Source: Candidatus Falkowbacteria bacterium
GTDB lineage: Bacteria; Patescibacteriota; Patescibacteriia; Patescibacteriales; UBA12465
Direction: 5' to 3'
Assembly: GCA_026396805.1 (NCBI GenBank)
Contig: JAPLVZ010000012.1
Location: forward strand, 8,127-72,126
Length of the DNA stretch: 64,000 bases
Shown: positions 1-64,000 of the stretch, piece after piece
How positions within the stretch are numbered: the stretch's first letter is position 1
How the letters are laid out: every line of letters starts with the position of its first letter
Notes under the pieces: generated by a model
What the model was told of the DNA's origin: nothing
Seen by the model: the letters and a program-made list of their open reading frames with translations, nothing else
The model's database searches: none
Translations under genes and position numbers: made by a program

Positions 1-1674
1 CTCTTTGACGGAAGTTATGCCGTCCAAAACTTTTAGGATGCCATCTTGGAGCATGGTAATCATGCCGTCTTCAATGGCTTGCTGCAAAATCTTGAAAGAG
101 GGAGCTTGGTCAATGGTTAATTGTTTGATTTTATCGCTCATCGTAAAGATTTCGTAAATACCGACCCGGTCTTTATAACCGATGAAATTACATTTAGCGC
201 AACCCGGTCCGGCTTGATAGATTGTCGGCAGGGTGGCTGGAACGCTGACACCGGCCTTAGGCGACAAAACCGCTAGAATCTTATTAACCTGTTCGGCTTC
301 GGAATTTTCTAACTTATGTTCGACGCGACAATACGGACAGAGCTTCCTGACCAGGCGTTGGCCGATAATGACGTTGATAGACGGAGCCAGGAAATATGGT
401 TTGACCCCGATGTCTATTAAGCGCGGGATGGAACTGGCCGCGTCGTTAGTGTGCATAGTTGTTAAGACTAAGTGACCGGTCAAAGAAGCCTGGATGGCGA
501 TTTCCGCGGTTTCTAAATCGCGGATTTCTCCGACCATGACGATGTTCGGGTCTTGGCGCAGGATAGAACGCAGGCCGTCGGAAAAAGTATAGCCGCGCTT
601 CTCATCGACTTGGCTTTGGTTTATGCCTTTAAGCTGATATTCAATCGGATCTTCCAGCGTAATTATCTTGGTGCCCGGCTGGTTTAACTTATTCAAAGCG
701 GCGTATAAAGTCGTGGTTTTGCCGCTGCCGGTCGGGCCGACGGTTATTATCAATCCGTTCGGTTTGGCGATTTCTTTCATTAGTAAAGGTCTGATTTCCG
801 ATCTGATTCCCAAACTTTCAAATTCCAAGGCAGTCGCGGTCGAGTCTAAAAGACGCATCACCACACTTTCTCCGTACGCGGTCGGGAGGAATGAACAGCG
901 GACATCTATCTTCTTATTGGACAAATAAATAGTATAGCGTCCGTCTTGCGGTTTGTTTTCAATGTTTATCTTGACGCGAGCCAATATTTTCAAGCGGGCG
1001 ACTATTTTGTCCCATTTGGCTCGGCTGATAACGGCCGCTTCTTGTAAGACGCCATCGATCCTGATCCTGATGACGACGCCATTTTCTTCGGCTTCAATAT
1101 GGATATCGCTGCCGCCGACTTTTATCGCCGTCGCCAGCATCAGAGTGACGATATCGGTGATGTTTACTTCGTTTATTTTTTCATTCAAGCTTTTATAGCT
1201 GCTGATATCTTTTTTGAATTTTTCCAAATTCTCTTCGGTTATTTCAACGCCGCTTTCGTATTTTTTTATCTTCGGCAGGGATTTATAAGCGTCAAGTCCG
1301 ATCGCGAAACTGGTCAGAGAGATCAAATATAATCTAGTGTCGGCGAAATATTGGTCGCCGAGACGAGCTAATTCGTCTTTTACTTCAGTCGTCGGGCTGA
1401 CACAGCCGAGGCGGATATTTTTTCCGTCATAATAGAAACAGATGGCGCCGATTTCTTTGGCTCTCTCTTCTTGAATCAGCGACAAGGCTTCGGGACTGAT
1501 CGGGAAACCGGTCAGGCTGACATAATCAAAACCAAGTTGAGCGGCCGCCCGCTTAGTTTCTTTTTCAATTTCTTTTTCTTTTATTTCCCCCTGTTTTTTA
1601 GCAAAACGACCGGCGGCGCTTTCTTCGTCATCGGTCGGATTGATCAGATTTTCAATAGAATCGAGATCACTCAT
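1..1674 (-). CDS. pilB: Type IV pilus / type II secretion assembly ATPase (GspE/PilB family); C-terminus runs off the left window edge
   Basis: Absent from the ORF track because it has no stop inside the window. My reverse-strand translation from the ATG (complement of 1672-1674) stays open for 558 codons down to base 1. It gives VGPTGSGKTTTLYAALNKL (Walker A), NIVMVGEIRDLETAEIA, SLTGHLVLTTMHTNDA and a CPYC...CAKC tetracysteine motif, ending ...MLQDGILKVLDGITSVKE. Confidence 0.88.
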   Translation of the reverse strand, partial: MSDLDSIENLINPTDDEESAAGRFAKKQGEIKEKEIEKETKRAAAQLGFDYVSLTGFPISPEALSLIQEERAKEIGAICFYYDGKNIRLGCVSPTTEVKDELARLGDQYFADTRLYLISLTSFAIGLDAYKSLPKIKKYESGVEITEENLEKFKKDISSYKSLNEKINEVNITDIVTLMLATAIKVGGSDIHIEAEENGVVIRIRIDGVLQEAAVISRAKWDKIVARLKILARVKINIENKPQDGRYTIYLSNKKIDVRCSFLPTAYGESVVMRLLDSTATALEFESLGIRSEIRPLLMKEIAKPNGLIITVGPTGSGKTTTLYAALNKLNQPGTKIITLEDPIEYQLKGINQSQVDEKRGYTFSDGLRSILRQDPNIVMVGEIRDLETAEIAIQASLTGHLVLTTMHTNDAASSIPRLIDIGVKPYFLAPSINVIIGQRLVRKLCPYCRVEHKLENSEAEQVNKILAVLSPKAGVSVPATLPTIYQAGPGCAKCNFIGYKDRVGIYEIFTMSDKIKQLTIDQAPSFKILQQAIEDGMITMLQDGILKVLDGITSVKE

Positions 1675-1690
1675 AGATTTGAGGAGCCAA

Positions 1691-2686
1691 TTATTTTTTT
1701 GCGTTTATCCGGTAGCGTCCGAAGAGGCGTTCCAATTTCGCTAAGCCGCCTTCTTCTTTTAATTGCCAGAACAGGCCGGTCCAAGAAGCGGTCTGGAAAG
1801 TCGTTAAGGCGGATCCGAAGGTGACAACCACCACTATCGCCAAGAAGAGGATTAATATCACCAGCCAGAAAAGATTAAGCATCAAACCCAGTAAGCCAAG
1901 CGGCAATAAGAATAGAGCCAGGAAAATCAGAACTAGGCCGCTGAAGAGAAAGTTAAGCAGGAATAGAATAATGGCCATTTCTAGACTGACGAGCCAATTG
2001 TCGCGGAACAGTTTCGCGCCCGCCTCTAAAGAAGCGATGAAAGATTTATTGGTTATGACTTTATAGGCGATAGCGTATTTGATTAGGAGCGATAAGCTCA
2101 TGGCCAGTGGAATAAAAATAACAAAAATGATGACGTAAACGACGAATAAGACCGAGGCGTTGCTTATCGTCATGAAAAGAAGAGGCAGACCGACGATGAA
2201 AACAACAAAATAAATCAAGATTTTTATGGAGACATTTAAGCCCAGCACCGGCCAAAAATGGCGGCAGCCTTCACTAAGGCTATCGCGGATGCTTAAATTT
2301 TCCGGTTTTTTCTTGGCGGTTAAGATCTTTTTCACGCTGCCGACTAAGGCCGCTTGAGAAGTGATGGCCAGCCAAATAAAGGAAATTAATAAAATCGCGG
2401 TGATAAGTAATATGGATAAGGTGTTCAGAATCATCCAGAAGTCCTGTTGGAACAGATTGGCCAGTCCCAGACAGAAATTTTTCAAGATATCGCCGATAGC
2501 CAAGATATTTCCTAAATGGAGATATGAACCCTCAATCGGATTGCGGCCGAGATTCTGGGTTATCACTTGGTATTCCCAAGAGCCGCCGCCAGCCACTAAA
2601 GAGGCGAATAATCCTAAAAACCACAAATATTTGTGTTTCCAAGTGACTACCCAAGCTTGTTTCAAAATGTTTCTGTGTGAAAACAT
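1691..2686 (-). CDS. Polytopic membrane protein of unknown function, directly upstream of pilB on the same strand
   Basis: 331-aa ORF with many long hydrophobic segments. Its stop lies 16 nt before the pilB start. No motif recognised. Confidence 0.6.
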   Translation of the reverse strand: MFSHRNILKQAWVVTWKHKYLWFLGLFASLVAGGGSWEYQVITQNLGRNPIEGSYLHLGNILAIGDILKNFCLGLANLFQQDFWMILNTLSILLITAILLISFIWLAITSQAALVGSVKKILTAKKKPENLSIRDSLSEGCRHFWPVLGLNVSIKILIYFVVFIVGLPLLFMTISNASVLFVVYVIIFVIFIPLAMSLSLLIKYAIAYKVITNKSFIASLEAGAKLFRDNWLVSLEMAIILFLLNFLFSGLVLIFLALFLLPLGLLGLMLNLFWLVILILFLAIVVVVTFGSALTTFQTASWTGLFWQLKEEGGLAKLERLFGRYRINAKK

Positions 2687-2773
2687 AAGATTAAAAATTA
2701 ATTGAAAAATTCGAAAAAGTCTGATATTATTATAACATAATTTTTTAATTATGCCAAAAGTTAATATCTATAT

Positions 2774-4030
2774 ATGTCTAGAGTTATAATCGATAAAAAG
2801 CTGGTGACGGAGCTATTGACCCGGGGGGTAGAAAAAATTTATCCGAGTTACGCCAATTTGGAGAAGAAACTTTTAAGCGGTGAGAGAATCCGGCTTTATT
2901 GCGGTTATGATCCGACCGCTTCGTCTTTACATATCGGTAACGCCATTTCTATCAATAAACTGGGACAATTCCAGGCCTTGGGGCACGAGGTAATCTTCTT
3001 AGTCGGTGACTTTACCGGACTTATCGGCGATCCGACCGACAAGAAAGCGACGCGCCGGAAAATGACACGCGAAGAGATTTTGGCTAACGCCGCTCATTAT
3101 CAGGAACAAGCTTCGGCTTATTTGAAATTTGACGGCGATAATCCGGCCAAAATAATGTATAACAGCGCTTGGAACGATAAATTGACTTTCCGCGAGCTGA
3201 TAGAATTATCCTCTAATTTTACCGTCCAACAGATGATTCAGCGCGATATGTTTCAGGAAAGATTAAAAGAAGAGAAACCGATTTATCTGCATGAGTTCTT
3301 ATATCCGTTAACCCAGGCTTACGACAGCGTGGTGCTCAACGTGGATCTGGAAATCGGCGGCAACGATCAGATGTTTAATATGATGTGCGGCCGGGATTTG
3401 TTGAGGGCGCTCAAGAATAAAGAAAAATCAGTCTTGACCATGAAGCTTCTCGCCGATGGGAGCGGGAAAAAGATGGGTAAGAGCGAAGGGAATGTGGTTT
3501 TTTTAAATGTTGCGGCTAATGATATGTACGGCCAGATAATGTCTTGGCCGGACGGGATTATTATTTCCGCCCTGGAATTATGTACCAATATTCCGATGAC
3601 TGAAGTCAAAAAGATTGAGAGCGAATTGAAAAATGGAAAAGCTAATCCGCGCGATTTTAAGATGAAACTCGCTTGGGAAATCACGAAAATTAATCGCGGC
3701 CAGGCGGCGGCGGAAAAGGCTCAAGAAAATTTCGTGAGTACTATCCAGAAAAAAGAGATACCGGAGGAAATCGAAGTTTATAAGGTTACAAAAAAACAAA
3801 ATACTCTAGTTGATTTATTGGTGGAGACGAAACTTGTTAAAAGTAAGACCGAAGCGCGCCAGAAAATCGAAGAAGGGGCGATTAAGATCAAACCGGAAAA
3901 GAACGGGCGAGCCAATACCGGCGAGATGATGGTCGTAAAAGACGTGAAGAAAGAAATAAACTTTAACGGCGATATGACTTCGATTATTATCCAGAAGGGA
4001 AAGTTTAATTTTGTTCGGGTGATTTTATAG
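2774..4030 (+). CDS. tyrS: Tyrosyl-tRNA synthetase
   Basis: 418 aa. YCGYDPTASSLHIGN (HIGH motif) and KMGKS (KMSKS motif) are present, with a C-terminal S4-like domain. Confidence 0.95.
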   Translation: MSRVIIDKKLVTELLTRGVEKIYPSYANLEKKLLSGERIRLYCGYDPTASSLHIGNAISINKLGQFQALGHEVIFLVGDFTGLIGDPTDKKATRRKMTREEILANAAHYQEQASAYLKFDGDNPAKIMYNSAWNDKLTFRELIELSSNFTVQQMIQRDMFQERLKEEKPIYLHEFLYPLTQAYDSVVLNVDLEIGGNDQMFNMMCGRDLLRALKNKEKSVLTMKLLADGSGKKMGKSEGNVVFLNVAANDMYGQIMSWPDGIIISALELCTNIPMTEVKKIESELKNGKANPRDFKMKLAWEITKINRGQAAAEKAQENFVSTIQKKEIPEEIEVYKVTKKQNTLVDLLVETKLVKSKTEARQKIEEGAIKIKPEKNGRANTGEMMVVKDVKKEINFNGDMTSIIIQKGKFNFVRVIL

Positions 4031-4080
4031 ATGTATTAGGCTTAGAGGTGACGACCTTATAAGATATGTATGTATAAGAT

Positions 4081-5772
4081 ATGTATATATTAGAAGACTT
4101 AAAATCAAAGATTGCCTCCGCCTTAAAACTGGAAAGGGTGAATTTTTCTTATCCGCCGAATCCGGCCCTGGGGGATTTAAGTCTTATTTGTTTTGAAGCG
4201 GCTAAAGCGGCGGGGAAAAATCCGGCGGAATTCGCATTAAATCTGGCGACGGAGTTAAAAGCCGATAAAGAACTCCAAAAATATTTTTCCGACATCAAGG
4301 CGACCGGCCCCTATCTTAACTTTTTTATTTCCCTTGGATATCTGGCTGATTCGGTCGTCAAACAGGTGAAAAAAGAGCGGGTCGCGTATGGATTTAATAA
4401 GAGCGGCGCCGGCCAGTCGGTTATGATTGAATATTCCAACGGCAATACGCACAAGGAATATCATATCGGACATCTGCGTAATATCTCTTACGGCGACGCG
4501 ATAAATCATTTATTGCGAGCCAATGGTTATGAGTCCATTCCAGTTTCTTATATTAATGATTTCGGTATCCACGTCGCTAAGACTATTTGGAATTGGCGGA
4601 AGAATCCGAATTACGCGGATCGGCCGGAAAATAAAGGTTATCTCTTGGGCAAATGTTATGCCGCGGCCAGTCGCGAATTAACCGCTAATCCGGAGTATAA
4701 GGAAGAAGTGGGAAAAATTATGACGGAAATCGAAAACCGGAGCGGCGCTAATCATAAATTTTGGCGAGAAACTAGGGGTTGGAGCATTGATTATTTTGCC
4801 TCCATATATAAGGAGTTGGATATTAAATTTCAACATATTTTTTACGAGAGCGAAGTGATTGACGCCGGCTTAAAATTAGTTAAAGAGCTGTTGGTTAAGG
4901 GAGTTTTAAAAAAGAGCGAAGGGGCGATTATCGCCGATTTGGAAAAATACGGCCTCGGCGTTTTGCCGATTATCCGTTCCGACGGAACTGCGCTTTATCC
5001 GGCCGCCGATTTAAGCTTAGCTTCGGAAAAATTTAAAAAATATGACCTATCCCGTTCTATTTACGTCGTTGACGTGCGACAGAGCTTATATTTTGAACAG
5101 CTGTTTAAGATTCTTGAACTTATCGGCTATCAACAGCCGTTAGTCCACCTGACTTATGACTTCGTGACGCTTCCGAGCGGGATGATGTCTTCACGCACCG
5201 GCAATGTCATCACTTATCAGGAATTGCGCGATAAGCTTTTTGCCAGGCTATCAGAGGAGACCGGTTCCCGCCATAAGAATTGGGCTGCCGGCCGGATTAA
5301 GGAAGTGGCTCTGGCTTTGACGATCGCGACGATTAAGTTTGAGATGCTCAAAGTCAGCGCCGATAAGATAATCACTTTTAATATTGACGAGGCGGCGCGC
5401 TTTGACGGTTATACGGCTTGTTATTTAGAGTACGGTTATGCTAGATTAAAAAGTATCGTCCGTAAAAAAGGCTTCAGTTTCGGCGCCGCCGATTTAAATC
5501 GGCTGACAGAGCCGAAAGAAAAAGAATTACTAATCAGAATGGCTAAATATCCGGAAGTGATAGCGTCGGCTGGAGAGAAATATAATCCGAGCGAAGTCAC
5601 AAGATATTTATTTGAGCTGGTTCAGCTCTTCAACGACTATTACCATGAGATTAATATTCTGAAAGCGAAACCGAAGATTAGAAAAGCTCGCTTGGCTTTA
5701 ATTAAAACGCTGGCCCAGGTCTTGCACAACGGTTTTGATATTTTGGGTCTGAAAGCGCTGGAAGAGATGTAA
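4081..5772 (+). CDS. argS: Arginyl-tRNA synthetase
   Basis: 563 aa. NGNTHKEYHIGHLRN (HIGH region) is present, MMSSRTGN sits at the KMSKS position as in ArgRS, and there is a C-terminal anticodon-binding (DALR-like) region. Confidence 0.93.
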   Translation: MYILEDLKSKIASALKLERVNFSYPPNPALGDLSLICFEAAKAAGKNPAEFALNLATELKADKELQKYFSDIKATGPYLNFFISLGYLADSVVKQVKKERVAYGFNKSGAGQSVMIEYSNGNTHKEYHIGHLRNISYGDAINHLLRANGYESIPVSYINDFGIHVAKTIWNWRKNPNYADRPENKGYLLGKCYAAASRELTANPEYKEEVGKIMTEIENRSGANHKFWRETRGWSIDYFASIYKELDIKFQHIFYESEVIDAGLKLVKELLVKGVLKKSEGAIIADLEKYGLGVLPIIRSDGTALYPAADLSLASEKFKKYDLSRSIYVVDVRQSLYFEQLFKILELIGYQQPLVHLTYDFVTLPSGMMSSRTGNVITYQELRDKLFARLSEETGSRHKNWAAGRIKEVALALTIATIKFEMLKVSADKIITFNIDEAARFDGYTACYLEYGYARLKSIVRKKGFSFGAADLNRLTEPKEKELLIRMAKYPEVIASAGEKYNPSEVTRYLFELVQLFNDYYHEINILKAKPKIRKARLALIKTLAQVLHNGFDILGLKALEEM

Positions 5773-5828
5773 AGAAAAGCGTCTCCGATAAGATAACGCT
5801 TTAGATAATAAATAGAAGCCAGAAATAT

Positions 5829-7217
5829 ATGAAGAAAAAAGAGACTGACAATTCTTTAGATAAAATTATCTCCCTGTGCAAGCGACGGGGTTTTGTTTTT
5901 CCGTCCTCGGAAATTTACGACGGTTTCGCGGCGGTTTATGACTTCGGGCCTTACGGCGTGGAACTGGCGAATAATATCAAGAAAGAATGGTGGAAAGCGA
6001 TGACGCAATTGCGCGACGATATTGTCGGTCTGGATGCGGCGATTTTTATGAGTCCGAAAGTCTGGGAAGCATCCGGGCATGTTAAAGGTTTTTCCGACCC
6101 CTTAACTGAATGCCGGAAATGCCATGCGCGTTCAAGATTGGACGCCTTGCTGGAAGAAGCGGGAGTCTTCGCCGATGAAAAAATGACCGAAGAAGAAATT
6201 AATCATATTTTTGACAAAAATAAAGAAAAAATTAAATGTCCGGCCTGCGGGGCAAGTGATTTTACGCCCGGTCGCAAGTTTAATTTACTCGTCCAATCTA
6301 ATTTGGGGAATTTTACCGGCGATTGGATCAAAGAACCGACTTATTTGCGCGGTGAAACCTGCCAGGGAATTTATGTTAACTATAAAAATGTTCTTGATTC
6401 GGCGCGCGTGAGGATTCCTTTTGGAATCGCCCAGATTGGCAAGGCTTTCCGCAATGAAATTACGGCGCGCCAATTTATTTTCCGGACGCGCGAATTTGAA
6501 CAGATGGAAATGCAATATTTTATTAAACCGGGAGACGATAAAAAATACTATGACGAATGGAAAGAAGCGCGCTGGCAGTTTTATCTGGGGCTGGGAATCA
6601 ATCCTGATAATCTAAAGTGGCATAAGCATGAAAATTTAGTTTTCTACGCGAAAGAGGCCTATGACATTGAATATCGCTACCCGTTTGGATTTAGGGAGTT
6701 GGAAGGAGTACATGCCCGCGGCGATTATGATTTAACGCAGCACAGTAAATATTCCGGTCAAGATTTGAATTATTTGGATCCGGCGACGAATGAGAAATTT
6801 ACGCCGCATATCGTCGAAACTTCCGCCGGTGTCGGTCGAACTTTCTTGGCGGTGCTATGCGAGGGCTATAAAGAAGAGGAGTTAGAGGGAGAGACCAGAG
6901 TAGTTTTAAAGCTTTTACCGAAGCTCGCGCCGATTAAGATCGCGGTTTTCCCTCTGTTAAAGAATAAATCCGAACTCGTGAGCAAGGCGCGAGAAATATT
7001 TGATAAATTAAAGCTGACCTGGCGCTGTGAGTTTGATGATAACGGTAATATCGGCAAGCGCTATCGTCGCCAAGACGAGATCGGCACCCCTTATTGCTTG
7101 ACGATTGATTTTGACACTTTAACTAATTCGGAAGTGACGGTGCGCAATCGTGATACTATGCAACAAGAGAGAATTAAGATAATTGATTTGGAAAATTTTT
7201 TCCGGGAGCGATTATAA
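5829..7217 (+). CDS. glyQS: Glycyl-tRNA synthetase (dimeric class II type)
   Basis: 462 aa. The N-terminus LCKRRGFVFPSSEIYDGF is typical of GlyQS. Class II core motifs and a C-terminal anticodon-binding domain are present. Confidence 0.95.
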   Translation: MKKKETDNSLDKIISLCKRRGFVFPSSEIYDGFAAVYDFGPYGVELANNIKKEWWKAMTQLRDDIVGLDAAIFMSPKVWEASGHVKGFSDPLTECRKCHARSRLDALLEEAGVFADEKMTEEEINHIFDKNKEKIKCPACGASDFTPGRKFNLLVQSNLGNFTGDWIKEPTYLRGETCQGIYVNYKNVLDSARVRIPFGIAQIGKAFRNEITARQFIFRTREFEQMEMQYFIKPGDDKKYYDEWKEARWQFYLGLGINPDNLKWHKHENLVFYAKEAYDIEYRYPFGFRELEGVHARGDYDLTQHSKYSGQDLNYLDPATNEKFTPHIVETSAGVGRTFLAVLCEGYKEEELEGETRVVLKLLPKLAPIKIAVFPLLKNKSELVSKAREIFDKLKLTWRCEFDDNGNIGKRYRRQDEIGTPYCLTIDFDTLTNSEVTVRNRDTMQQERIKIIDLENFFRERL

Positions 7218-7256
7218 GGGCCGAAAAAACTCTTGTGAAGAGAAAAAAATAAAAAT

Positions 7257-7290
7257 CCGTCGCTCTCGGAATCGAGCGGCGGTTTTTTTT
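7257..7290 (+). terminator. Rho-independent terminator after glyQS
   Basis: Stem ccgtcgctc (7257-7265) pairs with gagcggcgg (7274-7282), followed by T8 (7283-7290). Confidence 0.65.
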
Positions 7291-7483
7291 GGTAGTCAGA
7301 CGAATTTTTTATAAGCTGGAGAAATTTTTGCGGGCGCGACGAAAAAATATCGCCGCTCAATCGGAAAAAACAAAAAAACTATTGCTACTTATTTCAATAA
7401 GTTATATAATTAAGATAAGGGATAAAATTTTTTAAAGAATAAAATAAATAGATTCTAATTTATTTAAGAAAGGGGGTGATATT

Positions 7484-7594
7484 ATGAAAAAGAAAGCTGC
7501 AAAAAAGGCTGTCAAAAAAGTCGCCAAGAGAAAAGTCGCTAAAAGACCGGCGAAGAAGGCGGCTAAGAAAAAGACTGCCAAAAGAAAAAGATAA
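7484..7594 (+). CDS. 36-aa Lys/Ala-rich highly basic small protein (histone-H1-tail-like composition)
   Basis: Below the ORF-track size cut-off. ATG at 7484 is preceded by agggggtga (a strong SD) at 7471-7479. Translation is MKKKAAKKAVKKVAKRKVAKRPAKKAAKKKTAKRKR with stop at 7592-7594. It sits alone in a 600-bp intergenic gap. Confidence 0.55.
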   Translation: MKKKAAKKAVKKVAKRKVAKRPAKKAAKKKTAKRKR

Positions 7595-7810
7595 TTTTTA
7601 AAATTTATTTTATTGATAAATTTTATTGATTTGAAAATTATACAGAAACCGGCCTGCGGAATCAGGGTGGTTTTTGTATTAGGGGAATATTATAGGTAAA
7701 GGGCTATTGATATAAAGCTCGAAAAAGACTATTGAAAAAGCCGTCAATTGTTGATGACGGCTTTTACGAGTTTTACGAGCGATTTTTTCGGATTTTTGTT
7801 TGTTTTGTGG

Positions 7811-8392
7811 TTAGAGTTTTTTAAACTCAATAAATTTTTGAGACCCAGGGATAGGAATCTGGCCGGCGTCTGTGCCAATCTTCATCCCGAAAGTAGCGCG
7901 GCAAGTACTTTTTGGTCGGATGTTCTCGTAGTTAAGTACTAATGTTTTCTTTCTACTCATTAAATCGTTTTTGATTTGGATTGTGACATCTGCTACGACT
8001 GTTTCGCCCAAAAACTGAGCATTAGTTGAGTAAAAATTTCTGTAGAGCTGAATCCCATTTTCTAATGTTAGCGTTCGGCGATAATGTGCCGGGACTGCAA
8101 TCAGTTGTATTCCATCAGATAAAGTTTTTCCGTTTGGAATTAAACAGAAATGCTCAGGGCACAAAAGCAGACATTTGTCTGATACTGGTGGAAATTTCAC
8201 CAGTACATTAGGTGCTTGATCAACGTGCGCAAAGGTTGCGTCTACATACAACGGCGCCTCAAGTTCATCAATAAGTTTCCTTAATTCTGGCTTTGTGATA
8301 CTGGAAAGTCTTTTTCCAATATTTTCTTTTATCCAGCTAGACAGGTCGGATTGAGATCCTGTTTCTAACACTTCTGAAAATTTTTTTGTCAT
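7811..8392 (-). CDS. Hypothetical protein
   Basis: 193-aa ORF with no overlap to neighbouring genes. No motif recognised. Confidence 0.5.
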   Translation of the reverse strand: MTKKFSEVLETGSQSDLSSWIKENIGKRLSSITKPELRKLIDELEAPLYVDATFAHVDQAPNVLVKFPPVSDKCLLLCPEHFCLIPNGKTLSDGIQLIAVPAHYRRTLTLENGIQLYRNFYSTNAQFLGETVVADVTIQIKNDLMSRKKTLVLNYENIRPKSTCRATFGMKIGTDAGQIPIPGSQKFIEFKKL

Positions 8393-8512
8393 GATAAATC
8401 CTCCAGTTTTTATTTTTTGGTTATTATTTAATTTTTAAAGAATCTAATCATTATATAACATTTATAAGTTTTTGTCAAGGCTTTAACTTTTCTTCATATC
8501 TGATCTTTTATA

Positions 8513-9400
8513 ATGAAAGGATGGCGTTTATATATAGGAGGTGATAATAAGCAAAATATGAAGAAAAATAGACAAAAATTGTTTAATATTATTAGAAAAA
8601 CAGCTCTAGCTCTAGCGGCGCTTTTTGGACTTATTTTACTTATTTTTGCGATTTTTGGGCGACCAAATCACGAATTGGAGCTTATTTTCTTGGACGTCGG
8701 TCAGGGAGACTCCACCCTTATTAAAACTCCCGACGGTAAAACAATCCTAATAGACGGCGGACCGGACAATAAAGTCTTACGAGGATTAGGTAAAAATTTA
8801 CCTTTTTATAAGCGGAGGATAAATTTTATAATTCTTAGCCATTATCATGATGACCATATCACCGGCTTAATAGAAGTTATCAAGCGTTATCGAGTCGGGA
8901 CTCTTATTTATCAGAGTAAGACTCCGGATTCTTTATTAATGGCCGATCTTTTAAAAATCGCTTCTCAATATAATGTCGAGCTTAAGCCCTTAGCCGGTCA
9001 AGCGGATTTATCCTTTGGAATAGGCTGCGACCTAAACCTTTTAAACCCAGATATTTTGGGAATAAAAAAAGACCCAAATAATTCTTTAGTTTCCCGGTTA
9101 GATTGTGGCGGCCAAAAATTTCTACTAGCCGGCGATAACCCGGCGGCGGCGGAGAAGGCGCTTCTTGCGTCCGGCTGGCCCCTGGAAGCTGATGTTTTTA
9201 AAGCCTCGCATCATGGCTCAAACACTTCTAACGGCGCGGAATTTTTGGAAAAAATCAATCCGCGCTTAATAGTTATATCCGTCGGAGCGGATAATCGCTT
9301 CGGTCATCCCGGCAGTTTTTTTCTAGAAAGAGCAACGGCTCTCAATATTCCAATCAAAAGAACGGATATTGAGGGCGACGTTAAAATTTTTGCTAAATAA
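8513..9400 (+). CDS. ComEC-type metallo-beta-lactamase-fold domain protein with an N-terminal membrane anchor (alternative start 8558)
   Basis: LDVGQGDSTLIKTPDGKTILIDGG, HYHDDHITGL and ASHHGSNTS match the MBL domain at the C-terminus of ComEC/Rec2. The competence channel domain is not present. Confidence 0.8.
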   Translation: MKGWRLYIGGDNKQNMKKNRQKLFNIIRKTALALAALFGLILLIFAIFGRPNHELELIFLDVGQGDSTLIKTPDGKTILIDGGPDNKVLRGLGKNLPFYKRRINFIILSHYHDDHITGLIEVIKRYRVGTLIYQSKTPDSLLMADLLKIASQYNVELKPLAGQADLSFGIGCDLNLLNPDILGIKKDPNNSLVSRLDCGGQKFLLAGDNPAAAEKALLASGWPLEADVFKASHHGSNTSNGAEFLEKINPRLIVISVGADNRFGHPGSFFLERATALNIPIKRTDIEGDVKIFAK

Positions 9401-9505
9401 TGCTTAATAATAACCAAAAAAGTCAAGGAAATTCGGTTGACCGAGAGGCTTTGGTTTGTTATAATAAAAATAAGGTTTCATAGCCTATTTTTATTGATTA
9501 CTTAT

Positions 9506-10159
9506 ATGATTATTACCTGGCAAGGACATTCCTGTTTCAAGCTTCAAGATAAGATCGGGCCCGAAGGTGCAACCGTCGTGACTGATCCGTTTAATAAAGA
9601 AGTGGGCCTAAAGGTTCCTAATTTTGAAGCGGATATCGTGACGGTTTCGCATCAACATCACGACCATAATAATGTCAGTGCCTTACGCGGCGCCCCTTTT
9701 ATTATTGATTGCGCCGGTGAATATGATTTTAAAGGCGTGCTGATTGAAGGGATTGATTCTTATCATGACGAAAAAGAAGGCGCCGAACGCGGCGGTAATA
9801 TTATTTATCGCATAGAAATCGATGATATTTCCGTAACGCATCTCGGCGACTTAGGACATATACTTAACGACGCTCAACTGGAAAAACTGGCCGGTACCGA
9901 TATCTTATTGATTCCGGTCGGTGGCAAATATACCCTGGATGCGAAAAAAGCGGTGGAAGTAATTTCTCAGATTGAACCGCGAATTGTTATCCCGATGCAT
10001 TATAAAACCAAGGATTCTAAAAATGAACAATTAGATATTGACGGAGTAGAAAAATTCATTAAAGAAATCGGTCTAACGCCGACTTATGAAGAAAAGTTAA
10101 AAATTTCCAAAAAAGACCTGCCGCTAGAAGACATGGAACTGGTGATTTTAAGTATTTAA
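9506..10159 (+). CDS. MBL-fold metal-dependent hydrolase (UPF0173-like)
   Basis: MIITWQGHSCFKLQ... and SHQHHDHNN motifs. The ATG at 9506 is preferred over the TTG at 9437 because homology starts there. Confidence 0.8.
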   Translation: MIITWQGHSCFKLQDKIGPEGATVVTDPFNKEVGLKVPNFEADIVTVSHQHHDHNNVSALRGAPFIIDCAGEYDFKGVLIEGIDSYHDEKEGAERGGNIIYRIEIDDISVTHLGDLGHILNDAQLEKLAGTDILLIPVGGKYTLDAKKAVEVISQIEPRIVIPMHYKTKDSKNEQLDIDGVEKFIKEIGLTPTYEEKLKISKKDLPLEDMELVILSI

Positions 10160-10176
10160 TTCAATTAATTTTTATC

Positions 10177-11265
10177 ATGATTATGTCACACCCCAGAGAT
10201 GGCTTTCCCTTGTCTTTGTATCAGACCAAGGTGGAAAGCTTGACGAAGAAGTTTAATCTTATGAACCCCGCCGATCGCCGCGAATATTTCGAGGCCAAGG
10301 TCGGTCGCGAAATCGCGGATTTAAAAGAGCATTTTAAAACCAATACTTTCATCGCCTATTGGTTAGGCAAGAAAAATTCCGGCAAGGGTACTTACTCTAA
10401 ATTGATAATGGAAATATTCGGCGCCGATAAGATAAGCCATATTTCAGTCGGCGACATCGTTCGTCGTTTGTCCGTTGATTTAGAAGATCCGAAAAAAAAG
10501 GAAGACTTGTTAAAATATTTTGCCGAGCATTATCGCGGTTATATTTCCATTGATGATGCCATTGCCGCTTTTCTCAACCGGGATACGGCTTCTCTTCTAT
10601 CGAACGAGTTTGTCTTGACTTTGGTGAAACGAGAAATTGATTTGTCGCCTAAAAAAATTATTTTTATTGACGGTTTTCCCCGAACCCTGGACCAGGTTTC
10701 CTACGCTTTGTATTTCCGAAATTTAATTGATTATCGCCAAGATCCGGATATTTTTATAGCGATAGATATTCCGGAAAATGTTTTAGATGAACGCATGCGC
10801 GCCCGGGTAGTCTGTCCGATTTGCCAGACGCCGCGCAATCTAAAGTTATTGGCCACTCCGGAAGTCGGTTATGACAAGACCAAAAAGGAATTTTATTTGA
10901 TGTGCGATAATCCGAATTGTAATAAGGCGCGAATGGTGGCCAAAGAAGGGGACAGTTTGGGAATCGAGGCGATTCGCGACCGCCTGGAACTGGATGACGT
11001 CCTGATTAGAAAGGTCTTTTCTTTGCATGGTGTTCCTAAAATAATGTTGCGCAATTCCATCCCGGTAAGCGCCGCTCGCGAGTTAATTGATGATTATGAA
11101 CTGACCCCGGCCTACAGTTATCAGCTAGAAGGTGATAAAGTTAAGACAATCGAGGGTCCCTATGTGGTTAAAGATGATGAAGGAATAGATTCTTACAGTT
11201 TAATGGCTCCGGCCGTTGTTATCCCTTTGATTAAACAACTTCATTCTGTTTTAATCAAAAAATAA
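10177..11265 (+). CDS. Adenylate-kinase-family protein with N- and C-terminal extensions
   Basis: P-loop GKKNSGKGTYSK, an FIDGFPRTLDQ motif (compare AK LDGFPRT), and a Zn-type LID with CPIC...CDNPNC. At 362 aa it is much longer than canonical Adk. Confidence 0.6.
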   Translation: MIMSHPRDGFPLSLYQTKVESLTKKFNLMNPADRREYFEAKVGREIADLKEHFKTNTFIAYWLGKKNSGKGTYSKLIMEIFGADKISHISVGDIVRRLSVDLEDPKKKEDLLKYFAEHYRGYISIDDAIAAFLNRDTASLLSNEFVLTLVKREIDLSPKKIIFIDGFPRTLDQVSYALYFRNLIDYRQDPDIFIAIDIPENVLDERMRARVVCPICQTPRNLKLLATPEVGYDKTKKEFYLMCDNPNCNKARMVAKEGDSLGIEAIRDRLELDDVLIRKVFSLHGVPKIMLRNSIPVSAARELIDDYELTPAYSYQLEGDKVKTIEGPYVVKDDEGIDSYSLMAPAVVIPLIKQLHSVLIKK

Positions 11266-11314
11266 TTTAAACGTCGGGAGCAAGTACGAATGGAAAAAAT
11301 ATAGCAATAATAAA

Positions 11315-11821
11315 ATGAACGAAACAGAGAAGAAAAAAATATTCATAGCTCGCGTCATAATCGGCAGCGTCGCTTTTATTATTTTGATTCTTTGGGCGTT
11401 TAATCTGAAAAATGTTTGGCAAGATAGCCGAAATAATAATCAAGCTTCCAGCACCGCCTGGTCGAGTCTTAAGGATGATTTGGGAAGGACTTTAGGCGAG
11501 GCTCAAGTTAAGCTTAATCAGATAAAGGGGGATAAGGCGGCCGCGGAAAAGAAGGCCGGTGATGAATTTTTATCCGGACTATTGGAAGAAGCGGTTAAAA
11601 ATGCTTCTTCGTCGGCGCTTACCGCGACTTCTTCCGCTGCCGTTGCGACCTCGTCGCCGATTTTTTCGGCTACGTCCACGCCTAGCGCCGGAAAAATTGC
11701 TTCGTCAACCAAGCCAACCGCTAATTGTCCGCAATATATAGATTGTATGCCGACCATCGGCGCGGCTAAACCTTGCGTCGTGCCGTCCGGATGCGAAGGA
11801 ATAACTTTGATCGCCTACTAA
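11315..11821 (+). CDS. Membrane-anchored Ser/Ala/Thr-rich hypothetical protein
   Basis: 168 aa. It has an N-terminal TM helix, a low-complexity ASSTA region and a Cys-containing C-terminus. Confidence 0.5.
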
Positions 11822-11831
11822 ATTTTTCTTT

Positions 11832-14800
11832 ATGTCTAAAACCGAAAAAGAAAAAACCAAGAATATTAAGGAAGAGCCGGCGGAAGCTGTCGCTAATCTG
11901 CGCAAAAAAACCGAATACGGGATCGTGGAAGAACAGCCGATAGTCGAGGAAATGGGCCGGTCGTACCTGGAATACGCGATGAGCGTCATTGTTTCTCGCG
12001 CTCTGCCCGATGTTCGCGACGGTTTGAAACCGGTGCATCGCCGCATCCTTTACGCGATGTGGAGCGTCGGTTTGAAAGCGAACGCGAAATTCCGTAAATC
12101 CGCGACCGTCGTCGGTGAAGTTTTGGGTAAATATCATCCGCATGGTGATAGCGCGGTTTATGAATCCATGGTCAGGATGGCCCAAGATTTTTCTATGCGC
12201 TACCCGCTCGTCCGCGGCCAAGGTAATTTCGGTTCCATGGACGGCGATAATGCGGCGGCCATGCGCTATTGCGTTACCGGCGACACTTTAATTTTAACCG
12301 ACAAGGGAATTTTGCCGATTAAGGAAATTTCTTCTAAGAGCGAAGCGTCGGTTAATTTAAAAGTTTTAAATTACCGCGGCGAGATTACGCGCGCCAGTAA
12401 ATTTTTTAATTCTGGCAAACACGATATTATCAAGGTGACGACCGATCAAGGCTATCAAGTCAGAGGTTCTTATAATCATCCGCTCATGGTCTGGACCAAA
12501 GATTTATTTTTTCGGCCGACTATCGCCTGGAAAATGTTATCAGAATTGACGACGGGCGATCAGGTTCTGATCAGTCGCGGCGCTTCTTTATTTTCCGCGC
12601 GGGACTTAAAATTGCGCCAGTATCATCCGATTTATCGCGCCAAACAGACGCCGGTAAAACTTCCAACGGCGATGAATAAGGATCTGGCCTTTCTATTAGG
12701 GGCTTTAGTATCCGAAGGGAGCTATAGCCGCGGTCAGATATCTTTCAATAATTCTGATTTGAACTTCTATAATAAAGTTAAAGCCATTATTTTAGCGCAA
12801 TTTTCCGGCATCAAATTATATGAGCGGAGAATCAAGGAAAATTGTTGGGAATTAAGTCTTTATCACCGGCAAGCGGTGGAATTTTTAAAAAATATCGGGT
12901 TATCTTTCGCCAAATCCGAATCCAAGGAAATTCCATTTTCAATTTTACAATCTCGTCAAGAAGTCATCCGGAATTTTTTACAAGCCCTGTTTGAAGGCGA
13001 CGGTTCAGTGGGTCATTTAACGGATAAACGCCATGGCGGCGCGGCGATGGAATTGGCCTATCACTCCAAAAGCGCCAAGCTGATTCAGCAATTAAAGACG
13101 GTTTTATTAAATTATCAGATTATTACCACCGCGCCTTATCAGGATAAGCGGAATGAGTGTTATAAATTAATTATTTCCGGCGCGGCCAATATTTTAAATT
13201 TTCAACACCGGATTAATTTTTGGTCAAACCGAAAAAAGTCAATTTTAGCTAAAGTCGAGACGCTTAATCCGGGACGCCTAAGTCGGACAGATTACATTCC
13301 GTTTTTGAACGAGTATTTAAGGGCGAATTATAAGAAATCATTTATTAGCAAAAACAATTTTGACCGCTATAACAGTTTAAGCAAGAATTATGGCGCTTTG
13401 AAAAAGATTTTAAGCGCGGCCGATTTAAATATTATTGATTGGTTGTTGGCCAATAAATTTTTCTTTAACGGAATCAAAACCGTGGAGCGCCTGAAAATCA
13501 AAGAAACGGTTTATTCGGTTAAAGTGGATAGCCTTTGCCATTCTTTTATCGCCAACGGTTTTGTTAATCATAATACGGAAGCGAAATTATCGGCCGTCGC
13601 CGAAGAAATGCTTTTTGATATTGATAAAGATACGGTGGATTTTATTCCGAATTACGACGGCAGTCATAAAGAGCCGCGCCTTTTGCCCTCCAAATTGCCG
13701 AACTTGCTTTTAAACGGTACGATGGGAATCGCGGTCGGTATGTCCACGAATATTCCGCCCCATAACTTAAAGGAACTGGCGGACGCGATTGATCATCTGA
13801 TTACCAACCCCGAGGCGAGCGTTGAAGATCTGATGCAATTCGTCAAAGGTCCGGATTTCCCGACCGGCGGCATTATTTATGATAAGAAAGAAATCCTGGC
13901 CGCTTACGCGACCGGCAAAGGCGGTGTTGTCGTCCGCGGTAAAGCGGAAATTGAAGAAGAAAAGGGCGGCGGTTTCCGGATTATCGTTTCCGAAATTCCC
14001 TATCAGGTCAATAAAGCCGATCTGGTCGAGAAGATTGCCGATTTGGTCAGAGAAAAGAAAATTGAAGGAATTAAAGGCCTGCGCGACGAGTCGGATAAGG
14101 ACGGCGTCCGCATCGTGATCGAACTCAAGAAAGATTCTTATCCGAAAAAGATTTTAAATAGCTTGTATAAGCATACATCTTTACAGACGACTTTCCATCT
14201 TAATATGCTCGCGCTCGTTGACGGTATCCAGCCGAAAGTCCTGACTTTAAAGATGATTCTGGAAGAATATATTAAACATCGCCAAGAAGTGGTCCGGCGT
14301 CGGACTTTATTTGATTTGAATAAAGCTAAAGATCGCGCTCATATCCTGGAAGGCCTCATGATCGCCTTAAAGCACATCGATGAAGTCATTAAGACTATTA
14401 AAGCTTCTAAAGATAAAGAAGTCGCCAAGATTAATTTAATTAAGAAGTTTAAACTTTCTGAAAGGCAAGCTATTGCCATCTTGGAAATGCGCCTGCAGAA
14501 TTTGGCGAACCTGGAACAGTTGAGAGTCGAGGAAGAATGGAAGGAAAAAATGAAATTAATAAAAGAACTGGAAACAATTCTTAAGTCTGTCGCTCGTATC
14601 AGAGCGATTGTTAAGGATGAACTGAAAGAGCTCGCTAATAAATATGGCGATGAGCGCCGGACGGCGGTCGTCGTCCATGGCGTCAAGGAATTCAGCATGG
14701 AAGATCTAGTGCCAAATGAAGAAACGGTCGTCATGATGACGCGCGACGGCTATATCAAGCGCTTGGAGCCGGATACTTTCAAAGTTCAGGCCCGAGGCGG

Positions 14801-15662
14801 CAAAGGCGTTATGGGATTGACGACTAAGGAAGAAGACACGGTGGATTTCATGTTCACTTCCCAGACTCATAACGACGTCTTATTCTTTACGACCAAGGGC
14901 CGCGTCTTTCAGCTTAAAGTTTATGAGATTCCGCAAGCCTCCCGGATTGCCAAAGGCACGCCGGTCGTCAATTTTTTGCAGCTTATCGGCGGCGAGCAGA
15001 TTTCTTCTATCCTGCCTTTGGACAAAGCGGTTTTCAGCAAGTATTTATTTTTCGCGACCGCGCAAGGGCTCGTTAAAAAAGTGGAACTCGGCGCTTTCAG
15101 TAATGTCCGCCGCAGCGGTCTGATCGCGATTAAGATAAAGGAAGACGATAAGTTAATCTGGGTCAAACCGACTTCCGGCTCCGATCATATCCAATTAATT
15201 ACGGCCAAAGGCCAGGCCATCCGTTTCAAAGAAACAGATGTCCGCGAAATGGGTCGCGGCGCCGCCGGTGTTCATGGCATCAGATTGCATAAAGCTGATA
15301 CTCTAATCGGCGTCGGCATCGCCAAGACCGACAAGGAAAGAAAGCGCACTTATCAAATTTTGACTATCATGGCGCATGGTTTCGGCAAGCGCACGGATTT
15401 CTCCGCTTACAAAGTTCAAGGCCGAGGCGGTAGCGGCATCAAGACCGCGAAAGTTACCGATAAGACCGGCGATATCACCAACGCCTTTTTAGTCAACGCC
15501 GAGGTGATGGAGGGTCGTGATTTGATTATTATCTCCGACCAAGGCCAAGTTATCCGTACGCCGTTCAAATCGGTCAGCGTGCTTGGCCGCGATACGCAAG
15601 GCGTCAAGATAATGAGATTTAAGGAAGAAAATGACAAAGTTGCCGGAGTTACTTGGGTATAA
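11832..15662 (+). CDS. gyrA: DNA gyrase subunit A, interrupted by an intein
   Basis: 1276 aa. Extein motifs [19 protein letters not shown] and the active site AAMRY|TEAKL are present, with C-terminal beta-pinwheel repeats. Confidence 0.95.
12270..13574 (+). mobile_element. GyrA intein (435 aa) with a LAGLIDADG homing-endonuclease domain
   Basis: Starts at Cys ([10 protein letters not shown]) right after the active-site Tyr and ends ...FVNHN followed by Thr+1. Block B is [17 protein letters not shown]-like [13 protein letters not shown] and [12 protein letters not shown] are present. Both junctions are in frame with 11832. Confidence 0.9.
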
Positions 15663-15780
15663 ATTGAAGAAATTTAGACTAAAATAAATATTTGATATGT
15701 AAAAATCGGTTTTTAGATCCGATTTTTATTTAGTCTTGTCAACTTTAAAAAAGTCGGAGATTGGGCTATAATTCAAATAT

Positions 15781-16908
15781 ATGAATAATTATTTAATCGT
15801 CTTTTTCTTAATAATTCTGATAATCGGCGTCGCGGCCGTGATTTCTTTGCTTTTAAAGAAAAAAGACGGTACTGACAGCGGGAAATTAGACGCCCTAGCG
15901 GAACGATTGATCCAACAATCGGAAAAATTGTCACACTTATCCCAGCAGAACGGGGAGTTGCGCGGCGAATTGGACCGGAAATTATCAGAAACGCACCGAG
16001 CGAACCAAGATCAATTCGGCCAGACCGTTAAGATAGTCCAGAATATCAACGCCCAATCGGCGCGGCTGATTGCCGATGTGACCGAGAAGCTGACTAAGCT
16101 GGACGAAACAAATAAGCAGGTCGTTAATTTTTCTTCCCAGCTTCAGAGTTTGCAGGATATTCTCAAAAACCCGAAACAGCGCGGTGTGCTCGGTGAGTAT
16201 TTTTTAGAGGAGACTTTAAGAAATGTCTTACCGCCGGGTTCTTACGAAATGCAATATAAGATGGGCAAGGACGAAAAAACCGGAAAAGATTTAATCGTCG
16301 ACGCGGTCGTTTTCGTTAAAGATAAAATAATTCCGATTGACGCGAAATTTTCGCTGGAAAATTATGAGCGGATTTTAAACGCCACCGATGCGGAGACACG
16401 GGAAAAACTGGAACAGGAATTCAAGAAAGACCTGAAGAATCGGATTGATGAAACGGCCAAATATGTCTTGCCGGAAAGGAAAACTCTGGAATTCGCCTTT
16501 ATGTTCATCCCTTCGGAGGCGATTTATTACGATTTGCTCGTCAATAAAGTCGGCGCGATTAAGACCAATACGCGCGACCTGATTGAATACGCTTTTCGCG
16601 ACAAGAAAGTCATTATCGTTTCCCCGACTTCTTTCCTGGCTTATCTACAGACGGTTCTCCAGGGCTTGAAGGCGATGCAGATAGAGGAAAAAGCGCTGGA
16701 AATAAGAGCGAATATTGAAAAATTGGGCAAGCATATGGCCGGCTATGATGAGTTTATTAAAAAATTGGGATTAAGCTTATCAACAACGGTTAATCATTAT
16801 AATAACGCGGCCGGAGAATTCAAGAAAATAGATAAGGACGTGATGAAAATTACCGGCGGCAAAAGCGAGATTGAGGTTTTAACGATTGAGCGTCCGAAGC
16901 AAAGTTAA
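15781..16908 (+). CDS. rmuC: DNA recombination protein RmuC
   Basis: 375 aa. It has an N-terminal TM helix, a coiled-coil and a C-terminal RmuC-type nuclease-like domain. Confidence 0.8.
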   Translation: MNNYLIVFFLIILIIGVAAVISLLLKKKDGTDSGKLDALAERLIQQSEKLSHLSQQNGELRGELDRKLSETHRANQDQFGQTVKIVQNINAQSARLIADVTEKLTKLDETNKQVVNFSSQLQSLQDILKNPKQRGVLGEYFLEETLRNVLPPGSYEMQYKMGKDEKTGKDLIVDAVVFVKDKIIPIDAKFSLENYERILNATDAETREKLEQEFKKDLKNRIDETAKYVLPERKTLEFAFMFIPSEAIYYDLLVNKVGAIKTNTRDLIEYAFRDKKVIIVSPTSFLAYLQTVLQGLKAMQIEEKALEIRANIEKLGKHMAGYDEFIKKLGLSLSTTVNHYNNAAGEFKKIDKDVMKITGGKSEIEVLTIERPKQS

Positions 16909-16912
16909 TTAC

Positions 16913-17815
16913 ATGCCGGAATCTGAAATTAAACCGGAGCGTCAATTAAAAGAGGCAATTATCAAAGTGCTTGTTTTTTTTGATTTGTTCGACCATCCTT
17001 TAACGGCTTATGAAATTTGGATGAAGCTTGACAAAAAATGGGGCTTGACCGAGATTTTGGATTTTTTAGATAAGGAAATACTAAAACCCGCCGCGGCTCT
17101 TAGTCAGAGAAGCGGCTTTTATTTTTTAGTTGGCCGAGAGGAAATCACGACGATAAGACAGAGGCGTTATAATTATAGCGCCGAGAAAATGAAGATTGCC
17201 CGCCGGTTCGCGCGCATTTTTTCGCTTTTGCCGTTTGTGCGGATGGTCGCCCTGGCTAATTCGCTCGGCCAATATAATTCGCGCGCCGAGAGCGATATTG
17301 ATTTTTTTATTGTTAGCGCCCCGCATCGCGTCTGGCTCGCGCGCTTATACTGTACCGGCTTGGCTAAGCTCTTAAATCGCCGGCCGAACGCGACCGATAA
17401 GAAGGATAAGATCTGTTTAAGCTTTTATGTCGCCGCCGACCGCCTCTGCCTGGATGATTTGCGTCTTCAAGGAGAAGACCCTTACTTTGATTATTGGCGC
17501 CGGTCCTTGGTTTTATTGTATAATAAGGACAAGACTTATGAACGATTCTTAGAAGTTAATGAATTATCTTTTGGGTCGGTCGCCGTTGGAGCGGCTATAT
17601 CCCCAAAGCCTAATATTTTTTTAGACAAATTGGAAATTCTGGCCAAGAGATTCCAATTAGCTATCATGCCGGCCGAATTAAAGTCAAGCATGAATAATTC
17701 CGACGGCGTCGTTATTAATGATTCAATCTTAAAATTATACCGGCGCGATCGGCGCCGGGAATACGCGGAAAAATATGGAAACAAAATTAATGAAATTCTT
17801 AAAGAAGACAATTGA
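16913..17815 (+). CDS. Hypothetical protein, possible nucleotidyltransferase fold
   Basis: ANSLGQYNSRAESDIDFFIV resembles a GS...DxD nucleotidyltransferase motif. The ATG at 16913 avoids overlap with rmuC. Confidence 0.5.
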   Translation: MPESEIKPERQLKEAIIKVLVFFDLFDHPLTAYEIWMKLDKKWGLTEILDFLDKEILKPAAALSQRSGFYFLVGREEITTIRQRRYNYSAEKMKIARRFARIFSLLPFVRMVALANSLGQYNSRAESDIDFFIVSAPHRVWLARLYCTGLAKLLNRRPNATDKKDKICLSFYVAADRLCLDDLRLQGEDPYFDYWRRSLVLLYNKDKTYERFLEVNELSFGSVAVGAAISPKPNIFLDKLEILAKRFQLAIMPAELKSSMNNSDGVVINDSILKLYRRDRRREYAEKYGNKINEILKEDN

Positions 17816-19076
17816 ATATTCTTTTTATGTTTTTGTTTTTCTTTTCCCATGGCAAACTAAATTGATTCTCCGTCCGGCCGACACTAATTTCAATGAGATT
17901 AGCCTTTACGTCAGCCATTTATTATTACTCTTGATACTGATTATCTTTTTTATTTATCAGCTCAAGCGTTCGGAAAAAGGCGGTACCATTTCTTGGCTCT
18001 GGTGGGCCTTGGCCGGTTTGGAAATAGCGGTTCTCATATCCTTTTTTGTCGCACCCGACAAGGTTTTGGCTTTTTATCATTATCTCCTATTTTTAATGGG
18101 AGTCGGAGTTTTTTATCTGCTCCGAGAAGGGACCGAGAGCTTCGGTTATGAGAATAAATGTCTTGATCAAATCAAAATAATCTATGTTTTTTTAGCCAGC
18201 TTATTTTTTCAAGCGGTGCTCGGCATTTATCAATTCTTAAGCCAGAGTTCTTTCGTTTCTAAATATTTGGGGTTGGCCGCTCATGATCCGGAAACATTGG
18301 GGACGGCGGTCGTTGAGACCGCTTCCGGCCGCTGGTTGAGAGTTTATGGCGGAATGGATCATCCCAATATTTTTGGCGGGGTTTTGGCGATCGCTTTGAT
18401 TCTCGCCGCTTATCTTTTGGCGAAAAAGAAGATAATCCGGACGAAGCAGAAAATCGGCGAATCCATCTTCTTGTTCATTTTTTATTTTGTCGCCCTCTTC
18501 GCCTTATTTTTTACATTTTCGAGAACCGCCTGGATCGCTTATGCCGTCAGCTTAGCCGTTCTCTTAATAAGCTTGATAAGACAAAAAGACCGCTGGGTTA
18601 TCGGTCGTTATCTGGCGCTGATCTTTTTTTCCGGCGTCATGATTTTTATTATCGCTTACCCTTACCAGTCGTTGCTTCAGGTTCGCCTCCAAGGCGAGAC
18701 GCGTCTGGAGCAGAAATCAACGAGCGAGCGTCTTGATTATTTAGGACAAGCGGAAGACTTAATCAAGAGCCATTATTTAACGGGCGTCGGTGTCGGTAAT
18801 TATTCTTTATTTTTAAGACAGGCGGATAATTATAAGAAGGCGGTTTGGGATTACCAGCCGGTCCATAATTTTTTCTTGCTCCTCTGGGCGGAAGCCGGGG
18901 TCTTCGCCTTGTTTTTCTTTGGCGCTTTCCTCATAATGATGGTTAAAAAAAATCGCCGCGCGGTATATTCGGGAGCGATTTTGGCGGCGTTAGTCGTTAT
19001 CATGTTGCTGGATCATTGGCTTTTAAGCCTGCCTTTCGGTTTGTTATTTTTATTCCTGATTCTCGGGCTGATTTGA
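17775..19076 (+). CDS. O-antigen ligase / Wzy-like polytopic membrane protein
   Basis: 433 aa with about 10 TM segments. FTFSRTAWIAYAVS and a periplasmic-loop pattern are typical of the O-antigen ligase family. Confidence 0.75.
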   Translation: METKLMKFLKKTIEYSFYVFVFLFPWQTKLILRPADTNFNEISLYVSHLLLLLILIIFFIYQLKRSEKGGTISWLWWALAGLEIAVLISFFVAPDKVLAFYHYLLFLMGVGVFYLLREGTESFGYENKCLDQIKIIYVFLASLFFQAVLGIYQFLSQSSFVSKYLGLAAHDPETLGTAVVETASGRWLRVYGGMDHPNIFGGVLAIALILAAYLLAKKKIIRTKQKIGESIFLFIFYFVALFALFFTFSRTAWIAYAVSLAVLLISLIRQKDRWVIGRYLALIFFSGVMIFIIAYPYQSLLQVRLQGETRLEQKSTSERLDYLGQAEDLIKSHYLTGVGVGNYSLFLRQADNYKKAVWDYQPVHNFFLLLWAEAGVFALFFFGAFLIMMVKKNRRAVYSGAILAALVVIMLLDHWLLSLPFGLLFLFLILGLI

Positions 19077-19309
19077 GAACGGTGTTTTATTTCATAATTT
19101 TTCTGCAGGAACAGCAAATCATCGGTCAGATTTTTTAGAGTTTTATTTAAGACGGCGTCAGTATAGCCGTCTTTTTTAATCCGCTGTTTCAGTAAATTCA
19201 AAACGGTCGCGATCGTACCGAAATAATCAGCGCTTTTGATATGGAATTTGACGCTCGCTTCGTCTTTTAGCAAATGTATAATTGGAGTTAGTTGGTATTT
19301 TTTAGGCAT
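19013..19309 (-). CDS. Small hypothetical protein downstream of radC
   Basis: 98-aa ORF, 3 nt after the radC stop on the same strand. Its tail overlaps the convergent gene end. Confidence 0.4.
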   Translation of the reverse strand: MPKKYQLTPIIHLLKDEASVKFHIKSADYFGTIATVLNLLKQRIKKDGYTDAVLNKTLKNLTDDLLFLQKNYEIKHRSQISPRIRNKNNKPKGRLKSQ

Positions 19310-19312
19310 GAA

Positions 19313-20029
19313 TTAAATAATACTCGTGAATTTATTTTTACCGATAATGAGATGATCCAAAACTTCAATATCCAGGATATTTCCGGCTTCAATCAGCTTG
19401 TTGGTTATTTCAATGTCGGCTTTAGTCGCCTTGATTACTCCGGAAGGATGGTTATGGGCGATGACGACGGCGGCCGCGGAATATTCCAGGGCCGGTCGGA
19501 AGACTTCACGCGCTTGAACCAAGGAAGAGTCTAAAGTCCCGATAGAAATAACTTCATCATGGATGAGCTGATAATGCGTATTAAGATAGAGGCCGCGGAA
19601 TTGTTCTTTATTAAGGCTGCCCATATCCTTCAAATATTCAAAAGCTTGTTTGGCGGTCCTGACGGTGATTGATCCCCCGGGTTTTTTCTGGTAAAAACGA
19701 CGACCCAGCTCAAAACAGGCGACTATTTGGCAAGCCTTTACCAAAGGAATTTTTAAATCGCGTTCAATAACGCTCGGGTCTTTCTGATAAGCGATGCCTT
19801 TTTCTCCGTATTCTCGCAGTAGGCGGCTGGACATAGAATATACTTCTTCTTTTTTCGTGCCCACACCCAAGATGATAGCTAAAAGTTCGGCGGAACTAAG
19901 CGATCCGACTCCGTCTTTAATCATTTTTTCGCGCGGCTTTTCTTCGTCAGGCATGTCCTTGACGCGAAGAATCTTATATTGTTTGCCATGGTTCAGGACG
20001 AAATTCCGGTCGCTTATTTTATAAGGCAT
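19313..20029 (-). CDS. radC: RadC-like JAB/MPN domain protein
   Basis: 238 aa. It has an N-terminal HhH region and a C-terminal HNHPSG JAMM motif. Confidence 0.9.
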   Translation of the reverse strand: MPYKISDRNFVLNHGKQYKILRVKDMPDEEKPREKMIKDGVGSLSSAELLAIILGVGTKKEEVYSMSSRLLREYGEKGIAYQKDPSVIERDLKIPLVKACQIVACFELGRRFYQKKPGGSITVRTAKQAFEYLKDMGSLNKEQFRGLYLNTHYQLIHDEVISIGTLDSSLVQAREVFRPALEYSAAAVVIAHNHPSGVIKATKADIEITNKLIEAGNILDIEVLDHLIIGKNKFTSII

Positions 20030-20142
20030 AATTTTTCTAAATTAATGATGATAAGCCAGATTTCCTTACTTTGAATTATATCAAAGATGTGGTAAATTTA
20101 AAACACGAGAACGGTTTGATATTTAAAATACCGAGTAATTAT

Positions 20143-21408
20143 ATGAATAGATATAAAGTTAATATTTTGTCAAATAAGATACCGTTGATCACGGTACCGA
20201 TAAAAGGAGCGCCGACCGCGACCGCTTTAGTTATAATTAAAGCCGGCTCTAAGTATGAAACCGCCGCCAGTAACGGCCTGTCTCATTTTTTGGAGCATAT
20301 GTTCTTTAAAGGAACGGTTAAGCGTCCGAACACCTTAGCGCTAGCCAGCGAGCTGGATTCGCTCGGCGGAGAATATAATGCCTTTACAGCCAAAGAATTT
20401 ACCGGCTATTGGGTAAAGGTAGCGGCGTCAAAATTACCGGCGGCTCTTGATATCATTAGCGACATGCTTTTGGATTCTAAAATTGAAACGGCGGAAATCG
20501 AGAGAGAAAAAGGCGTTATCATCGAAGAATTGAATATGTATGAGGATAATCCGATGATGCACGTGGAAGACGTTTTTGAATCCTGTCTTTACGGCGATAC
20601 TCCGGCCGGCTGGGAAACCATCGGCACCAAAAAAAACATTTCTAACTTCAAGCGCGCCGATTTTATTAAATATTTAAAAGCGCAATATGGTTCTAAGTCA
20701 ATATATATTATTCTGGTTGGGGGAATAAAAGAGGAAGCGAAAAAAACGGCCGTGGAGATGTTTTCTAAATTTAAAGCCAATAAGTGGCGGAACAAGCCGG
20801 CGGTCCGAGAGACCCAGAAAACGCCGCAAATGCTGGTTGTTTATAAAAAAACCGATCAGATAAACCTGTCTCTGGGAGTTCGCGCTTGCTCGATCGGACA
20901 TCCGGATGAATTCAAGATCAAGTTATTATCCATAATTCTCGGCGGCTCGATGAGTTCGCGTTTATTCATCAGTTTGCGCGAACGCAACGGTTTGGCTTAT
21001 TACGTCCGGACTATAAATGAGACCTATTCCGATTCCGGCTATCTGACGACGCAAGCCGGCGTACCGATTGCGAAAACGGAAGCGGCGATTAAGATTATTT
21101 TGAAAGAATATAAAAATCTGACGACGGAACTTGTCAGCGCGCCAGAACTGAAGCGCGCCAAGGACTTATTGCAAGGCAAATCGTTGTTACAGATGGAAGC
21201 GACTGATAATCTCGCGACTTGGTACGCCCGCCAAGCGGTTTTACGTCGGAAAATAATGACGCCGGGAGAATTTCTAAAGAAGATAAATAAAGTGACGGCG
21301 AGCGAACTGCGCGTCGTGGCCAAGAAGATATTTCGGGACAGCGGTTTGAATCTGGCTTTAATTGGCCAAGCCAGCGCTGGTAAATTTAAGAGTATTTTGA
21401 AGTTTTAA
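20143..21408 (+). CDS. M16-family (pitrilysin/insulinase-like) zinc peptidase
   Basis: Inverted zinc motif HFLEHMFFKGT. The ATG at 20143 is preferred to the TTG at 20071. Confidence 0.85.
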   Translation: MNRYKVNILSNKIPLITVPIKGAPTATALVIIKAGSKYETAASNGLSHFLEHMFFKGTVKRPNTLALASELDSLGGEYNAFTAKEFTGYWVKVAASKLPAALDIISDMLLDSKIETAEIEREKGVIIEELNMYEDNPMMHVEDVFESCLYGDTPAGWETIGTKKNISNFKRADFIKYLKAQYGSKSIYIILVGGIKEEAKKTAVEMFSKFKANKWRNKPAVRETQKTPQMLVVYKKTDQINLSLGVRACSIGHPDEFKIKLLSIILGGSMSSRLFISLRERNGLAYYVRTINETYSDSGYLTTQAGVPIAKTEAAIKIILKEYKNLTTELVSAPELKRAKDLLQGKSLLQMEATDNLATWYARQAVLRRKIMTPGEFLKKINKVTASELRVVAKKIFRDSGLNLALIGQASAGKFKSILKF

Positions 21409-21474
21409 TTTAATTAAATACGCTTTTAGTGTCGCTTAATTCAGTTTGATGATTATAATTCTATAATCGCTAGC

Positions 21475-24400
21475 ATGCTTTCAGAATTACTGAAACAATT
21501 GAATAAGGAACAGCAAACAGCCGCGACTCACGATCAGGGGCCGCTTTTAATAGTCGCCGGCGCCGGTACGGGCAAGACCACGGTTCTGATAAACCGCTTG
21601 GCTTATCTGATAATGGAGAAGAAAATAAAAACTGACGAAATTCTGCTCCTGACTTTCACGGAAAAGGCGGCCGGGGAATTGGAAGAGAGAGCGGACAAGA
21701 TTTTGCCTTACGGCTATGTGGATTTATGGATTAATACTTTCCACGGGTTTTGTGAACGAGTACTAAGAGAATTCGGTTTGGATATCGGGCTTAATCCCGG
21801 TTTTAAACTCTTAAATTCGACCGAGCAATGGGTCTTAGTCAAGAAAAATTTAAATCGTTTCAATTTGGATTATTATCGGCCTCTCGGCAATCCGACTAAA
21901 TTTATTTCGGAGCTGTTGCGGCATTTTTCCCGCCTGAAGGATGAAAATATTTCTGCCGCGGAGTATTTGAAGTATGCGGAAGAGTTGGAGTCTGATCAGG
22001 ACGCCAGATTGAGCGGGAAAAAAATAGGTAAAAAAGTGCTGGTCCTGCCAAAAAAGAAGCCAGTGGCGGCTAAAACGGCCGGCGAAGAAGATGACGACGG
22101 CGAAGAATTGGAAATCGGACGCATTCGAGAATTGGCCGACGCTTATCATACTTATAATCAATTATTGTTGGAGAATAATTTTTTGGATTTCGGCGATTTG
22201 ATCGTTTATGTCCTTAAATTATTCAAAGAGCGGTCAAATATTCTGAAATTTTATCGCGCGAAATTTAAATATATCATGGTGGACGAGTTTCAGGATACGA
22301 ATTGGGCGCAATATGAGTTAGTGAAGATGCTGGCCGCGCCGAAAAATAATTTGGTGGTTGTGGGCGATGATGATCAGTGTCTGCCGGGCGATGCTTTAGT
22401 TTTGACTAAAACCGGACAGAAAAAAATTAAAGACATCAAGACGGGCGATGAAGTGGCGACGGCCGTCGGAAAAGGAAGTTTGAGTTATAGTCGGGTCGGG
22501 CATGTTAATAAAACAAAAAAAATCGCGTTGTTATTATCATTCGTTACTAAATCCGGCAAAAAAATAACAGCGACCGATAATCATAAAATGTTCTGTTTCA
22601 TGCCCAGAATCTCCGGTAAGGAATATTTTTATGTTTATCTGATGTTCAAACAGGAATTAGGCTGGCGTTTGGGCATGACTAATGATTTGGCGCTGCGCTT
22701 AAGGCTGGAAAGGTCGGCTGATAATATTATCGCCGTTGGCTGTTATCAAACTATGGCCGAAGCGCGCTATCAGGAAGTATTATTATCTTTGAAATATGGC
22801 ATCCCCACGGTTTGTTTTCAGGAGAGAGACGGTATAATGGATAAAAAGATTTGGAGTTCCAAATTATATAAAGAATTGGATGTGGCGGCCGGTATTCATC
22901 GTTTAGCCCAAGATTTGAATATTGATTTAGAAGCCTCACCCTATTGTTTGGAAGCGGTCAATCGCGGGAACAAATTGCGGATAAAAATCCATTTGGAAAT
23001 GTGTTATCGGAAATATCATTCCAAGGTCGCCAAGAACGGTTTTCTTATTAATCCCGCCGTGGCACATTTATTATCAATCGACACTAGCGATCAACTGACG
23101 ATTCTTAAATTAGAGAAGATGGGTTTTAAAATCAATCCCAGCCAAACCGGTCGGAGATTGCGTTTGACCAGTCCGGATTTAAGCTATTTAGGAAAAATAG
23201 CGCGCCAGGTTCAAAAAGAAATCGGCGGATTCATAGAGCCGCAGATGAAAATTGGCAAGGTTAAAGAAAAATTTTTAAAATCTATAATCGTCCCGGCTAA
23301 AAATATTTTTCCCGGCATGTATTTGCCGATTGTGACGGATGGGGGCGTTATTTATGATCAGATTGTCAGCCGTCAAGAAAACAGGCGAACAGGTTACGTT
23401 TATGATTTAGAAGTTAATCGGACTCATAATTTTGTGGCCAACGGCATCTTAGTCCACAATTCTATTTATAAATTTCGCGGCGCTTCGCTTTCTAATATTA
23501 TGCAGTTCAAGGATGATTATCCGAAAGCCGAAGAGATTATTCTGACGGCCAATTATCGTTCGCGCCAAGCGATTTTAGACTATGCTTATCGCTTTATTCA
23601 AAACAATAATCCCAATCGTCTGGAAACCAGATTAAAGATCGATAAGAAACTTGTCGCTCAAGGCGAGATCAATAAAATTAAATCCGCGGGGCCGGCCGTG
23701 AAGTTTTTGAATTTTGAATCGGCTCATGACGAGCTGTCATACGTCGCGCGGCGGACAGTCGAACTTCATGAAACGGATAACGGTCAAGGGGCGAGCACGG
23801 GAGAAACTAATTGGTCGGATTTCGCGATTCTCGTGCGCGCGAACGATACGGCCGAAGCTTACGTTAAGGAATTGAGCCGTCAAAATATTCCCAACCAATT
23901 TATGTCTTGGCGCGGACTTTATTATAAGCCAATTATTTTAGATATCTTAGCTTTTTTCAGGTTACTGGATAATTATCATGAATCCGCCGCGCTTTTTCGC
24001 GTTTTGAATATGGAAATATTTAAAGTGGCGCACCTTGATCTCGTGAATATCAATAAAACGGCGGTGCGCAAAGTTTGGTCTTTGTATGAAGCTTTAAAAA
24101 ATATCAACGCGATTTCCGGCGTCAGCCCCGAGAGTGTCAAGAATATCAATAAGCTTTTGGCGCTGGTTGAAGAGTTTTCAAAAATGGCGGCGACAGCCAA
24201 ACCGACTAAGATTTTTTTGCGCTTCGCTTACGATTCCGGGCTGCTCGTCGGGCTAGATCATGACCGGGACCTGGAATTATTTTCATTTTTAAACCAGCTT
24301 TATCAGAAGATAAAGACCATGGAAGAAACCGAACCGGATTTGCGCTTGGGAGAATTTCTTTCGGCGATAAATATGGAGCTGGAAGCGGGTGAAACCGGTT

Positions 24401-25656
24401 CTTTAAAACTGGATTTCGCCGACAGTGACGCGGTTAAAATTATGACGGTCCATGGCGCCAAAGGCCTGGAGTTTAAATACGTTTTTATTGTTAACCTGGT
24501 GGATAAGAAATTCCCGACCGTCGCCCGCAGCGAAAAAATTTCTATTCCCGACGCTTTGGTTCGCGAAAAATTGGCGGAAGCGTCAGACGCGCATCTGGAA
24601 GAAGAACGCCGATTGTTCTATGTGGCGGCGACGCGCGCTAAAGCTGAATTATATCTGACCGGTGCCAAAGACTACGGCGGAGCGCGTGAGAAGAAGCCGT
24701 CGCGCTTTATTGCCGAGATGGGACTCACGAGTGCCATCGGGCCGGAACTGGCGCTAAGCGAGAAAAACGAATTTTTGCGCGATTTGCATTATCTTAACGC
24801 CCGCGAACTGGCGCCGCTTGAAAAAAGCGCGGCGGAAAAATATCCGCTCCCGGATAAATTTTCTTTTTCGCAATTGGCGGCCTATTCAATTTGTCCGCTC
24901 CAGTATAAATACGCTTTCATTTTAAAAATTCCCGCCTCCACCGATAAGGCCTCGCTCATTTTCGGACGGGTGCTCCATAATACTTTATATAATTTCTTAC
25001 TCCCCTTCTTAAGCGAGCGAAAAATACTACAAGGTGATTTGTTCGCCGGATCGGAGGCATCCGCCGGTAAAAACGCGTCGGGAAAAACTGGAGCCAATCT
25101 TCTAAGCGAAGCGAGATTAATGGAATTATACGCGGAGTTCTGGCGGGCGGACGGTTACGCCTCCAAAGAAGAGCGGGAGAAATATAAGATTAAGGGCCGT
25201 GACGCTTTGAAAAAATTCTTGTCTGCTTATCAAGTGGCGTCGAGCAAGACGGAAATATTATTTTTGGAGAAGAAATTTTCTTTTAAGATCGGCAGTGACG
25301 TCATTAAAGGAGCGATTGACCGCGTTGATAAGCTCGGTGATGGAACTTTAGAGGTTATAGATTATAAAACCGGAAAGAATCGGGCGAAATTGGAGTTTAA
25401 GGATAAGCGCCAATTAATCCTGTATCAATTGTTTCTGGAAGAATTTTTGGGAGTTAAAGTCAGCGCCTTGAGTTATTATTATTTGGAGAGCGGCGAAAAG
25501 ATTTCGTTTATGGCGACGGCTAAAGATATCACTAAATTGCGCGTCAGTGTCATTGAGGAAATCGCGGCTATTAAGAAACGGGATTTTACACCGACGCCCT
25601 CGCCAATGTGTCAGTTCTGCGATTTTAATTCAATTTGTGAGTTTAGAGAGGTTTAA
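21475..25656 (+). CDS. UvrD/PcrA-type SF1 helicase fused to a C-terminal PD-(D/E)XK nuclease with Fe-S cysteines (AddB/Cas4-like), interrupted by an intein
   Basis: 1393 aa. Motifs are AGAGTGKTTV (Walker A), MVDEFQDTN, VVGDDDQ|SIYKFRGAS (motif III split by the intein), the nuclease motif IDRVD...EVIDYKTGK, and Cys ligands C...CQFCDFNSIC. Confidence 0.9.
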   Translation: MLSELLKQLNKEQQTAATHDQGPLLIVAGAGTGKTTVLINRLAYLIMEKKIKTDEILLLTFTEKAAGELEERADKILPYGYVDLWINTFHGFCERVLREFGLDIGLNPGFKLLNSTEQWVLVKKNLNRFNLDYYRPLGNPTKFISELLRHFSRLKDENISAAEYLKYAEELESDQDARLSGKKIGKKVLVLPKKKPVAAKTAGEEDDDGEELEIGRIRELADAYHTYNQLLLENNFLDFGDLIVYVLKLFKERSNILKFYRAKFKYIMVDEFQDTNWAQYELVKMLAAPKNNLVVVGDDDQCLPGDALVLTKTGQKKIKDIKTGDEVATAVGKGSLSYSRVGHVNKTKKIALLLSFVTKSGKKITATDNHKMFCFMPRISGKEYFYVYLMFKQELGWRLGMTNDLALRLRLERSADNIIAVGCYQTMAEARYQEVLLSLKYGIPTVCFQERDGIMDKKIWSSKLYKELDVAAGIHRLAQDLNIDLEASPYCLEAVNRGNKLRIKIHLEMCYRKYHSKVAKNGFLINPAVAHLLSIDTSDQLTILKLEKMGFKINPSQTGRRLRLTSPDLSYLGKIARQVQKEIGGFIEPQMKIGKVKEKFLKSIIVPAKNIFPGMYLPIVTDGGVIYDQIVSRQENRRTGYVYDLEVNRTHNFVANGILVHNSIYKFRGASLSNIMQFKDDYPKAEEIILTANYRSRQAILDYAYRFIQNNNPNRLETRLKIDKKLVAQGEINKIKSAGPAVKFLNFESAHDELSYVARRTVELHETDNGQGASTGETNWSDFAILVRANDTAEAYVKELSRQNIPNQFMSWRGLYYKPIILDILAFFRLLDNYHESAALFRVLNMEIFKVAHLDLVNINKTAVRKVWSLYEALKNINAISGVSPESVKNINKLLALVEEFSKMAATAKPTKIFLRFAYDSGLLVGLDHDRDLELFSFLNQLYQKIKTMEETEPDLRLGEFLSAINMELEAGETGSLKLDFADSDAVKIMTVHGAKGLEFKYVFIVNLVDKKFPTVARSEKISIPDALVREKLAEASDAHLEEERRLFYVAATRAKAELYLTGAKDYGGAREKKPSRFIAEMGLTSAIGPELALSEKNEFLRDLHYLNARELAPLEKSAAEKYPLPDKFSFSQLAAYSICPLQYKYAFILKIPASTDKASLIFGRVLHNTLYNFLLPFLSERKILQGDLFAGSEASAGKNASGKTGANLLSEARLMELYAEFWRADGYASKEEREKYKIKGRDALKKFLSAYQVASSKTEILFLEKKFSFKIGSDVIKGAIDRVDKLGDGTLEVIDYKTGKNRAKLEFKDKRQLILYQLFLEEFLGVKVSALSYYYLESGEKISFMATAKDITKLRVSVIEEIAAIKKRDFTPTPSPMCQFCDFNSICEFREV
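22378..23460 (+). mobile_element. Helicase intein (361 aa) without an obvious LAGLIDADG pair
   Basis: CLPGDALVLT at the N-terminus, block B TDNHKMF, and C-terminal VYDLEVNRTHNFVANGILVHN followed by Ser+1. Both junctions are in frame with 21475. Confidence 0.85.
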
Positions 25657-25712
25657 GAAAGAAAAGCTTAATACGAGTTTAAGATTTAATTCAAAATTTA
25701 AAATTTAATCAT

Positions 25713-26735
25713 ATGTCTAATACTACCGACCGTTTAATCAGTCCGATAGAACGCCAAGGCGATGAGGCGCTTGATTTATCGTTGCGTCCGAAGTCTTTAA
25801 AGGAATATGTCGGTCAAGCTAAAATCAAAGAGAATCTGGAAATAATGATCGCGGCCGCGAAAAAACGCGGTGAGCCGATTGAGCATATTTTATTATACGG
25901 CGCTCCGGGATTGGGTAAGACGACTCTGGCGCATGTCATCGCTAATGAAACTGGCGCCAACATTCGCGTCACGTCCGGACCGGCGATTGAGAAAAGCGGC
26001 GACTTGGCGGCGATTCTGACTAATCTGGAAGCGGGCGATATTTTATTCATTGATGAAATCCATCGTTTGCCGAAAACGGTTGAAGAAATCTTATATCCGG
26101 CCATGGAAGATTACGCTCTTGATATTATTATGGGCAAGGGGCCGAGCGCGCGGACGCTGCGTTTGGACCTACCGAAATTTACGATCATCGGCGCGACGAC
26201 TCTGGCCAGTTTATTATCCGCGCCGCTGCGGGATCGTTTCGGCGTCACGCATCACCTTAATTTTTATGAAAATAGCGACCTGGAAAAAATTATCGGCCGC
26301 AGCGCCGGAATCCTAAGTATTGATATGGACGCCGACGCCCGGAAAGAAATCGCCCAGCGCAGCCGACGGACGCCGCGCATCGCTAATCGTTTATTAAAAC
26401 GGGTACGTGATTATTGTGAGGTGAAAGGCGACGGCCGAGTGGCGCTAAAAGATAGCCTGGAAGCTTTCAAGATGCTGGAAATAGACGAACTCGGGCTTGA
26501 TTTAATTGACCGCCGGATTTTGGAAACGATTATCGATAAATTCAAAGGCGGCCCGGTCGGATTGAATACACTCTCCGCGGCCAGCGGCGAAGAAATGGAG
26601 ACGATTGAAAATATTTATGAGCCATATCTCATGCAACTCGGATTTTTAGACCGTTCGCCGCGCGGACGGGTCGTAACGGCGCTCGGTTATCAGCATTTGG
26701 GTTTGAAAGGACCGGGGACGGATAAGTTGATATAA
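25713..26735 (+). CDS. ruvB: Holliday junction branch-migration helicase RuvB
   Basis: 340 aa with [19 protein letters not shown] and [10 protein letters not shown] motifs. Confidence 0.95.
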
Positions 26736-26875
26736 AGGGGAATTAATATAATCCGGTTGAGTTTTTATGGAAAATTATAAAATAATCTTGGGGATAGTTG
26801 TTTACTATTTTTTATTTGACTAAGATTAATAAAAGTGCTTTAATATTAGAGGAATATACATAAATAAATATCCAT

Positions 26876-27745
26876 ATGAGTAAGAAAAAAGTATTGGTCG
26901 GTTTTATCGGCCAGGGTTTTATCGGCAAGAATATGGCCGATGATTTTGAAGCCCGGGGTTATAAGATTATCCGTTACAGCGATAAAAATTACGCCGCCAA
27001 TAAAGACTTGATCAAAACGTGCGATTTCGTCTTTATCGCCGTGCCGACGCCAAGCACGCCGCACGGTTTTGATGATAGCATCCTTTGGGAAGTGATTAAG
27101 CTGGTCGGCGACGGAAAGACCGCGATCATCAAATCAACGATCAAGATAGGCACGACGGAAAAAATTCAGCGCCAGTACCCGAAGAAATACATCCTGCATT
27201 CGCCGGAATTCTTGACGGAAAAGAACGCTGTCTACGATACTAAATTTCCCGTCCGTAACATTATCGGTTATACGGATCAATCCAAGCCCAAGGCCGCGGC
27301 GGTCTTAAAATTATTACCGAGTGCGCCCCATAATTTTTTGGTCGGGAGCCGGGAAGCGGAACTGGTCAAGTATATGGGCAATAATTTCCTTTTTTTGAAA
27401 GTCATCTTCGCCAATATCGTTTATAATCTGGCCAGGCGGAAGAAAATAGATTATGGCATTGTCGCCGATATCGTCGGTCATGATTCCCGTATCGGATTCA
27501 GCCATTTGGCTATCGCCCATCAGAGCGGGCTGCAAAGTAAGATAGGCCGAGGCGCGGGCGGACATTGTTTTATCAAGGATATGTCGACTTTCGTAGAAAT
27601 GTTTAAGGAAGAGCCGCTTAAAAGCCAGGAGGATAAAATTGCTTTAGAATTCCTCAATCAGACCGTGAAGCTCAATAATCAACTGCTCGTAGATACCGGC
27701 AAAGACCTGGATTTACTCCGGGGAGTTTATAAAATAAAGAAATAA
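26876..27745 (+). CDS. Short UDP-glucose/GDP-mannose dehydrogenase-family protein
   Basis: Rossmann motif [12 protein letters not shown] and a catalytic-Cys-like GGHCFIKD. At 289 aa it lacks the usual C-terminal nucleotide-sugar-binding domain. Confidence 0.6.
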
Positions 27746-27749
27746 AGCT

Positions 27750-28706
27750 ATGAAGATTCTGATTACCGGCGGCGCCGGATTTATCGGCTCGCATCTCTGT
27801 AAACGGCTCCTGGAAGAAGGAAATGAAGTAATCTGCCTGGATAATTTTTTTACCGGCGACGAGGCCAATATCCGGCCGCTTTTGAAAAATCCGAAATTTG
27901 AACTGCGGCGGCATGATATCACTTCCCCTTTAAACATAGAAGTTGATCAAATTTACAATTTAGCCTGCCCGGCTTCGCCCATCCATTATCAATTTGATCC
28001 GGTCCAGACTACAAAAACCTCTGTTTATGGCGCTATTAATGTCCTGGATTTGGCGAAAAGAACCAAGGCGACGATACTTCAGGCTTCTACTTCCGAAGTT
28101 TACGGCGACCCCGAAGTCCATCCTCAACCGGAAACTTATTGGGGCAAGGTCAATTGCATCGGAATCAGATCTTGTTACGATGAGGGGAAACGTTGCGCCG
28201 AGACTTTGTTTTTTGATTATTATCGTCAATACAAAACTGATATCCGGGTGATACGGATTTTTAACACTTACGGACCGAATATGCACCCCGGTGACGGCCG
28301 CGTTGTTTCTAATTTTATCGTTCAGGCCTTGAAAAATAAAGATATCACGATTTACGGCGACGGTTCGCAGACCCGCAGTTTTCAATATATTGATGATCTT
28401 ATTGAGGGGATGATTAGGATGATGAATAATCAGGAGAAATTTATCGGTCCGATTAATCTCGGCAATCCGGAAGAGTTTACCATTAAGGAACTGGCAGAAA
28501 CGGTTTTGCGGCTGATTCCGGAGAGTAAGAGTCGGATAATCTACAAAGATTTACCGGCTGATGACCCGCGGCAGAGAAAGCCGGATATAACCCTGGCTAA
28601 GACGAAACTGGGCTGGGAACCGAAAATAAGGCTTGAAGAGGGGCTGAAAAAGACGATTGAATATTTTAGGAAGGGAGTGAAGTGTCCGAAAAAATCGGAC
28701 AGTTGA
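27750..28706 (+). CDS. UDP-glucuronate decarboxylase (UDP-xylose synthase)-like extended SDR
   Basis: GGAGFIGSH and YDEGKRCAE (YxxxK) motifs, with strong overall resemblance to UXS. The last ~11 codons come from repeat R1. Confidence 0.85.
28683..28701. repeat. Hairpin D (Bro-type): tgtccga aaaaa tcggaca
   Basis: Perfect 7-bp arms. It covers the last codons of the UXS gene. It is homologous in position to hairpin C in R2, but with different, compensating arm bases. Confidence 0.8.
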
Positions 28707-28744
28707 AAATGTTGGCTCAAGACGGAAAAACGCGTGAAACTCAT

Positions 28745-28772
28745 AAAAAAAGGCGGCTAGGGCCGTCTTTTT
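28745..28772 (+). terminator. Rho-independent terminator inside R1
   Basis: aaaaaggcggc / gccgtcttttt stem (one G-T pair) followed by a T-run. Confidence 0.7.
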
Positions 28773-28824
28773 GGATAGAGGAAAAGGGGGCGCTATTATT
28801 TATCATTAGCTAGAAATTTCGGTT

Positions 28825-28841
28825 GGTTACAATTTGTAACC
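28825..28841. repeat. Hairpin F: ggttacaa t ttgtaacc
   Basis: Perfect 8-bp arms with the same acaatttgt core as the Bro-type hairpins. It is intergenic, 8 nt from the RhuM stop. Confidence 0.75.
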
Positions 28842-28848
28842 GTTTCTA

Positions 28849-29793
28849 TTACTTTTTTAATCTTTTTTGATTATACTTCGCCAATTCTAATCTAACTTTC
28901 TCCTCCATATCGTCACGAGACACGGCGCCGGCGTTATTTAATACTTTTTCCTTATTAAAGATTAGAAACTCGTTCAATTCATTAACCCAATCTCTCATAT
29001 ACATTAATCTTTCTTTAACGCTTTGCAGTTCGGCAAAAGACAAGAATTGCTCTACCAGTAAATTCAGTCTCTTAAGCTCCAATTCTTCCAGATAATTTTT
29101 AGCGATTTCCGCCTGTTCGCGAGTAATAATTTCCCCTGGCCAATTAGTTAAACCGAGGTTTTCCTTAGAGCTGTCTATCCGACTGTTAACTATCTCCGCG
29201 TCCGTCAGTCCGCTGATGGCATAATGGAATTTATTCTGCACCATCGCAAAAAATTTCTGGGCGTAATCGGTTTTAGGGCTATAATCAACGCTAAGGGCAA
29301 AAATGTCTCTGACTTTTTGATAGAAATTAGCCTCCGAGGTTCTTATCTTTCGGATTCGCTCTTTCAATTCCTGAAAGTATGATTTGGCGACCTTACCGCC
29401 GGCTAATCGCTCATCGTCCATCACGAACCACTTGATAATATACTCTTTTAGCTTTTGAGTCGCCCAGATGCGGAATTGCGTGCCGCGGAGGGAATTAATC
29501 CGATATCCGACCGAGATAATCGCGTCTAGGTTATATAAATTTACGGGTCTTTTCACCTCCTTATTTCCTTCTTTTTGAACTATCAAGTATTCCTTGATAG
29601 TTTGGTTTTCGCTAAGTTCAGCCTCATTAAACACATTTTTTAAATGTAGATTAATATTAGCGACGCCGCAATTGAATAACTCTGCCATTTGAACCTGACT
29701 TAACCAAACAGTCTCATTTTCAAGCTTAACTTCCAGTTTCATCTTCCCGTCTTCCGTGCTGTAAATAATGATTTGATTGTTTTTGTCATTCAT
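28849..29793 (-). CDS. RhuM-family protein (full length)
   Basis: 314 aa. The family-typical blocks WLSQVQMAELF, YNLDAIISVGYRINSLRGTQFRIWATQKL and DDERLAGG are present. ggaggcgga (SD) lies upstream of the ATG. Confidence 0.85.
   Translation of the reverse strand: MNDKNNQIIIYSTEDGKMKLEVKLENETVWLSQVQMAELFNCGVANINLHLKNVFNEAELSENQTIKEYLIVQKEGNKEVKRPVNLYNLDAIISVGYRINSLRGTQFRIWATQKLKEYIIKWFVMDDERLAGGKVAKSYFQELKERIRKIRTSEANFYQKVRDIFALSVDYSPKTDYAQKFFAMVQNKFHYAISGLTDAEIVNSRIDSSKENLGLTNWPGEIITREQAEIAKNYLEELELKRLNLLVEQFLSFAELQSVKERLMYMRDWVNELNEFLIFNKEKVLNNAGAVSRDDMEEKVRLELAKYNQKRLKK
29578..29602. repeat. Intragenic hairpin in RhuM copy 1: aactatcaag (5-nt loop) cttgatagtt
   Basis: Perfect 10-bp arms. 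The frame was checked against the ORF, and it encodes TIKEYLIV. Confidence 0.9.
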
Positions 29794-29943
29794 AAGATTT
29801 GCTCCGCCTCCGCTTATTGGCGGCCACGCGGATTAAAATTAATTATTATATTATTCAGCTTAGCAAAACAGCGATAAAGCCAAGTTAAATAAAAAATAAA
29901 GGATTTTTTTATTTGACGCCGGAGACGGAAGTGAAGTGGTCAC

Positions 29944-29968
29944 AAACCGTGACAATTTGTCACGGTTT
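29944..29968. repeat. Hairpin E (Bro-type): aaaccgtgacaa t ttgtcacggttt
   Basis: Perfect 12-bp arms. In one frame it reads QTVTICHGF, which parallels QLSTICRQL of the Bro-N-like genes. Confidence 0.85.
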
Positions 29969-29985
29969 CGTTAAGGAAGTGAGTC

Positions 29986-30002
29986 TGTCACAAAATGTGA
30001 CA
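29986..30002. repeat. Hairpin C (Bro-type): tgtcaca aaa tgtgaca
   Basis: Perfect 7-bp arms. Relative to hairpin D, two arm positions changed on both sides and pairing is kept (cg/cg becomes ac/gt). Confidence 0.8.
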
Positions 30003-30044
30003 AACTGGAGATGTTGGCTCAAGACGGGAAAATGCGTGAAACTT

Positions 30045-30074
30045 ATAAAAAAGACGGCCAGAGCCGTCTTTTTG
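30045..30074 (+). terminator. Rho-independent terminator inside R2
   Basis: aaaaaagacggc / gccgtcttttt perfect stem followed by a T-run. The G-T pair of R1 is an A-T pair here. Confidence 0.7.
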
Positions 30075-30174
30075 AATAGGGGGAAAGGGAACGCTATTAC
30101 CGTCTTTTAGAAACGCTTTTTATCAGTCCGATGACTCCTCTCCACGCTTAGTTTATATTCATCTATTCTCTTTA

Positions 30175-30372
30175 CAAAATGTGTTTAATGAGGCTGAGCT
30201 TAGCGAAAACCGAACTATTCGGAAATTCCGAATAACTGCCGCTGACGGAAAAACATATGATACTAATCTTTATAATCTTGACGTAATTATTTCCGTGGGT
30301 TACCGAGTTAACTCTCTCCGTGGCACTCAATTCCGTATTTAGGCAACCCAGAAGCTAAAAGAATAAATAATA
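30175..30372 (+). pseudogene. RhuM relic (internal fragment with two nonsense codons)
   Basis: Translates QNVFNEAELSENRTIRKFRITAADGKTYDTNLYNLDVIISVGYRVNSLRGTQFRI*ATQKLKE*IIK. TGG became TAG at 30340-30342 and TAT became TAA at 30364-30366, relative to the intact copy. Confidence 0.75.
30216..30234. repeat. Hairpin in the RhuM relic: tattcgga aat tccgaata
   Basis: Perfect 8-bp arms at the same codon position as in the other RhuM copies. It encodes IRKFRI. Confidence 0.85.
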
Positions 30373-30446
30373 AAATTTTATAGAACTTATCCAATTGTCG
30401 CGACACTGTCACGACAATTAAGCTAGTCACATTATGTTGAGTTAAT
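30373..30446 (+). pseudogene. DUF1016/YhcG relic fused in frame to the RhuM relic
   Basis: Reads FYRTYPIVATLSRQLS*SHYVELIEL, compared with FYRAYPIVQTVSAQLSWSHYVELIEL in the intact gene 500 bp downstream. Confidence 0.7.
30392..30420. repeat. Hairpin in the DUF1016 relic: caattgtcgcgaca c tgtcacgacaatta
   Basis: 12 of 14 arm positions pair. Three arm bases differ from the intact copy on each side, and two of the three pairs are restored. Confidence 0.8.
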
Positions 30447-30447
30447 T

Positions 30448-30482
30448 GAGCTCCTTTGTGAAGAGAGAGGGGGCTCTTTTTT
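30448..30482 (+). terminator. Rho-independent terminator
   Basis: gagctcc (30448-30454) pairs with ggggctc (30470-30476), followed by T6. Confidence 0.6.
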
Positions 30483-30551
30483 GTATGGAAAAGCAGTTTG
30501 TCCGATGTTTTCACGTCAGAAAAAGTCTTTATCTTTTCTTCATATCCGGTT

Positions 30552-30560
30552 TGGTATAAT
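30552..30560 (+). promoter_or_regulatory. Extended -10 element (tggtataat) upstream of the DUF1016 gene
   Basis: TGnTATAAT lies 30 nt upstream of the ATG at 30590. No clear -35 was seen. Confidence 0.35.
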
Positions 30561-30589
30561 AGGGTGATTATTATTAATCATTTAAATTT

Positions 30590-31585
30590 ATGAAAAAAGT
30601 AAAAATCAGCGGAATTAATAAAAGCCTGGCAAATCCAAGCGATTATGGGAATCTATTACATGAGTTAAAAGGAATTATTATTAAAGGACAAAACAAGGCC
30701 TATAAAGCCATAGATAATATTAAAGTCCAGACGTATTGGCAGATAGGCGAACGGATAGTTAGGGAGGAATTAAAAAATAAAGATAGGGCTGAATATGAAA
30801 AGTATTTAATAGAGAATCTGGCCGTAGATCTAAATATTGGCAAACGCGTTTTATATGAAATAGTTAAATTTTATAGAGCTTATCCAATTGTGCAGACAGT
30901 GTCTGCACAATTGAGCTGGTCTCATTATGTTGAGTTAATTGAACTAAGTGATAATAAAGAACGTCAATTTTACGAAAGTAAGATAGTAGCTAACTCCTGG
31001 TCTATCCGGGAACTTAAAGAGCAGATTAAAAATCGTCTCTATCAGAAAACCGATGACAAAGAAAAGGAAAAAATGTTAAAAACCAAGCTTCCGGCTGTAG
31101 TCGACCTGCAAAAAATATTCAAGCCCGATTACGATTTTAATTTTTTAGAAATAGCGCCCAGCCATCAAGAAAAAGAGCTGGAAGATAAAATCATTTCCAA
31201 TATCGAATATTTCCTCAAGGAATTAGGTAATGATTTTATGTTTCTGGGTCGACAAGTACCCATATTAATCGATAATGAGAAGCATTATATCGATTTAGTC
31301 TTGTATCATCGCGGCATTCCTTGTGTTATTCTAGTCGATCTTAAGGCTGATAAACTAGATAGCCGCGATATCGGTCAAATGAATAAATATATTGGCTATT
31401 ATCGCCATAATAGACAGTATGTTTACGAAAACGACACTATTGGCCTTATTATCTGTAAAGAACTGGGTCATGAAGAAGTAATCTATGCTTTAGACGGTTT
31501 AGAGGAAAAGATATTTGTTTCTCTATATAAAACAAAACTGCCAAGCGAAGAGAGAATTAAACGAGCGGTGAGAGGGATAAATTAG
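30590..31585 (+). CDS. DUF1016/YhcG-family PD-(D/E)XK nuclease-like protein
   Basis: 331 aa. The N-terminal block is IVQTVSAQLSWSHYVELI. The C-terminal core is YIDLVLYH...VILVDLKADKL (D...DxK). Confidence 0.8.
   Translation: MKKVKISGINKSLANPSDYGNLLHELKGIIIKGQNKAYKAIDNIKVQTYWQIGERIVREELKNKDRAEYEKYLIENLAVDLNIGKRVLYEIVKFYRAYPIVQTVSAQLSWSHYVELIELSDNKERQFYESKIVANSWSIRELKEQIKNRLYQKTDDKEKEKMLKTKLPAVVDLQKIFKPDYDFNFLEIAPSHQEKELEDKIISNIEYFLKELGNDFMFLGRQVPILIDNEKHYIDLVLYHRGIPCVILVDLKADKLDSRDIGQMNKYIGYYRHNRQYVYENDTIGLIICKELGHEEVIYALDGLEEKIFVSLYKTKLPSEERIKRAVRGIN
30885..30913. repeat. Intragenic hairpin in the DUF1016 gene: caattgtgcagaca g tgtctgcacaattg
   Basis: Perfect 14-bp arms. The frame was checked, and it encodes PIVQTVSAQL. 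Confidence 0.9.
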
Positions 31586-31724
31586 CAGAATTTCCCTAAT
31601 CCGCTCTTCCGCAAACCCCTTAAATGAGGCATTCTTTTTTATTTGACTAAGCTTAACAAAAGTGATTTAATATATACAGATAATCGCCCAATAAAACAGT
31701 TGAAAAAGAACTGTTTATTTAAAT

Positions 31725-32686
31725 ATGAGAGAAAAACCGATAATTTCAATAGTGATTCCAATCTATAACGAAGCGGAGAACATTCCGAGATTTTTTAGGT
31801 CCTTGGCGCAAGTTTTGTCCGGTCTGGAAGAAAAATACGAATGGGAAATAATATTTATTGACGACGGCAGTTGTGATTCTTCGGCTGAAGAATTGCGTAA
31901 GCTTAACGACGGCCGGATCCAGGTTTTGGAATTTTCCCGTAATTTCGGGAAGGAGGCGGCGCTAAGCGCCGGCCTTAACCAGGCAAGAGGCGAAGCGGCT
32001 CTAATGATTGACGCGGATTTTCAGCATCCCTTGGAGTTAATTCCGGAGTTTATCGCCAAGTGGGAAGCGGGCGCGGAAGTCGTTATCGGTATTAGAAAGA
32101 GGAATAAGAAGGCCGGTCTGATTAAGAACGCCGGTTCTTTTATTTTTTATCGGATTATTCGCCGTATTTCAACCGTTGATATTATACCGAACGAAACGGA
32201 TTTTCGTCTAGTCGGGCGGGAAGTCATTGACGCGTTTAATCGTCTCGGCGAGTCCAAGCGGATGACTAGAGCCCTGATAGACTGGTTGGGTTTTAGACGC
32301 GATTACCTTTATTTTGAAGCGCCGGAGCGGACTAACGGTCGCGCCGGTTATAATTTTTCTAGCGGTTAGCGCTTAATAGCTTTGTTTCTCTTAGTCTTAT
32401 TCCCCTAAAACTGGTGGGATATCTGGGCATTTTCATAATACTGACAATCGGTCCTTTCGGGCTTTGTGTTATGCTAGGTAAATATGTTTTTGATTGGACA
32501 TATGCCGTCAGTTTTTCCGGTCCGGCTCAGCTCGCCCTTCTGATAGCGTTTCTTATCGGTATTGTTTTATGCTCACTCGGCTTAGTGGCTTTATATATTG
32601 CCCATATTCATAATGAAGTATTAGGCCGGCCGCTTTATATCATTCGGAGAGAAAGTAATAAAATGAATACGCATGATCAAATTTAG
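31725..32686 (+). pseudogene. GtrB/DPM1-like polyprenol-phosphate GT2 glycosyltransferase, split by a frameshift near 32355-32370
   Basis: ORF 31725-32369 carries the GT2 domain (IVIPIYNEAENI, IDADFQHP) and stops at TAG 32367-32369. A different frame then continues RLALNSFVSLSLIPLKLVGYLGIF... into ORF 32414-32686. That is the amphipathic and TM tail normally contiguous in this family. Confidence 0.7.
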
Positions 32687-33674
32687 TTTTATCATTCCGG
32701 TTAAGGCGATTAATGATTATATCCGTGAGGCCGTACCGAAGGTTTTGGAGATTAATCGGGACGATTATGAAATAATTATTTATCCGGATAAAATTGATTC
32801 CGATTTTTTCGCTTTAAAAACAAAACAAATAGCCACTGGTCATGTCGGACCGGCGGCCAAAAGAAGTTTAGCAATCAAGGATGCGCAGGGAGAAATATTA
32901 ATCTTTATTGATGATGACGCTTATCCGGAGAATAATTTTTTAGAAGTTTTGGAAAGTAATTTTAACGATATAAACATTAAAGCGGTTGGCGGACCGGCAA
33001 TTACTCCTAAGAATGATAGTTTCTGGCAAAAGGTCAGCGGCGCGGTTTTTTTAAGTCCGCTAGCCGGAGGCAATCCGGAAAGATATATGCCGGTCGGGAA
33101 AAAACGGCCGGTAAACGATTGGCCGAGCGTTAATTTCTCCATCAGAAAAAATGTTTTTACGGAGCTTAACGGTTTTGCCAGCGAATTTTGGCCGGGAGAG
33201 GACACTAAACTATGTTTGGATTTGATTAAAAAATATCCGAACGGATTAATTTATGATCCGGCGCTAATCGCCTATCATCATCGTCGCGCCGGCCTGGCCA
33301 AGCATTTGAAGCAAATCTGCGGTTATGGCCTCCACCGCGGATTTTTCGCCAAGAAATATCCGGAAACGTCTGGCAAGGTAACTTTTTGCAAGTTAAACTT
33401 TTTCTATTTTATTCCCAGCCTATTTTTATTGTTCGTTATCAGCGGCGGGGTAGCCAGCTTTTTTAACAAGATAGTTTTAGAACTATATGTCTTAGGTTGG
33501 ATAATTTACCTAATAGCCTTAATCAAGGCGATTTTTGACATTAGTCGTTACGAAAAGAATCTTCCGGTCGCCTTAAACGCCGTTTATTATATTTTCTTGA
33601 CTCACTTGGTCTACGGTTATAATTTTTTGAAAGGATTTATTTTTATTAGGAATTTGAAAAGTAAATTACGATAA
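32673..33674 (+). CDS. GT2 glycosyltransferase with a C-terminal membrane domain
   Basis: FSFIIPVKAIN, IFIDDDAYP and an EDTKL motif, with TM helices at the C-terminus. Confidence 0.8.
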   Translation: MIKFSFIIPVKAINDYIREAVPKVLEINRDDYEIIIYPDKIDSDFFALKTKQIATGHVGPAAKRSLAIKDAQGEILIFIDDDAYPENNFLEVLESNFNDINIKAVGGPAITPKNDSFWQKVSGAVFLSPLAGGNPERYMPVGKKRPVNDWPSVNFSIRKNVFTELNGFASEFWPGEDTKLCLDLIKKYPNGLIYDPALIAYHHRRAGLAKHLKQICGYGLHRGFFAKKYPETSGKVTFCKLNFFYFIPSLFLLFVISGGVASFFNKIVLELYVLGWIIYLIALIKAIFDISRYEKNLPVALNAVYYIFLTHLVYGYNFLKGFIFIRNLKSKLR

Positions 33675-33678
33675 TATT

Positions 33679-36621
33679 ATGAAAATATTCATCTCATATC
33701 CGCCGCTGATTTCGGAGAAAGGAATTCCGCTTTTGAGCCAGAATCGCCAATTCCAGTGGTTCAACAGCCCGACCTATATCTATCCGGTTATCCCGGCTTA
33801 TTTGGCGACCCTACTGAAAGAGGCGGGCCATGAAGTCGTCTGGGACGACGGCATCGCTGAGGGTTTGCGCTATGGAGACTGGGAGAAGCGCCTATTGTCG
33901 GCGCATCCGGATTTGATTTTTTTTGAAACCAAGACTCCAGTCGTCAAACGGCATTGGGCGATTATCAATGATCTGAAAACTAAATTAGCGGCTAAGATCG
34001 TCCTGTTGGGCGACCATGTCACGGCCGAGCCGGAAGAAAGCTTGCGTTATTCCAAAGTTGACTATGTCCTGGCCGGGGGCGACTATGATTTCGGCGGCTT
34101 GAACCTGGTTCGGTTTTTAGCCGGCGAAGCGGAACTGGAGCCGGGCTGGCACTGGCGGACGGGTGGCGAGTGGCAGGCGACGAGCGACAATCAGGAGATT
34201 AACTGGCGGGACGGAGAATTCAAGGCTTTGAAAGCCGCATCTAGCGGCGAGAGGCAGAATTATGCCGCCCAGAATCTAGATACCTTGCCCATGATTGACC
34301 GCGAGCTGACCAATTGGCGGCTTTATGCCTATAAGAATGGCAATTTTAAATACATGCCCGGCGCCTATCTGATGAACGCCCGCGATTGTTGGTGGGGGAG
34401 GTGTAGTTTCTGCTTGACCGGTGAAGCGCAAGTTTTAACCATCAAAGGCGCTAAAAATATAGCGGATATAGAAAAAGGAGATCGAGTTTTAACCCATTTG
34501 GGAAATTATAAAAAAGTTAATGAAACTTTAAAAAGAAATTATGAGGGCGAACTGATCGAGATAAAGACTAATTGTCTTATGCCTTTTAAAATAACGCCGA
34601 ATCATCAAGTGCTTAACTTGCCCTTGAAAGATTTAAGCCGTTGTTTAAAAGTTGGCCAGGCCGGCTATCTTTGTAAAAGCAATAATGATTTTTCTAAGCG
34701 CTTAGATTGCGCTAATTGCGAGCTCCCTAAACCCTATTTAAATTATAAGCCACAATATATAGAAGCGGGACAGATCAGTAAGGGCGATTATCTAGCCGTA
34801 CCGATAAACAGAGAAATTATTAAAACTGCCAAGTTAGATTTGAAAAAAATATTAAATCTACAACCAACAATCATCAACACTTGGAAAAAAATTGCCGATT
34901 CGCTTATCAAAGAGATTTTAACTCTTAACCAGCAAGGTAAAAGCGAAAGAGATATTTCAGTTCTTCTTAAAATTGACCGAGAAACCGTTCATCGCTATAT
35001 ATCTTTAGAAAAAGCCGAGCAATTAATCAATAAAAGTAATCCGCTTAAATATAAAGGTGGAAAAATAAGTTTTGAGGGAGGAAAAAATTGGCTGCCGGCG
35101 GACATAGTTTTAAAAGATGATGTTTATAGATTATTTGGTTATTACTTGGCGGAGGGCTGCGTTTCTAAACTAAAGAATCGGCCGAATTCCCTGGTTATCA
35201 GCCTTACTTTTAATCAGAAAGAGCGGGAATATATTGCCGATGTTAAAAAAATATTTGAAGATATTTTTAAGGTTGAGGTTAATATTAATCAGAATAAAGT
35301 TAACCATACAACCCAAATTACAGTCGGAAATTCTTTGCTGGCCAAAGTATTTAAGAATTTATTCGGCGATAATTGTTATAATAAAAGTCTGCCGGAATTT
35401 ATTATGAAGGCCGAGAGAGTAAAACAAGTAGAACTACTGCGCGGAATTTTTCGGGGTGATGCTCATTATCGACAGAGAGGAACTAGAGCGGAATATATTT
35501 TAAGTTCGGCCTCGGACAGCCTGTCGTCCCAATTAGTCATGCTTCTTTTAAGATGTTCGGCTATACCGAGCGTGAGGCGGACTAAGATAAGGGGGAAAAT
35601 GACTAAAGAACAAAATATTATTACTCTTTCCAGTATTGATATTATTAATTTGTTTGCCGAGAAAAAAAGGGTGGAAAAAGTTGAATCGCTTTATAAAAAA
35701 GGCTTTATTATCGGAAATTATGCTTATTTACCCGTAACGCGACTAAAAAAAGAGCAATATAAAGGAGCGGTCTATAATCTATCGGTTGATAAAGACCATA
35801 GCTACACGGCTAATTTTGTCGGCGTCAGTAATTGTTCCTGGACCACGCTTTTCCCCGGGCAGACTTTCCGCGTCCGCTCGGCCCGTTTGGCCTTGGATGA
35901 AGTCGGCCAGCTGATTGATTTGGGCGTCAAGGAAATCATGGAAGATTCCGGCACCTTGCCGGTCGGCCCTTGGCTGGAAGAATTTTGTAACGGCATGATA
36001 GAGCGCGGCTACAATAAAAAGATCGTCATGAGTTGTAATATGCGCATCAGCGGAATTAAGGATCCCGAAATCTGGAAGCTAATGAAGCGTGCCGGTTTTC
36101 GCTTTATCTTATTCGGTTTAGAATCGGCTAATCAAAAAACCTTAGACGCGATTAATAAAAATCTGAAAGTTGAAGAAATTGAACCGGGGCTAAGAATGTG
36201 CAAGGAGGCCGGTTTAGAGCCTCATATTACCGCCATGATCGGCTATCCTTGGGAAACTTATGAAGACGCTAAAAAAACCGTGGAATTAGCGAAGGATTTA
36301 TTTAAAAAGAACTGCGTTAATACCCTTCAGGGCACGGTTTTAATTCCATATCCGGGCACGCCGCTTTATGCGAAATGCTGGGCGGAAGGTTTATTGAATT
36401 TTACCGATTATGATCGTTTTGATCAAAGGGAGCAGGTTATGAAATGCCCCTTAACGACTGAACAAGTCAAGGAACTCACCCAGGGGCTATATAAGGCCTT
36501 TATGAGCCCTAAATTCGTCATTAATAAGCTAAAATCAATCAGAAGCTGGAGTGATATTAAATTCTTATGGATGGCCGGGATGAAGGTTCTAGGGCATTTG
36601 ACTGATTTCAGCAAGAAATAA
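33679..36621 (+). CDS. Class B (cobalamin-binding-domain) radical SAM enzyme, interrupted by an intein
   Basis: The extein is ~506 aa. It has an N-terminal B12-binding-like Rossmann region (DLIFFETKTP...VLLGDHVT) and a cluster motif DCWWGRCSF|C split by the intein. The C-terminal half is a radical SAM TIM barrel (FGLESANQKTL). Confidence 0.85.
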   Translation: MKIFISYPPLISEKGIPLLSQNRQFQWFNSPTYIYPVIPAYLATLLKEAGHEVVWDDGIAEGLRYGDWEKRLLSAHPDLIFFETKTPVVKRHWAIINDLKTKLAAKIVLLGDHVTAEPEESLRYSKVDYVLAGGDYDFGGLNLVRFLAGEAELEPGWHWRTGGEWQATSDNQEINWRDGEFKALKAASSGERQNYAAQNLDTLPMIDRELTNWRLYAYKNGNFKYMPGAYLMNARDCWWGRCSFCLTGEAQVLTIKGAKNIADIEKGDRVLTHLGNYKKVNETLKRNYEGELIEIKTNCLMPFKITPNHQVLNLPLKDLSRCLKVGQAGYLCKSNNDFSKRLDCANCELPKPYLNYKPQYIEAGQISKGDYLAVPINREIIKTAKLDLKKILNLQPTIINTWKKIADSLIKEILTLNQQGKSERDISVLLKIDRETVHRYISLEKAEQLINKSNPLKYKGGKISFEGGKNWLPADIVLKDDVYRLFGYYLAEGCVSKLKNRPNSLVISLTFNQKEREYIADVKKIFEDIFKVEVNINQNKVNHTTQITVGNSLLAKVFKNLFGDNCYNKSLPEFIMKAERVKQVELLRGIFRGDAHYRQRGTRAEYILSSASDSLSSQLVMLLLRCSAIPSVRRTKIRGKMTKEQNIITLSSIDIINLFAEKKRVEKVESLYKKGFIIGNYAYLPVTRLKKEQYKGAVYNLSVDKDHSYTANFVGVSNCSWTTLFPGQTFRVRSARLALDEVGQLIDLGVKEIMEDSGTLPVGPWLEEFCNGMIERGYNKKIVMSCNMRISGIKDPEIWKLMKRAGFRFILFGLESANQKTLDAINKNLKVEEIEPGLRMCKEAGLEPHITAMIGYPWETYEDAKKTVELAKDLFKKNCVNTLQGTVLIPYPGTPLYAKCWAEGLLNFTDYDRFDQREQVMKCPLTTEQVKELTQGLYKAFMSPKFVINKLKSIRSWSDIKFLWMAGMKVLGHLTDFSKK
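34411..35832 (+). mobile_element. Radical SAM intein (474 aa) with HTH and LAGLIDADG endonuclease domains
   Basis: CLTGEAQVLT at the N-terminus, block B TPNHQVLN, LAGLIDADG-like LFGYYLAEGCV and LLRGIFRGDAH, and an HTH-like GKSERDISVLLKIDRETVHRYI. It ends VYNLSVDKDHSYTANFVGVSN followed by Cys+1. Both junctions are in frame with 33679. Confidence 0.87.
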
Positions 36622-36806
36622 TTGGCTAATTCTAGTTAACATTTTGCTGTTTGGTAAATCTGTAATATAATTATTACATAAATGCGTAAATTTGTAATAG
36701 TTTCATTTGACATTTGAAAGACAATAATATATACTAAAATTGATGTTTAAACATCAAAAATATATACTAAAATTGCTGTTTAATATTTTCTAATTTTAAT
36801 GATTTT

Positions 36807-37940
36807 ATGGAAAATAAGCAAATAAAACGTGATATTGAAAAAAATATCAGAGATTGGTTATTTAAAGGTAAAATAATCATTCTTTATGGCGCGCGCCAAG
36901 TTGGTAAAACAACCTTGGCTAAAAAGCTTTTAAGAGAGCATGGTCGTCCGACAGATTATTTTAATTGCGAAATTTCCTCCATCAGATCGGCCTTGGAAAA
37001 AGAAGATCCGACAGCCTTAAAAAAGTTTTTAGGCGACGGTCGTTTGATTGTTTTAGATGAAGCGCAAAAAGTAAGTAATATCGGATTAATTTTAAAACTC
37101 CTGTTAGATACCTATCCGAATATACAGATTGTCGCCACCGGTTCATCTTCTTTTGATTTGGCCAATCAAGTTAATGAGCCCTTGACCGGCCGCGCCTTAG
37201 AATTCACGCTTTATCCTTTTTCATTGCGTGAACTTAAAAATTTCTATAAAAATTATGAGCTTGAAGGGCAATTGGAAAATTTATTGATTTATGGATTATA
37301 TCCGGAAATAGTAAAAAGCGATTCGACCAACGCTCGCCAGCTTTTAGATAATTTAAGCAATAAATATTTGTATCAAGATATTTTAATTTTTAATCGGATT
37401 AAAAAGTCCGGTTTGATTGTTAAATTACTGCAGCTCTTAGCTTTGCAGATCGGGAACGAGGTATCGATTAATGAATTGGCCGTTAATCTGCAATGCAGTC
37501 GCGATACGGTTGTTAATTATTTGGATATTTTGGAAAAAGCGTTTATTATTTTCCGTCTGCGCGCCTATAGCCGGAATCAGCGTAAGGAAATCGTCAAAAA
37601 ACAAAAAATTTATTTTGTTGATTTGGGAATCAGGAATAGTTTAATCAGCCGTTATAATGAACTGGCGGTTCGTGATGATGTCGGCGCTTTATGGGAAAAT
37701 TTTTGTATTATTGAGCGTTTGAAAAAAATTCAGGCCGATAATTTATATTGTCAAAAATATTTTTGGCGCGCAATCAGTCAAAAGAAAGTTGATTATGTAG
37801 AAGAATACAACGATCGTCTGGACGGTTATGAATTTAAATGGGGTAAAGGCAAGGCGTCGGCGCCTAAAGAATTTTTAGCTTATAAAAACAGTCGCGTTAA
37901 TTTGATAAATCGTGATAATTACCAAGAATTTTTAACATAG
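36807..37940 (+). CDS. AAA-type ATPase with a DUF4143-like C-terminal domain
   Basis: GARQVGKTTLA (Walker A) and VLDEAQ (Walker B). The architecture is typical of the AAA_14/DUF4143 family. Confidence 0.8.
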   Translation: MENKQIKRDIEKNIRDWLFKGKIIILYGARQVGKTTLAKKLLREHGRPTDYFNCEISSIRSALEKEDPTALKKFLGDGRLIVLDEAQKVSNIGLILKLLLDTYPNIQIVATGSSSFDLANQVNEPLTGRALEFTLYPFSLRELKNFYKNYELEGQLENLLIYGLYPEIVKSDSTNARQLLDNLSNKYLYQDILIFNRIKKSGLIVKLLQLLALQIGNEVSINELAVNLQCSRDTVVNYLDILEKAFIIFRLRAYSRNQRKEIVKKQKIYFVDLGIRNSLISRYNELAVRDDVGALWENFCIIERLKKIQADNLYCQKYFWRAISQKKVDYVEEYNDRLDGYEFKWGKGKASAPKEFLAYKNSRVNLINRDNYQEFLT

Positions 37941-38070
37941 ACCTGTCGCCAATGCTAGACCGGATTTGCAAAAGATGAGCGTAGAGCAGAGAATTAAGGA
38001 GCATAAAAATGTCCCTGAAAATGTCCCTGAAACTACCCAGAAAATTATTGGGAGCTAATAAAATAGTATT

Positions 38071-38562
38071 ATGGAAAACCTAAATTCACAAATTGTAATA
38101 TATAAAGATCAAAATGGACATATCAAAATCGATGTTCGTTTTGATGGTGATACTGTCTGGCTGACCCAAGATCTTATATCAATTTTATTTAATAAAGCAA
38201 AATCTACTATAAACGAACATATAAAAAATATATATGCTGAAAGTGAGTTGTCAGAGCTAAGTTCAATGAGAAAATTCGGAAATTCCGAATTTTCTACAAA
38301 ACCTACTAATTATTACAACTTAGACCTAATTATCGCTGTTGGCTATCGGGTAAAATCACCCCAAGGCACTATTTTCCGCAAATGGGCCACCGAGAGGCTC
38401 TCGGAATATATTGTTAAGGGTTTTGTATTAGATGATGAGAGGTTAAAAAACCCGGATTTGCCGTTTGATTATTTTGAGGAATTAACCCGTCGCCTTGCGG
38501 ATATTCGCACAGAAATCTTGATGATATTAAATTTTTGTGGCGGGCGGGAACGAAGGTATTAG
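38071..38562 (+). pseudogene. RhuM-family gene truncated after ~147 codons
   Basis: The N-terminal 147 aa are RhuM-like (WLTQDLISILF, YNLDLIIAVGYRVKSPQGTIFRKWATERL, DDERLKNP). Homology stops at ...ADIRTE (~38513), and the remaining reading is out-of-frame radical SAM tail. Confidence 0.75.
38269..38295. repeat. Intragenic hairpin in RhuM copy 3: agaaaattcgga aat tccgaattttct
   Basis: Perfect 12-bp arms. The frame was checked, and it encodes RKFGNSEFS. Confidence 0.9.
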
Positions 38563-38588
38563 GGCATTTGATGGATCTTAGAGAGTAG
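38520..38588 (+). pseudogene. Relic of a radical SAM gene 3' end
   Basis: Reads DDIKFLWRAGTKVLGHLMDLRE*, compared with SDIKFLWMAGMKVLGHLTDFSKK* at 36550-36621 (16 of 22 residues identical). DNA similarity is clear over ~50 nt. Confidence 0.65.
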
Positions 38589-38614
38589 ATTTAATATAAA
38601 GGACTACAGTGACT

Positions 38615-39325
38615 ATGCATTTAAATTCTTTAAAGGATAGATTGAATAATCCTAAAATCTCAGTTATAGAAATTTCTCAAAGAAATTGTTTTATTGATTG
38701 GTTGCAGAAATTGGAATTACCCCGAGATAGCAAAGCTTTATCTGTTTCGGTTGGTGATGGAGTATGGGATTATCTAGCTTTTTCAAATAATAAAAATATA
38801 ACGAAGATTATCGCCACTGATATAGTCGAAAATCCCGTCAATCAAGATGATGTCGCGGCTCTTAACACTATCGGGAAATGGGAATTTGAGAAAGTTTCAG
38901 CAGAAAAACCGTTACCATTTCCCGCCGAATCCTTTAATTTAATATTTCATCAAGATGTTATTGAACACGTTGAAAAACCGTTCTTATTCCTTTCCGAACA
39001 GTACAGAGTTTTGAGAAAAGGTGGAACACTAATATTTGGCACACCAAATTTATTTAGACCAGCCAATCTACTGAAATTGATTTTCGGAAAATTAAAATTT
39101 CCTGTCAAAATCGGTTATAATTTAGAAATAGGAGATTATATACATATCCAGGAATTTTATGAGCAACAGGTCAAGATATTACTTCAAGAAGTTGGGTTTG
39201 AAAATATTGCTGTTAAATATTGTTTTTTTGGAATTCATCCATTAAACATAACGGTAAGCAAATATCCAACAAGTAAAATCGGGAGAAGTCTGTGCCATTA
39301 TTTAATGTTCAACTGCCGCAAATAG
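38615..39325 (+). CDS. Class I SAM-dependent methyltransferase
   Basis: FNLIFHQDVIEHVEKP and LRKGGTLIFGTP are typical of the Methyltransf_11/23 type. The ATG at 38615 is preferred to the GTG at 38609. Confidence 0.75.
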   Translation: MHLNSLKDRLNNPKISVIEISQRNCFIDWLQKLELPRDSKALSVSVGDGVWDYLAFSNNKNITKIIATDIVENPVNQDDVAALNTIGKWEFEKVSAEKPLPFPAESFNLIFHQDVIEHVEKPFLFLSEQYRVLRKGGTLIFGTPNLFRPANLLKLIFGKLKFPVKIGYNLEIGDYIHIQEFYEQQVKILLQEVGFENIAVKYCFFGIHPLNITVSKYPTSKIGRSLCHYLMFNCRK

Positions 39326-39373
39326 TAATTTAAAGTAGCTTACCGCCAAATGTTAAAATGAAATAATTTTTTT

Positions 39374-40210
39374 ATGAATCCTTTAGTTTCCGTGGTAATT
39401 ACCACTAAAAACGAAGAACCCAATATTGAAAATTGTCTAAGGTCGATTAAAGACCAGGCTTATTCTAATCTGGAAGTTATCGTCGTGGATAATAATTCTA
39501 GTGATCAGACTAAAGAAATTGCCGGTCAGTATACGAAATTAGTCTTTGATTTATCAAAAGAGACTGATTTGATAGAAATTAAAAATTATCGCGGCGCCCA
39601 ATTAAATTTTGGCGTCGGTCGAGCTAAAGGAGAAATTATTTTTTTCCCCGATGCAGATATGACTTTTTCCAAAGATTTGATAATGGAGGCGACAAAAAAA
39701 TTGAAAGAGTTTGACGCTCTTTATGTTCCAGAGATTATTTGTGGGAAAAGGCTCTTTGGCAAAATCAGAAATTTTGAAAGAAGTTTTTATAACAAAACTT
39801 GTATTGACGGAATCAGAATAATAAAAAAAGATTTGTTTCTAAAAGTTGGAGGATTCGATGTCAAGAATATCGTTTTTGGCCCTGATGACTGGGATTTCAC
39901 TAAAACATTGAAACGGATAAATTGTAACCTAGAAATTACAGATCAGGTATTGTATCATCATGAAGAATGGTTAACTTTAAAAGTTTATTTAAATAAGAAG
40001 AGTAAGTATGTCAGCACTTTCGACGGTTACGTAAATAAATGGGGTAAGAATGATAATGATATTAAAAAACAACTTGGCTTCAGTTATCGATATTTTGGGG
40101 TATTTTTTGAGAATGGCAAATGGAAAAAAATTATTAAGCACCCTATTTTAAGTGCCGGTATGTATGTAATAAGATTTTTAGTTGGGTTAAAGTTTGTATT
40201 TCGGTCATAA
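39374..40210 (+). CDS. GT2 glycosyltransferase
   Basis: VSVVITTKNEEPNIENCLRSI, VVDNNSSD and FPDADM (DxD) motifs. Confidence 0.8.
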   Translation: MNPLVSVVITTKNEEPNIENCLRSIKDQAYSNLEVIVVDNNSSDQTKEIAGQYTKLVFDLSKETDLIEIKNYRGAQLNFGVGRAKGEIIFFPDADMTFSKDLIMEATKKLKEFDALYVPEIICGKRLFGKIRNFERSFYNKTCIDGIRIIKKDLFLKVGGFDVKNIVFGPDDWDFTKTLKRINCNLEITDQVLYHHEEWLTLKVYLNKKSKYVSTFDGYVNKWGKNDNDIKKQLGFSYRYFGVFFENGKWKKIIKHPILSAGMYVIRFLVGLKFVFRS

Positions 40211-40224
40211 TTTTGAATTATTTT

Positions 40225-41235
40225 ATGTTTGATTTGAAGTTTAGCGTCTTGTTGCCAACTTATAATGGCGCCAAGGTCATAGAAGAAACATTAAAAAGCC
40301 TTTTATCTCAAGGGTTTGATAATTTTGAAGTTATAGTACAAGATGACGCTTCAAAAGATAATATTGAAGAAATAATTAAGGCCGTTAATGATAAAAGAAT
40401 ACTTTTCTATAAAAATACGGCCAACTTGGGTTATCCAAAAAATTTGGAAAGTTTGCGAAAAAAAGCTTCAGGTGATATAATTTTTTTACTCGGGCAAGAC
40501 GATATTTTAGCGACGGGAGCCCTAATGAACACCTATAAAGCTTTTAAAATATCTGAAGACATTGGTGCCGTTACCAGACCTTATTATTGGTTCGATAAAG
40601 ACGTGAGAATCCCCGTGCGTGCCAAAGGTCAGCTGAACAAAGACAAAGACGAAGTGGTCAATATTACCGATGAAGCTGGGAGGGTAATAAAAGTTTTTCA
40701 AACATTGGATCAATTATCAGGTTTGGCCTTGCGGAAAAAGTATATAGACCTGCCGTTCCATCCCGATATTTTTCCTTGTCATGTTTACCCCTTTGCCTCA
40801 ATTTTTAAAAAGTATCCGATTGTTTTTTTAAAAGATTATAATTTGGCGGTTAGAATTAGTTCCAGCCAAACTCGGTTAATTTCTTCAATTTATGATAAAT
40901 CGCCCATCCAAAGCTGGAAAGACATGTTTGTTAGTGTTTTTTATGAGCCAGAGTTTAAAAAAATAAGAGAAGAGTGTATACGAAATTTTGTCGCCGTTAA
41001 TTATGTTGGCTTAGTGCAAATAAGAAATTATGCAAAATTTCGATATTTGTTGAGAGAAACATGGTATTTAGTAAAATATCGCTGGCAAAATATTTTTAGT
41101 TTACAATTTTGGTTTTTTAGTTTAGGGTGTTTAATAATGCCTTCGTCTTTACTAATCCCGTTAGTTGATTGGTATAAAGAAAAGATAAATTCCCGGAGAT
41201 TAAAAGGGAAGGCGCAGTGCGTGTCGTTGTCATGA
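40225..41235 (+). CDS. GT2 glycosyltransferase
   Basis: FSVLLPTYNGAKVI, VQDDASKD and LGQDD motifs. The ATG at 40225 is preferred to the TTG at 40213. Confidence 0.75.
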   Translation: MFDLKFSVLLPTYNGAKVIEETLKSLLSQGFDNFEVIVQDDASKDNIEEIIKAVNDKRILFYKNTANLGYPKNLESLRKKASGDIIFLLGQDDILATGALMNTYKAFKISEDIGAVTRPYYWFDKDVRIPVRAKGQLNKDKDEVVNITDEAGRVIKVFQTLDQLSGLALRKKYIDLPFHPDIFPCHVYPFASIFKKYPIVFLKDYNLAVRISSSQTRLISSIYDKSPIQSWKDMFVSVFYEPEFKKIREECIRNFVAVNYVGLVQIRNYAKFRYLLRETWYLVKYRWQNIFSLQFWFFSLGCLIMPSSLLIPLVDWYKEKINSRRLKGKAQCVSLS

Positions 41236-41289
41236 TGTTTTCTAAATATCATTCGTTTTAATTAGAATTATTTTTAAAATTAATATATT

Positions 41290-42771
41290 ATGTCCGATGA
41301 CAATTTAGAAGATTTATACAATTCTAAATATTATGAACTGGGTGAATTCGGATTTGAGGATAAAGGGCGTCCTGATTTTATTTTGAATTTTGTAAAAATT
41401 AAACCCGCCGATAGAGTGCTGGAAGTCGGTTGTGGTTTGGGCGTTTTATTGAAACAAATCCCATCCGAAAATAAAATCGGCGTAGAAACTAATGATTTCG
41501 CAATCGAAAAATGCCTGCAGAAAGGGTTAACAGTTATAAAAGCGGATGCGGAAAAGAGATTGCCGTTTGAAGATTCATCTTTTGATGTGGTGATATTAAT
41601 CGAAGTGATTGAGCATTTGCATAAACCGGGGCCAGTGCTTAAAGAATGTTTTAGAGTTCTATCTTCTAATGGCCGAATTTTCATGACTACGCCCATCCGT
41701 AGCTTTTTTGCTCATAATCTTGCTGAGACCCATTTCTCTGAGATGACGGTTAAAGAGCTGAGAGAATTAGTTGAAAAATGCGGATTTCAAGTTTTAGCTC
41801 ATAAAGCCTGCGGGATTTCCTTTCTTTACCCGATGTTAGAAAATATATTTTTCAAACCTTTTAGGGTTTTAAGATTTGGTTTTAAAGGAAAAAGAGAAAA
41901 AGCAACTGGATTAATCGATTCTTGTCACGCCCTGGCCGATAAAACTCTTTTAAAGCCATTAAATATTTATCGAAAGAGATTTTTAGGTTTGGGCATAAAC
42001 CAGTTAATATTTGCTCAAAAGAATAAGGAAAGTATTGAGTTGTATGATCAAAAATACTATCAAATGCATGAATTTGTTTTCAAAACCGAGGAACGAACTG
42101 ATTATAAGCGTATATTAGAATTATTAAACCCAGAACCTGACGATAAAGTCTTGGAAATAGGGTGCGGATTTGGGGTTTTGCTAAAAAAAATTTTTGCAAA
42201 AAAAAAGATAGGAATAGAGACAAATGACACTGCTATTGAAGAATGCCGGAAGCGAGGTATTTCTGTTATAAAAGCTGATGTTGAGAAAGGGCTACCTTTT
42301 GAGAGTTCATCCTTTAGTATTGTGATTATGAATGAAGTAATCGCCCATTTAAGAAACCCTAAGTTTGTACTTGACGAATGTTTTCGCGTTTTAATGCCAA
42401 AGGGAAAGATTATAATAACTACTCCAGCGCGAAATTTATTTTTTAGAAATATTTCTCAAACCCATCTCTCCGAGATGACAATTAAAGAAACAAGGGCACT
42501 ATTTGAAAAATGCGGATTTCAAATTTTAGCTCATGAAGTATGTGGCATTTCTTTTCTTTATCCGCTGTTAGAAAATATATTTTTTAAACCTTTTAGGGTT
42601 TTAAGATTCGCTTTCAAGGAAAAACAGAACGGAGCGGGTACCTTAATAGATTCCTGTCACAGGATAGCCGACAGTACGATTTTAAAACCACTCAGTTATT
42701 ACCGGAAGCATTTCTTGGGACTTGGCTTAAATCAACTTATATTTGCTCAAAAAGATAAAACTAAGATTTAA
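41290..42771 (+). CDS. Tandem di-domain SAM methyltransferase (an internal duplication of a ~245-aa unit)
   Basis: Both halves carry VLE[VI]GCG[LF]GVLLK, a D/E-x-SFD motif and the tail CGISFLYP[ML]LENIFFKPFRVLRF. The halves align end to end. Confidence 0.8.
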   Translation: MSDDNLEDLYNSKYYELGEFGFEDKGRPDFILNFVKIKPADRVLEVGCGLGVLLKQIPSENKIGVETNDFAIEKCLQKGLTVIKADAEKRLPFEDSSFDVVILIEVIEHLHKPGPVLKECFRVLSSNGRIFMTTPIRSFFAHNLAETHFSEMTVKELRELVEKCGFQVLAHKACGISFLYPMLENIFFKPFRVLRFGFKGKREKATGLIDSCHALADKTLLKPLNIYRKRFLGLGINQLIFAQKNKESIELYDQKYYQMHEFVFKTEERTDYKRILELLNPEPDDKVLEIGCGFGVLLKKIFAKKKIGIETNDTAIEECRKRGISVIKADVEKGLPFESSSFSIVIMNEVIAHLRNPKFVLDECFRVLMPKGKIIITTPARNLFFRNISQTHLSEMTIKETRALFEKCGFQILAHEVCGISFLYPLLENIFFKPFRVLRFAFKEKQNGAGTLIDSCHRIADSTILKPLSYYRKHFLGLGLNQLIFAQKDKTKI

Positions 42772-42833
42772 CTCAGTTCTCATGAAAACGACAAAATTTA
42801 CAAGTATAAAATTTATTTAATTAATAATAATTT

Positions 42834-43940
42834 ATGAACAATGAAAAAATAGTTTTATTTTATCCTCATGTCCCGGAGGCGGCAAGAGAAGAGGCCAGGA
42901 AAATATTAGATACGCGTTGGATTGGGCAAGGGCCAAAGGTTGATGAATTTGAGAATGTTTGGTTTGACCAAATTTCTCATCCTAATAAAGCAGTAGCGGT
43001 CGGTTCAGGAACCGATGCCCTTCATCTAGCCTACATTTTGGCCGGTGTCGGCAAAGGAGATGAGGTTATCACCCCTGTTTTTACCTGTACTGCTACTAAT
43101 ACCCCAATTTTTTACCAAGGCGCAAAACCAGTTTTTGCTGATATCAAGCCAGAAAGTCTCAATATCGACGTAAAGAGCGTTGAAAAATTAGTTAATGAGC
43201 GAACGAAAGCTATTGTTTGTGTTGACTATGGCGGACTCCCGGCTGATTTGGATGAACTTCAAGCCATTGCTGACAAATGGCACATCCCTCTTATTGAAGA
43301 TGCGTGTCAGGCTCATGGAGCAATGTATAAAGGGCGTTACGTTGGTAGCATTTCCGACTTTACTGCATTTTCATTCCAGGCAATTAAAATTATTACTACC
43401 TGTGACGGTGGGATGCTAACGCTAAAAAATTCTGAGTTAGAAGATAAGGCGAAAAGAATCAGATGGTTTGGGATAGATAGGCAAGCAAAAATAGCTGATC
43501 GTTGGAAAAATGATATTATTGAAGTCGGCTATAAATATCAAATGACGGATATTTCGGCGGCCATGGGCTTAGAAGCAATGAAAATATTACCACAAACATT
43601 AGCACATCATCGAGAACTTTTTGAGGCATATCGCGAAGGTTTGAGGGGAATCCCCGGAATTACTTTTATCGGTGACGACGATGACCATCGGTCATCATGC
43701 TGGTTGTGTACTGTCTTAGTAGAAAGAAGAGAGGACTTAAAAAAGAAACTAGCCGAAAATGGGATAGAAAGTAACCAAGTCCATTACAGAAATGATATGT
43801 ATACGGTCTTTGGGGGCCGAGTTTCACATTGTCCTAATATGGATAAAATTGAAAGCAAGTATTTAGTTTTACCAATACATTATTTTCTCCAAGTAGAGGA
43901 CATTAAAAGAATATGCGCCGTAATTAAAAGTGGTTGGTAG
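42834..43940 (+). CDS. DegT/DnrJ/EryC1/StrS-family sugar aminotransferase
   Basis: 368 aa. GSGTDALHLA and the Lys region FSFQAIKIITTCDGG (PLP site) are present. Confidence 0.88.
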   Translation: MNNEKIVLFYPHVPEAAREEARKILDTRWIGQGPKVDEFENVWFDQISHPNKAVAVGSGTDALHLAYILAGVGKGDEVITPVFTCTATNTPIFYQGAKPVFADIKPESLNIDVKSVEKLVNERTKAIVCVDYGGLPADLDELQAIADKWHIPLIEDACQAHGAMYKGRYVGSISDFTAFSFQAIKIITTCDGGMLTLKNSELEDKAKRIRWFGIDRQAKIADRWKNDIIEVGYKYQMTDISAAMGLEAMKILPQTLAHHRELFEAYREGLRGIPGITFIGDDDDHRSSCWLCTVLVERREDLKKKLAENGIESNQVHYRNDMYTVFGGRVSHCPNMDKIESKYLVLPIHYFLQVEDIKRICAVIKSGW

Positions 43941-43966
43941 TTCTAGCCTACTCTAAATATTTGCTT

Positions 43967-44875
43967 ATGAGCGATAGGGAACGTCTAAAGGTTTCTGTAG
44001 TCATACCAACCTTCAATTTGCGGGATGTCTTATTGCAATGTCTAGAATCAATAACTAAGCAGGATTATCCATTAACGGAGATTATCGTAGTTGATAATGC
44101 TTCTACGGACGGAACGAGCGACGCGGTAGCGCAAAAATTTCCTCAAGTAATCCTCATAAAAAATCCGATCAATTTAGGTGTTACTGGTGGGGTGAATACT
44201 GGTCTTGAGCAAGCCACCGGAGATTACATCTGGTTCGTTGATCATGATAATATTTTTTTACAGGATACGCTTTCGGAAATGGTATTATTGGCTGAAACTG
44301 ATTCAAAGATTGGTATCGTTGTCCCTAAAATTTATTATTGGGAGAATAAAAATATTATCTGGGCGGCGGGAACGGGAATGAATATGATTATTGGATCTAA
44401 CACCTCCAGATCCGGATTAGATATCGGCCAATATGAAAAAATCGAAGAAGTCCAAATCGCGCCCGCTAATTTTTTGGTAAGAAGATCTGTTATCAACGGA
44501 ATAGGATTCTATGACAACCTATATTGTATTTCTTATGAGGATGCAGATTTTTCATTTCGTACCCGAGAAGCTGGCTTTAAAATAGTATATACGCCCAAAG
44601 CTGTTTGTTACCACATGATACCACTCCTTAACAAGGAGAGTGGAAAGAAGCGTTGGCTAAGTCGGGCATATTGGGCGGCCAGAAACAAGATTATTTTTAT
44701 GAGAAAGTATTCACCATTTTTTCCTCTCTTTATCACTCTTTATCCAATTTGGTTCAGTATTTATACATATCAGGCCATTAGATATGGTAGTTTCAATGAT
44801 CTCCGTAATTTCTACACAGGCATAATATCCGGGCTTAAGTGGGCATTTTTTGATTACAAAAAGTCAATTAAATAA
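43967..44875 (+). CDS. GT2 glycosyltransferase
   Basis: VSVVIPTFNLRDVL, VVDNASTDGT and FVDHDN motifs. The ATG at 43967 is preferred. Confidence 0.8.
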   Translation: MSDRERLKVSVVIPTFNLRDVLLQCLESITKQDYPLTEIIVVDNASTDGTSDAVAQKFPQVILIKNPINLGVTGGVNTGLEQATGDYIWFVDHDNIFLQDTLSEMVLLAETDSKIGIVVPKIYYWENKNIIWAAGTGMNMIIGSNTSRSGLDIGQYEKIEEVQIAPANFLVRRSVINGIGFYDNLYCISYEDADFSFRTREAGFKIVYTPKAVCYHMIPLLNKESGKKRWLSRAYWAARNKIIFMRKYSPFFPLFITLYPIWFSIYTYQAIRYGSFNDLRNFYTGIISGLKWAFFDYKKSIK

Positions 44876-44884
44876 AGAAATAAA

Positions 44885-45736
44885 ATGAAAAAAATAGATT
44901 TAAAAAAAATTTTTAAAACCCACGGAAAAGTAGATGATGAAAATGGTATTTTTTTCGAACAACTTGTCGGCTTAGGTTTCAGGAAAATTTCCGATATAAT
45001 AATAAATCGTTTAAAAAATTCTAAAATAACACCAAACCAAATCACTATCGCTCGTTCTTTAATTTTGTTGCCAATAATTTTCTATTTTTTTTCCCGAGGG
45101 GACCAGCTGAGTAGTATTATCGGTTTTGTCTGCGCTATGGTGAATTCTTTATTCGATGTATTGGATGGCCAATTAGCTAGAGCAAAATCAATCGTCAGCA
45201 AGTTAGGCGCTTTTTTGGATGATATCTCAGACCGATTAACTTCCTATTTGGTATTTACCGCCATAATATTAGGGGCCTACCGCGTAACGCAGAATAATAA
45301 TATATTAATAATGGGAGTTTTTGTTTTATTTTTTCATGGGATGCTGGCGGTTATCTCAGAAAAATACGGCCTAGCCTTCGGAGGGTATGAAGCTTTTTTC
45401 GGTCTTAGGATAAAGGAGGCCGTGCTGAATAATGAAAAATCAACCTGGTTAGATAAACTATTCTTAAATTTATTTGGATTTTATTCAGTCCCGTCTTACC
45501 TATTTTTTGCCGTGCGATATCAATTACTGCTAGGCGTAATTTTTAATATTATGCCCTATGTAATTTTTTATTGGGTTTTTGCATTTGCATTTCGTGCCGT
45601 TTTTCTATTTATTTTATATACATATATTGTAAGAGAAAGAAATACGGGAGTTTTTTTTATAAATGAATTGAGGAAAATATACGCCGAAAATATGAAATTA
45701 GAAGAGACAAATTTAGGAAATAAATATGGTGAATAA
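44885..45736 (+). CDS. CDP-alcohol phosphatidyltransferase-family membrane enzyme
   Basis: Signature DVLDGQLARAKSIVSKLGAFLDDISD matches D-x2-D-G-x2-A-R-x8-G-x3-D-x3-D. The protein is polytopic. Confidence 0.85.
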   Translation: MKKIDLKKIFKTHGKVDDENGIFFEQLVGLGFRKISDIIINRLKNSKITPNQITIARSLILLPIIFYFFSRGDQLSSIIGFVCAMVNSLFDVLDGQLARAKSIVSKLGAFLDDISDRLTSYLVFTAIILGAYRVTQNNNILIMGVFVLFFHGMLAVISEKYGLAFGGYEAFFGLRIKEAVLNNEKSTWLDKLFLNLFGFYSVPSYLFFAVRYQLLLGVIFNIMPYVIFYWVFAFAFRAVFLFILYTYIVRERNTGVFFINELRKIYAENMKLEETNLGNKYGE

Positions 45737-47408
45737 TCAAAAAGAGGCCAACCTAAAGATAGTATCGGTTATTATTCCGACTTTAAATCGCGCGACAGAA
45801 GTAGCAGATTGTATTAACTCTGTTTTACAGTCTGAATATCAAGACCTAGAGATAATAGTCGTTGACAATGCCTCGGCTGATAATACCGTGAATTTAATTA
45901 ATGATAATTTTAGTAGTAATTCTAAAATTAAATTAATTAGGAGTAAAACAAATTTAGGCGCTGCGGGAGGCAGGAATTTAGGAGCCAAACAGGCCAGCGG
46001 CGAATATCTACTTTTTGTTGACAGCGATAATATTATTGATAATAGGGCGATAACTAATCTGGTCAGTTTTTTTGAAAAAAACAGTGATTGTGGAATGGTC
46101 GGGCCGTTAATGCTTTATAAAGATGATCCGAACACTATTTGGTTAAGTTTCGCTGATATTAATATGGTGACTAGCCAGGCTAAATATCGGGGAACGGGCG
46201 AAAAAAGATCAAAAGAGTTGCCAGAAATAATAGAAGTCGGCCATTTGCCCAATTGTTTTATGGTCAGCAGGGAAGATTTTGAAAGAGTTAATAAGTTTGA
46301 TGAGCGGTATTTTATCATGTATGAGGAGGCGGATTTAGCGGCTAGAATAAAAAAAATTCTGGGTAAAAAGATTTTTTTGTATTCGCCGGCGCTTGTTTAT
46401 CATAACGTACATTTGCCGAACAAAGATCAACCCGTTAATTTTGGCTTTAACTCGGCATATCGCGCTTATCTAACTGCCAGAAACAGGGTTTATTTCATGA
46501 AAAAGAATGCCTCTTGGCTGCAATTTTTAGTTTTTTCTCTAATTTTTAATCCGCTTATTTTTTTGTATTATGAGTTCATGCTGTTAAAACGTGGTGATTT
46601 TAAAAAAGCCTGGGCGTACGCCAACGGAAACTTTGTTGGTTTTTTAAAGATGCCGAAGATTCAAACGCAGAATATTTCGGCCGAACTTGAATTTTTTGAT
46701 AGAATTGCCGCCGAGCACGGCGGCATGGATACTATCTCTGAAGAAGCTTATGAAATAATTTTTAATAAAATAAAGCCTTATCTGAGAGGCAGTTTATTAG
46801 AGGCGGGATGCGGTTCCGGTCCTTTCGGTTTAAAGATAAAACAAAATTTTTTAAATATTAGTATTACCGGAGTTGATATCAATAAAAAATTTATAGACCT
46901 AGCTGAGAGGACCGGAGTATATAATAAGCTAATTTGCGCCAATTTAGAAAATAAAGATATTTTTTTCTCTAACTCCTTTGAAGTAATTATTTGTCCGTAT
47001 ACCGTTCACCATTTTCCGGACATCAGCCAAGTCATTAATAATTTTTTTTATTGGTTAAAACCGGGCGGTTATTTATTACTAATTGAACCTAATGGCTCTA
47101 ATTTAGTTTTGCGCCTTAGTTATTGGTTAAGAATAATTTTATCAAAATTTATAAATATTAAAACCTGGGCTTCAGTTAATGAATCTCATAAGTCAGTTTC
47201 TGAATTAACGGCTAATTTGAATAATTTTAAAATTTGTTCCATAGATTCTTTCGCCCTTCAGGCCAGGAGAAAAGCCAGATTATCGCTTCTTAACCCTATC
47301 AGTATTTTGGCATTTATTCAAAAAATATTGTTGGAATTTTATCAATATTGTCCGTTTGTTAAATTCGGTGGCTCCGATCTAATTATTATTGCTAAAAAGA
47401 ATGAATAA
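45726..47408 (+). CDS. GT2 glycosyltransferase fused to a SAM methyltransferase
   Basis: N-terminal VSVIIPTLNRATEV, VVDNASADNT and FVDSDN motifs. C-terminal LLEAGCGSGPFGLKI methyltransferase motif I. Confidence 0.8.
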   Translation: MVNNQKEANLKIVSVIIPTLNRATEVADCINSVLQSEYQDLEIIVVDNASADNTVNLINDNFSSNSKIKLIRSKTNLGAAGGRNLGAKQASGEYLLFVDSDNIIDNRAITNLVSFFEKNSDCGMVGPLMLYKDDPNTIWLSFADINMVTSQAKYRGTGEKRSKELPEIIEVGHLPNCFMVSREDFERVNKFDERYFIMYEEADLAARIKKILGKKIFLYSPALVYHNVHLPNKDQPVNFGFNSAYRAYLTARNRVYFMKKNASWLQFLVFSLIFNPLIFLYYEFMLLKRGDFKKAWAYANGNFVGFLKMPKIQTQNISAELEFFDRIAAEHGGMDTISEEAYEIIFNKIKPYLRGSLLEAGCGSGPFGLKIKQNFLNISITGVDINKKFIDLAERTGVYNKLICANLENKDIFFSNSFEVIICPYTVHHFPDISQVINNFFYWLKPGGYLLLIEPNGSNLVLRLSYWLRIILSKFINIKTWASVNESHKSVSELTANLNNFKICSIDSFALQARRKARLSLLNPISILAFIQKILLEFYQYCPFVKFGGSDLIIIAKKNE

Positions 47409-50400
47409 ATACAAAAAGGCGGCTATTATATTATTATTTTTTTTGATTTCAATCTTGATTATAGCCAAGATTGTTTTTAGTCATGAGCTTATCGGTCGTT
47501 CTTTGGATTTTCCCGTTCCCGCTCCCGCCCAGCTAATAAAAAATATTTATTCTTCCAGTTTTTATTCCTGGCGCGGCATATCTAATGAGGGGGGGAGAAA
47601 TACGTTTTCCGCCACGCTGATTCCAATAAATTTCATTTTATACTTACCAACGCTTTTTAATGCCAGCTCTTGGTTTGTCGGCCGATACCAGATAGTTTTA
47701 ACCTTATTTTTGGGGATGTTTTTTTTCTATATTTTAGCATGGCGTTTATCGAGAGATTATGATATCAAGGAAAATTATAAAATTTTAATTTCCATATTCG
47801 GTGCGTTATTTTTCGTCTTAAATAATTATTTCTTTTGTGAAATAATGTTCGGAAGCAACGTTATGTATTTGACGTTCGCTTTTTTCCCCTTGTTAATTTA
47901 TTCATTGATTTTGTATTTTGAAGATCAAAAGAAAATATTTTTTTTCCTCTCGCTTCTTTCTTTAATTATAATTTCTTCTACTCTACAGCATCTAGTCCTG
48001 GCTTATATAATTTTATTTTTTATCGCCGCTTTTTATAAACAAAAAAAATATTTTTTTATCTTCGGTTTTATCCATTTCTTCTTAAGTCTACATTGGATAT
48101 TGCCTTTAGCGTTTGCTTCTAATGAAGTGCGGACGTTGGAACTGGCCCCTGACTACACGGTTAATCTCCTTGTCTCCTCGCAACATTTTTTAAGCGCCGT
48201 CGTCAATAGTGATTATTTTTGTAGAAGAAATTTATATAATCTGGCCTTAAATAGCGCCTGGCTGTCCGCTGTTTGGGCATTCAATGCCTTTCTTCTGGTA
48301 ATTTTTTCTCTTTTTGCTTTGCTTAAATTGAAGTTTTTTAAAAAGGAACATAAAAAGTTAATAATATTTTCAACCTCATTTTTTTTGGTGGCACTCTTAT
48401 TTACAAAAGGAGGTCGACCACCGCTTGGGGAGATTGTTCTTTATTTATATAATCATATATCATTATTCAACCTCTATCGATCAATCCAGCATTATATCGG
48501 CTTTTATGTCATCGGTGTTTCAATTTTATTTGTTTTTTCCAGTATTTTCTTTGTTTCTAAAAGTAAAAAATGGCTAGTAGTGATTGGCGCGCTGGTTTTA
48601 ATTAACGCTATGCCCTGGTGGTATACTTTAGACATGGGAACCCAAAATATTTATCAGGGGGGGATGCCCAGCTTCTTGGGCCTATATAACCTAACCCCGG
48701 GCAATTGGGAAATGTATAATTTATCTAATAAATTTTTAAATTTTGCTCTTTTACCGATTCCTCCTGGGTATTCAATTAATTTTGAGGCCGTGGGAGCTAA
48801 TAAGTATAGAACGCAAGGCGGGGACGCCGGGCTGGCTTTTGGCAATAAGAAATTCTATGCCGCCGAAAGTAGTTCCATTTTATTAAAAGATACTCTCAAT
48901 AAACTGGAAAATGAGATGTATTCCAACGCCGAATTTTTCAATGACTATAAAAATCTATTTGCTTTATTGAATATTAGGTATTTTGTTTTGCGCGCCGACA
49001 CTAAACCAAATTTTTCCATCAACACCAGATTATTTAATGTTGATAAGGTGCAAGAAGCGATTAGAAACAGTCATATTTTTACCGCCCAAAATACATACGA
49101 TTTCATTACTATTTTAAAGAATGGCGATTTCTTGCCGCAATTTTATGTTCCCAAGATTATAATTCAGACCGATTCTTTTTCCGGATTACTCCCCCTGACG
49201 GACTATAGTCAAGATTTCCTGCCTCGTTTCGCAGTTTTTGATGATTCTATCAATGGTAAAAATTTTCCCTCACAATATATTTCCAACCAGAATCTCAATG
49301 TTGACGCAAGATATTCCACCAATACGAAAAAAATAATTTTTTCAACTGGATTATCGGCGGCGAGTCCTGATAATGGAAATATTAAAAAAGATGTTTACTA
49401 TTTGGCTGGCACCATCGGCGATGTCATGCAAGTCGGGCCCAGCCGGCTTTTTACGATCAAAGAAACATTGAACGAAAGAATGCCAGTGGAATATTCATAT
49501 AGCAACTTAAAATTATATAAAGTTAAAAATTCTCAAAATTTACTTAAAGACGGCTCTTTCGAAAACGGTTTTTGGCGGCCAAAAGTATTTGATTGCACGA
49601 ACGATAAAGAGTATGACCAAACTTTATCAATGAAAATTTCTGATGATGCCAGCGCCGGGAAACACTCTTTAGAATTATCATCGGGTCAACATAGCGCTTG
49701 TACTTCGCGCGTATTTCCCATTAACTTGAAACAAGGGAAATTTTACAAGCTTTCTTTCGATTATAAGAATACCAAAGGCGGACAAGCGCAATATTTTTAT
49801 CAATTATCAGGAAAAAATGGAAATTATCCGTTCGCCGAAACAATTAACGCGAAAAATAATGATTGGAATAAGCTAGAAACGCTGATTGAGGCGAAAGAGA
49901 ATATCAATCAAATTATATTATTCTTTTATTCTCCCCCGGGTGTAGTAGAGAATATTAATGAATATGACAACATTGAGTTGGTGGAATTAACCGAGCCAGA
50001 ACCAAGCAATTTTTTTAACTATTTACAACAAAATAAAGAAATCGAGACCCCCTACTTGGAATTCAAAAAGATCAATCCGACTAAATACCGAGTGGAAATT
50101 CATCAGGCTAAGGGCGATTTCCCCTTGGTTTTTAGCGAGGGTTTTCATAATAGTTGGGCAATATACTTAGGAGACAGAGAAGAAACAAATATTGATAAGA
50201 CGAAGTTAGCCGATTATAAAGAGTTGGACGGCAACGAGGGTGATCAGGCCAGCCCCGCTGAACTTCAGGATTTTATTAATCAAGGATTAATTAGTTCTTT
50301 GGGAAACGGGAAAGAGAAAGAGGCTGCGCACTATAAATGGGGAGGCAATAAAGAGACGCTTGATTATATTGAGAAATACAAAATCGCTTTTATCTCCAAA

Positions 50401-50727
50401 AATTTTCAGGATACGATTCAGAACGATAATTTACCGAATGGACATATTTGGGACACTTGGTTTAAAAACCCTTTGCCGGAAGAAAATCATTTGATGGTTA
50501 ATGGTTATGCAAATAGCTGGGTAGTTGAAACAGAAAAAATTTGTAAAGAGAATCCTGACAAATGTATAAAAAATTCCGACGGTACTTATGACTTTGAACT
50601 GGTAATTGAATTCTGGCCGCAAAGATTGTTCTATCTGGGCCTAGGAATCTCCGGCGCCACCTTGTTGTTATGCCTTGGTTATTTGGTGTATAATTGGGGA
50701 ATTAGAAAGAAAAAATTAAAACAATAA
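47401..50727 (+). CDS. Very large polytopic membrane protein with an extracytoplasmic CBM-like domain and a C-terminal anchor
   Basis: ~1108 aa. The first ~400 aa hold more than 10 TM helices. A large soluble region follows, including LLKDGSFENGFW...HSLELSS (carbohydrate-binding-module-like), then a final TM helix. The ATG at 47401 overlaps the previous stop by 8 nt. Confidence 0.65.
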   Translation: MNKYKKAAIILLFFLISILIIAKIVFSHELIGRSLDFPVPAPAQLIKNIYSSSFYSWRGISNEGGRNTFSATLIPINFILYLPTLFNASSWFVGRYQIVLTLFLGMFFFYILAWRLSRDYDIKENYKILISIFGALFFVLNNYFFCEIMFGSNVMYLTFAFFPLLIYSLILYFEDQKKIFFFLSLLSLIIISSTLQHLVLAYIILFFIAAFYKQKKYFFIFGFIHFFLSLHWILPLAFASNEVRTLELAPDYTVNLLVSSQHFLSAVVNSDYFCRRNLYNLALNSAWLSAVWAFNAFLLVIFSLFALLKLKFFKKEHKKLIIFSTSFFLVALLFTKGGRPPLGEIVLYLYNHISLFNLYRSIQHYIGFYVIGVSILFVFSSIFFVSKSKKWLVVIGALVLINAMPWWYTLDMGTQNIYQGGMPSFLGLYNLTPGNWEMYNLSNKFLNFALLPIPPGYSINFEAVGANKYRTQGGDAGLAFGNKKFYAAESSSILLKDTLNKLENEMYSNAEFFNDYKNLFALLNIRYFVLRADTKPNFSINTRLFNVDKVQEAIRNSHIFTAQNTYDFITILKNGDFLPQFYVPKIIIQTDSFSGLLPLTDYSQDFLPRFAVFDDSINGKNFPSQYISNQNLNVDARYSTNTKKIIFSTGLSAASPDNGNIKKDVYYLAGTIGDVMQVGPSRLFTIKETLNERMPVEYSYSNLKLYKVKNSQNLLKDGSFENGFWRPKVFDCTNDKEYDQTLSMKISDDASAGKHSLELSSGQHSACTSRVFPINLKQGKFYKLSFDYKNTKGGQAQYFYQLSGKNGNYPFAETINAKNNDWNKLETLIEAKENINQIILFFYSPPGVVENINEYDNIELVELTEPEPSNFFNYLQQNKEIETPYLEFKKINPTKYRVEIHQAKGDFPLVFSEGFHNSWAIYLGDREETNIDKTKLADYKELDGNEGDQASPAELQDFINQGLISSLGNGKEKEAAHYKWGGNKETLDYIEKYKIAFISKNFQDTIQNDNLPNGHIWDTWFKNPLPEENHLMVNGYANSWVVETEKICKENPDKCIKNSDGTYDFELVIEFWPQRLFYLGLGISGATLLLCLGYLVYNWGIRKKKLKQ

Positions 50728-50744
50728 ACTAATAAATTAATTTT

Positions 50745-52061
50745 ATGGATAAACTAAAAAAAGAAAAAATCGTTTACGTCGGCATGAGCGCTGATTTAAT
50801 TCACCCGGGCCATTTAAATGTGATTAATCACGCTAGGAGCCTTGGCGACGTCATTGTCGGATTATTAACTGATAAAGCCATCGCTAGTTATAAACGTCTG
50901 CCATTTTTAACCTATGAACAAAGAAAAGTAATCATGGAGAATTTAAAAGGGGTAATTGAGGTTATTCCTCAGGATACTTTAGATTATGTCCCTAATTTAA
51001 GGAAAATAAAACCGGATTATGTGGTCCATGGCGATGACTGGAAAGAGGGCACGCAGAAAGAAACTAGGCAGAGGGTTATAGAAGCTTTAAAAGAGTGGGG
51101 AGGAGAATTAGTGGAACTGCCGTACACAAAAGGGATTTCTTCAACTATGCTTCATGAAAAAATTCATGAGATTGGGACCACGCCAGAGATCAGGATGAAA
51201 AGATTAAAGAGATTATTAGAAGTAAAACCAATTCTCCGGATAATGGAGGCTCATAATGGCTTGACCGGTCTTATTGTAGATAATCTTAAGATAAAAGATG
51301 AAAAAGGCATTAAAGAATTTGATGGGATGTGGCTAAGCAGTCTGACTGATTCGACCGCTAAGGGTAAGCCCGATATTGAATGCGTTGATTTGACCTCCCG
51401 ATTAAGCACGGTGAACGATATTATGGAAGTGACGACTAAGCCGATAATTTTCGACGGCGATACCGGTGGCATACCAGAACATTTTGTTTTTGGGGTTAAA
51501 ACTATGGAAAGAATGGGAGTTTCGGCTGTTATAATAGAGGATAAGATCGGCTTGAAGAAAAATTCATTGTTTGGGACTGATGTTGAACAAACTCAAGATA
51601 GCATCGATAGTTTTTGTCATAAAATTTCCGTAGGTAAAAAAGCCCAGGTAACCGATGACTTCATGATTATTGCCAGAATTGAGAGCTTGATTTTAAAGAA
51701 GGGTATGGCGGACGCGCTTAAGCGCGCCGAGGCGTATATCGCGGCCGGTGCTGATGGCATAATGATTCATAGCCGGGAAAAGGACCCCACAGAAGTTTTG
51801 GAATTTTGTCGGGAATATAAAAAATTTAAAAAAATAGTCCCGCTCGTGGCCGTTCCGTCAAGTTATAATCAGATTTATGAAAAGGAATTAATGGAAGCCG
51901 GAGTGAACATCGTAATTTACGCGAATCATTTATTGCGTAGCGCTTATCCGGCGATGGTAAATACGGCTAAATCAATCTTATTAAATGAAAGAGCGCATGA
52001 ATGCGAGAGCGCCTGCATGTCTATAAAGGAGATATTAACTTTAATTCCGGGAGGACAATAA
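50745..52061 (+). CDS. Bifunctional cytidylyltransferase / phosphoenolpyruvate phosphomutase (Fom1-like architecture)
   Basis: The N-terminal ~135 aa carry the HxGH-type cytidylyltransferase motifs ([14 protein letters not shown] and TKGISSTML). The C-terminal ~295 aa are PepM-like ([16 protein letters not shown], and the PepM-specific [10 protein letters not shown], i.e. EDKx5NS). Confidence 0.85.
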
Positions 52062-52062
52062 T

Positions 52063-53190
52063 ATGATTAACTGTGAAAAATTCTATCAATATTTATTAGA
52101 AAAAAATATAAATTTTTTTACCGGCGTTCCGGACTCTCTTTTGAAAGATTTTTGTTCTTATATTATGGATAACGCCGGACAGAACCATGTAATTAGCGCT
52201 AATGAAGGGAATGCCGTGGCCTTAGCGGCCGGACATTATTTAGCTTCCGGGAATATTGGCTTAGTCTATATGCAAAATTCCGGCATTGGGAATGCTATTA
52301 ATCCTTTAGCATCGCTCGTTGACCCGGAGGTATATAGTATACCCGTCTTAATGATAGTCGGTTGGCGCGGCGAGCCTAATGTCAAGGATGAACCCCAGCA
52401 TATCAAGCAGGGGAAAGTTACTACCGGTCTATTCGATGCCTTATCTATTCCTTATGATATTTTACCCGCCTCTTTAGATGAAGCCAAAGTTTGTTTAGAT
52501 AAGGCTTGTAATTATATGCGTGAGAACAGTTCCCCCTACGTTATTATCATCAAAAAAGATACCTTTGAAAAATATTCTTTACAGAATAAAATAAAAAATA
52601 ATTATCCGGTATCCAGAGAAGAGGCGATTAAACGTATCGTAGATACCTTATCGCCAGAAGATATTATAGTTTCTACGACCGGCAAGGCCTCGCGTGAACT
52701 CTTTGAATACCGGGATTATTTACATCAAGGGCATGATAAAGATTTTTTGACTGTCGGCTCAATGGGCCATTCTTCCCAAGTAGCGCTGGGCATCGCTCTG
52801 GAAAAGAAGAACAGAAAAGTTTATTGTTTGGATGGTGACGGAGCGGCGATTATGCATATGGGCGCCTGGGCGATTATCGGCTCAAAAGCGCCGGAAAATT
52901 TCCGTCATATAATCTTGAATAATGGCTGTCATGAATCAGTCGGCGGCCAGCCGACGGCGGGATTTAGCATTAATATGCAGATGTTGGCCCAGGCTTGCGG
53001 TTATAAAAATATTTATCTGGCCGAGACTTTAGAAGAAATTGAAAGTAAAATTAATTTACTAAAAAATAGCGTCGGGCCGTCTTTACTGGAGATAAGAATA
53101 AACAGCTCATCTCGAGAAAATTTAGGCCGACCCAACATTAGCCCGGTCGATAATAAAAAAGATTTTATAAAATTTATTCGAAATAGTTAA
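52063..53190 (+). CDS. Phosphonopyruvate decarboxylase (ThDP-dependent)
   Basis: 375 aa. The N-terminus FFTGVPDSLLKDF and the ThDP motif GDGAAIMHMG...NN are present. It starts 1 nt after the PepM fusion stop. Confidence 0.82.
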   Translation: MINCEKFYQYLLEKNINFFTGVPDSLLKDFCSYIMDNAGQNHVISANEGNAVALAAGHYLASGNIGLVYMQNSGIGNAINPLASLVDPEVYSIPVLMIVGWRGEPNVKDEPQHIKQGKVTTGLFDALSIPYDILPASLDEAKVCLDKACNYMRENSSPYVIIIKKDTFEKYSLQNKIKNNYPVSREEAIKRIVDTLSPEDIIVSTTGKASRELFEYRDYLHQGHDKDFLTVGSMGHSSQVALGIALEKKNRKVYCLDGDGAAIMHMGAWAIIGSKAPENFRHIILNNGCHESVGGQPTAGFSINMQMLAQACGYKNIYLAETLEEIESKINLLKNSVGPSLLEIRINSSSRENLGRPNISPVDNKKDFIKFIRNS

Positions 53191-53200
53191 GTAAGAAAAA

Positions 53201-54337
53201 ATGCCACAGAAAAATTATATTGGCATAGGCGCAATCAAAAATTTGGCCGGATATCTTCGCCAGAATAAGGTGAAGAAAGTTTTTTTAGTATCGGGAAAGA
53301 AATCTTATAAGCTTTGCGGCGCGAAAAAGATATTGGATCCGATTTTAAAAAAATATTCCGTTTTAAACTTTACTGATTTTTCGTCCAATCCGAAACTATT
53401 GGCTATTGAAAAAGGCGCGAAGTTGTTTAAAAAATATGATCCGGACTTGGTTATCGCTATCGGAGGCGGCAGCGCGATCGATATGGCTAAGGCCATAAAT
53501 ATTTTAGCCGTTCAAGACGGCAATCCGCGAGATTATGTTTTAAAAAAGAAAGAAATAACAAAATCAGGAAAAAAATTGATTGCCGTCCCCACTACGGCTG
53601 GTACGGGAAGTGAGGCAACCTGTTTCGCCGTGGTTTATATTAATAAAGTTAAATATTCTTTAAAGCATAAATTTATATTGCCAACTTGTTTTATTATCGA
53701 TCCGCGATTTACCTTTAATTTAAATCAAAAAATCACGGCCGAGACGGGCGCGGACGCCCTAGCGCAAGCAATCGAATCATATTGGAGCGTTAATTCTACG
53801 GCTGAGTCAAAAAAATATGCGGCGCGAGCGATCAGGATAATTTTAAAAAATTTATATAAAGTCGTGAATAATCCGGATCAGAAATCAAGACTGAAAATGA
53901 GCCGAGCGGCCAATCTTTCCGGAAGAGCCATAAATATAACAGAAACAACGGCTTGTCACGCTATTTCTTATCCAATTACTTCTTATTTCGGCATAGCGCA
54001 CGGGCAGGCCGTGGTTATGACTTTAAGTAGTCTTTTAAATTATAATAATTTAGTGTCTCAGGCGGATGTTTTAGACAAGCGTGGAGCGCTTTATGTTAAG
54101 AGGGTTATAAAAGATATAATTAAATTATTGGGTGCTCATAATTGTCAAAATGCTCAAGAAAAAATTGAAAGTATTTTAAAGGGAGTCGGTTTAGCTACTC
54201 GATTTCGTGAATTAAATATTTTTAGAGAAGATTTAAAAATAATTTTTAAAAATAGTTTTAATCCTGAGAGGATGAAAAATAACCCACGTTTAGTGACTAA
54301 AAAAGAATTATGGAAAATGTTATTAAATTTATTATAA
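53201..54337 (+). CDS. Group III iron-containing alcohol dehydrogenase (candidate phosphonoacetaldehyde reductase)
   Basis: 378 aa with GGGSAIDMAKA and metal-binding His motifs. The assignment rests on its position directly after PepM and Ppd. Confidence 0.75.
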   Translation: MPQKNYIGIGAIKNLAGYLRQNKVKKVFLVSGKKSYKLCGAKKILDPILKKYSVLNFTDFSSNPKLLAIEKGAKLFKKYDPDLVIAIGGGSAIDMAKAINILAVQDGNPRDYVLKKKEITKSGKKLIAVPTTAGTGSEATCFAVVYINKVKYSLKHKFILPTCFIIDPRFTFNLNQKITAETGADALAQAIESYWSVNSTAESKKYAARAIRIILKNLYKVVNNPDQKSRLKMSRAANLSGRAINITETTACHAISYPITSYFGIAHGQAVVMTLSSLLNYNNLVSQADVLDKRGALYVKRVIKDIIKLLGAHNCQNAQEKIESILKGVGLATRFRELNIFREDLKIIFKNSFNPERMKNNPRLVTKKELWKMLLNLL

Positions 54338-54502
54338 ATTAGAACTGGGGGTGGGATTTTGTGAGGAGGAAGAAAGATTTGATAGAGGTTGAGGAGGTTA
54401 GTGTTATTGAAGGTTAGGGGGTGGCGCTATGTGTCCGCTTGAGGGTCTGAGATGGTGCTGGGCGATTGTTTACGCAAGATAGGACTAAATTACATCAAAT
54501 TT

Positions 54503-55243
54503 ATGACTAATACTTACAAAATTAAAGATAAACTATTAATAATTGGCGACGGTCGTTATAGTAATGAAGAAATCATGGCATTATACAGAGAAATAGAAAA
54601 TCACATTTTTCGTTCGGAATTTAATGAAGATTTAAATGCTTGTCTTGATGATTGCTTACATAAGATTAAAGCAACCTGGTATCATCTTTCTACTATTAAA
54701 CAAGAGGTTGAAGAAATAATGACGCACCCGAAACATTATTTGCAGCAACAAGTTTTTCAGTCTTATCCAAAAATAGAATTTCAAGATAATCGTCTTATTT
54801 ATGAGATAGAAGCTTTTTTATTTCAGGTAAAAAGTAATTTGGATATTATCGTACAAGTCCTAACTTTCTTTTATCCTAATTTAAAAAGTGAAAATGCCGA
54901 TAGGCCTAATGGTTTTGATGGTAAAAAGAGGCTAGCTGGTTACAAAACAATTGAAAAGTTAACGACAGCTGGAGAGGCTAGATTAGCTGATTATTTTAAA
55001 GGGGAGGTAAGTGATTGGATTCAAGAAATGGTTGATTTGCGTAATACTGTCACTCACAAAACTCAACTGGAAAACTACCAGTCATTTTTAATAACGGAAA
55101 TGTTATCTAACGAGCTTGAAATAAAAACACCACTAATGCCTTCGGGGCAAAAAGTGGAAGTTTATTGTCAATTAGTTTTTGATAAATTATTAAATTTTTA
55201 TCGGACAGTGTTTGTAGATATTATTGGCGAATATAAAAAATAG
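54503..55243 (+). CDS. Hypothetical protein with a HEPN-like Rx4H motif
   Basis: ~246 aa, predicted mostly helical. MVDLRNTVTHK contains R-N-x3-H, as in Abi/HEPN families. The ATG at 54503 is preferred. Confidence 0.4.
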   Translation: MTNTYKIKDKLLIIGDGRYSNEEIMALYREIENHIFRSEFNEDLNACLDDCLHKIKATWYHLSTIKQEVEEIMTHPKHYLQQQVFQSYPKIEFQDNRLIYEIEAFLFQVKSNLDIIVQVLTFFYPNLKSENADRPNGFDGKKRLAGYKTIEKLTTAGEARLADYFKGEVSDWIQEMVDLRNTVTHKTQLENYQSFLITEMLSNELEIKTPLMPSGQKVEVYCQLVFDKLLNFYRTVFVDIIGEYKK

Positions 55244-55395
55244 TAAATTTAGAAGAATAAAGTGAAAAATTATAAAATAGAAGAAATAGAAACAGATCCT
55301 TCGCTCCGCTCAACTCGCCTCGCTTCGCTGGCGAAGCGGGAATGGCAAAGAAAGATTTTATAAAAACTTTATAAATATTTTATTTAATATTAGCC

Positions 55396-55424
55396 TTGAT
55401 AATGATTATTAAACCTGCTATAAT
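55396..55424 (+). promoter_or_regulatory. Sigma-70-type promoter (TTGATA, 17-nt spacer, TATAAT) for the Bro-N-like genes
   Basis: -35 at 55396-55401 and -10 at 55419-55424. The upstream 30 nt is 29/30 identical to the module at 62206-62235. Confidence 0.6.
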
Positions 55425-55453
55425 CAGGTGATAATAATTAATTATCTAAATTT

Positions 55454-56161
55454 ATGGCTAAAAATGACAAACAAAATGAAATTAATAAAATAGTCTTGTT
55501 TAAAGGGCAAAAGATTAGGCGAATTATTTTTAATGATGAATGGTGGTTTTCTGTTGTTGATGTTTGCGGAGTGTTGGTGGAAAGTACAAACGCTAGAGAT
55601 TATTGGTATAGAGTAAAAAGTAGAGTTGAAGATGAAGAAAAACTTCAACTGTCGACAATTTGTCGACAGTTGAAGTTAGAGTCGCCTGACGGCAAAATGC
55701 GTGAAACCGATTGCGCAAATACCGAAGGATTATTCCGTATTATTCAGTCTATCCCTTCGCCGAAAGCTGAACCGTTTAAACGTTGGTTGGCTAAGGTCGG
55801 CTATGAGCGAGTTCAAGAAATTCAAGATCCAGAATTAGCGACTAAAAGAACTAGAGAACTCTATAAGCTAAAGGGTTATAGCGATTCCTGGATTGAAAAG
55901 CGGCTGCGCGGTATCGCTATTCGCGAAGAATTAACTGATGAATGGAAAAATAGAGGGGCGAGAGAAAAAAAGGATTATGAAATTTTAACGGCGGAAATAT
56001 CAAAAGCGACTTTTGGATTAACCCCGGTTCAGTACAAAAAAGTTAAGAGTCTGGGCAAAGAGAATTTGCGCGATCATATGGAAGATATTGAAAAACAATC
56101 TGACGCTAAAGTTGCCAGTTCGAATAATTTTTTAGGGCGGAAAAATCACCAGCTAGAATGA
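55454..56161 (+). CDS. Bro-N / DinD-like protein (copy A, with an internal deletion near the C-terminus)
   Basis: 235 aa with WWFSVVDVCGVL, DGKMRETDCANTEGLFRIIQSIPSPKAEPFKRWLAKVG. Relative to copy B it lacks ~45 aa between NLRDHM and the C-terminal tail. Confidence 0.8.
   Translation: MAKNDKQNEINKIVLFKGQKIRRIIFNDEWWFSVVDVCGVLVESTNARDYWYRVKSRVEDEEKLQLSTICRQLKLESPDGKMRETDCANTEGLFRIIQSIPSPKAEPFKRWLAKVGYERVQEIQDPELATKRTRELYKLKGYSDSWIEKRLRGIAIREELTDEWKNRGAREKKDYEILTAEISKATFGLTPVQYKKVKSLGKENLRDHMEDIEKQSDAKVASSNNFLGRKNHQLE
55641..55677. repeat. Intragenic hairpin in Bro-N-like copy A: aacttcaactgtcgacaa t ttgtcgacagttgaagtt
   Basis: Perfect 18-bp arms. The frame was checked, and it encodes KLQLSTICRQLKL. 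Confidence 0.92.
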
Positions 56162-56203
56162 AGAGGAAATTGTTTAAGCGATAATAATTAATTATCTGAA
56201 TTT

Positions 56204-57046
56204 ATGGCTAAAAATTTTAACAAAAACGTCGATAAGAACATCGCCTTATTTGGAAATGATCCGGTCCGTAGAATATGGGATGAAAAGGAAGAACGATGGT
56301 ATTTTAGCGTCGTAGACGTGGTACGAGTTCTCGCGGATAGTTCTCGGCCCGACGCTTACTGGGTCGCGATGAAAGCTCGGGTAAAAAGTGATGATGGAAT
56401 TCAGTTATCTACAATTTGTAGGCAACTGAAGCTGGAGGCTTCTGATGGTAAAAGATATCAGACTGATTGCGCTAATACCGAAGGCGTACTTCGTATCATT
56501 CAATCAATCCCTTCCCCTAAAGCCGAACCCTTTAAGCGCTGGCTGGCTAAGGTCGGACAGGAACGGATACGGGAGATAAACGATCCGGAGATTGCTTTAA
56601 ACCGTTCTCGGGAGCTTTGGCAAAAGCATGGCCGAAGCGAGTCGTGGATTCAACGAAGGATGATGGGGCAAGAAACTAGAAATAAACTGACTGATTATTG
56701 GAGCGAACACGATGTTAAAAAGGGTGATGAGTTTGCGATTCTGACTAATATTATCCACGAAGAATGGAGTGATTTATCGGTGAAAAAGCATAAAGATTTG
56801 AAAGGTTTGAAAACGCAGAATTTACGCGACCACATGAGCGAAGAAGAATTAATTTTCTCCGCCTTAGCCGAAATGTCTACTAGAAAAATCGCGGAAACGG
56901 AACAGACTGCCGGTCTGGAGGCTAATAAAATTCCTGCCAAGAAAGGCGGCAAAATCGCGAAAGATGCGAGAACTGCTTTAGAAGAGAAAACCGGCCAAAG
57001 CGTGATTACCGGTCGGAACTTTTTACCGAAGTTAAAAAATAAATAA
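56204..57046 (+). CDS. Bro-N / DinD-like protein (copy B)
   Basis: 280 aa with the same motif set as copy A. The 5' leader ataataattaattatctgaatttatg is nearly identical to that of copy A. Confidence 0.8.
   Translation: MAKNFNKNVDKNIALFGNDPVRRIWDEKEERWYFSVVDVVRVLADSSRPDAYWVAMKARVKSDDGIQLSTICRQLKLEASDGKRYQTDCANTEGVLRIIQSIPSPKAEPFKRWLAKVGQERIREINDPEIALNRSRELWQKHGRSESWIQRRMMGQETRNKLTDYWSEHDVKKGDEFAILTNIIHEEWSDLSVKKHKDLKGLKTQNLRDHMSEEELIFSALAEMSTRKIAETEQTAGLEANKIPAKKGGKIAKDARTALEEKTGQSVITGRNFLPKLKNK
56400..56430. repeat. Intragenic hairpin in Bro-N-like copy B: ttcagttatctacaa t ttgtaggcaactgaa
   Basis: Of 15 arm positions, 13 are Watson-Crick, one is G-U and one is a mismatch. It sits at the same codon position as in copy A, with different outer arm sequence. 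Confidence 0.85.
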
Positions 57047-57076
57047 AGAAAATAATTTATAAATTAATCACGCCGA

Positions 57077-58756
57077 ATGAACTTATTAAATAAACTAAAA
57101 CTTAATCGTCTTTCGGCCTCTTTCTGGGGCTATGTTTTGGTTATTTTAGCGATCGTTTTGCCTTGGTTTTTAAGATCCGGCTATCTATTCTTGACCGATA
57201 ATGTCTGGGGGCCGATTATTAAGCTTGATTGGACCGGCTCCTGGTTCTTCCTTAAGCTTTTGCTTTCGGGCTTATCTTTTATTTTTCCGGTTGATTTTTT
57301 GGAAAAGATTTTTATCAGCGGCGTTTTAGTTCTAATTTTACTGGGCGGCCGGATGTTCGTTAAAGCGGTAACTTCGACGGTATCCCCGGGTCTGGTTTTT
57401 GTTCTGAGTTTATTCGCCCTGTTCAATCCTTTTGTTTACGATCGAGCGCTTTACGGTCAATCCGGCGTTCTTATCGCTTACGGCTTTTTATTATTTGCTG
57501 TCGCCTATTTATTAAGAACTTGGCGAACTTTAGATTTTAAGAATCTGCGTCTCGCCGCGGTTTTTAGCGCTTTAGTTTTAATGTTTGCCGTCCATTTTAT
57601 TTTTTTTCTTACCCCTTTTTGTTTATTATTTTTAATCGGGATGTTTTTAAGGCGCCGGGAAATAAAAGCGGCGGGCGGGCTAAAGAAATTTTGGCTGGCT
57701 TTATTATTTTCTATTGTTATTGTTTTAACTATTAATGCCAATTGGCTGGTTGCTTTAACGCTCAAAGCTTCGCCTTTAGCTAATTTTGTCCAGCAGGGGA
57801 TTACCAGCCAGGATTTAGTCGCTTTTCAGACCGCGGGTAAGAATGGATTGGAGACCTTTACTAACGTTTTATTAATGTCCGGTTTCTGGGGTAAGGATCA
57901 ATATCGTTATTTCGATCTGACGACCGCGCCCGGTTGGCAAAGAAGTTTTATTCTCTTAACCCCGCTTATTTTTTATGGCGTTTACTTAAGTTTTAGAAAA
58001 CGTAGTCGCGGCGAAAAAATTTTAAGCGCCGGTTTGTTTCTTATTTTCGCTTTAGCGGTTTTTTTGGCCGTCGGAATTAAGTCGCCGGTTACGCGCGGTC
58101 TGACTATGTTCCTTTATGATCATCTGCCCTTATATAAAGGTCTGCGGGAACCGCAGAAATGGGTCGCGGTTATTATTCCGGTTTATCTTTTTTACCTGAC
58201 GCTCGGAGTGGCGCGTTTAGCGAAAGTTAAGATTATTCTTAATCATAAAATTTTAAGTGGTATATTTTTAGCCGCCGTGATTATCATGCAGGCGCCGTCC
58301 TTACTTTGGGGATTTAATCGCCAGGCTAAAGCCACGCCGTATCCTAGCGATTGGTACGAAGCCGATAATTTTTTAATTGACCGTACACCGCAGTCTTATA
58401 ACTGTGATGATAAGATTATTTTTTTACCTTGGCACGCATATATGAGTTTTAACTGGGTCGGGAAGATTATCGCTAATCCGGCCGCGACTTTTTTTTCCTG
58501 TCCGATTTTGAGCGGTACGAATATGGAATGGGGCGGAATTTATGATAATAGTCAAGATCCCGACGGTGCGGTAATCGCCACTTGGCTGGCGCTTAAAGGG
58601 CAGGGCGGCTTGCCGGCTATTTCCGGGAACGCGCCGCGCTATATTATTCTGGCGAAAGAAGTGGATTTTAATTCTTATTTATGGTTAAATAAGATTTCCT
58701 ATTTAAGCTTAATCAAAGAAACGCCGACTCTCTTAATTTATGAAGTTAAATTTTAG
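57077..58756 (+). CDS. Polytopic membrane protein (possible GT-C-type glycosyltransferase)
   Basis: 559 aa. About 12 TM helices are followed by a soluble C-terminal domain. No catalytic motif was verified. Confidence 0.5.
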   Translation: MNLLNKLKLNRLSASFWGYVLVILAIVLPWFLRSGYLFLTDNVWGPIIKLDWTGSWFFLKLLLSGLSFIFPVDFLEKIFISGVLVLILLGGRMFVKAVTSTVSPGLVFVLSLFALFNPFVYDRALYGQSGVLIAYGFLLFAVAYLLRTWRTLDFKNLRLAAVFSALVLMFAVHFIFFLTPFCLLFLIGMFLRRREIKAAGGLKKFWLALLFSIVIVLTINANWLVALTLKASPLANFVQQGITSQDLVAFQTAGKNGLETFTNVLLMSGFWGKDQYRYFDLTTAPGWQRSFILLTPLIFYGVYLSFRKRSRGEKILSAGLFLIFALAVFLAVGIKSPVTRGLTMFLYDHLPLYKGLREPQKWVAVIIPVYLFYLTLGVARLAKVKIILNHKILSGIFLAAVIIMQAPSLLWGFNRQAKATPYPSDWYEADNFLIDRTPQSYNCDDKIIFLPWHAYMSFNWVGKIIANPAATFFSCPILSGTNMEWGGIYDNSQDPDGAVIATWLALKGQGGLPAISGNAPRYIILAKEVDFNSYLWLNKISYLSLIKETPTLLIYEVKF

Positions 58757-60026
58757 ACAATCATTGAGCGATAAATTTATCCGGGGAACGTTCTGGCTGA
58801 CGGCCGTCAGTTTTATCAGTTCGGCTTTTAATTATTTTGTCCATCCGATTTTGACCCGCCATCTCACCATTGCCGAATATGGCGATTTTCAAGCGCTATT
58901 ATCTTTCGCTACGATTATCGGTATTATCGGCGCCGTCGTTGCTACCGTGTTGACGAAAGAAATATCGCTTCTTAACACCGCGCGCCCGGAAGAAATTAAT
59001 GCTCTGCGCCGGCGCGCCTCTTCTCGATTATTATTCGTCGGCCTAGCTGTCCTGGCTTTAATTATTATTTTTTCCGGTCCTTTAAATAATCTATTTAAAA
59101 TTAGTGAACCCGCGGTTTTGGTTATTTCTTCTTTAAGTCTGCTTTATATTTTTTCATTAGTTGTTAATCGCGCGACTTTAACCGGCGTGCAGGCTTTTTC
59201 CGCTTTATCTTTAAGCAATTTACTTGATGCCGTCGGCCGTTTAGCGCTGGTTATACTTTTAGTGGTAATTTTTCCTTGGGGACTTTTGGGCGCCGCCTAT
59301 TCTTTGAGTTTTGCTAGCCTGGCCGCTTTTCTAATCAGTTTCTGGCAGATTAAAAAATTAAAATTGCCAGCGGCCGTCGCCGGTTTTAAGCCATCACTCC
59401 GAACTATGTGGCGTTACGCTTTACTTGTTTTATGGTTCACGGCTCTTTATCAGTTTTTCTATAATTTCGACATGCTTCTAGTCAAATCATTTTTCAGTCC
59501 GGAAGAAGCCGGGCTGTACGGGGCGCTGCTCACTATCGGTCGGATTATTTATTTTGTGGGCGGCTCTATACCATTAGTGATGTTTCCGGTTTTAGCCGGC
59601 CTGCAAGGCGATAAGAGTTCACGGCGCTATAAAGTTTTAGGGAAGTCATTATTATTAATGTCCGGCCTGACTATTCCCGCTTATCTCATAATCTCTCTCT
59701 GGCCGGAATTTATTATTAGAATCGTTGTCGGAGTTAAGTATTTAAGCATCGCGCCATATTTGCCGGGTTTCGCTTTGGTTATGCTGTTTTTAACTTTATT
59801 AATGGTTTTGTCTCAATACTTTTTAGCTTTGGCCAAACGTCGCGGCTTAGTCGTTTTAACCTTAGCCGCGTTAGGGGAAATTATTTTGTTAATGTTCTGG
59901 CATGATAATATTTTTGAAATTATTCGCTCGCTCGGTTTGGTTTTCGGCGGGGCGTCACTGGCGCTGATTATTCTGCTTGTTTCTGATTTCCGGCGCGCCC
60001 GGGCATTAGAGCGAAAATATGAATAA
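58740..60026 (+). CDS. MOP-superfamily polysaccharide/oligosaccharide flippase (Wzx-like)
   Basis: 428 aa with ~12 TM helices. The N-terminus SDKFIRGTFWLTAVSFISSAFNYF is typical of polysaccharide biosynthesis flippases. Confidence 0.7.
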   Translation: MKLNFRQSLSDKFIRGTFWLTAVSFISSAFNYFVHPILTRHLTIAEYGDFQALLSFATIIGIIGAVVATVLTKEISLLNTARPEEINALRRRASSRLLFVGLAVLALIIIFSGPLNNLFKISEPAVLVISSLSLLYIFSLVVNRATLTGVQAFSALSLSNLLDAVGRLALVILLVVIFPWGLLGAAYSLSFASLAAFLISFWQIKKLKLPAAVAGFKPSLRTMWRYALLVLWFTALYQFFYNFDMLLVKSFFSPEEAGLYGALLTIGRIIYFVGGSIPLVMFPVLAGLQGDKSSRRYKVLGKSLLLMSGLTIPAYLIISLWPEFIIRIVVGVKYLSIAPYLPGFALVMLFLTLLMVLSQYFLALAKRRGLVVLTLAALGEIILLMFWHDNIFEIIRSLGLVFGGASLALIILLVSDFRRARALERKYE

Positions 60027-60750
60027 AAGAATTGATTTTAAAATTTTGTGGGAAGAACTGCGTGAAAAAATCAGGGAATTTTATCCTTATTTTTTCGGTT
60101 TTTATCTTTTGTCCCTAGTGGTTTCCATTTTTTCCAAAACTTGGAAGAGCTTTTTCTATTGGCCGGCGTTTCATGGCGCGATTATTATTTTTACCGTTCT
60201 TTTTTTACTGACTTTTAAATTGAATTGGCAGCCAAATTTTAAATTAAATTTAAACTTGAAAAATCTTAAACCGCGTTTAAATTTAAAAGAAAATTATTTA
60301 TTATGGCGCGCCGTTTCTTTGAAAGTTTTTAAATTAATGATCATTTTAGCCAAAGAATTTTTTAACGTAGCCGGACGCGTAATCAAAAATTATTTTTTTT
60401 TTATTAAGAAAAAAATTTCCGCGGTCTCCAAGCGTTCCTGGTTGAAAATTATAGTTATTGTTATTTTTCTTCTCCTAGCCTTATTTGAGGGAATCGGTGT
60501 TCTTGATTTTATTGTTTTATTTTACGCTCTAATTTCTTTCCTTTTCGTTCTTGATAGCCGCGCCGCCGCCGGTCTGGCTTTGATTTTATTAGCCTCTTGT
60601 CCCTTCTGGCTGATTTTTAAGAAAGATATTTTAGCCGAAAGTGCGGCTATTTACGCTTATTATTTCCTGATTATTACGGTTCTGACGCAGATTCGGGAGC
60701 TAAAAAAAGAGAAAAACGCTTCAATTCCCGAGACTGAAGATAAAATTTAG
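60019..60750 (+). CDS. Membrane protein of unknown function
   Basis: 243-aa ORF with several TM helices. It overlaps the previous gene by 8 nt. Confidence 0.5.
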   Translation: MNKRIDFKILWEELREKIREFYPYFFGFYLLSLVVSIFSKTWKSFFYWPAFHGAIIIFTVLFLLTFKLNWQPNFKLNLNLKNLKPRLNLKENYLLWRAVSLKVFKLMIILAKEFFNVAGRVIKNYFFFIKKKISAVSKRSWLKIIVIVIFLLLALFEGIGVLDFIVLFYALISFLFVLDSRAAAGLALILLASCPFWLIFKKDILAESAAIYAYYFLIITVLTQIRELKKEKNASIPETEDKI

Positions 60751-60940
60751 AGGTCGGAGAATCGACTCCTTATTGCTTAAATGTTAGTTGTTTTGACCTG
60801 TGGATAACTCAGAGGTAAATTGTTTGTTAAAGTTAGATAAAAGTTGTATAATTAAATTATAAGTCGGATAAAAAATATTATAATTTTTGATAAATAATTA
60901 TAAAAATTACGTAATTTTGTACTTATTTATTTTTAGAACA

Positions 60941-62048
60941 ATGAACAAAATAAAAAGTTTTATTTTTTCGGAAAAGAAATTGTCAGGCGCGATTTTTGGT
61001 ATTTTAATCTTAGTCGCTTTTGCCTTTATCTTCGGTCCGAATATCTACGCGCAATTTGCTCGTAATGATGGCGGAACTACCGGCTATGGTTACGGTTATG
61101 GTTATGGTTCCGGCTATGGTATTAATGACGGTTCCTATCGTACTGGCGGTGGTAATTTAGATCAATATGATTACGGCTATGGTTTTGCCGATACTTATAC
61201 TTGGCTTCAGGGCGGATTTGGATCATGTACTGTTTCTTGTGGAAGCGGTACCCAGACTCAGACCGTAACTTGTCAAGGCAGTACCGATATAGCAGTTGCC
61301 GATTCATATTGTCTCGCTACTGTTGCAAAACCGGCTGTTTCTCAAGCTTGTAATACTCAGTCTTGCAGTTCTGGTGGCGGCGGCGGCGGTTCCTATACGC
61401 CGGCTTGCACGAGTGTGACTTATGGCGATTATGCGGCGGCCTGCTTTGCCGGCTACCAATATCGCGCTGTTACTGCCCGCACTCCGTCTCTCTGCTCCTT
61501 AACTGCGGCGCAACAGGACGCGTCCAGAAAAGTTTGCGGCGCTGTACCGGACGTGAATATAACTGGTCAAGGATTGATCAACTATCAAGATGCCAACAAC
61601 ACGGCTAACTTTATCGCTTTGGAAAAGAACTTGGTTAAGAAGATTAACAAAGCCTTAGCCAAGCGTTTAAGCGGTCGGATTCTCTTGCAGGTGGAAGAAC
61701 ATGGTGAAGCTTGGTATGTTCATCCGATTGACCTTTTGAAGTATTACCTGGGTCGTCCGGCTGATGCTTTTGCCATTATGCGGAAGTTCGGTCTCGGCGT
61801 TAGCGTTCGTTCTCGGCGTTAGCGAGAAAGATTATGCTAACTTTGCCAAAGGCACGGTTCCGGCGCGTCTCGCCGGCCGCATTCTTCTAAGAGTGCAGGC
61901 TCACGGTGAAGCTTATTATATCAATCCGGTTGATATGAAGATGAATTATATGGGTCGTCCGGCTGACGCTTTCGCTTTAATGCGGAAGTTCGGTCTGGGC
62001 ATTACCAATGCTAATTTACGTCAGATTGGCGTCGGTGAGATTAAATAA
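60941..62048 (+). pseudogene. Secreted repeat protein (signal peptide, Gly/Tyr-rich region, TSP1-like Cys repeat, two C-terminal ~50-aa repeats) split by a 19-bp tandem duplication
   Basis: ORFs 60887-61822 and 61764-62048 join in frame if 61806-61824 is removed. The likely start is the ATG at 60941 (MNKIKSF...AFIFGPNIYAQ signal peptide). Confidence 0.75.
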
Positions 62049-62070
62049 TTGATTTGATAGTTTTGGAAAA

Positions 62071-62098
62071 AAGACCCGGGCATTGCTCGGGTCTTTTG
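62071..62098 (+). terminator. Rho-independent terminator
   Basis: aagacccg (62071-62078) pairs with cgggtctt (62088-62095), followed by a T-run. Confidence 0.7.
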
Positions 62099-62227
62099 TG
62101 TTTGGGGCGGGGAAGAATATTAGCGTATCAGCCGCCGCGTTTATCTCTTAATATCAGCTTAAAACGATTTAGAAAATTTTAAGTTTTATTTATAAAGATT
62201 TTATTAATATTTTATCTAATATTAGCC

Positions 62228-62256
62228 TTGATAATTTCAGGTAGATTTGCTATATT
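62228..62256 (+). promoter_or_regulatory. Sigma-70-type promoter (TTGATA, 17-nt spacer, TATATT) for the first NYN gene
   Basis: -35 at 62228-62233 and -10 at 62251-62256. The ATG at 62263 lies 7 nt after the -10, so the mRNA may be leaderless. Confidence 0.55.
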
Positions 62257-62262
62257 GTGGGG

Positions 62263-62796
62263 ATGAAAAATAATTTTAAAAAAAATTTTGCTTATATTGA
62301 CGGCGCCAATCTTCATAAAGGAATAAAAGATTTTGGTTGGCGGCTGGATTATAAGCGTTTTCGCGTTTGGCTGAAAGAAAAATACTCAGTTGAATGCGCC
62401 TATTTATTTATCGGATTAATCCCAAAATATAAAGATTTGTATGCTTTTTTGCAAAAATCCGGGTTTACTCTTATTTTTAAAGAAACAACTTATGATGGTA
62501 ATGGCAGGGTGAAAGGAAATTGTGATGCCGATTTGGTTTTAGCGGCGGTACGTGATACTTTTGAAAATTCTTATTTTAAATCAGTTTTAGTTTCTAGCGA
62601 TGGCGATTACGCGGGTTTAGTGAAATTTCTTTTAGAAAAGAATAAGTTTAAAATTTTACTTTCACCGGATGAACATTGTTCGGTTCTATTAAAACGTACC
62701 AACGCCCCGATTTCTTATTTGAGTGATAAGAGAAATATCTTAGAAAATATTGATCGTCTTTATAAAAAAGCCCCCGATGCGGACAAAACCGCATAA
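62263..62796 (+). CDS. NYN (LabA-like PIN-fold) domain protein, copy 1
   Basis: FAYIDGANLHKG, NCDADLVL and VLVSSDGDYAGLV motifs. The ATG at 62263 is preferred to the GTG at 62257. Confidence 0.8.
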   Translation: MKNNFKKNFAYIDGANLHKGIKDFGWRLDYKRFRVWLKEKYSVECAYLFIGLIPKYKDLYAFLQKSGFTLIFKETTYDGNGRVKGNCDADLVLAAVRDTFENSYFKSVLVSSDGDYAGLVKFLLEKNKFKILLSPDEHCSVLLKRTNAPISYLSDKRNILENIDRLYKKAPDADKTA

Positions 62797-62898
62797 GGGT
62801 CTTTTTTGTAGTGATGGTTATATTTTATCACTTTTTAAAAATAAGTCAACCACCTGTATTAGTCCAACACATATTAGTCGAGTTTAGAAGAAAGCTTC

Positions 62899-62927
62899 TC
62901 AGTTGTCCGAAAAAACCGGACAACTGA
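62899..62927. repeat. Intergenic hairpin G (Bro-type): tcagttgtccg aaaaaac cggacaactga
   Basis: Perfect 11-bp arms. It is related to hairpin D (tgtccga...tcggaca), but the outer arm bases differ and still pair. It abuts the leader of the RhuM fragment. Confidence 0.85.
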
Positions 62928-62949
62928 AATTATTATTAATTTTAAATTT

Positions 62950-63231
62950 ATGGACAAGAAAAACAATCAAATCATTATTTACAGTACGGAAGATGGGAAG
63001 ATGAAGCTTGAGGTTAAGCTTGAAAATGAGACCGTTTGGTTAAGTCAAAAACAGATGGCGGAGCTGTTTGACTGTAGTATCCGGAACATCAGCTTACATT
63101 TACAAAATGTGTTTAATGAGGCTGAACTTAGCGAAAATTCAGTTATGAAGGATTACTTCATAACTGCCTCTGACAAAAAGAATTACCTGATTAAATACTA
63201 CAATTTAGACGCGATTATCTCGGTCGGCTAA
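62950..63231 (+). pseudogene. RhuM N-terminal fragment (93 codons)
   Basis: The first ~62 aa are nearly identical to the intact copy at 28849-29793. It stops at ...YNLDAIISVG*, whereas the intact copy continues YRINS. Confidence 0.75.
63140..63166. repeat. Intragenic hairpin in RhuM copy 4: cagttatgaag gatta cttcataactg
   Basis: Perfect 11-bp arms. The frame was checked, and it encodes SVMKDYFITA. Confidence 0.9.
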
Positions 63232-63265
63232 TGTTAGGGGAAAATATAACTTTTAAAAAAGAAAA

Positions 63266-63799
63266 ATGATTAATAATAAGCAAATAAAAAATTTGGCGTT
63301 CATAGATGGACAAAATTTATACATGGGTACCGCCAAAAGACAAGTTGATCCATGGAGAATAGATCTTGATCGTTTTCGCGTATATTTGGAGAAAAAATAT
63401 AATACCAGTAAAGCTTATTATTTTTTAGGATATGTCCAAAGAATGAATCAAGAATTATATGAGGAAATTCAAAACGCTGGTTTTGTTTTAGTATTTCGCG
63501 AGCATAATCCGGCGATGATTGGAAAGAAAAAGGGGAATGTAGACTCGGATATTATTTTTCAGATAATGAAAAAAATGTATAAAAAAGAAGATTTTGACAA
63601 AATTATTCTTGTCTCCGGAGATGGTGACTATAAATTGCTGGTCGATTTTTTAATTGAAGAAAACAGATTTAAAAAGATTTTATTTCCTGATAGAAGTAAA
63701 AGATCATCCCTTTACAAAAGTTTGTCAAATAAATTTTTTGCTTATTTGGACGATACCGATATTAAAAATAAGATAAAAAAAAAGAAAAGGGTGCCTTAG
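63266..63799 (+). CDS. NYN (LabA-like PIN-fold) domain protein, copy 2
   Basis: LAFIDGQNLYMG, NVDSDIIF and ILVSGDGDYKLLV motifs. It is a paralogue of 62263-62796. Confidence 0.8.
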   Translation: MINNKQIKNLAFIDGQNLYMGTAKRQVDPWRIDLDRFRVYLEKKYNTSKAYYFLGYVQRMNQELYEEIQNAGFVLVFREHNPAMIGKKKGNVDSDIIFQIMKKMYKKEDFDKIILVSGDGDYKLLVDFLIEENRFKKILFPDRSKRSSLYKSLSNKFFAYLDDTDIKNKIKKKKRVP

Positions 63800-63890
63800 G
63801 TAATTAACCGTTCGGACCCCCTTTCGTCGTAATGCTAATATAATAGCAAGTAGGTTAAAAAAGTCAATATTATGATTGAGTTGGAAAACG

Positions 63891-64000
63891 AATAAATAAA
63901 AACACCCTTTTTCAGAAAGAGTGATTTTATTGTGCCTGCTCTTCAGCTTACTATCCTTTTCAGGATCCGGCCGAAAGGAGCCTTCGCTCACAAGCACATT
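63891..64000 (-). ncRNA. Candidate small structured RNA with its own terminator (possibly SRP/4.5S-like); the 5' end may lie beyond the window
   Basis: The minus-strand RNA reads ...GUGCUUGU...GGAUCCU-GAAA-AGGAUAGUAAGCUGA...GCAGGCAC. The terminal stem GUGCUUGU/GCAGGCAC closes it. Inside is a GNRA-capped helix flanked by an asymmetric internal loop, which loosely resembles SRP helix 8. A terminator follows (63903-63923, with a G-U pair only in the minus sense, then a U-run). No protein-coding signal was seen. Confidence 0.3.

Follow-up and report, generated by a model that had tools for sequence, protein, structure and literature searches.

The 64,000-nucleotide stretch of Candidatus Falkowbacteria DNA analysed here (the window) raises the question of what two direct repeats of about 130 bp, R1 and R2, represent on either side of a minus-strand RhuM gene, each combining a hairpin with a terminator and the two hairpins differing by compensated changes. 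A preliminary description of the locus offered three answers: a small RNA gene, a mobile cassette boundary, or a recombination scar that retains a selected structure. The last comes closest: the repeats are pieces of Bro-N genes, and their hairpin is constrained across the Bro-N family. We consider it probable that R1 and R2 are a relic pair, each made of a Bro-N piece, a two-way terminator and a 28-nt tail, which arose from rearrangements joined at palindromes and now act as terminators.

With best boundaries at 28672-28800 (R1) and 29974-30101 (R2), the repeats align at 81% mean column identity, in line with the roughly 80% first estimated, and as described they enclose hairpin F, the RhuM gene and hairpin E. 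The window has two copies of their 26-nt core, GCTCAAGACGGRAAAAYGCGTGAAAC, where 100 shuffles give an expectation of zero. Both have the reported layout of hairpin, about 45 nt and terminator. The R1 hairpin (tgtccga/tcggaca, 28683-28701) has a 5-nt loop and that of R2 (tgtcaca/tgtgaca, 29986-30002) a 3-nt loop; aligned gap-free on their common centre, they differ on both sides at five of the six shared pair positions. The compensation claimed for the hairpin holds, whereas the G-T to A-T change claimed for the terminator is real but one-sided. The predicted terminators (28747-28772 and 30048-30073) each have an 11-bp stem, a 4-nt loop and TTTTT, the GC-rich stem-loop and T-run of Rho-independent (intrinsic) termination, and an A-run before and a T-run after both stems would make two-way use possible. 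These stems appear in the lowest-energy and centroid folds at both sites, and minus-strand folding, applied to the R1 stem, forms the R1 terminator stem there too; a simple promoter and terminator scan overlooked both owing to its stem rules. Folding energies were -36.7 kcal/mol for R1 (z -3.2) and -39.9 kcal/mol for R2 (z -3.05). The predicted R1 terminator, which belongs to repeat families D2 and I3, lies between the convergent UXS (UDP-glucuronate decarboxylase) and RhuM genes, and the 28-nt tail behind it (28773-28800) is common to R2 and to the related locus L081 (L081:5708-5748).

Judged by homology, R1 and R2 are Bro-N gene fragments joined to a terminator and no separate class of element. 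The Bro-N portion of each is about 70 nt long, comes from mid-gene and encodes EGSEV, the hairpin and then the 13-letter peptide LKMLAQDGK(T/M)RET, as in the PADLOC candidate family PDC-S13. In R1 this part spans 28672-28741 on the plus strand; in R2, also read on the plus strand, it spans 29974-30043 with its palindrome given by SVTKCDKLEMLAQDGKMRET, and the tail runs to 30101. Both align ungapped with 68 Bro-N gene segments and match a Bro-N hairpin profile (nhmmer, E=9e-10 for R1 and E=2e-10 for R2). The Bro-N homology noted in the preliminary description is real, but it begins about 14 nt upstream of the hairpin (GGAAGTGAAG, encoding EGSEV) and not at the hairpin itself. Each portion is truncated at both ends, homology covering EGSEV to RET only and the terminator starting after GAAAC; R2 carries a 1-nt frameshift ahead of its hairpin, and the two repeats differ by frameshifting indels, as in decay. 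The R2 palindrome recurs in an intact Bro-N ORF of L080. Hairpins E and F are likewise Bro-N relics by nhmmer: F lies on the minus strand at 28803-28846 (ETVTNCNQPKFLAND; palindrome 28825-28841) and resembles a fragment in L094, and E lies on the plus strand at 29918-29972 (EVKWSQTVTICHGF; palindrome 29944-29968, 12-bp arms). E and R2 together form a tandem two-hairpin Bro-N fragment, and an orphan copy of E stands downstream of UXS in L085. The preliminary description would have called the repeats plain gene remnants if relatives had an intact Bro-N gene in the very same place. No such gene was seen there; homology to Bro-N genes is enough to show that the repeats are gene remnants.

The UXS gene (27750-28706, plus strand; Pfam match) takes its 3′ end from R1. 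Its homology with relatives stops at about 28680, between AGGAAGGGAG and TGAAGTG, and nucleotide homology to L081 stops at 28677. Because the homology ends there, R1 contributes nine foreign codons (VKCPKKSDS, from about 28681) and the stop, not the 11 codons first proposed; in the relatives, UXS has 311 aa and ends in EYFRK(R/G)GN. Four related strains (L081, L082, L083 and L085; UXS 96-97% identical in amino acids) lack R1, the minus-strand RhuM gene and R2. No R copy follows UXS in L081, L082, L083, L084 or L085, and the R1/R2 unit is absent from 178 other loci compared. No relative with a single R copy and no insert was found from which the duplication of R could be traced. In their present position, the most likely role of R1 and R2 is to end transcription of the convergent UXS and RhuM genes, to supply UXS with its nine-residue foreign tail and to insulate the genes downstream.

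The segment between the repeats is strain-specific and modular, so that the mobile-cassette option is half right, but the edges that it shares with its closest relative (L097) are F and E, not R1 and R2. It holds an intact RhuM gene (28849-29793, minus strand; PADLOC PDC-S05; Pfam PF13310, E=4e-96) with an in-frame palindrome at 29578-29602 (QTIKEYLIVQ); an exact look-up of the RhuM protein gave no record. The leader and upstream region (29794-29917, minus strand; defined by alignment and BLAST against L081 and L097) run as far as the -35 half of a promoter, which in L081 is the promoter of the UDP-glucose dehydrogenase gene. In L097, homology to the window spans 28822-29968 and stops exactly at the outer edges of palindromes F (left) and E (right), and the two copies of E differ by one compensated pair. 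A homologous module of tail, Bro-N, RhuM and promoter occurs at a different place in L081, and the contexts of the module differ among the window, L097 and L081. Hairpins F and E resemble each other, point the same way as direct repeats and both have GTTTC behind them (family D9).

Such edges could suggest that the palindromes are ends for a trans-acting, hairpin-specific transposase, as in IS200/IS605 or REP/RAYT elements; alternatively, the RhuM module could have inserted with R as a long target duplication. We regard either as decidedly improbable. The same module in different contexts fits movement of this kind, and mobility-gene-free defence genes between direct repeats of 46 bp to more than 400 bp are documented for restriction-modification genes, the empty site of such a long target duplication having one repeat copy (Furuta, Abe and Kobayashi 2010; PMC2853133). 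The locus resembles these in combining a defence gene free of mobility genes with ~130-bp direct repeats over the 3′ end of a housekeeping gene. Against this, four related empty sites hold no R, so that R was not a duplicated target in the genomes seen, and R is itself a fragment of a foreign gene; the one-R empty site was absent in L081, L082, L083, L084 and L085, and L097 has, by eye, no visible flanking duplication. The hairpins are moreover the ordinary interior of intact genes, and no transposase or integrase lies beside the locus or in the other window ORFs scanned: no recombinase was found near the locus or in ten further window ORFs, and no Y1/HUH transposase among the ORFs scanned. 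Integron attC sites are similar in that structure is kept while sequence varies, and in joining an imperfect palindrome to a promoterless-style gene cassette; the present palindromes differ in being short, perfect or nearly so, without extrahelical bases, and inside the coding sequence instead of after it. An integron cassette was rejected, there being no integrase among the ORFs scanned and no bulges in the hairpins.

Further fragments of the same families lie beside R2. An N-terminal RhuM pseudogene (30171-30374, plus strand, seen in the ORF translation; palindrome 30216-30234) is an inverted copy of 29432-29644, of which L083 has a longer version. At 75-94% identity to the RhuM gene (inverted repeats I1 and I2), its arms appear too diverged for an active, shufflon-like switch by programmed inversion of RhuM, and no invertase was found. 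It is followed by a DUF1016_N fragment (30365-30480, plus strand; repeat family D1; palindrome 30393-30419 with a terminator directly after) and an intact YhcG/DUF1016 PD-(D/E)XK nuclease gene (30590-31585, plus strand; PADLOC PDC-S02; palindrome 30885-30913, PIVQTVSAQL). Elsewhere in the window, all on the plus strand, are two tandem intact Bro-N genes (55454-57046; PDC-S13, Pfam Bro-N) whose palindromes occupy 55641-55677 (18 bp paired) and roughly 56400-56430; a 163-aa ORF with the N-terminal part of RhuM only (38071-38562) and a perfect palindrome with 13-bp arms (38269-38295); and, at 62890-63231, a Bro-N relic with an R1-type palindrome (62899-62927) that is followed 20 nt further on by a 93-aa RhuM N-terminal ORF at 62950, itself with a palindrome at 63140-63166. 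Much of this resembles gene-replacement pseudogenes: R1, R2, E, F and the RhuM and DUF1016 fragments are partial copies of intact nearby genes, with frameshifts and stops, canonical terminators and a strain-variable locus. What sets them apart is that every relic is centred on the family palindrome, which stays near-perfect while its flanks decay, a pattern not expected of ordinary decaying genes.

The sequence of palindrome, 35-45 nt and terminator recurs in three separate fragments, R1, R2 and the DUF1016 fragment, and the last has retained it in three strains (the window, L081 and L083), so the layout could be selected in itself, for instance as RNA. One might accordingly propose that the three are small RNA genes or 3′-UTR-derived RNAs, whose hairpin mimics that of Bro-N or DUF1016 mRNA and titrates or guides any factor acting on the latter, be it an RNase, a regulator or the encoded protein, R1 riding on the UXS transcript. 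Fold z-scores near -3 and an excess of sense-strand G-U pairs in RhuM stems speak for this, yet we hold it to be very improbable. No promoter-like site precedes R1 or R2 (four matches in the whole region, fewer than in shuffles), and of the promoter copy in front of E nothing is left beyond the -35 box. An Rfam scan of the entire window at gathering thresholds returned nothing; STnc430 reached no more than 22.9 bits on R1 (E ~1) and 18.1 bits on R2, where the gathering score is 47, a match driven by the A-run and terminator, while BASRCI337, LhrC and other matches on the terminator were sub-threshold and at chance level (28600-31000, E-value scan). The absence of the unit from four close relatives and the 178 other loci, and the decay-like indels between R1 and R2, also count against the small RNA gene of the preliminary description, which we find unsupported.

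To discern why relics should keep their hairpins, it is necessary to consider the genes from which they derive. At a fixed position, nearly every Bro-N, RhuM and YhcG/DUF1016 gene examined carries an in-frame palindrome (about 70 Bro-N, 67 RhuM and 11 DUF1016 sequences), in hosts from candidate-phyla bacteria through many phyla to E. coli K-12 (yhcG), and pairing is retained while the nucleotides and the encoded amino acids vary. In the 13-bp Bro-N stem, 89.6% of cells are paired, against 76% when shuffled and 28-43% with the partner slid; both sides have changed at 10 of the 13 pairs and in 128 cells, and none of 500 shuffles reached the observed score. RhuM pairs 10.1 of 11 positions (67 distinct genes), against 7.1 at the best control-window site (maximum 9), and the palindrome is present in all 11 of the DUF1016 genes and fragments checked. 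Codon choice is tuned to pairing: synonymous-codon resampling gave 6.6 expected pairs against 11.3 observed in Bro-N, and 7.0 against 10.1 in RhuM. In all three families, pairing is kept through two-sided changes beyond what the protein sequence explains. As a probe of extra recombination, pairwise identities of flanking windows were correlated, which gave 0.41 across the RhuM palindrome where control windows gave 0.41-0.50. Restriction sites were considered too: 6-bp palindromes (GTCGAC, GAATTC, CAATTG, GTGCAC) are found in many arms, but many others lack them. Among viral contigs, a single DUF1016 protein query found no relatives and an alignment query found three only. Because pairing is kept family-wide at a fixed site, the differences between R1 and R2 amount to two palindrome alleles and are no evidence of functional RNAs.

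Strand bias differs between families. Sense-strand RhuM stems hold 35 G-T mismatches against 13 A-C, a count dominated by few clades and uncorrected for shared ancestry, which hints at an RNA-level role; in Bro-N stems, mismatches fall on both strands without bias (U-G 20, A-C ~16). The palindromes also differ between strains. Orthologues of the non-coding DUF1016 fragment in the window, L081 and L083 bear three different near-perfect palindromes between almost identical flanks, that of the window being the palindrome of L081's intact gene. Alleles of E. coli yhcG carry one to three units in frame, and one allele ends within a palindrome arm; the small "transposase" beside this truncated allele has no Pfam match. 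Rickettsia palindromic elements, sporadic in-frame insertions of 100-150 bp in many unrelated protein genes, are similar in being palindromic DNA translated within proteins and in the extra in-frame units; the palindromes described here differ in measuring 19-37 bp, in occupying one homologous position in nearly all members and in being integral to the domain.

A process without function might suffice, template switching copying one arm onto the other and leaving R1 and R2 as junk with a useful terminator. Perfect stems and multi-base compensatory changes that arise and persist through template switching are documented (Monttinen and Loytynoja 2022; PMC8794818), and the likeness extends to the upkeep of palindromes, without obvious function, in non-coding relics. 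Symmetry often extends to a centre of 1 nt, more than an RNA hairpin requires: 39 of 68 Bro-N genes retain the innermost pair and many RhuM loops are 1 nt. The two-strand mismatches of Bro-N stems point the same way. The process is nonetheless generic, and mutation alone should not single out one codon position in three gene families, a position shared by almost all members in many phyla. In the 64-kb window, all GC-containing palindromes of 12 pairs or more belong to these families or to terminators, amino acids yield to pairing (STxCRQ, VTxCHG, FTICKQ, FPFWEQ), and the new apex sequences between close strains are not obtainable by arm-to-arm copying. We judge this account rather unlikely.

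A second possibility is that the palindromes are operators bound by the N-terminal DNA-binding domain of their own gene product (Bro-N, RhuM or DUF1016), with R1 and R2 as extra or decoy sites; the orphan copies E, F, R1, R2 and that before 62950 would then be bound too, giving portable self-regulation. Dimeric proteins typically bind sites whose dyad symmetry reaches the centre, all three families encode the palindrome in the putative DNA-binding domain, palindromic Bro-N relics immediately precede RhuM starts in the window (62899-62927) and in L094, L098 and L100, and the RhuM promoter region has E upstream of it in the window and in L097. The stems, however, are extremely diverse and only short cores recur (ACA-N3-TGT, CAGAC-N3-GTCTG, AACT...AGTT), and an operator deep in coding sequence, in one to three in-frame copies in E. 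coli yhcG, would be unusual. Bro-N domains of phage antirepressors, moreover, work via protein contacts. We find this improbable. It is possible, if doubtful, that the palindromes of RhuM, YhcG/DUF1016 and PDC-S13 Bro-N are a shared and undescribed working cis element, forming a cruciform or hairpin in the coding sequence of the N-terminal DNA-binding domain. The element would diversify fast in sequence under enforced symmetry, R1, R2, E and F being by-products or decoys, and its work might be that of a recombination joint or of a self-carried binding or processing site for expression control.

On our best reading of the sequences, the palindromes are probably elements acting at the nucleic-acid level, at which rearrangements join. 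The strain-specific segment between R1 and R2, composed of F, the intact RhuM gene, its upstream region and E, would have been put together from Bro-N, RhuM and DUF1016 genes by rearrangements at a variable site that follows UXS. The R hairpin is the in-frame palindrome of the family and was not newly made by the repeats. Its symmetry is probably kept by a constraint on DNA or RNA, likely helped by self-templated repair, that is, template switching between the arms, which would explain near-perfect palindromes in dead fragments. A palindrome would serve as a joint for insertions, inversions, gain or loss of tandem units and allele swapping, since it repeats all other copies in direct and in inverted orientation alike.

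By themselves, R1 and R2 are nothing unusual: relics and terminators around a strain-specific insert. The family palindrome is apparently undescribed, as we found no published account; the literature on RhuM, DUF1016, yhcG and Bro-N yielded no description of a palindrome, hairpin or cruciform. A genome-wide survey of E. coli inverted repeats does not mention yhcG, and in Milman et al. 2023 RhuM and DUF1016 appear only as neighbours of invertible genes. Covariation alone is no proof of functional RNA, because template switching in DNA may produce or assist it, and this is a caution for RNA-structure screens. RhuM, YhcG/DUF1016 and PDC-S13 Bro-N reside as single genes in defence islands and type I restriction operons, and RhuM genes with the palindrome include ones between hsdM and hsdS. 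Three widespread and functionally obscure defence-island families thus share a palindrome at fixed codons, whose pairing is conserved at the cost of the protein sequence. Close strains differ in this palindrome and its copy number changes; it persists in dead fragments and delimits modules. If functional, it would offer a handle on the expression control of Bro-N, RhuM and DUF1016 genes, and on the recombinase-free movement of single genes into and between defence loci.

The preliminary description had read R1 and R2 as direct repeats, each made of a hairpin and a terminator, and this was borne out, for R1 at 28672-28800 and R2 at 29974-30101, by alignment (81% column identity between the two regions), by a shuffle test (a 26-nt core occurs twice in the window and in 0 of 100 shuffles) and by folding (-36.7 kcal/mol, z -3.2 for R1; -39.9 kcal/mol, z -3.05 for R2). 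Each copy holds a 7-bp hairpin (28683-28701 in R1; 29986-30002 in R2), followed after about 45 nt by a terminator with an 11-bp stem between an A-run and a T-run (28747-28772 and 30048-30073), and is closed 3′ of the terminator by a 28-nt tail. Compensated changes had been claimed for both stems; they stand for the hairpins, which share a common centre without gaps and differ on both sides at 5 of 6 shared pair positions, but not for the terminator, where the change from G-T to A-T is one-sided. No Rfam family matches. The G+C content of the window is 39.9%, and the nearest proteins to its UDP-glucuronate decarboxylase (UXS; 27750-28706, plus strand) come from Patescibacteria-type metagenome bins. 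Folding of the opposite strand again yields the terminator stem of R1, which is therefore predicted to be able to end the convergent transcripts of UXS and of the minus-strand RhuM gene (28849-29793). The repeats most likely serve today as terminators for UXS and RhuM and as an insulator for the downstream genes.

The origin of the hairpins lies in Bro-N genes. Both repeats match, in a gap-free alignment, a 75-nt Bro-N stretch made up of the hairpin, with GGAAGTGAAG (EGSEV) to its left, and codons for LK(L/M)xAxDGK(M/T)RET; a profile of this stretch detects both repeats (E = 1e-9 to 1e-10). The homology ends right after GAAAC, exactly where the terminator starts. At the sequence level, this alignment shows R1 and R2 to be Bro-N relics joined to a terminator. 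The R2 hairpin (VTKCDKL) is also found in an intact Bro-N open reading frame of another genome (L080), and an R1-type hairpin occurs a second time in the window at 62899-62927. The hairpins between the repeats are of the same kind: E (29944-29968) is a Bro-N relic within EVKWSQTVTICHGF and forms with R2 a tandem two-hairpin fragment, similar to one 5′ of RhuM in the L100 contig, while F (28825-28841) is a minus-strand relic, ETVTNCNQPKFLAND, resembling one in the L094 contig. To the right of R2 follow an inverted RhuM N-terminal fragment (30171-30374) and a DUF1016_N fragment (30365-30452) that continues into its own terminator; the intact DUF1016 gene comes after them. Explained as gene relics with terminators, the R1/R2 finding is ordinary.

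Similar remains are seen elsewhere. The region 5′ of the L100 RhuM gene (L100:2740-2945) carries three palindromes, namely two tandem Bro-N units and then an orphan RhuM-type palindrome (ACTACCGAGGATTCCTCGGTAGT), so clusters of mixed relics occur in genomes other than this one as well. Two ORFs of the window encode only the N-terminal part of RhuM, each with a perfect palindrome: one of 93 aa, preceded by a Bro-N relic (the two together at 62890-63231) and placed between two NYN-domain genes (62257-62796 and 63266-63799), and one of 163 aa (38071-38562) after an AAA_14/DUF4143 gene (36807-37940).

We compared contigs L081 to L085, which encode UXS proteins 96-97% identical to that of the window. 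In all five, UXS is 311 aa long and ends in EYFRK(R/G)GN, and both repeats and the minus-strand RhuM gene are missing. Homology to the window at the nucleotide level breaks off at about 28677-28680, within a short common motif (AGGAAGGGAG), and R1 thus supplies a foreign 9-residue tail to UXS. The site 3′ of UXS has different content in each relative: a terminator, a promoter and, on the plus strand, a RhuM N-terminal gene of 117 aa continuing into the DUF1016 fragment in L083; an AT-rich stretch with a shorter RhuM fragment in L081; and in L085 only an orphan E-type palindrome with a T-run, then an AAA_14/DUF4143 gene, the type that precedes the 163-aa ORF of the window. A homologous module is present in L081 at another place, 5′ of the UDP-glucose dehydrogenase promoter, where its parts are an R tail, a complete Bro-N gene on the minus strand, a fragment of RhuM and the upstream region; the window copy of this upstream region retains the -35 half of that promoter at its end. 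Several operons are preceded by copies of a conserved promoter-like block, TTTTTTATTTGAC-TAAGnTTAAnAAAAGTGnTTTAATAT (window 26820-26860, 29890-29917 and 31640-31680; L081:7050-7100 and 10545-10590), and the copy beside E is cut off directly after TTGAC.

The closest RhuM relative, in L097 (85% aa identity), defines the edges of the module. Its homology with the window is confined to 28822-29968, with both ends exactly on the outer edges of palindromes F and E; past F, a Bro-N left flank follows in L097 and an inverted Bro-N right flank in the window. The module is therefore delimited by palindromes, with R1 and R2 outside; from these comparisons, the repeats lie on either side of a RhuM module that is strain-specific and bounded by palindromes. 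The RhuM gene and the inverted fragment (29432-29644, minus, against 30171-30374, plus) share 94% identity as far as the palindrome; past it they are 75% identical or unalignable. As inverting 29645-30170 would restore a plus-strand truncated RhuM gene of the L083 type, an inversion may belong to the history of the locus. In this RhuM clade the start codon is also set apart from the usual AT-rich leader (TAATTAATTTTAAT) by an insert of about 40 nt, GC-rich and hairpin-forming (window 29794-29835, minus; L097:2945-2990; L081:6950-6990), which may be a translational control element. The layout is like that of insertions with long target duplication described for restriction-modification genes (PMC2853133), but the empty sites here lack a repeat copy. 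An integron cassette was ruled out, as no integrase was found among the ORFs scanned and the palindrome has no bulges and lies inside coding sequence; a scan of ORFs found no transposase.

The palindrome is a property of gene families, not of R1 and R2. In Bro-N genes it is an in-frame stem of 13 to 18 bp; that of the first intact Bro-N gene of the window, CTTCAACTGTCGACAA-T-TTGTCGACAGTTGAAG, encodes LQLSTICRQLK. The window has two such genes (55454-56161 and 56204-57046; Pfam Bro-N, PADLOC candidate PDC-S13), and directly 5′ of them lies a 263-aa ORF (54452-55243) whose only match, to an Apea-like HEPN domain, is weak and below threshold. Eighty relatives of the first gene were retrieved from a collection of reference genomes; protein identity is 64-79% across Patescibacteria, Proteobacteria, Nitrospirota, Omnitrophota, Planctomycetota and others. 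In a 70-row alignment (68 gene segments, R1 and R2), 89.6% of stem cells are paired, compared with 76% after shuffling and 28-43% with the partner slid, and both sides have changed at 10 of 13 pairs, in 128 cells; the covariation score was equalled by none of 500 shuffles. Arm changes are both synonymous (CAACTG/CAGTTG versus CAGTTG/CAACTG; TCG/CGA versus TCT/AGA) and non-synonymous (STxCRQ, VTxCHG, FTICKQ, FPFWEQ, VTNCHR), indicating that the protein follows the DNA. Resampling of synonymous codons gave 6.6 of 13 pairs against 11.3 observed, a value reached in 65 of 13,600 resamples.

In RhuM genes the palindrome precedes the YNLD motif at a constant spacing of 42 or 32 nt. Among 67 distinct metagenomic genes, 10.1 of 11 positions are paired, compared with 7.1 (maximum 9) at the best site in control windows; codon resampling gave 7.0 and reached the observed value in 145 of 6,700 resamples. 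The encoded peptides vary strongly (TIKEYLKV, TTEESSVV, TIRKFRIV, SVCLESKHT, TVSKMEIV, TCKEFLQV). Plasmid RhuM genes of Aliarcobacter, Vibrio, Roseomonas, Methylocystis and Parabacteroides also have it, three of them between hsdM and hsdS; a Ligilactobacillus gene does not. In DUF1016 it stands just before (Q/E)LSW(S/T)HY in all 11 genes and fragments checked. Escherichia coli K-12 yhcG (L086:9828-10955) has three tandem in-frame palindromes (gene nt 303-329, 338-372 and 375-413; core CAGAC-N3-GTCTG) with 12-17 paired bases per arm, against a maximum of 11 in codon shuffles. Other E. coli alleles (the L173, L174, L175 set) carry a single unit or two, one allele ends inside an arm of the third palindrome beside a small 'transposase' ORF, and the 13-nt arms of one E. 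coli unit are identical to those of the candidate-phyla gene in the window. Throughout the 64-kb window, all GC-containing palindromes with at least 12 pairs belong to these three families or are terminators. Together, the pairing statistics show a constraint acting at the nucleic-acid level in all three families.

The symmetry persists in dead DNA. An orthologous non-coding DUF1016 fragment carries, between almost identical flanks, three different near-perfect palindromes in three strains: GTCGCGACA-C-TGTCACGAC in the window, GTGCACGCA-G-TGCGTGCAC in L081 and GTCGCATC-GCT-GATGCGAC in L083. That of the window is exactly the one in the intact L081 gene. The window and L081 have RhuM fragments with the same palindrome, but the stretch from it to YNLD is of a different subtype in each. 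Symmetry is thus kept and alleles are exchanged, whether translated or not. Most likely, the palindromes are the joining places of the rearrangements: each would be at once a direct and an inverted repeat of the others, and would readily fold into a hairpin or cruciform and undergo template switching. Self-templated copying of one arm from the other, which has been documented (PMC8794818), would help keep them perfect, even in relics. On this reading, the R1-R2 'covariation' would represent two palindrome alleles.

Two unusually long ORFs of the window, a UvrD/PcrA-like helicase (21475-25656; 1393 aa) and a radical-SAM-like protein (33679-36621; 980 aa), have apparent intein-like inserts (QCLPGDALV to VHNS; CLTGEAQV to SNCS), judged from translations only.

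PADLOC lists the Bro-N, RhuM and DUF1016 families only as candidate single-gene defence systems, and in Milman et al. (2023) RhuM and DUF1016 figure only as genes neighbouring invertible ones; no paper describing palindromes within these genes was found in a literature search of incomplete coverage. As to why three families carry it, a recombination joint, a self-carried operator and an mRNA processing site are all possible. Symmetry down to a 1-nt centre, with the innermost pair retained in 39 of 68 Bro-N genes, would favour action at the DNA level, while the sense-strand excess of G-T in RhuM stems (35 versus 13, uncorrected for shared ancestry) hints at action at the RNA level. The in-frame palindrome of RhuM, YhcG/DUF1016 and Bro-N genes is widespread and apparently undescribed, and it is this feature, rather than R1 and R2 themselves, that is worth following up.

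Follow-up and report, generated by a model that had tools for sequence, protein, structure and literature searches.

A hypervariable palindrome inside RhuM genes is coupled to the recognition helix of the encoded protein and is a candidate self-encoded DNA-binding site

Genes that contain sites for their own products are known from a few replication systems. In lambdoid phages, the sites of the phage lambda O protein, which are iterons with dyad symmetry, lie within the encoding gene, and in the pT181 family (RepC/RepD/RepE) the origin is located in the rep gene, where the coding sequence includes a conserved inverted repeat and the divergent IR-III, and private specificities arise from a small number of Rep amino acids that change along with the divergent repeat. 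The palindrome found inside RhuM genes is reminiscent of both but differs from them: ori-lambda uses four tandem iterons as a replication origin, whereas RhuM has a single palindrome and no signs of replication, its site lies inside the segment for the DNA-binding domain itself, and, unlike lambda O, RhuM is a chromosomal accessory gene of R-M operons or prophages. The pT181 Rep proteins are HUH-type nicking initiators that act on an extruded hairpin, whereas RhuM has no HUH motif (only PF13310) and has a winged-helix recognition helix as the apparent determinant. An origin or nick site in an initiator gene, as in lambda O, pT181 Rep, or phiX174 A, was rejected because only PF13310 is found and each gene has a single site. 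Immunity repressors with their operators and the C-protein/C-box groups of R-M systems are similar in that dimeric helix-turn-helix proteins act on palindromic operators and the co-diversification of helix and operator prevents cross-talk of co-resident mobile elements; their operators are, however, intergenic and promoter-proximal, whereas the RhuM site is situated about 200 nt within the ORF, is unique in the locus, and is far more symmetric. SECIS and similar bacterial coding-region elements share with the RhuM site that an embedded nucleic-acid element constrains the peptide, but they are RNA stem-loops with conserved loops or bulges that tolerate G·U pairs, in contrast to the RhuM palindrome, which shows no wobble bias and is coupled to a DNA-reading helix. 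We searched the literature on RhuM, PDC-S05, DUF1016, and intragenic palindromes without encountering a description of such an element.

The full-length RhuM gene (copy 1; 28849..29793, reverse strand) in the window, by which we mean the whole 64-kb stretch of DNA that was analysed, encodes a 314-amino-acid protein that is 100% identical to a Candidatus Falkowbacteria MAG protein, scores 321.5 bits against PF13310 (Pfam gathering cut-off, 33.7 bits), and is the PADLOC candidate PDC-S05 (E-value 1e-127). Its palindrome (29578..29602, reverse strand; forward letters AACTATCAAG/TATTC/CTTGATAGTT, with 10-bp arms) reads AACTATCAAG-GAATA-CTTGATAGTT on the gene strand, that is, two 10-bp half-sites and a 5-bp centre; it encodes TIKEYLIV, the first wing strand, and its predicted RNA fold has a free energy of -12.1 kcal/mol (z -5.5). 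Codons 42-56 (CGVANINLHLKNVFN; 29626..29670, reverse strand) encode the turn and the recognition helix H44-56 of the winged helix. A RhuM relic (ORF 30181..30342; 50.6 bits), from which the upstream helix region is gone, contains the palindrome TATTCGGAA-A-TTCCGAATA (30216..30234, forward strand), which has 9-bp arms and one central base and encodes IRKFRI. Copy 3 is a truncated RhuM (ORF 38071..38562, 163 amino acids; 106.7 bits) with the helix KAKSTINEH (38194-38238) and the palindrome AGAAAATTCGGAA-A-TTCCGAATTTTCT (38269..38295, forward strand), which has 13-bp arms and one central base; its 17-bp core, ATTCGGAAATTCCGAAT, is identical to that of the IRKFRI alleles but is displaced by 7 nt, and for this reason the palindrome encodes RKFGNSEFS. 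Copy 4, also truncated (ORF 62950..63231, 93 amino acids; helix CSIRNISLH, 63073-63117), contains CAGTTATGAAG-GATTA-CTTCATAACTG (63140..63166, forward strand; 11-bp arms, 5-nt centre), which encodes VMKDYFIT; because this copy stops after residue 93, it scores only 17.2 bits against PF13310 (E 0.0032), under the gathering threshold.

These four palindromes had been singled out in a sequence-only reading of this DNA, and each was located where that reading placed it, within an ORF that is RhuM by PF13310 (copy 4 below threshold). The earlier statement that every copy carries the palindrome at the same codon position applies to the others and not to copy 3, whose centre is 7 nt downstream of that position, and the count of four was incomplete, as a fifth RhuM-type palindrome, TCAGTTGTCCG-AAAAAAC-CGGACAACTGA (62899..62927, forward strand; 11-bp arms), precedes the copy 4 start codon by 23 nt, in an ORF that has decayed, and reads (LEESF)SVVRKNRTT. 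The near-identity of the flanks of copies 1 and 4 is real, with 46 of 47 nt matching upstream and an identical GACGCGATTATCTCGGTC downstream. The whole window contains only 16 perfect hairpins whose arms measure 9 bp or more; after mononucleotide shuffling, the number per 64 kb is about 1.9 for 9-bp, 0.44 for 10-bp, and 0.1 for 11-bp arms, which agrees with the earlier view that the RhuM hairpins exceed chance.

The palindrome is not a peculiarity of this genome. In a survey of 74-155 RhuM genes from many phyla, the common site was an inverted repeat with 10-bp arms and a 5-nt centre, and the only helix predicted by RNAalifold for 135 nt of 74 homologues (from Patescibacteria, Bacillota, Bacteroidota, Pseudomonadota, Spirochaetota, Nanoarchaeota, and others) was the palindrome, with 11 pairs and compensatory changes in all of them; the prediction contained no alternative pairing of the helix-coding region with the arms. 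The 10 arm pairs are Watson-Crick paired in 97.7% of cases, compared with 72% in shuffles and 15-47% in slid controls, and the covariation score of 0.797 (0.267 in shuffles) was equaled by 0 of 500 shuffles. When codons were resampled synonymously with the peptides kept, 6.25 of 10 pairs were formed versus 9.49 observed, and the four pairs built solely of codon third positions gave 1.25 of 4 versus 3.83, with 134 of 10,300 resamples attaining the observed score. The complementarity is therefore kept by homologues in other genomes and is not reproduced by codon-preserving randomization, the two comparisons on which the sequence-only reading had staked its claim. Amino-acid covariation in the site follows reverse-complement codons, pairing K with L/F, E with S, Q with C/W, R with R, T with V, C with H/Q, and G with P. 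This codon logic, together with the third-position pairing, bears out the earlier proposal that a nucleic-acid constraint sets the peptide of the eight-codon stretch, and the symmetry itself is independent of the peptide.

Along the site, complementarity is 49-71% at d=1-2 and 77-100% at d=3-12 (at least 90% except at d=8). The variable cores occupy d=3-8, with half-site centres about 11 bp apart, and are highly diverse (36 different 6-nt cores in 87 distinct sites), and the core is bordered in every phylum by synonymous bases that do not vary, as exemplified by the d=12 A-T pair in 69 of 70. Arm positions are symmetric in 94-98%, which is more perfect than most natural operators, and the outer pairs switch between AACT/AGTT and AGTT/AACT with mixed forms almost absent; such near-perfect symmetry, or the swapping of outer pairs, could reflect selection for intrastrand pairing or template-switch correction from arm to arm. 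In a second subfamily the palindrome centre is displaced by 1 nt, and in divergent RhuM members (Gordonia phage Sidious and Wolbachia WO gp8) the palindromes are degenerate. As a more general observation, pairing-preserving covariation of the kind seen in the RhuM stem is a signal that symmetric protein-binding sites yield as well.

The arm sequences are specifically coupled to residues of the recognition helix, which are encoded 15-22 codons upstream, and the coupling includes silent codon positions. Residues 43, 45, 46, 48, and 49 (copy 1 numbering), which lie on one face of the helix, vary together with the core of the palindrome. In 120 homologues with identities of 71-100%, the normalised mutual information with the site allele was 0.72 for residue 43, 0.87 for 45, 0.68 for 48, 0.91 for 49, and 0.64 for 52, compared with 0.35-0.57 for almost all other variable columns, including the wing columns that adjoin the site, and with a maximum of 0.60 for any of the others. 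A residue-to-base map drawn from 126 genes of many phyla associates residue 49 with d3/d4 (0.92/0.95), residue 46 with d4 (0.81), residue 45 with d5-d7 (0.74-0.79), and residue 44 with d7 (0.66); outside this stretch (residues 35-41 and 52-58) the values do not exceed 0.34, except for the association of residue 55 with d10/d11 (0.42), which tracks wing type. The d=3 pair is especially informative, being composed of two codon third positions: it is G:C with L (66/66) or E (22/22) at residue 49, A:T with Y (10/10), R (8/8), or V (5/5), and C:G with K in 15 of 19. Inside five core alleles this pair co-switches with residue 49, and in three of the five (IRKFRI, TCKEFLQ, and TTEE.SV) the switch is purely synonymous, leaving the peptide identical. 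The KFGNSEF subfamily presents the converse arrangement: its TINEH helix resembles that of the IRKFRI alleles, and it shares their 17-bp DNA core, but this core lies 7 nt away and so encodes a different peptide. The pair of KDVRTINEH and ATCCGG-AAATT-CCGGAT occurs in both E. coli and Patescibacteria, the E. coli S5 allele site being CATCCGG-AAATT-CCGGATAG, and Salmonella RhuM, at the orthologous selC locus, combines another helix, KAKATISEH, with another perfect palindrome, CAGTTGTTCGG-TTTTA-CCGAACAACTG. These statistics are not phylogenetically corrected, and shared descent of a small module contributes to the correlation because helix and site are less than about 75 nt apart; the controls are the adjacent wing columns, which stay at baseline, and the five within-allele co-switches. 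AlphaFold was consulted for 60 close homologues, and the N-terminal domain is the only confident part (pLDDT 70-86; mean overall 51.6); the model places the coupled residues at the turn and along helix 44-56 with i, i+3/4, i+7 spacing, and the helix leads into a wing built as a beta-hairpin. PDB sequence searches with the full protein and with an N-domain profile gave nothing significant, the best being an insignificant match to the eIF3c winged helix.

Palindromes at fixed positions within ORFs are found in two other families represented in the window. A YhcG/DUF1016 gene (30590..31585, forward strand; PADLOC PDC-S02) contains a perfect palindrome with 14-bp arms (30885..30913) that encodes PIVQTVSAQL, and YhcG/DUF1016 genes, the one of these two families that the coupling analysis covered, combine a fixed in-ORF palindrome with a signal of coupling to residues of a flanking helix. 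The YhcG homologue DNA was obtained via six exact-protein look-ups, and queries with a single sequence or an alignment found no YhcG relatives in viral contigs. In a Bro-N gene (55454..56161, forward strand), a perfect palindrome with 18-bp arms (55641..55677) encodes KLQLSTICRQLKL at a position equivalent to that of the RhuM site, just 5' of "DGK." Its paralogue (56204..57046, forward strand) has the same peptide, QLSTICRQLKL, at 56400..56430 and uses other synonymous codons, yet 13 of 15 positions pair. Upstream of RhuM copy 1, a decayed Bro-N fragment (29944..30006, forward strand; reading ..VTKCDKLEMLAQDGKMRET) holds two palindromes, at 29944-29968 (12-bp arms) and 29982-30006. The two Bro-N genes of the window and six homologues have the palindrome at a collinear position, with outer AACTG/CAGTT bases as in RhuM. 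The order of secondary structures in Bro-N (PF02498) is similar to that in the RhuM N-domain, and a weak sequence match exists (BLASTP E 0.93; hhalign probability 13.8%, E 0.002). The hhalign alignment superposes the palindrome-coded strands; the Pfam scan of RhuM made no Bro-N call.

We consider it probable, judging from these sequence comparisons, that the palindrome is the cognate double-stranded DNA site of the N-terminal winged helix-turn-helix domain of RhuM itself, embedded in the gene that encodes it. The protein would bind as a dimer. Its target would be a pair of half-sites of 9-10 bp on either side of a 5-bp centre rich in A/T, the variable cores being spaced by about 11 bp; each half-site would receive one recognition helix (residues 44-56), and the wings of the dimer would cover the outer AACT/AGTT or CAGTT/AACTG bases. 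As both half-sites must fit the same helix, a change of specificity would appear as a "compensatory" change in both arms, and since the site overlaps eight codons it would dictate which amino acids make up the first strand of the wing; helix and site might in this manner have co-diversified into dozens of private pairs. The site resembles an operator in its inverted-repeat geometry, with about one helical turn and a looser centre, and in the co-variation of helix and half-site, but not in location, being about 200 nt inside the ORF, away from the promoter position, with no extra copy in the flanks. Further copies of the gene's own half-site are not enriched within 3 kb on either side (84 matches versus 74 expected), and the search met none in a Streptococcus satellite phage (complete, 10.7 kb) or across 18 kb of Gordonia phage Sidious, so the proposed protein would have a single known target.

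The genomic surroundings of rhuM suggest a purpose for such an arrangement. In E. coli, 4,649 of the 5,426 complete genomes carry the gene or a relic of it, and rhuM genes are found in R-M operons, beside tRNA-Sec, or, in satellite phages, between int and the repressor. The upstream gene is co-directional in 104 of 126 loci, with a gap of no more than 30 nt in 45; at 25 of 123 loci this neighbour is an hsdM-type methylase, and at two it is an integrase. The rhuM gene is thus usually without room for a promoter of its own. RhuM is enriched beside invertible hsdS genes (PMC9881135), and the only functional proposal that we found is that it is a toxin domain in R-M loci (PMC3710099). We infer that the palindrome may be a self-contained feedback or tethering device for promoter-independent self-regulation, with which a defence gene that lacks a promoter, moves horizontally, and is probably toxic could control its own product, or park it, at any site of insertion, either through a transcriptional roadblock or through capture of the nascent protein in cis. 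Diversification of the pairs would then keep paralogues and incoming copies from cross-talk.

Similar symmetry might instead arise if the arms pair with each other within one strand. As DNA, they could do so in intermediates of replication, transfer, or transcription, or by extrusion, and the resulting hairpin or cruciform could be a recombination, nicking, or sensing site whose stem is possibly bound by the RhuM winged helix. The near-perfect complementarity of the arms around a looser, A/T-rich centre, the exchange of outer pairs as true double compensations with scarcely any mixed forms, and the recombination of wing types exactly at the palindrome edge would all agree with this, as would the truncated genes and relics of the window, which end near, or consist of, the palindrome, perfect palindromes outlasting the decay of the ORF; a B-form stem would, moreover, still be readable by the helix and is compatible with the coupling. 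We nevertheless regard it as unlikely, because arms of 10-12 bp extrude poorly, complementarity in the YhcG and Bro-N palindromes extends inward to one central base, further than a hairpin could exploit, one allele (at least six genes) keeps a mid-stem C·A mismatch, and no recombinase or HUH nuclease is consistently near rhuM. If a dimer binds, intrastrand pairing is superfluous for the symmetry, and a recombination site is not needed for the data. An attC or IS200/IS605-type site was rejected, given perfect arms without bulges and an integrase upstream in only 2 of 123 loci; the attC-like AAC...GTT simply consists of T and V codons and is inverted in the V..T subfamily. Pairing in the mRNA, for translational pausing, stability or processing of the mRNA, or translational autorepression by the protein, has in its favor the RNAalifold helix with covariation at every pair, predicted stabilities of -8 to -18 kcal/mol (z -2.3 to -7.1), a site that is by construction always on the sense strand, and a somewhat higher frequency of G·U than of A·C at d=8 (11 versus 6). 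Over the whole site, however, wobble tolerance is absent (17 G·T, 15 A·C, and 17 transversion-type mismatches; binomial p = 0.86), no Rfam family matches the 64-kb window at the gathering threshold, and untranslated relics keep perfect palindromes. The tie of the arms to recognition-helix residues is something that a purely structural RNA element does not predict. An alpha-helix cannot read the deep major groove of A-form RNA, and hypervariability among genes that are 75-90% identical is the opposite of purifying selection on a structural stem. An mRNA hairpin therefore seems to us quite improbable.

The same tie, the lack of wobble bias, the C·A mismatch kept in mid-stem by one allele, and the lack of a sense T tract speak against a folded hairpin as an internal terminator, processing site, or ribosome pause, the functions that the sequence-only reading had put forward. 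A sense-strand intrinsic terminator was discarded because at least five T within 8 nt after the stem occurred in 0 of 139 genes and the stems are A/T-rich. On the antisense strand, the consensus scan does call the palindromes of copy 1 and the relic terminator-like, as the upstream codons GAA AAY give a TTTTC tail, but an antisense T tract exists in only 17 of 139 genes, the stems are again A/T-rich, and helix coupling would be left unexplained; a terminator for antisense transcription through rhuM is thus scarcely credible. A different kind of explanation dispenses with DNA function altogether: quasi-palindrome template switching might equalise the arms while diversifying selection acts on a surface that the helix and the wing strand create in the protein. 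Concerted multi-nucleotide changes in both arms between very close relatives fit this idea, hypervariable surfaces are frequent in defence proteins, and relics are still perfect palindromes. It does not account, however, for silent arm positions that track residue 49, for the same DNA core in a shifted frame with a different peptide, or for flank bases that are synonymous and invariant in all phyla, and it requires that the palindrome pre-exist and persist in three unrelated families; we consider such a mutational by-product very unlikely.

With the palindrome taken as RhuM's own binding site, the principle might extend further. RhuM, YhcG/DUF1016, and possibly Bro-N may each write a private, hypervariable palindromic site of their own DNA-binding domain into the codons of that domain, a "self-address" that would constitute an autonomous, promoter-independent unit of control or tethering; for example, a toxin or nuclease might be parked on its own gene, or kept off in cis, until infection disturbs it. 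We put this generalization forward tentatively, as a possibility that we would not yet favor. In R-M operons, prophages, and defence islands, RhuM and DUF1016 are among the commonest uncharacterised genes. If the palindrome does serve as a site for the protein encoded around it, these proteins would gain a concrete activity, sequence-specific DNA binding with a known target, and the self-limitation of promoter-less genes inside foreign operons would be explained. The family would also offer a natural table of recognition-helix residues against base pairs for dozens of specificities, and RNA-like covariation in coding regions could be the footprint of a symmetric protein-binding site, which matters for genome-wide screens for structured RNA. 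Should the self-address reading prove true, thousands of genes would label their own sites and thereby supply a ready-made recognition code and a large orthogonal set of proteins and sites.

Re-reading the sequence confirmed all four RhuM palindromes at exactly the positions reported in the sequence-only reading: at 29578-29602 in copy 1, a full-length minus-strand RhuM gene (28849..29793; 10-bp arms, 5-nt centre), at 30216-30234 in the relic (9-bp arms), at 38269-38295 in copy 3 (13-bp arms), and at 63140-63166 in copy 4 (11-bp arms). The claim that the palindrome occupies the same codon position in every copy holds for the others but not for copy 3, whose centre lies 7 nt further downstream, and the count of four is short by one. 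A fifth RhuM-type palindrome with 11-bp arms had been overlooked at 62899-62927. It reads SVVRKNRTT within a decayed fragment, ends 23 nt ahead of the copy 4 start codon, and may be either a scar or a functional site in the leader of this truncated copy. Pfam recognised RhuM (PF13310) in all four ORFs, with copy 4 scoring below the gathering threshold (17.2 versus 33.7 bits, E = 0.0032), and the full-length protein of copy 1 is 100% identical to a Candidatus Falkowbacteria MAG protein. An exhaustive scan of the 64-kb window yielded just 16 perfect hairpins with an arm length of 9 bp or more, and the shuffle expectation per window is about 1.9 for 9-bp arms, 0.44 for 10-bp arms, and 0.1 for 11-bp arms. 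The DNA of copies 1 and 4 is nearly identical save for two islands, one being the recognition helix and the other the palindrome plus wing, and the five RhuM sites of the window have four different cores.

The palindrome belongs to the family as a whole, for which 178 loci were retrieved from genomes, metagenomes, and viral contigs. The site spans eight codons (x1-x8) beginning four residues past a conserved "EL," and it is centred on the third base of codon x4. At distances (d) of 3 to 12 bases from the centre, 54-70 of 70 unique sequences are Watson-Crick paired, with several pair types per column (C-G 35 and T-A 33 at d = 6; C-G 33, T-A 25, and G-C 10 at d = 7), while pairing is loose at d = 1-2 and absent at d ≥ 13. 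Synonymous positions are near-invariant over phyla of widely differing base composition, and d = 12 is A-T in 69/70 sequences and d = 9 is T-A in 60/70. In an ungapped 135-nt alignment (n = 74), RNAalifold predicted this stem as the sole helix, and each of its 11 pairs shows compensatory changes. Paired cells make up 97.7% of the 10-pair stem, compared with 72.0% in column shuffles and 15-47% in partner-slid controls, and the covariation score of 0.797 (0.267 in shuffles) was reached by none of 500 shuffles. Synonymous resampling that kept the peptide yielded 6.25 of 10 pairs versus 9.49 observed, and 1.25 versus 3.83 of the four pairs made purely of codon third positions; only 134 of 10,300 resamples matched the observed score. 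Homologues therefore keep the complementarity and codon-preserving controls fall short of it, and the proposal that a nucleic-acid constraint dictates the peptide is upheld by the third-position pairing, the covariation, and the resampling. The reverse-complement logic is visible in the peptides themselves: K pairs with L/F, E with S, Q with C/W, R with R, I with I, T with V, C with H/Q, G with P, and A with A.

When 120 close homologues were sorted by allele, i.e. by site variant named after the encoded peptide, each allele was found to accompany a particular sequence 15-22 codons upstream: C[GS]xAN.[SN]LH occurs with IKEYLI, KDVRT[IV]NEH with IRKFRI, CGxNNIRFH with TQEYCV, CSxRN.SIH with MKDYFI, CSxDNISLH with T[TS]E[ED]SSV, and KDVRTISLH with IQEYWI, independently of which of two wing types comes next. 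Normalised mutual information with the allele was 0.72, 0.87, 0.68, 0.91, and 0.64 for residues 43, 45, 48, 49, and 52, respectively; it was 0.35-0.57 for almost all variable protein columns, including wing columns 74-86 though these are nearer the site, and the highest value elsewhere was 0.60. An AlphaFold model of RhuM is poor overall (mean pLDDT 51.6) and confident in the N-terminal domain (pLDDT 70-86), which comprises strands 7-12 and 18-23, helices 33-39 and 44-56, and a beta-hairpin 66-75/78-87 and is thus modelled as a winged helix-turn-helix. In this model, helix 44-56 carries most of the coupled residues, spaced i, i+3/4, i+7; residue 43 falls in the turn that precedes it, and the palindrome encodes the first wing strand. 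The decisive finding is this coupling of the site to the recognition helix, and it takes the form of an ordered residue-to-base map. Across 126 RhuM genes from many phyla, residue 49 is coupled to d3 (0.92) and d4 (0.95), residue 46 to d4 (0.81), residue 45 to d5-d7 (0.74-0.79), and residue 44 to d7 (0.66); coupling of residues 35-41 and 52-58 does not exceed 0.34, except that of residue 55 with d10/d11 (0.42), which tracks wing type.

The coupling points to readout of the DNA, not contact with the peptide. Residue 49 predicts the d = 3 pair, which is formed by the third bases of codons x3 and x5: the pair is G:C with L (66/66) or E (22/22), A:T with Y (10/10), R (8/8), or V (5/5), and C:G with K (15/19). 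Pair and residue switch jointly inside five core alleles, and in three of these the contrast is purely synonymous: CGG..TTC with NEH versus CGA..TTT with NYH in IRKFRI, AAG..TTC with L versus AAA..TTT with T or V in TCKEFLQ, and GAG..ATC with L versus GAA..ATT with V in TTEE.SV. Moreover, the KFGNSEF subfamily, which includes copy 3, has a TINEH-type helix as IRKFRI alleles do and shares their 17-bp core, ATTCGGAAATTCCGAAT, exactly, at a position shifted by 7 nt, so that a different peptide is encoded; in a further divergent RhuM subfamily, a perfect palindrome is displaced by 1 nt. The helix KDVRTINEH and the site ATCCGG-AAATT-CCGGAT are common to E. coli strain S5 and Patescibacteria, and Salmonella RhuM, from the orthologous tRNA-Sec locus with 83% DNA identity, has the helix KAKATISEH and the site CAGTTGTTCGG-TTTTA-CCGAACAACTG.

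Three results argue against a folded RNA: the make-up of the mismatches, one retained mismatch, and the lack of T tracts after the stem. Selected RNA helices accept G·U but not A·C. The 49 non-Watson-Crick arm positions among 87 distinct 25-mers divide into 17 of G·T, 15 of A·C, and 17 of transversion type (binomial p = 0.86 for G·T versus A·C), and a mid-stem C·A mismatch is retained in at least six genes of the allele with helix KDRKTxTEH. The arms are also hypervariable, with proteins 75-91% identical overall carrying wholly different arms, contrary to the outcome of purifying selection on a structural stem. The suggestion of an internal terminator was not sustained: no T tract follows the stem on the sense strand in any of 139 genes, and an antisense tract, which led a scanner to call copy 1 and the relic "terminator-like," occurs in only 17 of the 139. 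No Rfam family matched the element. In the simplest account of these sequence patterns, the palindrome is the duplex DNA to which RhuM's own winged helix would bind as its cognate site. Its two half-sites have variable cores about one helical turn from each other and flank an A/T-rich, less constrained centre, and the outer bases change with wing type (AACT accompanies T..V/QKEG wings, and CAGTT accompanies V..T/AxDGK wings). Both half-sites would have to match a RhuM homodimer, which could give the appearance of compensatory evolution without intrastrand pairing. As rivals, an extruded DNA hairpin or cruciform might be read by the same recognition helix, and arm-to-arm template-switch correction might contribute to the perfection of the symmetry. 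No further copies of a gene's own half-site were found nearby.

The RhuM pattern recurs in two other families of the window. A Bro-N gene (55454..56161) contains a perfect palindrome with 18-bp arms at 55641-55677, coding KLQLSTICRQLKL, and its paralogue (56204..57046) remains palindromic at 56400-56430, with 13/15 positions paired; both encode QLSTICRQLKL with differing synonymous codons. The Bro-N palindrome is collinear with the RhuM site, and the N-terminal domain of RhuM aligns collinearly with Bro-N, palindrome-coded strands matched, though the similarity is not significant. Six viral Bro-N homologues have an inverted repeat at the same place, different in sequence in each, with 6-12 paired positions per arm and at most two mismatches, and with AACTG/CAGTT-like outer bases in most. 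Upstream of RhuM copy 1, the spacer holds a decayed Bro-N fragment reading ..VTKCDKLEMLAQDGKMRET that is broken by stop codons, yet its two palindromes (29944-29968 and 29982-30006) stay perfectly symmetric. The YhcG/DUF1016 gene (30590..31585; PADLOC PDC-S02) has a perfect palindrome with 14-bp arms at 30885-30913, coding the conserved motif PIVQTVSAQL; a comparison of 120 homologues shows the segment to be hypervariable and to follow reverse-complement logic in its amino acids. Six more YhcG genes picked for differing alleles carry the 29-bp palindromic pattern CAATTGT-NNNNN-CA-N-TG-NNNNN-ACAATTG, which is perfect in four of them, contains a G·T beside the centre in another, and is reduced to arms of 13 bp in the last. 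The YhcG allele co-varies with residues 86, 87, 89, 90, and 93 and with 111, 114, 115, and 118, on two helices flanking the palindrome-coded segment.

These genes belong to a patchwork of PADLOC defence candidates amid glycosyltransferase genes (28849-38562 and 54452-63799), which holds RhuM (PDC-S05), YhcG, the two Bro-N genes, an ATPase (36807..37940; PDC-S01), two NYN-domain genes (62257..62796 and 63266..63799), and a weak match to Apea-like HEPN (54452..55243). Two A/T-rich palindromes with 9-bp arms, which may be chance occurrences, lie just 5' of the ATPase ORF (36740-36757) and within it (37387-37405). A 980-aa ORF (33679-36621) resembles an enzyme of the radical-SAM/B12-binding type that is split by a large insert, itself resembling an intein with a homing-endonuclease region (..CLTGEA...VSNCSW..). 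YhcG and RhuM genes are neighbours in the window and also in a metagenome contig (Ga0494705_0005514), where the RhuM gene comes directly after the YhcG gene on the same strand. Elsewhere, rhuM directly follows tRNA-Sec (selC) in E. coli, as in Salmonella SPI-3; a gene or fragment is present in 4,649 of 5,426 complete E. coli genomes, strain S5 having the gene (6996-8033 of locus L184) and K-12 only a 162-nt internal relic (7002-7163 of locus L183). In Streptococcus satellite phages such as Javan67 (1306-2310 of locus L179), rhuM lies between int and the repressor, and it takes this slot, a typical location of lysogeny-expressed defence cargo, in many Streptococcus phage-inducible islands.

Room for a promoter of its own is usually absent at rhuM: 104 of 126 loci have a same-strand gene upstream, separated from rhuM by at most 30 nt in 45, and an hsdM-type methylase takes the upstream place in 25 of 123 loci. 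RhuM is a PADLOC defence candidate and a predicted toxin of R-M loci (PMC3710099). We infer binding, dimerisation, and function of RhuM at the palindrome; an in-gene site would then provide a promoter-independent means of limiting or tethering RhuM that moves together with its gene, and private specificities would avoid cross-talk among the several copies one genome can hold. No account of an element of this kind in RhuM, DUF1016, or Bro-N genes came up in full-text searches, whose coverage is incomplete. The nearest precedents are the initiators lambda O and pT181 RepC, which have their sites (ori-lambda and IR-III) within the genes that encode them, site and protein varying together, and the co-diversification of repressors and operators into immunity groups. 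There is a substantial chance that a more general, hitherto unrecognised architecture of mobile defence genes lies behind the pattern.

Follow-up and report, generated by a model that had tools for sequence, protein, structure and literature searches.

A palindrome conserved in DUF1016/YhcG genes of bacteria and archaea: a possible self-homogenising DNA element

The palindrome and its host gene

The window, i.e., the whole 64,000-nt stretch of Candidatus Falkowbacteria DNA that was analysed, carries a DUF1016/YhcG gene with a palindrome inside its coding sequence and a promoter-like element upstream.

30590-31585, plus strand: DUF1016/YhcG gene (open reading frame, Pfam, PADLOC); 331 aa, N-terminal helical domain and C-terminal PD-(D/E)XK nuclease domain
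30885-30913, no strand assigned: palindrome with 14-nt arms on either side of G 30899, the first base of codon V104
30552-30560, plus strand: extended -10-like TGgTATAAT upstream of the DUF1016 start codon, read from the sequence and absent from the consensus promoter scan

Both Pfam domains of the 331-aa protein scored above their curated cut-offs, DUF1016_N at residues 26-153 (E=6.5e-32, 110.9 bits, cut-off 32.8) and YhcG_C at residues 174-321 (E=2.3e-44, 151.4 bits, cut-off 32.5), and the host gene is thus a member of the DUF1016/YhcG family. E. coli YhcG has the identical DUF1016_N and YhcG_C architecture. At E<=1e-10 the window protein had 1128 homologues. The TGgTATAAT element belongs to a promoter module found upstream of further cassettes in the related contig L155 (82% match between L155 1500-1622 and window 30470-30592).

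A sequence-only reading of this DNA had reported a perfect palindrome with 14-bp arms within the gene, and direct reading together with a repeat search confirmed it: the arms at 30885-30898 (CAATTGTGCAGACA) and 30900-30913 (TGTCTGCACAATTG) are 100% complementary. Also as reported, the palindrome is in frame and encodes P99-L108, PIVQTVSAQL, immediately before SWSHY. By hand calculation for 40% GC, with a per-pair match of 0.26, about 4e-4 such palindromes are expected by chance (0.26^14 x 64,000 centres). Folded as single-stranded DNA, the 49-nt segment had an energy of -15.6 kcal/mol (z=-6.2), and none of 200 shuffles folded equally well. In the AF2 model of the protein, which is mediocre as a whole (pLDDT 65), the palindrome codes for a low-confidence loop (residues 98-109; pLDDT<50 at residues 101-104) between the helices 85-97 and 110-116. 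A PDB sequence search with the YhcG protein gave no match.

Relic copies upstream of the gene

A second palindrome of the same type lies in a gene relic between the DUF1016 gene and a relic of another family.

30365-30450, plus strand: DUF1016 relic of a different allele, joined to the downstream side of a RhuM N-terminal relic; about 85 nt, codons ~90-121, including an in-frame stop
30451-30482, plus strand: terminator-like hairpin and T-run (terminator scan), stem at 30451-30472 followed by GCTCTTTTTT, closing the relic transcript unit

The relic corresponds to HMM positions 84-133. Its palindrome at 30392-30420, caattgtCGCgaca c tgtcACGacaatta, differs from that of the gene exactly as the sequence-only reading had it (gca to cgc in one arm, tgc to acg in the other), with two of the three pairs restored (C-G, G-C) and the third a C.A mismatch; the centre (g to c) and the last base (g to a) are changed as well, and 12 of 14 pairs are formed in total. 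The same reading took the relic for a decaying copy of the resident gene with compensation in place, and this did not hold. Bar the last base, the relic 29-mer, C.A mismatch included, is the palindrome of the intact PIVATLSRQL-class genes of L156-L159, so the "compensatory changes" are differences between allele classes.

Orthologous non-coding relics of the window and L155 differed at 7 of 11 inner-stem bases, with flanks about 7% divergent, and both were complementary. Tandem relic units of foreign allele types also adjoin the genes in L011, L069, L077, L057, L063, and L004. These units form short tandem arrays of about 36-39 nt per unit. The start codon usually follows them at a distance of 25-185 nt, and where the flanks allow orientation to be read, the units point the same way as the gene. 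Relic boundaries varied, and no single crossover point was seen. When relics of any gene segment were sought by HMM in all six frames, only the window relic and a fragment at a contig edge were recovered; hairpin-only units are too short for this search, and motif scans of equal length were used for them instead. In these scans, hairpin-centred relics were retained where the other conserved blocks of the gene were not, and of six QLSWSHY matches that fell outside genes, two were attributable to chance. DUF1016-type units were confined to DUF1016 genes and adjacent relics.

Conservation and covariation across the family

Covariation was analysed in 81 distinct homologues from bacteria and archaea with 41-88% identity. 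Arm cells were paired in 89.8% of cases, compared with 71.7+-0.8% after shuffling and 26-42% in slid controls, and 190 double-change cells were observed versus 59.5+-5.6 expected. Six pairs covaried, and none of 500 shuffles reached the observed covariation score. A lack of excess complementarity over shuffled controls, named beforehand as the outcome that would speak against the hairpin, was therefore not what we found. The proposed position-conserved, sequence-variable, and covarying hairpin proved to be a property of the DUF1016/YhcG family and not of one lineage only. A stem of at least 9 pairs was centred at codons 103-105 in 80% of genes, compared with no more than 2% at any other site. 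Among plasmid homologues with 26-39% identity, 9 of 12 keep the palindrome, including those of Rhodococcus, Klebsiella, and Legionella; it is lost in the homologues L057, L083, L087, and L090, which look intact. The consensus form is CAATTG-N5-CA-S-TG-N5'-CAATTR, centred on the first base of codon 104, among the codons for a disordered loop within DUF1016_N. Judged by these comparisons, nearly every DUF1016/YhcG gene, from those of CPR bacteria and archaea through to that of E. coli K-12, carries the palindrome, which is an old feature at the DNA level.

The arms change together even where the amino acids change. The resulting amino-acid covariation (Q/R/H/P with A/G; A/V/G with R/P; S/T with T/S) obeys base-pairing rules, not chemistry. 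Stem differences between close gene pairs were bimodal, either 0-1 or 6-8. The idea of a hypervariable inner stem was rejected, with a stem-codon divergence of 0.166 versus 0.204 in the rest of the gene. A sliding divergence profile revealed no clear breakpoint hotspot at the palindrome; its stem-flanking peaks are variable protein segments.

The peptide block itself is conserved, and the outer boxes follow from P-I-V (cCA ATT Gtg) and Q-L (CAA TTG), CAATTG being self-complementary. The palindrome could on these grounds be a by-product of the peptide motif PIV..QL and chance, with nothing at the nucleic-acid level. Synonymous codon resampling, however, gave a mean of 6.26 of 14 pairs versus 12.14 observed, and for 79 of 85 genes the observed pairing was attained by less than 1% of the resamplings. 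Together with the covariation result, this refutes the by-product explanation, which also leaves unaccounted for both the amino-acid changes that follow base pairing and the non-coding relics that remain palindromic; we give it practically no credence.

DNA-level versus RNA-level signal

A functional mRNA hairpin could mark a site of processing or decay, make translation pause, or be a type III antitoxin-like RNA that binds and restrains the protein, and the upstream relic units would then add copies in the manner of ToxI repeats. The segment forms a stable stem as RNA (-22.4 kcal/mol, z=-4.4), the covariation is strong, the relic units are co-oriented tandem units of about 37 nt, and the window relic is followed by a terminator before the promoter of the gene. 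At two synonymous stem-end sites, G (giving G.T) is accepted and C or T hardly ever (21 vs 2), which hints at real sense-strand pairing.

The stem interior speaks against such a hairpin. Its mismatches in the 81 homologues were 16 G.T, 27 A.C, and 37 transversion-type, i.e., without the wobble signature of a sense-strand RNA, and the third base of codon 107 was A in 81/81 sequences, U.G never being seen there. The innermost positions 13 and 14 were paired in 79 and 73 (plus 8 G.T) of the 81 sequences; these positions cannot pair in a loop of at least 3 nt and yet are paired, so the symmetry is DNA-like. The central base was G in 43 sequences, C in 28, and T in 1, though the Leu codons TTG and CTG are synonymous. 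On identical arms the centre flipped between G and C in 3 of the 10 arm classes having at least two sequences, for which a plain G/C transversion is an alternative.

Downstream, the palindrome is followed by AGCTGGTCTCATTATG and not by the T-run of an intrinsic terminator or attenuator, and the terminator scan listed 30451-30472 instead of the palindrome. Rfam gave no gathering-score match in the window and none at E<=1 overlapping 30885-30913. Of the properties of a structured cis-regulatory RNA, pair-preserving covariation was present, and a curated model match, an excess of G.U over A.C, and free loop bases were absent. The relic unit stems are of foreign allele types, and the element occurs in two domains, bacteria and archaea, that have few RNA-processing enzymes in common. 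The lack of an interior G.U excess, the pairing up to the central base pair, the G/C centre flips, and the palindromic non-coding relics support a DNA-level reading, and the comparative evidence as a whole points to DNA over sense-strand RNA. Transcript ends or cleavage at the hairpin, as suggested earlier, are disfavoured by the missing T-run, the invariant A of codon 107, and the mismatch and loop-position patterns, and an mRNA function appears quite improbable.

Units and instability in E. coli yhcG

E. coli strains have one, two, or three tandem in-frame units of 12-13 codons in yhcG, three of them in K-12. Independent deletions of 78 nt and 80 nt coincide with the units, an IS1 junction lies inside unit 3, and the right arm of that unit is where another truncation falls. 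One compensatory G>T/C>A pair separates two near-identical alleles. Both in E. coli and in the relic arrays, tandem duplication and deletion of the 36-39-nt unit occur, and the unit coincides with rearrangement breakpoints and short-patch allele swaps. A 101-aa "transposase" beside a truncated E. coli yhcG was considered as a link to the hairpin-targeting IS200/IS605 elements and dropped, as it had no Pfam match. The breakpoints and changes in unit copy number lend some support to the mobility or recombination side of the putative common regulatory or mobility mechanism at which the sequence-only reading had hinted for three gene families. The palindrome probably accounts for the yhcG length polymorphism used in E. 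coli O157:H7 lineage typing.

Palindromes of RhuM and Bro-N genes

Similar hairpins had been noticed in the RhuM and Bro-N-like genes of the window. The analysis bore this out: both families have palindromes of like kind, each at its own fixed site. The corresponding genes and relics are as follows.

28670-28841, plus strand: left Bro-N relic copy; hairpin 28684-28700 overlaps the last codons of an epimerase gene, Bro-N-type hairpin at 28825-28841
28849-29793, minus strand: intact RhuM gene (PDC-S05); family palindrome AACTATCAAG GAATA CTTGATAGTT at 29578-29602
29924-30100, plus strand: Bro-N relic containing a terminator, a remnant of DGKMRET, and two hairpin units, at 29944-29968 and 29986-30002
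30176-30342, plus strand: RhuM N-terminal relic (Pfam Virulence_RhuM, E=2e-13); palindrome TATTCGGAA A TTCCGAATA at 30216-30234
38071-38562, plus strand: truncated RhuM open reading frame; perfect palindrome with 13-nt arms at 38269-38295
55454-56161, plus strand: Bro-N gene (PDC-S13); perfect palindrome with 18-nt arms at 55641-55677, encoding LQLSTICRQLKL
56204-57046, plus strand: second Bro-N gene; quasi-palindrome at the corresponding site (56402-56428), with 11 of 13 pairs counted by hand
63043-63230, plus strand: third RhuM relic, upstream of an NYN-domain gene; palindrome CAGTTATGAAG GATTA CTTCATAACTG at 63140-63166

The Bro-N relic at 29924-30100 is a direct repeat of 28670-28800 (repeat families D1, D2, D5, and D9; 85-89% identity), and these direct repeats of about 130 nt flank the RhuM gene on the minus strand. 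Other coding palindromes of this size were almost absent from the ~460 kb examined.

Defence-candidate status and gene neighbourhoods

The three families had been regarded as hitch-hikers of defence or restriction-modification (RM) islands, and in agreement with this they match the PADLOC families PDC-S02, PDC-S05, and PDC-S13/S04. PDCs are candidates defined by their embedding in type I RM, BREX, or DISARM loci (bioRxiv 10.1101/2024.01.29.577857). The window DUF1016 protein matched the PDC-S02 model PDLC04807 over residues 16-327 (E=1e-94), which makes its gene a candidate defence gene only. In the window this gene lies in a glycosyltransferase/epimerase cluster and not in a type I RM, BREX, or DISARM locus; the homologues L081 and L084 are located between hsdM and hsdS. 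No neighbour gene or recombinase was conserved across 80 loci.

Some contexts are compatible with the core site of a dedicated recombination system (attC-, dif/pdif-, or lox-like) that exchanges single-gene cassettes and leaves relic units as insertion scars. Integrase genes overlap the DUF1016 gene on IncHI-type plasmids, L004 has cassette arrays with repeated promoter modules, and the RhuM gene of the window sits between direct repeats that contain Bro-N hairpins. The 29 bp can be read as 11+7+11, like a tyrosine recombinase core. Sites of the attC type have R''/L''-L'/R' boxes and extrahelical bases, are 57-141 nt long, and lie at the 3' end of the cassette with intI nearby. The YhcG palindrome resembles them in being defined by structure and variable in sequence, with outer boxes more conserved than the complementary interior, and in its association with small cassettes, with or without promoters, that include toxin and defence genes. 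Compared by these general features it differs from attC, being a perfect 29-nt palindrome inside an open reading frame, without extrahelical bases, without an IntI gene, and with no integrase conserved in the 80 loci. Arms that vary freely are incompatible with sequence-specific Xer- or Cre-type binding, and a recombinase is present in few plasmid contexts only, whereas a dif/pdif/lox-like core would have conserved binding arms of 11-13 bp around a 6-8-bp spacer and a cognate recombinase. The variable relic boundaries and the mid-gene position, where crossover would produce chimaeras, also argue against a dedicated site, which we regard as very improbable.

With no common neighbour, the encoded protein is the only factor shared by all bacterial and archaeal contexts, and the palindrome could be a cis-acting DNA site for the product of its own gene, bound as a cruciform (four-way junction) or as a two-fold duplex by a dimer. 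Its role would be autoregulation, or self-marking or sensing of a potentially toxic nuclease, and the upstream relic units would be extra operators. Strict two-fold symmetry up to the central G:C pair and relic units placed mostly just upstream of the start codon in the orientation of the gene are consistent with such a site, as are the HU-family gene that abuts the homologue in L087 and the description of Bro-N as a DNA-binding domain. By profile and fold recognition, the YhcG nuclease domain is closest to YraN-like proteins and archaeal Holliday-junction resolvases (PMC1189080); against this, Foldseek, queried with the pLDDT 65 model, returned only generic PD-(D/E)XK nucleases, e.g., MGME1, NucS, and Cas4. 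A sequence-specific dimer would leave the complementarity of the uncontacted N5 positions unexplained, and template switching would have to be invoked in addition. The trait is shared by RhuM and Bro-N, neither of which resembles a resolvase, and the four palindrome-less homologues look intact. We consider a site for the gene's own product unlikely.

Comparison with known palindromic elements

Rickettsia palindromic elements (RPEs) are selfish palindromic DNA of about 100-150 bp found in frame in protein genes and dispersed in unrelated genes and intergenic sites. Like RPEs, the YhcG unit sits in frame where the protein tolerates it, in surface or loop regions, and its number can grow (one to three in E. 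coli). Unlike them, it is only about 36 nt long and stays in its own family and relics: multiplication in a tolerant loop was found, and dispersal into unrelated genes was not. ToxI-like type III repeats are also tandem units of ~36 nt, upstream of a nuclease gene and co-oriented with it, and in the window a terminator likewise separates relic and gene. They are, however, near-identical direct repeats processed by the toxin, whereas the YhcG units have differing stems, the main copy lies inside the open reading frame, and the mismatch spectrum is not RNA-like.

REP/BIME elements share with the YhcG palindrome 20-40-nt palindromic units in small clusters and are known insertion sequence targets and rearrangement hotspots. 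They are extragenic, high-copy, and provided with a GTAG or CGTC tag recognised by RAYT transposases (PMC3733652). The YhcG palindrome is by contrast intragenic and tagless, and the window holds only family-linked copies.

Coding palindromes of Nematomorpha mitochondria (PMC6649704) are perfect inverted repeats in functional genes with both arms coding, where protein and a stringent secondary-structure element are preserved together. These repeats are up to 284 bp long, numerous per genome, organellar, and restricted to one lineage, whereas the YhcG palindrome is short, is found at one site only, and is passed on together with a mobile gene family of prokaryotes.

Quasipalindrome correction, known from E. 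coli quasipalindrome hotspots and from coding inverted repeats of yeast (PMC8604942), corresponds in kind: arms are homogenised with paired, multi-nucleotide, amino-acid-changing differences, the spacer inverts (here a single G/C), there is no strand bias, coding and non-coding DNA are affected alike, and no dedicated protein is needed. Known cases are either young, lineage-specific events or short non-coding repeats with a mean arm of about 6 bp. The YhcG palindrome has 12-14-bp arms at one codon position throughout a family in two domains of life, and two further families have the same trait.

Proposed mechanism

A self-homogenising, recombination-prone DNA palindrome is in our opinion the best reading of these data, held tentatively and at a little under even confidence. 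The palindrome would fold as DNA, forming either a cruciform or, where DNA is single-stranded at the replication fork, a hairpin. Template switching by the nascent strand would copy one arm from the other, which would homogenise the arms and invert the spacer, and the palindrome would in this way perpetuate itself. It may at the same time be a recombination-prone joint, selected or merely tolerated, at which island-hopping defence genes swap segments; such exchange would leave hairpin-centred scars.

Two marks of arm copying were found: paired multi-nucleotide changes with few long-lived intermediates, and a 1-nt centre that is G or C on identical arms. Going by the rates of E. coli quasipalindromes, arm conversion would outpace point mutation. 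Template switching is known to homogenise inverted-repeat arms and invert spacers, with multi-residue changes in coding DNA (PMC8604942), and has been proposed as the reason for the conservation of perfect inverted repeats in Proteobacteria (PMC5941160). Since no neighbouring gene is conserved across the 80 loci, no trans factor is called for. Against self-homogenisation as the whole explanation, template switching accounts for the upkeep of a palindrome but not for old, fixed-site palindromes in three unrelated defence-candidate families when coding palindromes of this size are otherwise so rare in the DNA examined, a pattern that suggests selection for some function. The retention of hairpin-centred relics is likewise not predicted by a purely neutral process. 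The tolerance of G at the stem ends and the divergence profile, with no clear breakpoint hotspot at the palindrome, also count against it.

A further possibility, which we rate as rather doubtful, is that the palindromes of DUF1016/YhcG, RhuM, and Bro-N genes represent a selected, structure-defined, cis-acting coding DNA element. It would act in the exchange, embedding, or duplication of the cassettes or in sensing or control by their own proteins, and the relic arrays would be functional, not debris. Three other candidates were considered and dropped: template/variable repeats of diversity-generating retroelements (DGRs), as the differences were not adenine-specific; protein recognition residues encoded by their own binding site, for which there is no plausible code; and clustering of restriction sites (CAATTG, CASTG).

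Significance

Our literature search found no paper describing the YhcG palindrome. In three of the most common single-gene defence-candidate families of PADLOC, the symmetry of the nucleic acid dictates part of the protein sequence. The palindrome offers a handle that is testable in E. coli K-12, whose yhcG has three units. If the process is purely mutational, this would probably be the clearest case among prokaryotes in which a palindrome makes amino acids change in concert throughout a family, and a warning against taking covariation and "compensatory" substitutions as proof of RNA structure or positive selection.

Palindrome in the DUF1016/YhcG gene

The palindrome at 30885-30913 of the window, caattgtgcagaca g tgtctgcacaattg, was verified by direct sequence reading and by a repeat search. 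As the sequence-only reading had stated, it is perfect, with 14-nt arms around a single central base, and lies inside a DUF1016/YhcG gene:

30590..31585, + strand: DUF1016/YhcG ORF, 331 aa, with DUF1016_N and YhcG_C (PD-(D/E)XK) matches well over the Pfam cut-offs

The palindrome is in frame and codes for P99-L108 (PIVQTVSAQL), directly before SWSHY. By hand arithmetic at 40% GC, 64 kb would contain about 4e-4 equally long perfect palindromes by chance. Compared with dinucleotide shuffles, the segment was far more stably folded, with z=-6.2 for DNA and z=-4.4 for RNA. In the AlphaFold2 model, which is of moderate quality (mean pLDDT 65), residues 98-109 are non-helical and connect helix 85-97 to helix 110-116; pLDDT is <50 at residues 101-104. 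This predicted placement fits the free amino-acid variation at the site as well as the corresponding loop of E. coli, which is lengthened by whole extra palindromic units.

Conservation and covariation in the family

A protein search yielded 1128 homologues at E<=1e-10, with the pattern PIV-X-[TS]-[VL]-x-Y-QL at the site. Residues X and Y were coupled (Q/R/H/P with A/G, A/V/G with R/P, S/T with T/S), as is predicted from base pairing between the first bases of codons X and Y. DNA was sampled at 80 loci from one-genome-per-species contigs (41-83% identity), including Patescibacteria, Nitrospirota, Desulfobacterota, Spirochaetes, Omnitrophota, and many DPANN and Methanosarcinales archaea. Nearly all genes carried CAATTG-N5-CA-S-TG-N5'-CAATTR at the same codons, with N5 freely variable yet complementary (e.g., gtaaccgca g tgcggttac and ttgacaaca g tgttgtcag).

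Covariation analysis against shuffled controls, suggested by the sequence-only reading, revealed an excess of complementarity. In 81 distinct sequences, 89.8% of arm cells were paired vs. 71.7+-0.8% in shuffles (0/500 reaching the observed value) and 26-42% in slid controls. Six pairs covaried, with 190 double-change cells observed vs. 59.5+-5.6 expected. When synonymous codons were resampled according to the gene's own usage with the protein fixed, 6.26 of 14 pairs formed vs. 12.14 observed, and in 79/85 genes the observed pairing was reached by <1% of resamplings. Stems of at least 9 pairs were centred at codons 103-105 in 80% of genes and in <=2% for every other 3-codon bin.

In distant plasmid subfamilies (26-39% identity), the palindrome was kept in 9/12 and lost in 3/12 cases. 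The palindrome-bearing cases included IncHI-type Citrobacter and Klebsiella plasmids as well as homologues from Legionella, from Aeromonas (where the gene sits between hsdM and hsdS), and from high-GC Rhodococcus, in which CAGTTGCGCAACAG G CTGTTGCGCAACTG codes for PVAQQAVAQL. On a Paraburkholderia plasmid (L087), an HU-family DNA-binding gene (2-280) overlaps the start of a palindrome-less DUF1016 gene (277-1461); the same overlap was noted for a Burkholderia pseudomallei hit (H40). On the IncHI-type plasmids L085 and L091, the DUF1016 start is overlapped by a site-specific integrase gene instead. Often, several diverged DUF1016 paralogues share a few kb, as in L037 (three copies), L059 (two copies), and L160 (RhuM-DUF1016-RhuM-...-DUF1016); their stems all differ, and RhuM or Bro-N genes frequently lie between them.

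DNA or RNA structure

Non-Watson-Crick cells in the stem interior (positions 3-13) comprised 16 G.T, 27 A.C, and 37 transversion-type cells; thus, no G.U tolerance was seen there. The third base of codon 107 was A in 81/81 sequences, and U.G was never used there. Position 13 was complementary in 79/81 sequences and position 14 in 73/81, with 8 G.T; these positions are unpairable in a hairpin with a loop of at least 3 nt, which argues against a sense-strand RNA hairpin. The central base was G in 43, C in 28, and T in 1. TTG is synonymous with CTG and would be expected to outnumber it as a Leu codon where A+T content is high, as in the window (40% G+C). Nevertheless, central TTG was almost never used. 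Both G and C centres occurred on identical arms in 3/10 arm classes having at least two sequences; inversion of a 1-nt spacer would give exactly that, since G and C are mutually complementary. No T-run was found 3' of the palindrome (window sequence, terminator scan), and no Rfam match to it was found. Taken together, these data argue against a sense-strand RNA hairpin. Pointing the other way, two synonymous stem-end sites carry G (giving G.T) 21 times and C or T twice. We regard an RNA role as less likely.

Relics and hairpin-only units

A copy of the palindrome at 30392-30420 lies within a relic upstream of the gene:

30365-30450: DUF1016 relic, after a RhuM N-terminal relic and before a terminator and the gene's own promoter

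Its sequence was as previously noted (gca>cgc and tgc>acg, two of three pairs restored), with two further differences, g>c in the centre and g>a at the last base. Its interpretation as a decayed copy of the neighbouring gene with compensatory changes did not hold. The relic 29-mer, mismatch included, equals that of intact PIVATLSRQL-class genes (L156-L159), so the relic is a remnant of another allele. The syntenic relative L155 (epimerase gene 95.7% identical) has the same RhuM::DUF1016 junction, and its relic stem, caattgtcgcatc gct gatgcgacaatt, is of the ASLMR class. Between the two relics, 7/11 inner bases are changed vs. ~7% divergence in the flanks, and complementarity is kept in both, which implies short-patch stem replacement in non-coding DNA.

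Hairpin-only units of ~37 nt with foreign allele types occurred in tandem near genes (three in L011, two each in L069, L077, and L057) and were also present in L063 and L004. They usually lay 25-185 nt upstream of the start codon and were co-oriented with the gene wherever flanks allowed orienting. Equal-length motif scans detected relics of the hairpin-adjacent block (four confirmed); for three other conserved blocks there were practically none (0, 1, and 2 raw matches). Just 5' of a DUF1016 gene in L014, a perfect 21-nt-arm palindrome (2834-2879), GCTGTCAAACATTGTGTCGGC AGC GCCGACACAATGTTTGACAGC, looks like a DUF1016-type relic unit with arms lengthened outside coding constraint. A terminator-plus-promoter module of ~120 nt (window 30470-30592; L155 1500-1622 and 2090-2197) is reused before different cassettes: in the window it precedes DUF1016, and in the related genome it is found before both RhuM and DUF1016.

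RhuM and Bro-N genes and cassette islands

The proposal that RhuM and Bro-N-like genes share a position-fixed, sequence-variable palindrome was confirmed. Among RhuM genes it precedes ..DGK/EG.R..YNLD, with at least 9 pairs in 31/36 distinct sequences; in the 11 Bro-N genes examined it was kept just before QLK[LM]..DGK. Stems vary from gene to gene in both families (e.g., Bro-N S-T-x-C-R vs. V-T-x-C-H). The four longest coding palindromes of the window all belong to DUF1016, RhuM, or Bro-N genes or relics. These families match the PADLOC phage defence candidates PDC-S02 (DUF1016), PDC-S05 (RhuM), and PDC-S13/S04 (Bro-N). Such candidates are defined by embedding in type I RM, BREX, or DISARM loci, for which the sole explanation offered by the authors is a 'genomic sink' (bioRxiv 10.1101/2024.01.29.577857).

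Dense arrays of Bro-N-type units were found upstream of cassette promoters in the window and in L004. The L004 island (1-530, 1730-1990, 2830-2960) comprises MNT-like, PemK-like, Bro-N, and DUF1016 genes. One common promoter-like module, TTTAGAAAAAGTTTAGAAAAT...TTGCTATCATTA, precedes every one of them, with 2-7 units (N7-ACAA-N-TTGT-N7') upstream of each module; stems differ and linkers are similar. Two RhuM features of the window are:

28849-29793, - strand: RhuM gene flanked by ~130-nt direct repeats (85-89% identity) at 28670-28800 and 29924-30100
63043-63230: third RhuM relic, with a palindrome at 63140-63166

Both ~130-nt repeats combine a Bro-N relic (hairpin unit(s) and DGK.RET remnant) with a bidirectional terminator-like hairpin, and in the right copy a 48-nt internal duplication carries a different stem. 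The arrangement is reminiscent of an insertion that duplicated a long target. The epimerase gene 27750..28706 (...KCPKKSDS*) takes its last codons from a Bro-N relic hairpin at 28684-28706 (gtccga aaaaa tcggac), and window-L155 homology stops at 28675, just short of it.

The third RhuM relic immediately precedes one member of a pair of adjacent NYN-domain nuclease genes (62257-62796, 63266-63799). Other island-type genes of the window (36807-37940, 54452-55243) encode an AAA_14-DUF4143 ATPase, matching PDC-S01, and a protein with a weak HEPN_Apea match adjoining the two Bro-N genes; no long palindrome was seen in either gene. On the syntenic contig L154 (5106-7566), a radical-SAM gene with intein and LAGLIDADG matches lies downstream of the island.

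Tandem units in E. coli yhcG

In E. coli, the palindrome is present as repeated units:

L164 (K-12, NC_000913.3) 6130-6240, yhcG codons 101-137: three tandem in-frame palindromic units
L168 2485-2520 and L167 2700-2720 (E. coli 19SZHZ886Rt and NB4833): IS1 junction and unit-3 truncation sites

The K-12 units start at codons 101, 113, and 125, form 12/13, 15/16, and 17/18 pairs, and encode EIHQTMSGEL, GIPQTPSAEF, and KIWQTLSAKSF. Unit number is 1, 2, or 3 depending on the strain. O157:H7 has one perfect unit via a 78-nt deletion, and an independent 80-nt deletion in O111:H8 results in a frameshift. The unit deletion would match the classic 78-bp difference between LSPA-6 yhcG alleles. In O157, this length-polymorphism assay includes yhcG among its six loci (PMC3514354). 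A divergent allele (~76% identity) has two units, and the arms of its unit 1 are those of the window palindrome. In a near-identical pair of two-unit alleles, unit 2 differs at two paired positions (G>T and C>A). One strain has an IS1 junction within unit 3, with the IS1 end adjoining the left arm, and a separate truncation (at least five strains) ends at the unit-3 right arm. Both breakpoints resolved at base level (2/2) fall within a 39-nt unit of a 1128-nt gene (chance ~0.1%, hand arithmetic). These data show that the E. coli units are structurally active in vivo. Downstream of the truncated gene lies a 101-aa ORF; it is annotated as a transposase and has no Pfam match.

Origin and possible role of the palindrome

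A full-text search of the literature on DUF1016, YhcG, RhuM, Bro-N, and PDC candidates found no description of a palindrome, hairpin, or inverted repeat feature. The closest precedents come from Rickettsia (palindromic elements), from Nematomorpha mitochondria (coding palindromes, PMC6649704), and from yeast genes (template-switch homogenisation, PMC8604942).

Template switching between the arms of inverted repeats is a documented process by which arms become homogenised, spacers are inverted, and multi-residue changes arise in coding DNA (PMC8604942); it was also proposed to underlie conserved perfect inverted repeats in Proteobacteria (PMC5941160). Operating here, it would homogenise the arms and invert the spacer. 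It accounts jointly for a symmetry that is strictly two-fold, a mismatch spectrum that is likewise symmetric, the central G/C flips, the bimodal stem 'allele classes', and the survival of the palindrome in relics and in both domains of life. We tentatively favour a self-homogenising, recombination-prone DNA palindrome. Template switching does not explain why each of three defence-candidate families carries a palindrome or why hairpin-centred relics persist. We consider a selected cis-acting role, either as a recombination joint for cassette exchange or as a cruciform/operator site for the gene's own protein, a serious possibility. For the cruciform/operator variant, a profile analysis put the YhcG nuclease domain closest to Holliday-junction resolvases (PMC1189080). 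That the palindrome represents a new class of functional element seems rather unlikely to us. Since no conserved neighbouring gene was found at the 80 loci, its upkeep must depend either on general DNA metabolism or on the encoded protein.
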